DNA of 20,000 nucleotides from NCBI GenBank assembly GCA_965178125.1, contig OZ237756.1, forward strand, positions 980,269 through 1,000,268, written 5' to 3'. Positions 1-20,000 of this stretch are shown here, piece by piece. Origin of the DNA: Bilabrum cf. latius. Taxonomy: Eukaryota. How positions within the stretch are numbered: the stretch's first letter is position 1; each line of letters opens with the position of its first letter. Both the position numbers and the translations under genes were made by a program. The notes under the pieces were generated by a model. It did no database searches. It was given only the letters and a program-made list of their open reading frames with translations, and was not told where the DNA came from.

Positions 1-1
1 A

Positions 2-1052
2 TCATTGCCACCCTTGTTCCCTTCTGAGAGACCTCGGATTCATATCCAAGCTCCTGATGGATACGGTCTTAGCCATCCAAATATTTCCCGTGGCATGGTT
101 GTAGGAATACGAGAGCTGGACAGCTGGAACATATCCAAGAGGCTAATTGGTAAGGTTTAGGCATCGGCAGCATGCTGTCGACTCATGTTATTGTCACAGC
201 CGCGATGAAACCCCCGATTTGCCTGTCGACTTCGCAGATGTCGTCCAAACTGTCTTTCGGATCATGTGCCAGGAACAGCCACCAAACGTGTTTCCCGCTG
301 CTGTGCATAGGTCCCCTCCGGGTTGGTTGGCCGCTCCAGCGCCTGCCCCTACCCCTGCCCCTGCCCCTGCCCCTGCCCCTGCCCCTGCCCCTGCCCCTGC
401 CCCTGCCCCTGCCCCTGCCCCTGCCCCTGCCCCTGCCTACCGCCCGATGCCGTCCACCAGCCGGTCTGTCCCCACGGGCCCCGTGCATATGCCCCCCTGT
501 CCAGATCGCTTTGTGGGCGTGGACAGCATGGAGCCTGCCGTGCTGCAGGTGCTAGCCGTGGATGAGGGAGAGGCGGACAGGACGGTGCACCGGCAGGAGC
601 CCGGGATCCGTGGGCTGCGAGACAGGCTCAAGGGGCTAGTGCAGGCCAACAGGGACATGGCCGGTCGGCTGGTATAGGGGGCAGATGGACCCTCGGGGCA
701 CAGGGTCCGGCGAGAAACCCTCGAGTCTCAACTGGCGGTGCGCCAGGTAGAGGGGGCCCAGCTGGAGGAGAGGCTCAAAGCGGCGCTGCGCAAGAGGGAC
801 CAGGCAGGCGCGGGGCAGGGGGGTGATGCCGCTGCGCTGAGTGCCAAACTTGGGCGCCTGGAGGAATAGGCGGGGGATGAACTGGATGTAGCTCGCGAGG
901 AACTGGTCGATGGGGCTTGGGAGAGCGGGGATGGAAATCGACGGCAGGCCATCAGCAAGGTGTGCGACAGGATCCTGGCCGCTGCCACCCGCAGGGCCGA
1001 GATGCACGGGAAGAGGCTGCTGCTGGATGCGTTTGGACTTGCCACCGAATGA
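2..1052 (+). CDS. VPS37: ESCRT-I subunit, VPS37(A)-like (UEV-like N-terminus, Pro/Ala linker, coiled-coil C-terminus); 5' partial; exons <2-149 and 238-1052
   Basis: Manual translation of exon 1 gives SLPPLFPSERPRIHIQAPDGYGLSHPNISRGMVVGIRELDSWNISKRLI. A GTAAGG...TTCGCAG intron (150-237) joins it in frame to DVVQTVFRIMCQEQPP, resembling the VPS37A UEV-like domain. PPCPDRFVGVDSMEPAVLQVLAVDE and the C-terminal helices resemble the Mod(r) region. The frame passes through TAG at 675-677 and 867-869 and ends at TGA 1050-1052. Family call is from recalled motifs, not a search. Confidence 0.65.
150..237 (+). other. Spliceosomal GT-AG intron (88 bp)
   Basis: G|GTAAGG donor and TTCGCAG| acceptor. Removing it fuses two frames into a continuous UEV-like sequence. 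Confidence 0.7.
342..437 (+). repeat. (CCCCTG)n hexamer microsatellite encoding a Pro-Ala linker
   Basis: About 15 tandem CCCCTG copies, read as (PA)n in the VPS37 frame. Confidence 0.95.
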
Positions 1053-1245
1053 TCGGCTGCAACAGATATACGTGTAGGACGCCACTCACTCGTCATGCGG
1101 CCAACTGATTGTCGGCCTGACCGAGCGACACAAAAATTTAGCCCGCGCCACATCTACTCGGAGCCTCAGGAAATCCACGTGCTCGAAAGACGCCTTCCAA
1201 GGCTCCCAATCAGGTGTGTTTGGAATGGCATTCTAAGCATTAAAT

Positions 1246-3114
1246 ATGGATGCGGTCAGTAGTCCTGCCAGGCGGGCTCGTAGACGAAGGAGACGGAGAC
1301 GCGGTCCAGGCCAATCGGGTGCACAGACTGGTGCGCCTGCTCTGACACTTGGGGGTTTACTATCCAGCTCTCTGGCTGGGCATGATAAACAACCTGCAAA
1401 GGTGCACGATTCCAACCTGTCCAGACCCCATGGCTTGGCAAAAGCACCGGCGATTCCGAAAGGTGGCTCAAGCCGGTTTCGAATCAAACCAGCGTCTGCA
1501 GAAAAGCATGGTGGTCACGGCGGTAACCCTGGCAGCGCCTCGAGAGTAGTTGTCTAGTCCAGACGCAGGAAACGCGCATCTCCTGTTGCAATCGATATGC
1601 TCCGAGAGAGGCTCAACAGGTGGGCGACGAACAATCCAAAAGCAATGTCAGCTGCGCTAGAGCACTTTGCGGGCAGGCCTGCGGACTCGCGCGGGTGCCA
1701 AGAGCTCCGTGAATCTATGGCTGATGTCGACCGGACAGATTCTGAACAAATTGCCAAGGTTGTTGCATGCTTACTGCACTATGGTGGTTTGACGAGAAGT
1801 ACCAATGTGGCAGCAGTCCGATCGATCGTTCCTTGGATCCCTACTGCTGGCTCAGATTAGCGGGATGCCGTGTCACATCACCCACCAGATATGTACATGG
1901 TGGGCAGTGTGAACATTGAGGTGGCAGCTGCTGCCTCATCTGGCCCTACGAAGCCAGCCGGAGTCAAGTCTACCCGTGGAGTTCACGCTGCATCAAACAA
2001 GCTGTCCCTGCACCTACCTGCCTCAGTCATTCGCCTAGAATCGGAGGCGCTCATTGCCGCAGTGCAAGGTGTATCGTCCACTAAACCGCCGTGTGCGACC
2101 GTTTGTCTGGTACATGCAGGAAAGCCCACTGCAAGCGCCGCCCCAACTGTGCCGTGTCCTAGCCCCCATGCAGGGTCATCGGGCAGTGCGCCTGCTGGTC
2201 CAGCACTGGAACTGCAGCCGAGCACAGGAAAGGAACTATGCATCCACATGCCCCTGCAGGCCCCGCTGCTGGCCGCCCCGTTGCCCCCGCACCAGGTGCG
2301 ACTCCGGTGTCCCCATCAGCTGTCCGCCGCGCTGGATGCCGCCGTCGAGGCCATGCTGCGGAGGGTCCGTCGGTTGCAGTGGAGGGCGGAGCAGAAAGAC
2401 CTGGCGGCAGCGAGGCTGAAGCCAAGGTACGTGGCTGGGCTGCGGCAGGCGTGCAGTGCTGTGAGAACGGGCCGTGCTCTGCTGGTGGTGCTGGCTCCAA
2501 ACACCAAGGGTGGAGACGGGAAAGGAGCCATCGGGAGCGGCCCAGGAGATGGCGCCGAGGCAACTGGAGCAGCTTCTGGTGCGGGTGCATCTGACCCGAT
2601 GCATGCCAGCCTGGGTGCAGACCCAGGTCCTCCTCAGCAGCCTCCTCTAGCAACGGGTGGCATGGATGGCAGAGTCCGTGCCTTAGTGCAGTCCATTGTA
2701 GCAGCGCAAAACGACGAAGCAGCTACGGCTGCCTATGCTCTGTCGACCGGCAAAGGTCGTGCTGCTGCCCTGCGCAAGGGCACCGAGTGCATTTGCGCCC
2801 TCTCAACGAAGCGAATCGCTAGGGCGCTGCAGGACGTAGGAGGGGGAAGGCGTGCAGGAGATGCGGCTGCGGGCAGATCAACAGGGGGAAGGCAAGCAGG
2901 AGATGCGGCTGCGGGCAAATCAAGGCGAGGCAGCCGCAAGCGAAGCGGGCCTGAGCACGTGTCGGCGATTGCTCTGCTGTCAGAGGAGCAGCTGGGCGCC
3001 CTGCCGCAGGTTGTGCGGGCCCTGGCTCGCGCCCTAGCTGTGGGTGGTGGTGGGCTCGCTGGCGCTGACGTCCCGGGTGCGCCGGTTGGTCTGTGGGTAC
3101 ACCACAAACTGTGA
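1246..3114 (+). CDS. SECISBP2: SECIS-binding protein 2 (SBP2/SECISBP2)-like L7Ae-domain RNA-binding protein, about 622 aa if TAG is read as sense
   Basis: ORFs 1246-1557, 1597-1860 and 1870-3114 share one frame and are separated only by TAG (1555-1557, 1858-1860); the frame ends at TGA. The C-terminal motifs LDAAVEAMLRRVRRLQWRAEQKDLAAARLKPRYVAGLRQ...LLVVLAPN, GGMDGRVRALV, ICALSTKRIARAL and VSAIALL parallel the SBP2 RNA-binding domain. The start codon is uncertain. Confidence 0.75.
2842..2922 (+). repeat. 42-bp tandem duplication within the CDS
   Basis: GGGGGAAGGCGTGCAGGAGATGCGGCTGCGGGCAGATCAA and GGGGGAAGGCAAGCAGGAGATGCGGCTGCGGGCAAATCAA, encoding GGRRAGDAAAGRST and GGRQAGDAAAGKSR. Confidence 0.85.
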
Positions 3115-3220
3115 CCTTGGCGATGGTGCTGTACAGCAGATTGCCGTGGATACGTCTAGCGAGTAAATCAACTAAATCTTCGACTTGACTGAAAGTACGC
3201 GTTTCGATCTCTCCAGGTCA

Positions 3221-5167
3221 TTACGCGAGCTCGCACTTGCCACTGATGAGCAGCTGCAGCAGCTACTTCTTGTTCACCTTTCCCATAGCGTTGCGGGGAA
3301 TTTCTTCGACCCAAACAACTGCTCGGGGGCTCTTGTACGGAGCCATCTGCCCCAGGGCCCACTCCTGCACCTCCTGGGCGCTTGCATTTGTGCTAACTGG
3401 GGCCCGCACCGCTAGGGCAAGCACCGTCTCACCCATGCCTCTAGCCTCCAGTGCGGCGATGGCATGCCCACACGGTTCCAGCCCGCTACTGTCCCACTTG
3501 TCTCGCAGAGCCTATCGCACAGCTGCTGCATCTTCGTCTGGAATCCCGAGCACTGACACATCGCCGACAGCCTCGTGGTCCAGCATAACCGTCTCGGCCT
3601 CGAGCGCCGACACCTTGTACCCTCCTACCTTAATGATGTCCGCCGATGCACGCCCCAAGATGCGCCAGCGACCCTTCAAATCCCGCGCCACCATATCACC
3701 GGTCTGGAACCACCTTGGGACCGCTTGCACCTGCTCCTGCGACATGGCGCGCTGTGCCGCCGGGCCATTGACACCCTCATAGGCAACCGTGCCAGCGGGC
3801 AGCTGCGACCCCTTCTTGAAGGCCTCTGCAGTCGCCTCTTCCCTGCGCCAATAGTGATCAAACACGCTGGGCCCAGCAAGCCACAGTTCCCCGGTCACTC
3901 CCCCCTCTTCCCCATCCCCATGCTGCACATCCTGCGGTCTTGCCTCGCGGTCAGGAGCCACTGCCGCCATCACCCCCGGCAGCGGCCAGCCCACCGACCC
4001 GAGCACCCTGCCTTCCTCGGGCTCGAATGGATTGGACAGCGCCATGCCCACCTCCGTCATGCCATACCTCTCTAGCAGGCGGCCGCCCGTGCGCTGAGTC
4101 CACGCCCGGCCAAGGGCTGCTGGCAGTGGCGCTGATCCACTGAAGCACTACACTGCTGGGCTACGACCCCGGACATGCTCTTCTTTCAGCACATTCCCCG
4201 TCTACTGCAAGAGCTTGTGGTACATGGCTGGCACTGCCATGAAGCGCGTGGGGGTGCACTGCACTGCAGGTGCATTGTCCTCCTGCCCTGTCAAAGCGCT
4301 CCACACCGTGTCCGGAGAGAACTTGCCCCTGCGCATGTCCACAGTGGCCCCCGCCCACATGGCGCACTGCAATCCGTTGATCAGTCCGTGCACGTGGTGC
4401 AAGGGCAGTGTGTGCAGCACGATGTCGCTGGGTTGCCACTGCCAGGCGTCCACCAGGGTGGAGGTCATGGCATCCAGGGAGGCATGTGTATGTACGACGC
4501 CCTTTGGTCGACTGGTTGTGCCAGAGGTGAATATCATGAGTGCCCCGCTGCCAGATTGCGCAACATGATCCGGCAAATCGTCATGTAGCGGGCGGGCGCT
4601 TACATGTGCAGCGTGCTGCTTATTCCACTGCCGCACTGACACATGCTTCGCATGCAGGTTTCGGGCAAGATCCTTGGCTTCATTGTAGCTGTTGCTAAGA
4701 TCAAGAATGATTCCACTGCCCGAAGAAATTGAGGTCGTGGATGCAACTGTGCTCACCGGCACTGGAAGATTCAGATCCCAAACTCGGCTTGCAAGGGAAC
4801 TGCTGCAGATAACCATAGCAGGATCTGATGTTGTTATCGCATACCCCAACTCAGATTGTGGGTGGGAGTCACACAGTGGGACTACCATAGCGCCAGCTTG
4901 CCAAACTGCCCACTGCGCTGCAACGAAGTCATACCCAGTTGCCAAAACACATACTCTTGGTGTCGCCTGCGCTGACATTTGTTCACTCTTCTTGATTCTA
5001 AGGTACTAGCTGATCTCTACGGCAAGCTGCGCCGAATCAGCTCCCAAGTGCTAGTAAGTAAAGGCATGGGTACGATCCAAATCAAGAATAGCTATTCTCT
5101 CCGGTGAATGCACCTGAGACAGTTTAAAGACAGTAGACATAGGTCTTGCTGGTGATTTGCAGAACAT
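3221..5167 (-). CDS. ACSF3: Malonate-CoA ligase / acyl-CoA synthetase family member 3-like (AMP-binding enzyme), about 650 aa if TAG is read as sense
   Basis: One frame contains IFTSGTTSRPKGVVHTH, LHTLPLHHVHGL, FMAVPAMY, SGSAPLP, LLERYGMTEVGMALSNP, WFQTGD, ILGRASADIIKVGGYKVSALE and MAPYKSPR...IPRNAMGKVNKK. It is interrupted by six TAG codons (5051, 5006, 4202, 4148, 3512, 3263) and ends TAA TGA at 3223-3218. The start is uncertain: ATG 5167, ATG 5140, or ATG 5253 with a GTGAGT...CTGACTAG intron at 5245-5190. Confidence 0.88.
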
Positions 5168-5597
5168 ACCATGTCGTTCTGCAGAATATCTAGTCAGGTG
5201 AGAGCATCGTCCGAACCGCCCGCTGCGATGCAAACAGCAACTCACAATTGCATGTATATTCGAGTACAGCAGAAATCAGTCACGTCTACCTATAACCTTA
5301 CTCTACTCACGCTTTAGAGATAGCTCGAAGCATACAAAATTTGTGTACGTGTAGCTGACGCACCTGCATAAATGTAGATCTAGGAGGCACCATGAGTGGT
5401 GGCTCCGGATCCGAACGCACACGGACCTACCTAACTTGATAGATCGACGTGCAATACTAATTTGGTACTGTAAAGTCATGCTATTGCTTAACACAATCTC
5501 ATATATCGTGCCCACAAGGCGCCAGCGGCACCCTCCAAACCTCATCCGTGGCGCTCTCGTCTAGCCTCCGGTACATGTTCGTGAGGCCAAGGATAAT

Positions 5598-6477
5598 GGG
5601 TTTAGGGTTAGGGTTAGGGTTAGGGTTAGGGTTAGGGTTAGGGTTAGGGTTAGGGTTAGGGTTAGGGTTAGGGTTAGGGTTAGGGTTAGGGTTAGGGTTA
5701 GGGTTAGGGTTAGGGTTAGGGTTAGGGTTAGGGTTAGGGTTAGGGTTAGGGTTAGGGTTAGGGTTAGGGTTAGGGTTAGGGTTAGGGTTAGGGTTAGGGT
5801 TAGGGTTAGGGTTAGGGTTAGGGTTAGGGTTAGGGTTAGGGTTAGGGTTAGGGTTAGGGTTAGGGTTAGGGTTAGGGTTAGGGTTAGGGTTAGGGTTAGG
5901 GTTAGGGTTAGGGTTAGGGTTAGGGTTAGGGTTAGGGTTAGGGTTAGGGTTAGGGTTAGGGTTAGGGTTAGGGTTAGGGTTAGGGTTAGGGTTAGGGTTA
6001 GGGTTAGGGTTAGGGTTAGGGTTAGGGTTAGGGTTAGGGTTAGGGTTAGGGTTAGGGTTAGGGTTAGGGTTAGGGTTAGGGTTAGGGTTAGGGTTAGGGT
6101 TAGGGTTAGGGTTAGGGTTAGGGTTAGGGTTAGGGTTAGGGTTAGGGTTAGGGTTAGGGTTAGGGTTAGGGTTAGGGTTAGGGTTAGGGTTAGGGTTAGG
6201 GTTAGGGTTAGGGTTAGGGTTAGGGTTAGGGTTAGGGTTAGGGTTAGGGTTAGGGTTAGGGTTAGGGTTAGGGTTAGGGTTAGGGTTAGGGTTAGGGTTA
6301 GGGTTAGGGTTAGGGTTAGGGTTAGGGTTAGGGTTAGGGTTAGGGTTAGGGTTAGGGTTAGGGTTAGGGTTAGGGTTAGGGTTAGGGTTAGGGTTAGGGT
6401 TAGGGTTAGGGTTAGGGTTAGGGTTAGGGTTAGGGTTAGGGTTAGGGTTAGGGTTAGGGTTAGGGTTAGGGTTAGGG
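5598..6477 (+). repeat. Telomeric (TTAGGG)n tract 1, about 146 copies
   Basis: Perfect TTAGGG array; the first unit reads GGG-TTTAGGG. Confidence 0.99.
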
Positions 6478-6540
6478 TATCTAATATAAAGTCAGGGACA
6501 GGGTCGGGGAAAAAATATTTTCATCTTCAATATTTGTCGA

Positions 6541-7613
6541 AAAACGACGTGCTACGATCTCGGTAACTACAGGTGATATGAAGACCGTTCAAACTGCATC
6601 GGGACGGCCTGGGGGCACAACATGGGCCAAATGTTCCCCAGGTTCCGTTCTGGCCGCGTGGCGCCGATATGGGTGTATGAAGAATTTCACACCGAAAAAC
6701 GACGTGCTACGATCTCGGCAACTACAGGTGATATGAAGACCGTTCAAACTGCATCGGGACGGCCTGGGGGCACAACATGGGCCAAATGTTCCCCAGGTTC
6801 CGTTCTGGCCGCGCGGCGCCGATATGGGTGTATGAAGAATTTCACACCGAAAAACGACGTGCTACGATCTCGGCAACTACAGGTGATATGAAGACCGTTC
6901 AAACTGCATCGGGACGGCCTGGGGGCACAACATGGGCCAAATGTTCCCCAGGTTCCGTTCTGGCCGCGCGGCGCCGATATGGGTGTATGAAGAATTTCAC
7001 ACCGAAAAACGACGTGCTACGATCTCGGCAACTACAGGTGATATGAAGACCGTTCAAACTGCATCGGGACGGCCTGGGGGCACAACATGGGCCAAATGTT
7101 CCCCAGGTTCCGTTCTGGCCGCGCGGCGCCGATATGGGTGTATGAAGAATTTCACACCGAAAAACGACGTGCTACGATCTCGGCAACTACAGGTGATATG
7201 AAGACCGTTCAAACTGCATCGGGACGGCCTGGGGGCACAACATGGGCCAAATGTTCCCCAGGTTCCGTTCTGGCCGCGCGGCGCCGATATGGGTGTATGA
7301 AGAATTTCACACCGAAAAACGACGTGCTACGATCTCGGCAACTACAGGTGATATGAAGACCGTTCAAACTGCATCGGGACGGCCTGGGGGCACAACATGG
7401 GCCAAATGTTCCCCAGGTTCCGTTCTGGCCGCGCGGCGCCGATATGGGTGTATGAAGAATTTCACACCGAAAAACGACGTGCTACGATCTCGGCAACTAC
7501 AGGTGATATGAAGACCGTTCAAACTGCATCGGGACGGCCTGGGAGCACAACATGGGCCAAATGTTCCCCAGGTTCCGTTCTGGCCGCGCGGCGCCGATAT
7601 GGGTGTATGAAGA
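6541..7613 (+). repeat. 155-bp tandem satellite, subfamily A
   Basis: Near-identical monomers AAAACGACGTGCTACGATCTCGGCAACTACAGG... with a 155-bp period. Confidence 0.97.
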
Positions 7614-7865
7614 TTTGCATGTTTATTCAATATGCATGGTTTATCTGTCAATTGTAGAATGGGTATGGTGTACATGACAGTTGTATTTGCTGTGTGGATT
7701 GCTTTGATCTAAGGTATTAACTGGTTGACACGTCAAGACTCAACAGAATGCCTCCCGGCTCCTAATGCTGCGTCCGAATGGGTCAATGGCAGACACTTTG
7801 GCAAACTCCTCTCACAAGCTGGCCCAGCTGCCACTGACCTCAATTGCCGTCCCCCTGCCTGCCTC

Positions 7866-8009
7866 TCACTCGTCACCGAAAGCTGCTAGGAGCGCTTCCA
7901 CAGCGTCGACGTCTGCCGCATTGAGATCTCCTTTCGCCGTCTTCTCGAGGGCCGTCATCAGGTTTGCGAACATTTCCAACTCGCGGTCCCTCTCTTCAAT
8001 TGTTGCCTC
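7866..8009 (-). pseudogene. Possible 5'-truncated coding fragment (47 codons plus TGA) in the element tail
   Basis: EATIEERDRELEMFANLMTALEKTAKGDLNAADVDAVEALLAAFGDE* has a helical, protein-like composition and is cut off by the telomeric tract. No family recognised. Confidence 0.4.
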
Positions 8010-8010
8010 G

Positions 8011-8407
8011 GTTTAGGTTAGGGTTAGGGTTAGGGTTAGGGTTAGGGTTAGGGTTAGGGTTAGGGTTAGGGTTAGGGTTAGGGTTAGGGTTAGGGTTAGG
8101 GTTAGGGTTAGGGTTAGGGTTAGGGTTAGGGTTAGGGTTAGGGTTAGGGTTAGGGTTAGGGTTAGGGTTAGGGTTAGGGTTAGGGTTAGGGTTAGGGTTA
8201 GGGTTAGGGTTAGGGTTAGGGTTAGGGTTAGGGTTAGGGTTAGGGTTAGGGTTAGGGTTAGGGTTAGGGTTAGGGTTAGGGTTAGGGTTAGGGTTAGGGT
8301 TAGGGTTAGGGTTAGGGTTAGGGTTAGGGTTAGGGTTAGGGTTAGGGTTAGGGTTAGGGTTAGGGTTAGGGTTAGGGTTAGGGTTAGGGTTAGGGTTAGG
8401 GTTAGGG
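8011..8407 (+). repeat. Telomeric tract 2
   Basis: (TTAGGG)n with a variant GTTTAGG start. Confidence 0.98.
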
Positions 8408-9717
8408 TATCTAATATAAAGTCAGGGACAGGGTCGGGGAAAAAAAAATTTCATCTTCACTTTTTGTCGAAAAAATGCGCGCGACGATCTCGGCAACCAG
8501 ATGAGATATGAGGACCGTTCAAACTGCATCGGGACGGCCTGGGGGTACAATGTTGGGCAAATGTTCCCCAGGTTCCGTTTATACCGCGCGGCGACAATAT
8601 GGCTGGACGAAGATTGTCATGCAGAAAAAATGCGCGCGACGATCTCGGCAACCAGATGAGATATGAAGACCGTTCAAACTGCATCGGGACGGCCTGGGGG
8701 TACAATGTGGGGCAAATGTTCCCCAGGTTCCGTTTTGACCGCGCGGCGACAATATGGCTGGACAAAGATTGTCATGCAGAAAAAATGCGCGCGACGATCT
8801 CGGCAACCAGATGAGATATGAAGACCGTTCAAACTGCATCGGGACGGCCTGGGACCACAACAGGGGGCAAATGTTCCCCAGGTTCCGTTTTGACCGCGCG
8901 GCGACAATATGGCTGGACGAAGATTGTCATGCAGAAAAAATGCGCGCGACGATCTCGGCAACCAGATGAGATATGAAGACCGTTCAAACTGCATCGGGAC
9001 GGCCTGGGGGTACAATGTGGGGCAAATGTTCCCCAGGTTCCGTTTTGACCGCGCGGCGACAATATGGCTGGACGAAGATTGTCATGCAGAAAAAATGCGC
9101 GCGACGATCTCGGCAACCAGATGAGATATGAAGACCGTTCAAACTGCATCGGGACGGCCTGGGGGTACAATGTGGGGCAAATGTTCCCCAGGTTCCGTTT
9201 TGACCGCGCGGCGACAATATGGCTGGACGAAGATTGTCATGCAGAAAAAATGCGCGCGACGATCTCGGCAACCAGATGAGATATGAAGACCGTTCAAACT
9301 GCATCGGGACGGCCTGGGGGTACAATGTGGGGCAAATGTTCCCCAGGTTCCGTTTTGACCGCGCGGCGACAATATGGCTGGACGAAGATTGTCATGCAGA
9401 AAAAATGCGCGCGACGATCTCGGCAACCAGATGAGATATGAAGACCGTTCAAACTGCATCGGGACGGCCTGGGGGTACAATGTGGGGCAAATGTTCCCCA
9501 GGTTCCGTTTTGACCGCGCGGCGACAATATGGCTGGACGAAGATTGTCATGCAGAAAAAATGCGCGCGACGATCTCGGCAACCAGATGAGATATGAAGAC
9601 CGTTCAAACTGCATCGGGACGGCCTGGGGGTACAATGTGGGGCAAATGTTCCCCAGGTTCCGTTTTGACCGCGCGGCGACAATATGGCTGGACGAAGATT
9701 GTCATGCAGAAAAAATG
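8408..9717. mobile_element. Element copy 2 (subfamily B): head and 8 x 155-bp monomers, truncated within the array
   Basis: Same head; monomers AAAAATGCGCGCGACGATCTCGGCAACCAGATGAG... span 8471-9710; ends AAAAATG|GGTTAGGG. Confidence 0.6.
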
Positions 9718-9820
9718 GGTAGGGTTAGGGTTAGGGTTAGGGTTAGGGTTAGGGTTAGGGTTAGGGTTAGGGTTAGGGTTAGGGTTAGGGTTAGGGTTAG
9801 GGTTAGGGTTAGGGTTAGGG
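9718..9820 (+). repeat. Telomeric tract 3
   Basis: About 17 TTAGGG copies. Confidence 0.98.
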
Positions 9821-10815
9821 TATCTAATATAAAGTCAGGGACAGGGTCGGGGAAAAAATATTTTCATCTTCACTTTTTGTCGAAAAAATACAACATAGGA
9901 TCTCGGCAACCACAGGAGATATGAAGACCGTTGAAACGGCATTAGGACCGCCTAGGGGCACAACATGGGGCAAATGCTCCCCAGGTTCCGTTTTTGTCGC
10001 GCGGCGCCGATATGGATCGATGAAGATTTACATGCTGCAAAAATACAACATAGGATCTCGGCAACCACAGGAGATATGAAGACCGTTGAAACGGCATTAG
10101 GACCGCCTAGGGGCACAACATGGGGCAAATGTTCCCCAGGTTCCGTTTTTGTCGCGCGGCGCCGATATGGATCGATGAAGATTTACATGCTGCAAAAATA
10201 CAACATAGGATCTCGGCAACCACAGGAGATATGAAGACCGTTGAAACGGCATTAGGACCGCCTAGGGGCACAACATGGGGCAAATGTTCCCCAGGTTCCG
10301 TTTTTGTCGCGCGGTGCCGATATGGATCGATGAAGATTTACATGCTGCAAAAATACAACATAGGATTTCGGCAACCACAGGAGATATGAAGACCGTTGAA
10401 ACGGCATTAGGACCGCCTAGGGGCACAACATGGGGCAAATGTTCCCCAGGTTCCGTTTTTGTCGCGCGGTGCCGATATGGATCGATGAAGATTTACATGC
10501 TGCAAAAATACAACATAGGATCTCGGCAACCACAGGAGATATGAAGACCGTTGAAACGGCATTAGGACCGCCTGGGGGCACAACATGGGGCAAATGTTCC
10601 CCAGGTTCCGTTTTTGTCGCGCGGCGCCGATATGGATCGATGAAGATTTACATGCTGCAAAAATACAACATAGGATCTCGGCAACCACAGGAGATATGAA
10701 GACCGTTGAAACGGCATTAGGACCGCCTAGGGGCACAACATGGGGCAAATGTTCCCCAGGTTCCGTTTTTGTCGCGCGGCGCCGATATGGATCGATGAAG
10801 ATTTACATGCTGCAA
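9821..10815. mobile_element. Element copy 3 (subfamily C): head and 6 x 155-bp monomers
   Basis: Monomers AAAATACAACATAGGATCTCGGCAACCACAGGAG...; ends at GCTGCAA followed by G10. Confidence 0.6.
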
Positions 10816-11126
10816 GGGGGGGGGGTTAAGGGTTAGGGTTAGGGTTAGGGTTAGGGTTAGGGTTAGGGTTAGGGTTAGGGTTAGGGTTAGGGTTAGGGTT
10901 AGGGTTAGGGTTAGGGTTAGGGTTAGGGTTAGGGTTAGGGTTAGGGTTAGGGTTAGGGTTAGGGTTAGGGTTAGGGTTAGGGTTAGGGTTAGGGTTAGGG
11001 TTAGGGTTAGGGTTAGGGTTAGGGTTAGGGTTAGGGTTAGGGTTAGGGTTAGGGTTAGGGTTAGGGTTAGGGTTAGGGTTAGGGTTAGGGTTAGGGTTAG
11101 GGTTAGGGTTAGGGTTAGGGTTAGGG
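10816..11126 (+). repeat. Telomeric tract 4: G10-TTAAGGG-(TTAGGG)n, 311 bp
   Basis: Read directly from the sequence. Confidence 0.97.
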
Positions 11127-12121
11127 TATCTAATATAAAGTCAGGGACAGGGTCGGGGAAAAAATATTTTCATCTTCACTTTTTGTCGAAAAAATACAAC
11201 ATAGGATCTCGGCAACCACAGGAGATATGAAGACCGTTGAAACGGCATTAGGACCGCCTAGGGGCACAACATGGGGCAAATGCTCCCCAGGTTCCGTTTT
11301 TGTCGCGCGGCGCCGATATGGATCGATGAAGATTTACATGCTGCAAAAATACAACATAGGATCTCGGCAACCACAGGAGATATGAAGACCGTTGAAACGG
11401 CATTAGGACCGCCTAGGGGCACAACATGGGGCAAATGTTCCCCAGGTTCCGTTTTTGTCGCGCGGCGCCGATATGGATCGATGAAGATTTACATGCTGCA
11501 AAAATACAACATAGGATCTCGGCAACCACAGGAGATATGAAGACCGTTGAAACGGCATTAGGACCGCCTAGGGGCACAACATGGGGCAAATGTTCCCCAG
11601 GTTCCGTTTTTGTCGCGCGGTGCCGATATGGATCGATGAAGATTTACATGCTGCAAAAATACAACATAGGATTTCGGCAACCACAGGAGATATGAAGACC
11701 GTTGAAACGGCATTAGGACCGCCTAGGGGCACAACATGGGGCAAATGTTCCCCAGGTTCCGTTTTTGTCGCGCGGTGCCGATATGGATCGATGAAGATTT
11801 ACATGCTGCAAAAATACAACATAGGATCTCGGCAACCACAGGAGATATGAAGACCGTTGAAACGGCATTAGGACCGCCTGGGGGCACAACATGGGGCAAA
11901 TGTTCCCCAGGTTCCGTTTTTGTCGCGCGGCGCCGATATGGATCGATGAAGATTTACATGCTGCAAAAATACAACATAGGATCTCGGCAACCACAGGAGA
12001 TATGAAGACCGTTGAAACGGCATTAGGACCGCCTAGGGGCACAACATGGGGCAAATGTTCCCCAGGTTCCGTTTTTGTCGCGCGGCGCCGATATGGATCG
12101 ATGAAGATTTACATGCTGCAA
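11127..12121. mobile_element. Element copy 4 (subfamily C), duplicate of copy 3
   Basis: Offset 1306 bp with the same diagnostic variants (ATGCTCCCC in monomer 1, GATTTCGG, CCTGGGGG). Confidence 0.6.
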
Positions 12122-12432
12122 GGGGGGGGGGTTAAGGGTTAGGGTTAGGGTTAGGGTTAGGGTTAGGGTTAGGGTTAGGGTTAGGGTTAGGGTTAGGGTT
12201 AGGGTTAGGGTTAGGGTTAGGGTTAGGGTTAGGGTTAGGGTTAGGGTTAGGGTTAGGGTTAGGGTTAGGGTTAGGGTTAGGGTTAGGGTTAGGGTTAGGG
12301 TTAGGGTTAGGGTTAGGGTTAGGGTTAGGGTTAGGGTTAGGGTTAGGGTTAGGGTTAGGGTTAGGGTTAGGGTTAGGGTTAGGGTTAGGGTTAGGGTTAG
12401 GGTTAGGGTTAGGGTTAGGGTTAGGGTTAGGG
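12122..12432 (+). repeat. Telomeric tract 5 (311 bp, same as tract 4)
   Basis: Same G10-TTAAGGG start and same length as tract 4. Confidence 0.97.
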
Positions 12433-13427
12433 TATCTAATATAAAGTCAGGGACAGGGTCGGGGAAAAAATATTTTCATCTTCACTTTTTGTCGAAAAAA
12501 TACAACATAGGATCTCGGCAACCACAGGAGATATGAAGACCGTTGAAACGGCATTAGGACCGCCTAGGGGCACAACATGGGGCAAATGCTCCCCAGGTTC
12601 CGTTTTTGTCGCGCGGCGCCGATATGGATCGATGAAGATTTACATGCTGCAAAAATACAACATAGGATCTCGGCAACCACAGGAGATATGAAGACCGTTG
12701 AAACGGCATTAGGACCGCCTAGGGGCACAACATGGGGCAAATGTTCCCCAGGTTCCGTTTTTGTCGCGCGGCGCCGATATGGATCGATGAAGATTTACAT
12801 GCTGCAAAAATACAACATAGGATCTCGGCAACCACAGGAGATATGAAGACCGTTGAAACGGCATTAGGACCGCCTAGGGGCACAACATGGGGCAAATGTT
12901 CCCCAGGTTCCGTTTTTGTCGCGCGGTGCCGATATGGATCGATGAAGATTTACATGCTGCAAAAATACAACATAGGATTTCGGCAACCACAGGAGATATG
13001 AAGACCGTTGAAACGGCATTAGGACCGCCTAGGGGCACAACATGGGGCAAATGTTCCCCAGGTTCCGTTTTTGTCGCGCGGTGCCGATATGGATCGATGA
13101 AGATTTACATGCTGCAAAAATACAACATAGGATCTCGGCAACCACAGGAGATATGAAGACCGTTGAAACGGCATTAGGACCGCCTGGGGGCACAACATGG
13201 GGCAAATGTTCCCCAGGTTCCGTTTTTGTCGCGCGGCGCCGATATGGATCGATGAAGATTTACATGCTGCAAAAATACAACATAGGATCTCGGCAACCAC
13301 AGGAGATATGAAGACCGTTGAAACGGCATTAGGACCGCCTAGGGGCACAACATGGGGCAAATGTTCCCCAGGTTCCGTTTTTGTCGCGCGGCGCCGATAT
13401 GGATCGATGAAGATTTACATGCTGCAA
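12433..13427. mobile_element. Element copy 5 (subfamily C), duplicate of copies 3 and 4
   Basis: Offset 1306 bp with the same variants. Confidence 0.6.
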
Positions 13428-13636
13428 GGGGGGGGGGTTAAGGGTTAGGGTTAGGGTTAGGGTTAGGGTTAGGGTTAGGGTTAGGGTTAGGGTTAGGGTT
13501 AGGGTTAGGGTTAGGGTTAGGGTTAGGGTTAGGGTTAGGGTTAGGGTTAGGGTTAGGGTTAGGGTTAGGGTTAGGGTTAGGGTTAGGGTTAGGGTTAGGG
13601 TTAGGGTTAGGGTTAGGGTTAGGGTTAGGGTTAGGG
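13428..13636 (+). repeat. Telomeric tract 6 (209 bp)
   Basis: G10-TTAAGGG start; 102 bp shorter than tracts 4 and 5. Confidence 0.97.
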
Positions 13637-14410
13637 TATCTAATATAAAGTCAGGGACAGGGTCGGGGAAAAAATATTTTCATCTTCAATATTTGTCGAA
13701 AAACGACGTGCTACGATCTCGGCAACTACAGGTGATATGAAGACCGTTCAAACTGCATCGGGACGGCCTGGGGGCACAACATGGGCCAAATGTTCCCCAG
13801 GTTCCGTTCTGGCCGCGCGGCGCCGATATGGGTGTATGAAGAATTTCACACCGAAAAACGACGTGCTACGATCTCGGCAACTACAGGTGATATGAAGACC
13901 GTTCAAACTGCATCGGGACGGCCTGGGGGCACAACATGGGCCAAATGTTCCCCAGGTTCCGTTCTGGCCGCGCGGCGCCGATATGGGTGTATGAAGAATT
14001 TCACACCGAAAAACGACGTGCTACGATCTCGGCAACTACAGGTGATATGAAGACCGTTCAAACTGCATCGGGACGGCCTGGGGGCACAACATGGGCCAAA
14101 TGTTCCCCAGGTTCCGTTCTGGCCGCGCGGCGCCGATATGGGTGTATGAAGAATTTCACACCGAAAAACGACGTGCTACGATCTCGGCAACTACAGGTGA
14201 TATGAAGACCGTTCAAACTGCATCGGGACGGCCTGGGGGCACAACATGGGCCAAATATTCCCCAGGTTCCGTTCTGGCCGCGCGGCGCTGATATGGGTGT
14301 ATGAAGATTTGCATGTCTATTCAATATGCATGGTTTATCTGTCAATTGTAGAATGGGGATGGTGTACATGACAGTTGTATTTGCTGTGTGGATTGCTTTG
14401 ATCTAAGGTA
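13637..14410. mobile_element. Element copy 6 (subfamily A): head, about 4 monomers, about 100-bp tail
   Basis: The tail matches the copy 1 tail but is truncated at AAGGTATTA|GGG. Confidence 0.6.
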
Positions 14411-14662
14411 TTAGGGTTAAGGTTAGGGTTAGGGTTAGGGTTAGGGTTAGGGTTAGGGTTAGGGTTAGGGTTAGGGTTAGGGTTAGGGTTAGGGTTAGGG
14501 TTAGGGTTAGGGTTAGGGTTAGGGTTAGGGTTAGGGTTAGGGTTAGGGTTAGGGTTAGGGTTAGGGTTAGGGTTAGGGTTAGGGTTAGGGTTAGGGTTAG
14601 GGTTAGGGTTAGGGTTAGGGTTAGGGTTAGGGTTAGGGTTAGGGTTAGGGTTAGGGTTAGGG
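14411..14662 (+). repeat. Telomeric tract 7 (252 bp)
   Basis: TTAGGG-TTAAGG-(TTAGGG)n. Confidence 0.97.
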
Positions 14663-16417
14663 TATCTAATATAAAGTCAGGGACAGGGTCGGGGAAAAAA
14701 AATTTTCATCTTCACTTTTTGTCGAAAAAATGCGCGCGACGATCTCGGCAACCAGATGAGATATGAGGACCGTTCAAACTGCATCGGGACGGCCTGGGGG
14801 TACAATGTGGGGCAAATGTTCCCCAGGTTCCGTTTTGACCGCGCGGCGACAATATGGCTGGACGAAGATTGTCATGCAGAAAAAATGCGCGCAACGATCT
14901 CGGCAACCAGATGAGATATGAAGACTGTTCAAACTGCATCGGGACGGCCTGGGGGTACAATGTTAGGCAAATGTTCCCCAGGTTCCGTTTATACCGCGCG
15001 GCGACAATATGGCTGGACGAAGATTGTCATGCAGAAAAAATGCGCGCGACGATCTCGGCAACCAGATGAGATATGAAGACCGTTCAAACTGCATCGGGAC
15101 GGCCTGGGACCACAACTGGGGGCAAATGTTCCCCAGGTTCCGTTTATACCGCGCGGCGACAATATGGCTGGACGAAGATTGTCATGCAGAAAAAATGCGC
15201 GCGGCGATCTCGGCAACCAGATGAGATATGAAGACCGTTCAAACTGCATCGGGACGGCCTGGGACCACAACTGGGGGCAAATGTTCCCCAGGTTCCGTTT
15301 ATACCGCGCGGCGACAATATGGCTGGACGAAGATTGTCATGCAGAAAAAATGCGCGCGACGATCTCGGCAACCAGATGAGATATGAAGACCGTTCATACT
15401 GCATCGGGACGGCCTGGGGGTACAATGTGGGGCAAATGTTCCCCAGATTCCGTTTTGACCGCGCGGCGACAGTATGGGGGGACGAAGATTTTCAGGCAGA
15501 AAAAATGCGCGCGGCGATCTCGGCAACCACAGGAGATATGAAGACCGTTCAAACTGCATCGGGACGGCCTGGGACCACAACTGGGGGCAAATGTTCCCCA
15601 GGTTCCGTTTATACCGCGCGGCGACAATATGGCTGGACGAAGATTGTCATGCAGAAAAAATGCGCGCGGCGATCTCGGCAACCAGATGAGATATGAAGAC
15701 CGTTCAAACTGCATCGGGACGGCCTGGGACCACAACTGGGGGCAAATGTTCCCCAGGTTCCGTTTATTCCGCGCGGCGACAATATGGCTGGACGAAGATT
15801 GTCATGCAGAAAAAATGCGCGCGACGATCTCGGCAACCAGATGAGATATGAAGACCGTTCATACTGCATCGGGACGGCCTGGGGGTACAATGTGGGGCAA
15901 ATGTTCCCCAGATTCCGTTTTGACCGCGCGGCGACAGTATGGGGGGACGAAGATTTTCAGGCAGAAAAAATGCGCGCGGCGATCTCGGCAACCACAGGAG
16001 ATATGAAGACCGTTCAAACTGCATCGGGACGGCCTGGGACCACAACAGGGGGCAAATGTTCCCCAGGTTCCGTTTATACCGCGCGGCGACAGTATGGTGG
16101 GACGAAGATTGTCATGCAGAAAAAATGCGCGCGGCGATCTCGGCAACCAGATGAGATATGAAGACCGTTCAAACTGCATCGGGACGGCCTGGGACCACAA
16201 CTGGGGGCAAATGTTCCCCGTGATTCTATTACATCAAGCATTGCAAGTATGGGGTTTGCACACCTACATGGTTGGGTTTGCATACGTACATGGGTTCGGG
16301 TTAGGTAAGAGGTTTTCCTTAGGGGCGTTCATTAGCTGTAAATGAGATTTCTTGATTTCAGCCGTTCATTCGCACTTTGAGTCATCATCATGTGTCATGT
16401 GTGCGAAGTTTGGAGAA
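14663..16417. mobile_element. Element copy 7 (subfamily B variant): head, about 9.6 monomers, about 200-bp unique tail
   Basis: Monomers 14726-16219; tail 16220-16417 differs from the subfamily A tail. Confidence 0.6.
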
Positions 16418-16806
16418 TAGGGTTAGGGTTAGGGTTAGGGTTAGGGTTAGGGTTAGGGTTAGGGTTAGGGTTAGGGTTAGGGTTAGGGTTAGGGTTAGGG
16501 TTAGGGTTAGGGTTAGGGTTAGGGTTAGGGTTAGGGTTAGGGTTAGGGTTAGGGTTAGGGTTAGGGTTAGGGTTAGGGTTAGGGTTAGGGTTAGGGTTAG
16601 GGTTAGGGTTAGGGTTAGGGTTAGGGTTAGGGTTAGGGTTAGGGTTAGGGTTAGGGTTAGGGTTAGGGTTAGGGTTAGGGTTAGGGTTAGGGTTAGGGTT
16701 AGGGTTAGGGTTAGGGTTAGGGTTAGGGTTAGGGTTAGGGTTAGGGTTAGGGTTAGGGTTAGGGTTAGGGTTAGGGTTAGGGTTAGGGTTAGGGTTAGGG
16801 TTAGGG
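16418..16806 (+). repeat. Telomeric tract 8
   Basis: (TTAGGG)n. Confidence 0.98.
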
Positions 16807-17580
16807 TATCTAATATAAAGTCAGGGACAGGGTCGGGGAAAAAATATTTTCATCTTCAATATTTGTCGAAAAACGACGTGCTACGATCTCGGCAACTACA
16901 GGTGATATGAAGACCGTTCAAACTGCATCGGGACGGCCTGGGGGCACAACATGGGCCAAATGTTCCCCAGGTTCCGTTCTGGCCGCGCGGCGCCGATATG
17001 GGTGTATGAAGAATTTCACACCGAAAAACGACGTGCTACGATCTCGGCAACTACAGGTGATATGAAGACCGTTCAAACTGCATCGGGACGGCCTGGGGGC
17101 ACAACATGGGCCAAATGTTCCCCAGGTTCCGTTCTGGCCGCGCGGCGCCGATATGGGTGTATGAAGAATTTCACACCGAAAAACGACGTGCTACGATCTC
17201 GGCAACTACAGGTGATATGAAGACCGTTCAAACTGCATCGGGACGGCCTGGGGGCACAACATGGGCCAAATGTTCCCCAGGTTCCGTTCTGGCCGCGCGG
17301 CGCCGATATGGGTGTATGAAGAATTTCACACCGAAAAACGACGTGCTACGATCTCGGCAACTACAGGTGATATGAAGACCGTTCAAACTGCATCGGGACG
17401 GCCTGGGGGCACAACATGGGCCAAATATTCCCCAGGTTCCGTTCTGGCCGCGCGGCGCTGATATGGGTGTATGAAGATTTGCATGTCTATTCAATATGCA
17501 TGGTTTATCTGTCAATTGTAGAATGGGGATGGTGTACATGACAGTTGTATTTGCTGTGTGGATTGCTTTGATCTAAGGTA
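16807..17580. mobile_element. Element copy 8 (subfamily A), duplicate of copy 6
   Basis: Offset 3170 bp with the same variants and truncation point. Confidence 0.6.
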
Positions 17581-17832
17581 TTAGGGTTAAGGTTAGGGTT
17601 AGGGTTAGGGTTAGGGTTAGGGTTAGGGTTAGGGTTAGGGTTAGGGTTAGGGTTAGGGTTAGGGTTAGGGTTAGGGTTAGGGTTAGGGTTAGGGTTAGGG
17701 TTAGGGTTAGGGTTAGGGTTAGGGTTAGGGTTAGGGTTAGGGTTAGGGTTAGGGTTAGGGTTAGGGTTAGGGTTAGGGTTAGGGTTAGGGTTAGGGTTAG
17801 GGTTAGGGTTAGGGTTAGGGTTAGGGTTAGGG
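17581..17832 (+). repeat. Telomeric tract 9 (252 bp, same as tract 7)
   Basis: Same TTAAGG variant and same length as tract 7. Confidence 0.97.
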
Positions 17833-19587
17833 TATCTAATATAAAGTCAGGGACAGGGTCGGGGAAAAAAAATTTTCATCTTCACTTTTTGTCGAAAAAA
17901 TGCGCGCGACGATCTCGGCAACCAGATGAGATATGAGGACCGTTCAAACTGCATCGGGACGGCCTGGGGGTACAATGTGGGGCAAATGTTCCCCAGGTTC
18001 CGTTTTGACCGCGCGGCGACAATATGGCTGGACGAAGATTGTCATGCAGAAAAAATGCGCGCAACGATCTCGGCAACCAGATGAGATATGAAGACTGTTC
18101 AAACTGCATCGGGACGGCCTGGGGGTACAATGTTAGGCAAATGTTCCCCAGGTTCCGTTTATACCGCGCGGCGACAATATGGCTGGACGAAGATTGTCAT
18201 GCAGAAAAAATGCGCGCGACGATCTCGGCAACCAGATGAGATATGAAGACCGTTCAAACTGCATCGGGACGGCCTGGGACCACAACTGGGGGCAAATGTT
18301 CCCCAGGTTCCGTTTATACCGCGCGGCGACAATATGGCTGGACGAAGATTGTCATGCAGAAAAAATGCGCGCGGCGATCTCGGCAACCAGATGAGATATG
18401 AAGACCGTTCAAACTGCATCGGGACGGCCTGGGACCACAACTGGGGGCAAATGTTCCCCAGGTTCCGTTTATACCGCGCGGCGACAATATGGCTGGACGA
18501 AGATTGTCATGCAGAAAAAATGCGCGCGGCGATCTCGGCAACCAGATGAGATATGAAGACCGTTCATACTGCATCGGGACGGCCTGGGGGTACAATGTGG
18601 GGCAAATGTTCCCCAGATTCCGTTTTGACCGCGCGGCGACAGTATGGGGGGACGAAGATTTTCAGGCAGAAAAAATGCGCGCGGCGATCTCGGCAACCAC
18701 AGGAGATATGAAGACCGTTCAAACTGCATCGGGACGGCCTGGGACCACAACTGGGGGCAAATGTTCCCCAGGTTCCGTTTATACCGCGCGGCGACAATAT
18801 GGCTGGACGAAGATTGTCATGCAGAAAAAATGCGCGCGGCGATCTCGGCAACCAGATGAGATATGAAGACCGTTCAAACTGCATCGGGACGGCCTGGGAC
18901 CACAACTGGGGGCAAATGTTCCCCAGGTTCCGTTTATTCCGCGCGGCGACAATATGGCTGGACGAAGATTGTCATGCAGAAAAAATGCGCGCGACGATCT
19001 CGGCAACCAGATGAGATATGAAGACCGTTCATACTGCATCGGGACGGCCTGGGGGTACAATGTGGGGCAAATGTTCCCCAGATTCCGTTTTGACCGCGCG
19101 GCGACAGTATGGGGGGACGAAGATTTTCAGGCAGAAAAAATGCGCGCGGCGATCTCGGCAACCACAGGAGATATGAAGACCGTTCAAACTGCATCGGGAC
19201 GGCCTGGGACCACAACAGGGGGCAAATGTTCCCCAGGTTCCGTTTATACCGCGCGGCGACAGTATGGTGGGACGAAGATTGTCATGCAGAAAAAATGCGC
19301 GCGGCGATCTCGGCAACCAGATGAGATATGAAGACCGTTCAAACTGCATCGGGACGGCCTGGGACCACAACTGGGGGCAAATGTTCCCCGTGATTCTATT
19401 ACATCAAGCATTGCAAGTATGGGGTTTGCACACCTACATGGTTGGGTTTGCATACGTACATGGGTTCGGGTTAGGTAAGAGGTTTTCCTTAGGGGCGTTC
19501 ATTAGCTGTAAATGAGATTTCTTGATTTCAGCCGTTCATTCGCACTTTGAGTCATCATCATGTGTCATGTGTGCGAAGTTTGGAGAA
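17833..19587. mobile_element. Element copy 9 (subfamily B variant), duplicate of copy 7
   Basis: Offset 3170 bp; one substitution noticed (A15359 vs G18529). Confidence 0.6.
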
Positions 19588-19875
19588 TAGGGTTAGGGGT
19601 TAGGGTTAGGGTTAGGGTTAGGGTTAGGGTTAGGGTTAGGGTTAGGGTTAGGGTTAGGGTTAGGGTTAGGGTTAGGGTTAGGGTTAGGGTTAGGGTTAGG
19701 GTTAGGGTTAGGGTTAGGGTTAGGGTTAGGGTTAGGGTTAGGGTTAGGGTTAGGGTTAGGGTTAGGGTTAGGGTTAGGGTTAGGGTTAGGGTTAGGGTTA
19801 GGGTTAGGGTTAGGGTTAGGGTTAGGGTTAGGGTTAGGGTTAGGGTTAGGGTTAGGGTTAGGGTTAGGGTTAGGG
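19588..19875 (+). repeat. Telomeric tract 10
   Basis: (TTAGGG)n with one TTAGGGG near the start. Confidence 0.97.
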
Positions 19876-19916
19876 TATCTAATATAAAGTCAGGGACAGG
19901 GTCGGGGAAAAAATAT
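19876..19916. mobile_element. Element copy 10: head only (about 41 bp)
   Basis: TATCTAATATAAAGTCAGGGACAGGGTCGGGGAAAAAATATTT followed by AGGGTTAGGG. Confidence 0.6.
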
Positions 19917-20000
19917 TTAGGTTAGGGTTAGGGTTAGGGTTAGGGTTAGGGTTAGGGTTAGGGTTAGGGTTAGGGTTAGGGTTAGGGTTAGGGTTAGGGT
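19917..20000 (+). repeat. Telomeric tract 11 (runs off the window; possibly terminal)
   Basis: (TTAGGG)n to the window end. Confidence 0.97.

What the first reader, a model, noticed from the sequence alone, without database searches (positions are those of the whole stretch)
2..5167. Non-standard nuclear genetic code: UAG is a sense codon (probably Gln) in all three genes
Seen: three unrelated genes on both strands each read as one frame broken only by TAG. VPS37-like has two (675, 867), SBP2-like two (1555, 1858) and ACSF3-like six (5051, 5006, 4202, 4148, 3512, 3263). There are no frameshifts and no internal TGA or TAA, and conserved motifs continue past the TAGs (AV*CFSGSAPLP...LLERYGMTE; IPRNAMGKVNKK*LL; HAFTY*HL). 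Pseudogene decay would give mixed stop types and frameshifts. Inference: the contexts FTY*HL, KLLQ*, NKK*L and LEE*A suit Gln or Glu. Established: TAR=Gln occurs in ciliates, diplomonads and some ulvophyte algae, whereas UAG-only reassignment is rare (e.g. Iotanema spirale Gln, an uncultured rhizarian Leu).
Basis: partly seen in the sequence, partly recalled or inferred. Interest (0 to 1): 0.92.

Follow-up and report, generated by a model that had tools for sequence, protein, structure and literature searches.

The report
Stop codon TAG read as sense
This unidentified, gene-dense eukaryote and two relatives use the stop codon TAG inside working genes, a rare change of the nuclear genetic code, but which amino acid TAG stands for is still open.

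Summary
Three expressed genes next to a TTAGGG chromosome end carry 10 in-frame TAG codons and no in-frame TAA or TGA in 1,589 codons.

Spliced RNA-like contigs from two further studies keep every TAG with no other letter, so neither editing nor splicing removes them.

Two relatives show the same pattern:
- Protein fragments of a close relative (91% and 84% identical) end exactly at two of the window's TAG sites.
- A metagenome relative, 51% identical in the malonyl-CoA synthetase, has 19 in-frame TAG and no in-frame TAA or TGA in two genes. Two of its TAGs lie at the same sites as in the window.

I conclude that UAG is a sense codon in this clade. The genes end at TGA or TAA.

The residue is not settled. 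A tree-based likelihood over 13 TAG columns leaves Gln and Ser about equal (0.29-0.55 against 0.25-0.38). It rejects Leu and other hydrophobic residues by 9-18 log units, although one TAG conserved in both species may sit in a nearly invariant Leu column.

UAG-only codes are already known in several lineages (Gln, Leu, Ser, Glu). I could not place this organism. The scan earlier noted a TAG-sense, TAA-stop code on other DNA, a soil giant-virus contig (e1-5483482).

The parts
2..149 (+). Gene 1, last part of an upstream exon (the reading frame runs off the window start)
   Evidence: RNA-like contigs of X5, X6 and X7 join 148/149 to 237/238. The DNA run X1 runs through the gap. The frame is open from base 2.
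150..237 (+). Gene 1 intron, 88 nt, GT..AG
   Evidence: Joint 'skips 88, GT..AG (cut +1)' in 3 of 3 RNA-like runs and in 0 of 1 DNA run.
238..1052 (+). Gene 1 last exon: Pro/Ala repeat, then a coiled-coil-like tail. In-frame TAG at 675-677 and 867-869; stop TGA at 1050-1052. Function not identified.
   Evidence: Contigs 445-1017 (X5), 445-1010 (X6) and 445-1013 (X7) have 0 other letters. No Pfam or PDB identity.
1246..3114 (+). Gene 2, 622 codons, no intron. In-frame TAG at 1555-1557 and 1858-1860; stop TGA at 3112-3114. Weak L7Ae-like stretch at residues about 350-450.
   Evidence: One X5 contig covers 1211-3161 with 0 other letters.
3221..5167 (-). Gene 3, ACSF3/MatB-type malonyl-CoA synthetase, 648 codons. 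In-frame TAG (low coordinates) at 3263, 3512, 4148, 4202, 5006 and 5051. Stop TAA at 3221-3223, followed directly by TGA.
   Evidence: Pfam AMP-binding 5.7e-56 and AMP-binding_C 1.3e-7. PDB 4fuq malonyl-CoA synthetase 1.6e-48. X5 contigs 3164-3892, 3920-4172 and 4156-5222 have 0 other letters.
5223..5310 (-). Gene 3 intron in the 5' untranslated region, 88 nt, GT..AG on the - strand
   Evidence: Joint 5222 to 5311 in X5 and X6, absent from DNA run X1.

Best explanation
The organism reads UAG as an amino-acid codon in its nuclear genes, while UGA and probably UAA end translation. This is a UAG-only stop-to-sense reassignment shared by a small clade: the window's species, a close relative and a more distant environmental relative.

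The likely mechanism is inferred from known cases and was not seen here. A tRNA with anticodon CUA would pair with UAG but not UAA, together with a release factor eRF1 that has lost its grip on UAG.

The encoded residue is polar or small. My estimate is Gln about 60-65%, Ser about 20%, and Glu, Ala or another residue about 15%.

Shown here: TAG lies inside conserved, expressed, selected reading frames and stays in the RNA. Inferred: the decoding tRNA, the eRF1 change and the residue.
For: (1) In the window there are 10 in-frame TAG, 0 TAA and 0 TGA in 1,589 codons, P = 4e-5 against the off-frame mix.

(2) RNA: X5, X6 and X7 are shown to be RNA-derived by two GT..AG joints that the DNA run X1 lacks. 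Their contigs cover all ten TAG sites colinearly, and table 3 lists no other letters. One contig (X6, 1839-2966) has one unlisted other letter, but X5 1211-3161 and X6 1208-1865 cover site 1858 with none.

(3) Close relative: P0124 (235 of 258 residues identical) ends at residue 357, just before TAG358. P0125 (151 of 179 identical) ends at 587, just before TAG588.

(4) Distant relative L001/L002: its ACSF3 is 321 of 625 identical to the window's, with 9 in-frame TAG. A second ORF with an Mcm10 OB fold (Pfam 7e-8) has 10 in-frame TAG. Neither has an in-frame TAA or TGA, P = 2e-8. TAG aligns with TAG at W90/M90 and W376/M417.

(5) None of the four gene ends seen is TAG: TGA, TGA, TAA in the window and TAA in the relative.

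(6) TAA is not a second sense codon. It is 0 of 19 in-frame stop triplets in the relative, whose A-ending codons are common (CAA 28 against CAG 21, GAA 43 against GAG 25).

(7) Residue: the likelihood of the other sequences given each amino acid, over 13 columns, gives Q 0.55, S 0.25, A 0.10, E 0.04 on one alignment and S 0.38, Q 0.29, E 0.15, A 0.08 on the other. Leu is at -10 to -15.6 log units. At two well-aligned sites the relative's TAG faces CAG (Gln) in the window (W216, W303).
Against: - No tRNA gene lies in the window and no genome is held, so neither tRNA(CUA) nor eRF1 could be examined.
- Only four gene ends were seen. Both TAA ends are followed by TGA, directly in the window and five codons later in the relative. 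TAA as a true terminator is therefore not proven, and occasional termination at TAG cannot be excluded.
- Against Gln specifically: Ser does as well or better on one alignment.
- The TAG conserved in both species (GTG TAG TGC TTC in each) falls, in the ungapped alignment, in a column that is Leu in 119 of 120 homologues. A polar residue there is unexpected. MAFFT's merged alignment instead places it in a 3-residue insertion.
- The RNA status of X5-X7 is the tool's guess, supported only by the splice joints.
Confidence: 0.9

Rival explanations
1. Same reassignment, but UAG encodes serine, as reported for the green alga Scotinosphaera. A tRNA-Ser with anticodon CUA would do it, since seryl-tRNA synthetase does not read the anticodon.
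For: Ser is the best residue on alignment v1 (0.38) and second on v2 (0.25). One TAG of the relative faces TCG (Ser) in the window, and Ser in the close relative. Several TAGs of the relative's second ORF lie in Ser-rich tracts. The precedent has the same stop usage, TAA and TGA (PMC8271138, passages read).
Against: Two TAGs face CAG (Gln) in conserved contexts. No green-algal affinity was found: in the ACSF3 tree the clade is sister to four unnamed environmental sequences, not to Trebouxia. The telomere repeat is TTAGGG, whereas TTTAGGG is usual in green algae (recalled). No TGTAA poly(A) signal was seen by eye in the 3' regions (the signal itself is recalled).
Confidence: 0.2
2. UAG has two meanings: it is read through as sense inside genes but also ends some genes, depending on position, as in Condylostoma or Blastocrithidia for other codons.
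For: Only four gene ends were seen, so termination at UAG elsewhere is not excluded.
Against: None of the 4 ends is TAG. The base after the 29 in-frame TAGs shows no bias (T 10, C 8, A 6, G 5).
Confidence: 0.08
3. Both UAG and UAA are sense codons (the UAR-to-Gln code of ciliates, some ulvophytes and Amoeboaphelidium), and UGA is the only stop.
For: Every gene end seen has a TGA at the end or within five codons after the TAA.
Against: None of the 29 in-frame stop triplets is TAA. That includes 0 of 19 in the relative, where A-ending synonymous codons are as common as G-ending ones. The window is not Amoeboaphelidium: published genomes are 40% G+C (PMC10608142, Table 1) against 55-65% here, and no near-identical annotated protein exists.
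Confidence: 0.04
4. UAG encodes leucine, as in the rhizarian exLh and some phyllopharyngean ciliates.
For: TAG376, conserved in both species, aligns without gaps to a column that is Leu in 119 of 120 homologues.
Against: Leu is -10 to -15.6 log units below the best residue. None of the 10 residues facing a TAG between the two species is hydrophobic: G, A, E, N, Q, Q, R, K, S, P. Five further family columns hold no Leu in 29 sequences.
Confidence: 0.02
5. The TAGs are not translated: the genes are decaying pseudogenes, or the TAGs are assembly errors or positions edited or spliced out of the RNA.
For: None found.
Against: The only stop type is TAG and there are no frameshifts. Independent runs give identical letters and the RNA-like contigs are colinear across the sites. 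The same pattern, and two identical sites, occur in a relative 49% diverged in protein sequence, with conserved motifs after the TAGs.
Confidence: 0.01

Closest known systems
UAG-only to Gln nuclear codes: Iotanema spirale (PMC5304391); Hartmannula sinica, Trochilia petrani and Protocruzia tuzeti (PMC11687900); NCBI table 15
   Same: UAG is sense while UAA and UGA stay out of reading frames. Gln is the single most likely residue here.
   Different: The residue is not established here. The organism is not a ciliate by its TTAGGG telomere repeat (ciliate repeats are recalled). It is unlikely to be a fornicate, since it keeps a mitochondrial-type ACSF3 (inference).
Scotinosphaera (Ulvophyceae): TAG to Ser, with TAA and TGA as stops (Li et al. 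2021, PMC8271138)
   Same: Same codon and same retained stops. Ser is statistically as good as Gln here.
   Different: No evidence that the window is a green alga. Two TAG/CAG pairs point to Gln. I had no Scotinosphaera sequence to compare; the paper's alignments are in supplements or on Figshare, which I could not see.
Rhizarian exLh and uncultured phyllopharyngean ciliates: UAG to Leu (PMC5304391, PMC11687900)
   Same: UAG-only reassignment. One conserved TAG sits in a Leu column.
   Different: Leu is rejected by about 10-16 log units over 13 columns.
UAR to Gln codes (NCBI table 6: many ciliates, Dasycladales, Trentepohliales and Cladophorales, oxymonads, Amoeboaphelidium protococcarum)
   Same: A stop-to-sense change involving UAG.
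   Different: None of the 29 in-frame stop triplets here is TAA.

Membership tests
UAG-only stop-to-sense nuclear genetic code | In-frame UAG in several unrelated, conserved protein-coding genes, with homology continuing past it | tested here: met
   10 TAG in 3 genes of the window and 19 in 2 ORFs of a relative. ACSF3 motifs continue after the TAGs.
UAG-only stop-to-sense nuclear genetic code | UAG is present in mature mRNA (not edited, not spliced out) | tested here: met
   Spliced contigs of X5, X6 and X7 cover all ten sites. Table 3 lists no other letters.
UAG-only stop-to-sense nuclear genetic code | UAA and UGA do not occur in frame | tested here: met
   No TAA and no TGA in 1,589 codons of the window and 1,512 codons of the relative.
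UAG-only stop-to-sense nuclear genetic code | Genes end at UAA or UGA and never at UAG | tested here: inconclusive
   None of the 4 ends is TAG (TGA, TGA, TAA, TAA). But n = 4, and each TAA is followed by TGA within 0-5 codons.
UAG-only stop-to-sense nuclear genetic code | A cognate tRNA with anticodon CUA | not testable with these tools
   No tRNA in the window, no Rfam match, no genome held.
UAG-only stop-to-sense nuclear genetic code | eRF1 N-domain changes that weaken recognition of UAG | not testable with these tools
   eRF1 is not in the window and no genome is held.
NCBI table 15 type (UAG = Gln) | UAG columns match Gln in homologues | tested here: inconclusive
   Q 0.29-0.55 against S 0.25-0.38 over 13 columns. 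Two TAG/CAG pairs.
Scotinosphaera type (UAG = Ser) | UAG columns match Ser in homologues; organism in Scotinosphaerales | tested here: inconclusive
   Residue as in the row above. Lineage not resolved: the ACSF3 tree puts the clade beside unnamed environmental sequences.
NCBI table 6 type (UAA and UAG = Gln) | In-frame UAA as well as UAG | tested here: not met
   None of the 29 in-frame stop triplets is TAA, although A-ending codons are common in the relative.
Pseudogene | Mixed stop types, frameshifts, no expression, no conservation | tested here: not met

The most novel reading that the evidence does not exclude
This is an independent, so far undescribed origin of a UAG-only nuclear code, in a eukaryotic clade that is neither ciliate, fornicate, the known rhizarian nor Scotinosphaera. 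The clade has a sequenced strain with a telomere-bearing assembly and at least two relatives.

The bolder version is that UAG is tolerated at an otherwise invariant Leu site in both species because its decoding is unusual, for example by more than one tRNA, or as a residue other than Gln.
Probability: 0.45. Interest if true: 0.75.

Novelty: new member of a known kind. Interest (0 to 1): 0.62.

Why it matters
Splitting the meaning of UAG from UAA in a nuclear genome is rare. The papers I read (PMC5304391, PMC11687900, PMC8271138) name the cases listed under Closest known systems plus one uncultured ciliate.

An organism with this code that also has DNA and RNA runs and a telomere-bearing assembly would let three things be read directly: the tRNA(CUA), the eRF1 changes and the order of events.

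The practical consequence is immediate. Standard-code gene callers cut this organism's proteins into pieces. In the large protein collection only fragments of its relative were found, and no full-length copy. Any annotation, phylogenomic matrix or metagenome binning that includes this clade therefore needs the right code.

Tried and rejected
- **Whole genome:** not held. No genome-wide codon inference, tRNA search or eRF1 search was possible.
- **RNA record:** the run search listed no holder on record as RNA. RNA status was inferred from splice joints.
- **Gene 2 relatives:** the search for shorter relatives gave nothing. The all-against-all representative search gave 16 hits, all with E above 1e-10 and all on residues about 275-534, with no clade relative. 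Gene 2 therefore added nothing on the residue.
- **Other collections:** Genome contigs gave only bacterial homologues at 27-37% identity. Viral contigs had no pattern match.
- **Metagenome loci:** of 80 loci, only L001 and L002 have a TAG-interrupted ACSF3 frame. The other multi-TAG ORFs listed lie on the other strand, outside the match, or have their TAGs at the ORF ends. I judged this by coordinates only.
- **Raw likelihoods:** the un-normalised likelihood ranked Ala, Ser and Glu first. I set it aside because it rewards common amino acids, and replaced it with the likelihood of the other sequences given the residue.
- **A simple column score** was also inconclusive, and some of its columns were misaligned.
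- **bS21-like stretch:** a weak match in the relative's second ORF puts a TAG opposite Gln of plastid S21 (E 0.03-0.15, no Pfam hit). I rejected it as evidence because the query had been translated with Q at TAG, which biases the alignment.
- **Gene 1:** Pfam and PDB gave only low-complexity matches. It looks like a TSG101/Vps23 UEV tail by eye, but that is recall only.
- **Amoeboaphelidium:** considered as the source and rejected on G+C content and the lack of near-identical annotated proteins.
- **Literature:** searches found no paper describing a matching organism. That covers only the held library.
Full report
**What is in the window.** Bases 1-5355 hold three genes. The remaining 14.5 kb is ten arrays of TTAGGG alternating with a 155-bp satellite, and the window ends inside a TTAGGG array. 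This is therefore a gene-dense chromosome end of a eukaryote. The genic part is 55-65% G+C.

Gene 1 (+ strand) has an 88-nt GT..AG intron at 150-237 and ends with TGA at 1050-1052. Gene 2 (+ strand, 1246-3114) has no intron and ends with TGA. Gene 3 (- strand, 5167-3221) ends with TAA followed directly by TGA, and has an 88-nt intron in its 5' untranslated region (5223-5310).

Gene 3 is an ACSF3/MatB-type malonyl-CoA synthetase (Pfam AMP-binding 5.7e-56; PDB 4fuq 1.6e-48). Gene 2 has only a sub-threshold L7Ae-like match. It also has 16 weak hits on residues about 275-534 in the 1.8-billion-protein library. Gene 1 has no supported identity.

**The observation.** In the coding frames there are 10 TAG, 0 TAA and 0 TGA in 1,589 codons. 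The two other frames of the same DNA hold 31 TAG, 9 TAA and 45 TGA. All ten being TAG therefore has P = 4e-5. The base after TAG shows no bias.

**Do the TAGs stay in the RNA?** One search found 11 public runs from 6 studies that hold the stretch. I laid four of them on bases 1-5600.

X1 behaves as DNA: its contigs run through both introns. X5, X6 (one study) and X7 (another study) behave as RNA. Their contigs skip 149/150-237, and X5 and X6 also skip 5223-5310, with GT..AG ends. The pieces follow gene boundaries; for example, one X5 contig covers 1211-3161, which is gene 2.

Every TAG site is covered by at least one such contig, and sites 675, 867, 1555 and 1858 by all three runs. The table of other letters is empty. 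One X6 contig (1839-2966) carries one unlisted other letter. Two other contigs cover site 1858 without any.

Splicing and editing are thus excluded for these sites, and so is a private assembly error. The caveats are that these are assembled contigs, not reads, and that their RNA nature rests on the splice joints.

**Relatives.** No full-length protein closer than 42% identity exists in the 5.8-billion-protein collection. That is what one expects if gene callers cut this clade's proteins at TAG.

The search among shorter proteins found two fragments from one 2.7-kb contig. P0124 is 235 of 258 identical to residues 100-357. P0125 is 151 of 179 identical to residues 411-587. Both end exactly one residue before a TAG of the window, TAG358 and TAG588.

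A scan of metagenome contigs gave L001 and L002, which match over the stretches compared and are 51% G+C. Their ACSF3 has the same clade-specific insertions and is 321 of 625 identical to the window's. It carries 9 in-frame TAG and ends with TAA. A second ORF on the other strand, with an Mcm10 OB fold (Pfam 7e-8), carries 10 more.

In these two ORFs the count is 19 TAG, 0 TAA and 0 TGA, P = 2e-8. Two TAGs are at the same aligned sites as in the window (W90/M90 and W376/M417). At the second of these the flanking codons are also identical (GTG TAG TGC TTC).

In a quick maximum-likelihood tree the window and L002 form a clade (SH-aLRT 99). That clade is sister (99) to four unnamed, uninterrupted environmental sequences. 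It does not group with fungi, animals, Trebouxia, Willaertia or bacteria. The trait is therefore older than the split of two species that differ at half of their ACSF3 residues. The lineage itself remains unplaced.

**Which codons are affected?** TAA is never in frame. In the relative, A-ending synonymous codons are as frequent as G-ending ones (CAA 28 against CAG 21, GAA 43 against GAG 25). A sense TAA should then be about as common as TAG, yet the count is 0 against 19. This argues against the UAR-to-Gln code.

None of the four gene ends seen is TAG. However, both TAA ends are followed by TGA within 0-5 codons. So 'TAA terminates' and 'TAG never terminates' rest on too few ends.

Between the two species, the residues facing a TAG are G, A, E, N (window TAG) and Q, Q, R, K, S, P (relative's TAG). 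None of the 10 is hydrophobic. Two are CAG (Gln) in well-conserved contexts.

Against 120 homologues, most TAG columns are variable and polar. TAG376, however, falls in a column that is Leu in 119 of 120. A merged MAFFT alignment instead puts it in a 3-residue insertion.

I computed, on a fixed tree with LG+G4 and fixed branch lengths, the likelihood of all other sequences given each of the 20 residues at the 13 TAG columns. I divided out the probability of the residue itself by means of control columns. With the insertion alignment the result is S 0.38, Q 0.29, E 0.15, A 0.08. With TAG376 placed under Leu it is Q 0.55, S 0.25, A 0.10, E 0.04. Leu is at -15.6 and -10.0 log units respectively, and the other hydrophobic residues lie between -9.3 and -17.7.

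The raw likelihoods (Ala first) reward common residues, so I did not use them.

The conclusion is a polar or small residue, with Gln and Ser not separable on this window. I weight by how often each residue is seen in the UAG-only cases named in the papers read:
- Gln in four lineages.
- Leu in two.
- Ser and Glu in one each.

On that basis I put Gln at about 60-65% and Ser at about 20%.

**What is known.** I read the following:
- Passages of PMC5304391: the rhizarian exLh (Leu), Iotanema (Gln), and the argument for a CUA anticodon and eRF1 changes.
- The abstract, discussion passages and first part of the reference list of PMC11687900: phyllopharyngean ciliates (Leu and Gln), Protocruzia (Gln), and an uncultured ciliate with UAA = Lys and UAG = Glu.
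- Passages of PMC8271138: Scotinosphaera, TAG to Ser with TAA and TGA as stops.
- One passage of PMC6299283: Amoeboaphelidium protococcarum, TAG and TAA to Gln.
- Passages and Table 1 of PMC10608142: Amoeboaphelidium genomes are 40% G+C.

The kind of code is thus known. Whether this organism is one of the described lineages I cannot tell. It is not Amoeboaphelidium, and a TTAGGG telomere argues against a ciliate (ciliate repeats are recalled). Seven literature searches found no matching description in the held library. Supplements were closed. The Scotinosphaera alignments that could settle the closest rival are among them or on Figshare.

I did not test any link.

**Verdict.** UAG as a sense codon is supported by RNA evidence and by two relatives (confidence about 0.9). 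The residue is open. I classify it as a new member of a known kind, with about even odds that the lineage itself is undescribed.

Noticed in passing
window 5602-20000: Ten perfect or near-perfect TTAGGG arrays (17 to 146 copies) alternate with blocks of a 155-bp satellite (4 to 15 copies). Four of the array-to-satellite junctions were checked (at about 6470, 8400, 11120 and 14655). Each array is followed by the same junction of about 60 nt (GTATCTAATATAAAGTCAGGGACAGGG...). The window ends inside an array, with the G-rich strand running 5' to 3' towards the end. Whether this is a real subtelomere or a long-read assembly artefact was not tested.
   Followed up: partly
window 4148-4150 (- strand; residue 376 of P0001) and L002 4230-4232: A TAG conserved in both species, with identical flanking codons (GTG TAG TGC TTC). 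Just before the SGSAPL motif, in the ungapped alignment, it sits in a column that is Leu in 119 of 120 homologues. No candidate residue other than Leu fits that column, yet Leu is rejected by the other twelve columns.
   Followed up: partly
window 150-237 and 5223-5310: The only two introns seen are both exactly 88 nt long, with GT..AG ends.
   Followed up: no
window 3114-3221: Genes 2 and 3 converge with only 106 nt between their stop codons. The RNA-like contigs of the two genes stop at 3161 and 3164, so their 3' ends abut or overlap.
   Followed up: no
window 342-437: (CCTGCC)16 encodes a (Pro-Ala)n linker in gene 1. All short-read contigs break here (329 to 445).
   Followed up: no
window 3218-3223 (- strand); L002 5166-5183: The ACSF3 genes end with TAA followed by TGA, directly in the window and five codons later in the relative. 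This is either a tandem back-up stop or a hint that TGA is the effective terminator.
   Followed up: partly
L002 3-2453 (- strand): One 817-codon frame open under TAG = sense combines an Mcm10 OB fold (residues 175-263, Pfam 7e-8) with a stretch at about 600-670 that weakly resembles plastid ribosomal protein bS21 (PDB E 0.03-0.15, no Pfam hit). It may be two genes in one frame, a fusion or chance.
   Followed up: partly
window 2841-2923: A 42-bp tandem duplication (2 copies, 92% alike) inside gene 2 repeats a 14-residue Gly/Arg/Ala-rich peptide.
   Followed up: no
runs X1-X11: The same stretch is held by runs filed under at least five different coded organism labels and two metagenome labels, in six studies. 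Contigs are letter-identical in three of those studies. This suggests the organism travels with other cultures or samples, or is filed under several names.
   Followed up: no

What the first reader, a model, noticed from the sequence alone, without database searches (positions are those of the whole stretch)
6478..19916. Telomere-inserted element family with one fixed end and variable, telomere-capped opposite ends
Seen: ten inserts in one orientation (starts 6478, 8408, 9821, 11127, 12433, 13637, 14663, 16807, 17833, 19876), all with the junction TTAGGG|TATCTAATATAAAGTCAGGGACAGGGTCGGGG. Three diverged subfamilies share the head, while the distal ends stop at six different points (41 bp to 1.75 kb). 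Established: a conserved proximal end with truncated, telomere-capped distal ends is the pattern of terminal retrotransposition primed on the G-strand 3' end (endonuclease-deficient Penelope-like Athena/Coprina, HeT-A/TART; MoTeR also targets telomere repeats). Inference: the minus strand would be the RNA, ending ...TATATTAGAT-ACCCTAA, which could anneal to the overhang. The element appears to coexist with telomerase-type repeats. No enzyme is encoded here, so the mechanism is unproven.
Basis: partly seen in the sequence, partly recalled or inferred. Interest (0 to 1): 0.85.

Follow-up and report, generated by a model that had tools for sequence, protein, structure and literature searches.

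The report
Telomere interrupted by truncated repeat elements
One chromosome end of an unidentified microbial eukaryote carries a telomere in which pure TTAGGG stretches alternate with ten copies of a satellite-filled element that always starts at the same base and stops at different points, a layout known from a few organisms whose chromosome ends are extended by mobile elements or by copying between ends.

Summary
The head occurs 10 times exactly (0 expected by chance), always on the + strand. Each time it follows a perfect TTAGGG tract in the same phase, and the bodies stop at six different points.

- The bodies are arrays of a 155-bp satellite (4-10 units) behind a 60-bp head.
- Four of the ten inserts are exact segmental duplicates that include their telomere tracts ([C+tract] x3, [A+tract+B+tract] x2). 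Only six junctions are independent, and DNA-level copying clearly acts here.

Further findings:
- The elements encode no enzyme and contain no hammerhead ribozyme.
- Contigs of another public run continue past the A-type truncation point into non-telomeric DNA, so longer copies exist.
- These longer copies keep a minus-strand reading frame open that runs towards the head.
- The distal junctions begin with irregular repeats, as does the junction at the end of the unique DNA. This looks like new telomere synthesis.

Best reading (0.45): a telomere-specific retroelement-like family attaches 3'-end-first to G-strand ends, is 5'-truncated, is recapped by telomerase, and is then amplified by recombination. 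The main rival (0.35) is purely DNA-templated copying, as with yeast Y' or C. elegans TALT. RNA versus DNA templating could not be tested because no genome or RNA data were available. It is a new variant of a known kind and of moderate interest.

The parts
3221..5275 (-). Last chromosomal gene before the telomere: a malonyl-CoA synthetase-like AMP-binding enzyme. It is intact only if six in-frame TAG codons are read as sense.
   Evidence: Pfam AMP-binding E 5.7e-56. Best relatives are 39% identical.
5599..6477 (+). First telomere tract. One irregular repeat (TTTAGGG) comes first, then (TTAGGG)146. It is joined directly to unique DNA about 330 bp from the gene, which looks like a healed terminal deletion.
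6478..8009 (+). Element A1: head 6478-6537, 155-bp satellite x6.9 at 6538-7613, unique tail 7614-8009. It is truncated after 8009 and capped by GGTTTAGG followed by perfect repeats.
   Evidence: The truncation point is fixed by a contig of run X5 that matches up to 8009 and then continues with non-telomeric letters.
7866..8012 (-). End of a reading frame (48 codons plus TGA) that runs towards the head and is cut by the telomere cap. It stays open in longer copies and paralogues.
   Evidence: Loose ends were read by eye. No Pfam or sequence relative was found.
8010..8407 (+). Telomere tract: irregular start, then (TTAGGG)65.
8408..9717 (+). Element B1: head plus 8 satellite units. It is truncated inside the satellite and capped by GGTAGGG followed by (TTAGGG)16 up to 9820.
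9821..13636 (+). Three copies of [element C (995 bp: head plus 6 units, truncated in the satellite), G10-TTAAGGG, telomere tract]. Copies start at 9821, 11127 and 12433. The elements are 100% identical and the tracts are 294, 294 and 192 bp.
13637..19875 (+). Two copies of [element A2 (777 bp), 240-bp tract, element B2 (1755 bp, 10 units plus a 198-bp tail), tract of 384 or 276 bp]. Copies start at 13637 and 16807. A2 and A3 are identical. B2 and B3 differ at 1 of 1760 positions and by one extra G at the cap.
19876..19918 (+). Element S: only the first 41-43 bases of the head, capped by telomere repeats that run to the end of the window.

Best explanation
This is a mosaic telomere built in three steps.

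(1) Attachment. A telomere-specific, retroelement-like family is copied onto the G-strand 3' end, starting from its own 3' end. The family consists of the head, a 155-base repeat array that acts as a 3' untranslated region, and, in longer copies, a reading frame on the minus strand. The template RNA would be the minus strand. It would run on into the C-rich repeats of the tract proximal to its source copy, so it can pair with any G-rich overhang. Pairing of this kind would reproduce the TTAGGG|TATC junction in phase. Copies in this window are truncated and non-coding, so any enzyme must act in trans.

(2) Truncation and recapping. Copying often stops early (5' truncation), or the new end erodes. 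Telomerase then starts a new tract on the non-telomeric 3' end, with a faulty first repeat or two.

(3) DNA-level duplication. Whole blocks of element plus tract are then duplicated at the DNA level (D-loop or break-induced replication, or a rolling circle), which gives the exact 3x and 2x repeats.

Shown: the anatomy, the fixed phase, the six different ends, the irregular caps, the exact duplicates, and the existence of longer copies. Inferred: the RNA template, priming on the overhang, the action of telomerase, and the enzyme.
For: - All ten copies have one orientation, with the fixed end towards the centromere and the variable end towards the tip.
- The six independent junctions share one of six possible repeat phases. 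If the junctions had formed independently without pairing, this would have a chance of about (1/6)^5. That points to a template paired with the telomere and argues against end-joining.
- 6 of 6 independent units are truncated, each at a different point: 3 in the head or satellite and 3 in tails. A further satellite-to-TTAGGG junction at 7542 appears in one contig of run X1.
- 5 of 6 distal junctions have an irregular first or second repeat, and so does the junction at the end of the unique DNA. The B2 cap has no clear fault, though its duplicate B3 carries one extra G. Every repeat after that is perfect, which suggests the caps were newly made on non-telomeric ends.
- Longer copies exist. A 285-base contig of run X5 matches 7819-8009 with 0 differences and then continues for 94 non-telomeric bases.
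- The 30 extra letters shown, read by eye, add ten sense codons to the minus-strand frame.
- A paralogue in X5 carries an 18-base in-frame insertion just before the same last two codons and TGA (by eye).
- The frame runs towards the head, as expected if the head is the 3' end of the RNA.
- Head bases 1-32 are identical across subfamilies whose first units differ by 10-39% per block.
- Subfamilies A and B share the head and satellite but have unrelated tails. This resembles an autonomous and non-autonomous pair sharing a 3' module, as with MoTeR1 and MoTeR2 (PMC7367193 passages).
- The same mixture of features is documented for MoTeR arrays: 5' end distal, truncated copies recapped by new telomere formation, and exact duplicates with identical internal tracts attributed to D-loop extension or rolling circle.
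Against: - No reverse transcriptase was found. The longest non-telomeric frame in the elements is 155 codons, and none of the 10 frames scanned reached a Pfam cut-off.
- No Rfam family, hammerhead ribozymes included, matches the window at E up to 1.
- There is no poly(A) at the fixed junction.
- 4 of 10 copies are certainly DNA-level duplicates. DNA copying alone could explain the fixed junction by inheritance.
- The body is a satellite. Its word depth in run X1 is 100 to 1000 times that of the tail (the tool warns this is not a copy number), which would also fit an ordinary telomere-associated satellite.
- Two paralogous pieces of the frame differ from the window by 7 and 10 of 30 bases, almost all changing the amino acid (by eye). 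Coding under purifying selection is therefore not shown.
- No RNA data for this organism were available.
Confidence: 0.45

Rival explanations
1. DNA-only recombination, as with yeast Y' or C. elegans TALT. Long ago a module (head, satellite, distal gene) came to lie distal to an internal TTAGGG tract. Since then, telomere 3' ends invade such internal tracts on other ends or on the sister chromatid and copy outwards by break-induced replication. Terminal breaks inside the module are healed by telomerase. Repeated rounds build the array. No RNA step or reverse transcriptase other than telomerase is needed.
For: - Exact duplicates include telomere tracts of equal length (294 and 294 bp; 240 and 240 bp) and identical odd caps.
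- The fixed junction and its phase follow simply from inheritance.
- The body is a satellite with very high word depth.
- The window contains no enzyme or ribozyme.
- Modules flanked by telomere tracts in one orientation are known to be copied in tandem onto chromosome ends (TALT, PMC4595603 passages; Y' elements, abstract start of PMC11042809 in the listing).
- In MoTeR arrays, break-induced replication was inferred from the same kind of shared truncation points.
Against: - It needs at least six separate breaks inside modules, each healed, in the history of one 13-kb array, yet no full-length unit is present.
- According to the MoTeR study, breaks favour the internal telomere tracts rather than the element bodies, and truncations are 'relatively rare'.
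- It gives no reason for the frame to point towards the head.
- The exact identity of the first 32 bases across diverged subfamilies would need gene conversion next to the invaded tract.
- The first TTAGGG|head junction still requires an event that put foreign DNA onto a telomere in phase.
Confidence: 0.35
2. Endonuclease-driven, site-specific insertion into existing internal telomere tracts, as with SART/TRAS or the model proposed for MoTeR and FoTeR, rather than addition at the very end. An element-encoded nuclease nicks the G strand at a fixed place in TTAGGG. Reverse transcription starts there, and the 5' end is joined back to the same tract.
For: - The junction phase is fixed and the orientation is single.
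- Telomere repeats lie on both sides of every copy.
- Telomere-targeted non-LTR families of this kind are listed in PMC10088271 (passages) and described for FoTeR (sections 17 and 19 of PMC12857005).
Against: - The tracts are otherwise perfect, yet 5 of 6 distal junctions begin with faulty repeats (TTTAGG, TTAAGG, G10-TTAAGGG, GGTAGGG). A pre-existing tract would not contain these.
- The junction of the unique DNA to the telomere shows the same kind of fault, which indicates new synthesis at a free end.
- No nuclease or reverse transcriptase was seen.
- There is no poly(A).
Confidence: 0.08
3. Assembly artefact: the alternating array, or at least its exact 3x and 2x repeats, was produced by the assembler from repetitive long reads.
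For: - The block copies are perfect. The B2/B3 difference includes a G-run length change, which is typical of read error.
- No read that spans the array could be examined, because only contigs of runs were available.
Against: - The junction types are real in independent data. Run X1 holds a contig that crosses 7935-8009 and runs 54 bases beyond. Another X1 contig shows a satellite-to-TTAGGG junction. Runs from three other studies hold the 155-base unit-to-unit joint.
- Runs from 6 studies hold 0.21-0.75 of the sampled words of 6400-8100. The best holder may be the source sample.
- Six different, internally consistent junctions are not what a collapse or expansion produces.
Confidence: 0.05

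Closest known systems
Endonuclease-deficient Penelope-like elements (Athena, Coprina)
   Same: - They sit at chromosome ends in one orientation.
- They attach to G-rich overhangs.
- They carry telomere-like C-rich stretches near the 3' end (as described in passages of PMC8557442). The head here has three variant hexamers 14 bases from the junction.
- They coexist with telomerase repeats.
- Recalled, not read here (the 2007 paper is not held): their 5'-truncated copies are capped by telomere repeats.
   Different: - No PLE reverse transcriptase is seen here and there is no hammerhead motif.
- The C-rich hexamers are degenerate and not terminal.
- The body is a 155-bp tandem satellite.
MoTeR1/MoTeR2 arrays of the blast fungus (and FoTeR of Fusarium)
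   Same: - They occur in a TTAGGG telomere.
- The 5' ends face the tip.
- Truncated copies are recapped by new telomere formation.
- Array growth includes exact duplicates with identical internal tracts, attributed to D-loop or break-induced replication or a rolling circle.
- A non-autonomous partner shares the element ends.
- Tandem repeats lie inside the elements (PMC7367193 passages; PMC12857005 sections 17 and 19).
   Different: - MoTeR carries variant repeats at the 5' (distal) end and encodes a reverse transcriptase. Here the variant hexamers are at the fixed proximal end and no enzyme is seen.
- Internal tracts are 16-146 repeats here, against about 1-18 in MoTeR arrays.
- Truncated copies are the rule here, whereas they are relatively rare there.
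Yeast Y' elements and C. elegans TALT (recombinational telomere templates)
   Same: - A module is bounded by telomere tracts in one orientation.
- It is copied in tandem onto chromosome ends by recombination.
- Copies are exact, with equal spacer tracts (PMC4595603 passages).
   Different: - Y' and TALT units are uniform and full length, and they amplify when telomerase is missing.
- Here six different truncated units lie side by side, each recapped with long perfect tracts.
HeT-A/TART/TAHRE of Drosophila
   Same: Elements are added end-on, 3' end towards the centromere, and are often 5'-truncated (abstract start of PMC5537684 in the listing; details recalled).
   Different: Those elements have oligo(A) junctions, no telomerase repeats between copies, and coding bodies. 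None of this holds here.

Membership tests
EN-deficient Penelope-like elements (Athena/Coprina) | PLE-type reverse transcriptase ORF without a GIY-YIG endonuclease | tested here: inconclusive
   None of the 10 frames scanned from the elements reaches a Pfam cut-off, and the longest non-telomeric frame is 155 codons. All copies here are truncated and no genome is held, so full-length copies could not be read.
EN-deficient Penelope-like elements (Athena/Coprina) | Hammerhead ribozyme motif near the 3' end | tested here: not met
   An Rfam scan of all 20 kb on both strands found 0 matches at E up to 1.
EN-deficient Penelope-like elements (Athena/Coprina) | [quoted passage not shown] | tested here: inconclusive
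   On the + strand the head holds TCAGGG ACAGGG TCGGGG, 14 bases from the junction. Each hexamer matches TTAGGG at 4-5 of 6 positions. They are degenerate and not terminal.
EN-deficient Penelope-like elements (Athena/Coprina) | Terminal location, single orientation, 5'-truncated copies capped by telomere repeats | tested here: met
MoTeR/FoTeR telomere-targeted non-LTR elements | Reverse transcriptase with a restriction-like endonuclease (feature recalled) | tested here: inconclusive
   No domain was found in the truncated copies. Full-length copies were not available.
MoTeR/FoTeR telomere-targeted non-LTR elements | Variant telomere-like repeats at the 5' (distal) end of intact copies | tested here: not met
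   The distal ends here are truncation points with one or two faulty repeats. The variant hexamers lie at the proximal fixed end (compare).
HeT-A/TART-type terminal non-LTR elements | Oligo(A) at the centromere-side junction, with no telomerase repeats between copies | tested here: not met
   The junction is TTAGGG|TATCTAAT with no A run. 16-146 TTAGGG repeats lie between copies.
Y'/TALT-type recombinational templates | Unit flanked by same-orientation telomere tracts and present as exact tandem copies | tested here: met
   [C+tract] x3 and [A2+tract+B2+tract] x2 are identical apart from 1 mismatch.
Y'/TALT-type recombinational templates | Uniform full-length units, amplified when telomerase is absent | tested here: not met
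   There are six different truncated units and long perfect tracts. Telomerase status could not be tested.

The most novel reading that the evidence does not exclude
The chromosome ends of this organism may be built jointly by telomerase and a satellite-bodied terminal retroelement that needs no endonuclease. Its minus-strand RNA would run on into the C-rich repeats of the neighbouring tract and so carry its own primer-binding tail. Any G-overhang could then prime a copy in phase, and telomerase would recap each aborted copy. On this reading the abundant 155-bp satellite is mostly telomere-borne 3' ends of such copies, and mosaic arrays tens of kilobases long would be the normal telomere state in a lineage that also reads TAG as a sense codon.
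Probability: 0.3. Interest if true: 0.8.

Novelty: new variant of a known kind. Interest (0 to 1): 0.55.

Why it matters
Telomeres that mix telomerase repeats with end-specific elements are known from only a few lineages (rotifers, some fungi, silkworm, Giardia, a green alga). They bear on how telomerase and retroelements are related.

This case would add an unrelated microbial eukaryote with a reassigned stop codon, very long and perfectly pure internal tracts, and elements whose body is a satellite. It shows element addition, recapping and recombinational duplication side by side in one array.

If the template turns out to be DNA only, it would instead be a natural, telomerase-positive counterpart of the Y'/TALT survivors seen in laboratory mutants. 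Both outcomes are testable with the assembly and RNA data.

Tried and rejected
- **No genome held.** No genome is held for the window, so the head could not be counted genome-wide.
- **Earlier scan notes.** None by place, sequence or words.
- **Metagenome scans.** The head pattern gave 0 hits. A 21-base satellite core gave 2 loci, L001 and L002. Both are AT-rich contigs that match only those 21 bases, so they are chance hits.
- **Rfam.** 0 matches.
- **Consensus folds of the 155-base unit.** The + strand gave 2 of 43 pairs with a double change and a positive covariation term. The - strand gave 0 of 35. There is no support for a structured RNA.
- **The 48-residue frame end.**
  - The word-indexed searches for longer and for near-length proteins found none.
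  - The full HMMER search gave 2 hits, each with 6-8 scattered stretches and unrelated Pfam lines. I rejected them as low-complexity noise.
  - I did not use the protein atlas, structure prediction or complex prediction, because the fragment is too short.
- **Run cover.**
  - Runs X5 and X8 showed no cover of 7600-7800, and X6 none before 7738. A hole proves nothing.
  - For the same reason, the absence of a listed untruncated A-type contig in X1 is not used as evidence.
  - Runs X10-X20 hold only 0.05-0.06 of the words. I did not lay them. They probably share only telomere words, and no conclusion on habitat or expression is drawn.
- **TAG meaning.** In an alignment with 40 relatives, the six TAG columns are mixed. 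One is Arg in 40 of 40, one Tyr in 28 of 40, one Glu in 21 and Gln in 7 of 40, one is an insertion, and two are variable. Gln is therefore not shown.
- **Literature.**
  - Searches for a description of this array found nothing relevant: TTAGGG with stop-codon reassignment, TTAGGG with UAG and glutamine, and 155 bp with subtelomeric and TTAGGG. These searches cover only the held library.
  - The 2007 Athena paper and the 2017 Terminon paper are not held.
- **Helitron or HUH-type DNA transposon.** Rejected. No such domain is present, and the irregular telomere caps at variable ends do not fit cut-and-paste or rolling-circle insertion.

Full report
**1. What is in the window**

Bases 1-5598 are ordinary gene-dense DNA. 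The last gene (3221-5275, minus strand) is a malonyl-CoA synthetase-like AMP-binding enzyme. It gives an uninterrupted 684-codon frame only if six TAG codons are read as sense. It matches Pfam AMP-binding at E 5.7e-56, and its best relatives among 7723 hits are only 39% identical.

About 330 bp beyond this gene the unique DNA stops. After one irregular repeat (TTTAGGG), 146 perfect TTAGGG repeats follow. There is no subtelomeric buffer, so this looks like a healed terminal deletion (inference).

**2.

- The 32-base head occurs 10 times with no mismatch, all on the + strand, at the listed positions. None is expected by chance.
- 10 of 10 heads follow a perfect TTAGGG tract that ends on a complete hexamer.
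- The ten internal tracts total 3282 bp and contain no variant repeat. No C-rich tract lies on the + strand.

**3. Anatomy of the inserts**

Each insert is a 60-bp head followed by a 155-bp tandem satellite at exact 155-bp spacing. There are three subfamilies.

- A has 7 or 4 units followed by a unique tail.
- B has 8 or 10 units. The longer copy ends in a different tail, which leaves the unit at another position and is unrelated to the A tail.
- C has 6 units.

Between subfamilies, head bases 1-32 show 0 differences in every comparison. Head bases 33-60 differ at 1-4 of 28 positions. The blocks of the first unit differ by 10-39%. The unit also contains invariant blocks of up to 22 bases, so strong local conservation is not confined to the head.

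Bases 15-32 of the head are three variant telomere hexamers (TCAGGG ACAGGG TCGGGG), preceded by a 14-base AT-rich stretch that contains TATAAA.

**4. Only six junctions are independent**

- C1, C2 and C3 are identical over 1012 bp, including the odd cap G10-TTAAGGG. They are followed by tracts of 294, 294 and 192 bp.
- A2 and A3 are identical over 786 bp, each followed by a 240-bp tract.
- B2 and B3 differ at 1 of 1760 positions and by one G in the cap.

The array is therefore A1, B1, [C+tract]x3, [A2+tract+B2+tract]x2, S. Blocks that repeat an identical truncation point, an identical faulty cap and an equal tract length cannot be separate insertions each recapped afresh. They are DNA-level duplications, or, less simply, copies of a transcript that spans the whole block.

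The MoTeR study drew the same conclusion from identical internal tracts and proposed D-loop extension or a rolling circle (PMC7367193, passages).

**5. The distal junctions**

The unit-to-telomere junctions read as follows.

| Unit | Junction |
|---|---|
| A1 | ...GCCTC / GGTTTAGG, then perfect repeats |
| B1 | ...AAAATG / GGTAGGG, then perfect repeats |
| C | ...CTGCAA / G10 TTAAGGG, then perfect repeats |
| A2 | ...GGTATTA / GGG TTAAGG, then perfect repeats |
| B2 | ...GGAGAA / TAGGG, then perfect repeats |
| S | ...ATATTT / AGG, then perfect repeats |

Five of the six begin with a faulty repeat (the B2 cap has no clear fault), and so does the junction at 5598, while every later repeat is perfect. 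I read this as new synthesis on a non-telomeric 3' end, that is, telomerase healing (inference). It argues against insertion into a tract that already existed.

By contrast, the proximal junctions are perfect up to the head. All six independent ones share one of six possible phases, which is about (1/6)^5 if they had formed independently without pairing. The joining step therefore used a template paired with telomere repeats, or else the junction is inherited. Simple end-joining is excluded.

**6. Evidence from public runs**

Runs from 6 studies hold 0.21-0.75 of the sampled words of 6400-8100. The best holder may be the source sample. I laid 7440-8012 on four runs from four studies.

- All four hold the A-type unit. 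Three of them (X5, X6, X8) have one contig each that shows the 155-base unit-to-unit joint.
- In X5 a 285-base contig matches 7819-8009 with 0 differences and then continues for 94 bases that are not telomeric. This fixes the A1 truncation point at 8009 and shows that longer copies exist.
- In X1 one contig shows a further satellite-to-TTAGGG junction at 7542.
- Word depth in X1 is about 10^5-10^6 over the satellite bins, about 900-950 over 7620-7800, and 2,700-13,500 over 7800-7980. The tool warns that this is not a copy number. I take it only as a hint that the satellite, and a core of the tail, are much more repeated than the A1-specific parts.

**7. A reading frame pointing at the head**

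On the minus strand a frame of 48 codons ends with TGA at 7866-7868 and is cut by the telomere cap. I read the loose-end letters by eye against this frame.

- The X5 extension adds ten sense codons.
- An X5 paralogue that departs at 7874 carries an 18-base insertion in frame and keeps the last two codons and the TGA.
- Two other paralogous pieces (X1 at 7973, X5 at 7962) have no indel and stay open on the minus strand. One of them puts a TGA in the competing plus-strand frame.

This favours a real coding region that reads towards the head, so the satellite and head would be its 3' untranslated end. Against this, the two pieces differ from the window by 7 and 10 of 30 bases, nearly all of them changing the amino acid.

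The fragment has no recognisable relative. The rest of the elements holds no frame longer than 155 codons and no Pfam domain above cut-off in the 10 frames scanned. There is no Rfam match and no covariation in the unit.

**8. Mechanism**

Two models fit the anatomy.

*Model (a): a telomere-specific retroelement family.* It would be copied from a minus-strand RNA onto the G-strand 3' end, often aborted, recapped by telomerase, and then duplicated by recombination. In its favour:

- every independent unit is truncated at a different place;
- the frame has the expected polarity;
- the terminal 32 bases are identical across diverged subfamilies;
- A and B share a 3' module but have unrelated bodies;
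- the match to MoTeR arrays is close, and so is the match to the description of endonuclease-deficient Penelope-like elements.

*Model (b): a DNA-only process.* Telomere ends invade internal tracts and copy outwards, as with yeast Y' and C. elegans TALT, with breaks in the module healed by telomerase. In its favour:

- the duplicates are demonstrably DNA-level;
- the body is a satellite;
- no enzyme or ribozyme is present.

DNA-level copying is needed in either model to explain the 3x and 2x blocks. I put (a) at 0.45, (b) at 0.35, endonuclease-mediated insertion at 0.08 and an assembly artefact at 0.05. The template (RNA or DNA) could not be tested. No genome is held and no RNA run of this organism was found.

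**9. Membership**

The element cannot be filed under any named family.

- For Athena/Coprina, the hammerhead motif was tested and is absent, the reverse transcriptase was not seen, and the C-rich repeats are degenerate.
- For MoTeR, the 5' variant repeats are absent.
- For HeT-A/TART, oligo(A) is absent and telomerase repeats are present.
- For Y'/TALT, the units are neither uniform nor full length.

It works like these systems without being shown to belong to one.

**10. Verdict**

This is a genuine, non-random mosaic telomere. The main corrections are the satellite nature of the bodies and the recombinational duplication of four of the ten copies. It is a new variant of a known kind, with interest 0.55.

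I found no description of this array in the three literature searches listed under Tried and rejected, which cover only the held library.

Noticed in passing
window 147-5275: TAG is used as a sense codon: 6 times in the AMP-binding gene and 2 each in the frames 147-1052 and 1237-3114. No in-frame TAA or TGA occurs. In an alignment with 40 relatives, the six TAG columns do not point clearly to Gln: one is Arg in 40 of 40 and one is Tyr in 28 of 40.
   Followed up: partly
window 5276-5601: A housekeeping-type gene lies only about 330 bp from the first telomere tract. The unique DNA is joined to the telomere through one irregular repeat (TTTAGGG). This looks like a healed terminal deletion with no native subtelomere left.
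   Followed up: partly
window 342-437: A (CCTGCC)16 microsatellite lies inside the frame 147-1052, where it encodes a Pro-Ala run.
   Followed up: no
window 2841-2923: A 42-bp unit is repeated twice inside the frame 1237-3114. The only family hint for that frame is a below-cut-off L7Ae match.
   Followed up: no
window 16252-16302 and 19422-19472: A 22-bp unit is repeated 2.2 times inside the B-type tail.
   Followed up: no
window 16418-16440 versus 19588-19610: The two copies of the B2 block differ by one extra G in the second repeat of the cap (TTAGGG versus TTAGGGG) and by one base in 1760. This is either a mutation after duplication or a homopolymer read error.
   Followed up: no
window 7440-7600 (satellite unit): Contigs of runs filed under four different coded organism names, from four studies, carry the same 155-base unit with 0-1 differences. 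Word depth over the unit in run X1 is 100-1000 times that over the adjoining tail (not a copy number).
   Followed up: partly
window 6478-6537 and the first unit of each element: The first satellite unit after the head has position-specific variants shared by B1 and B2 (for example GAGG instead of GAAG). In all subfamilies it begins CGAAAAA, unlike the internal units of B and C. The arrays are therefore ordered and not homogenised.
   Followed up: no
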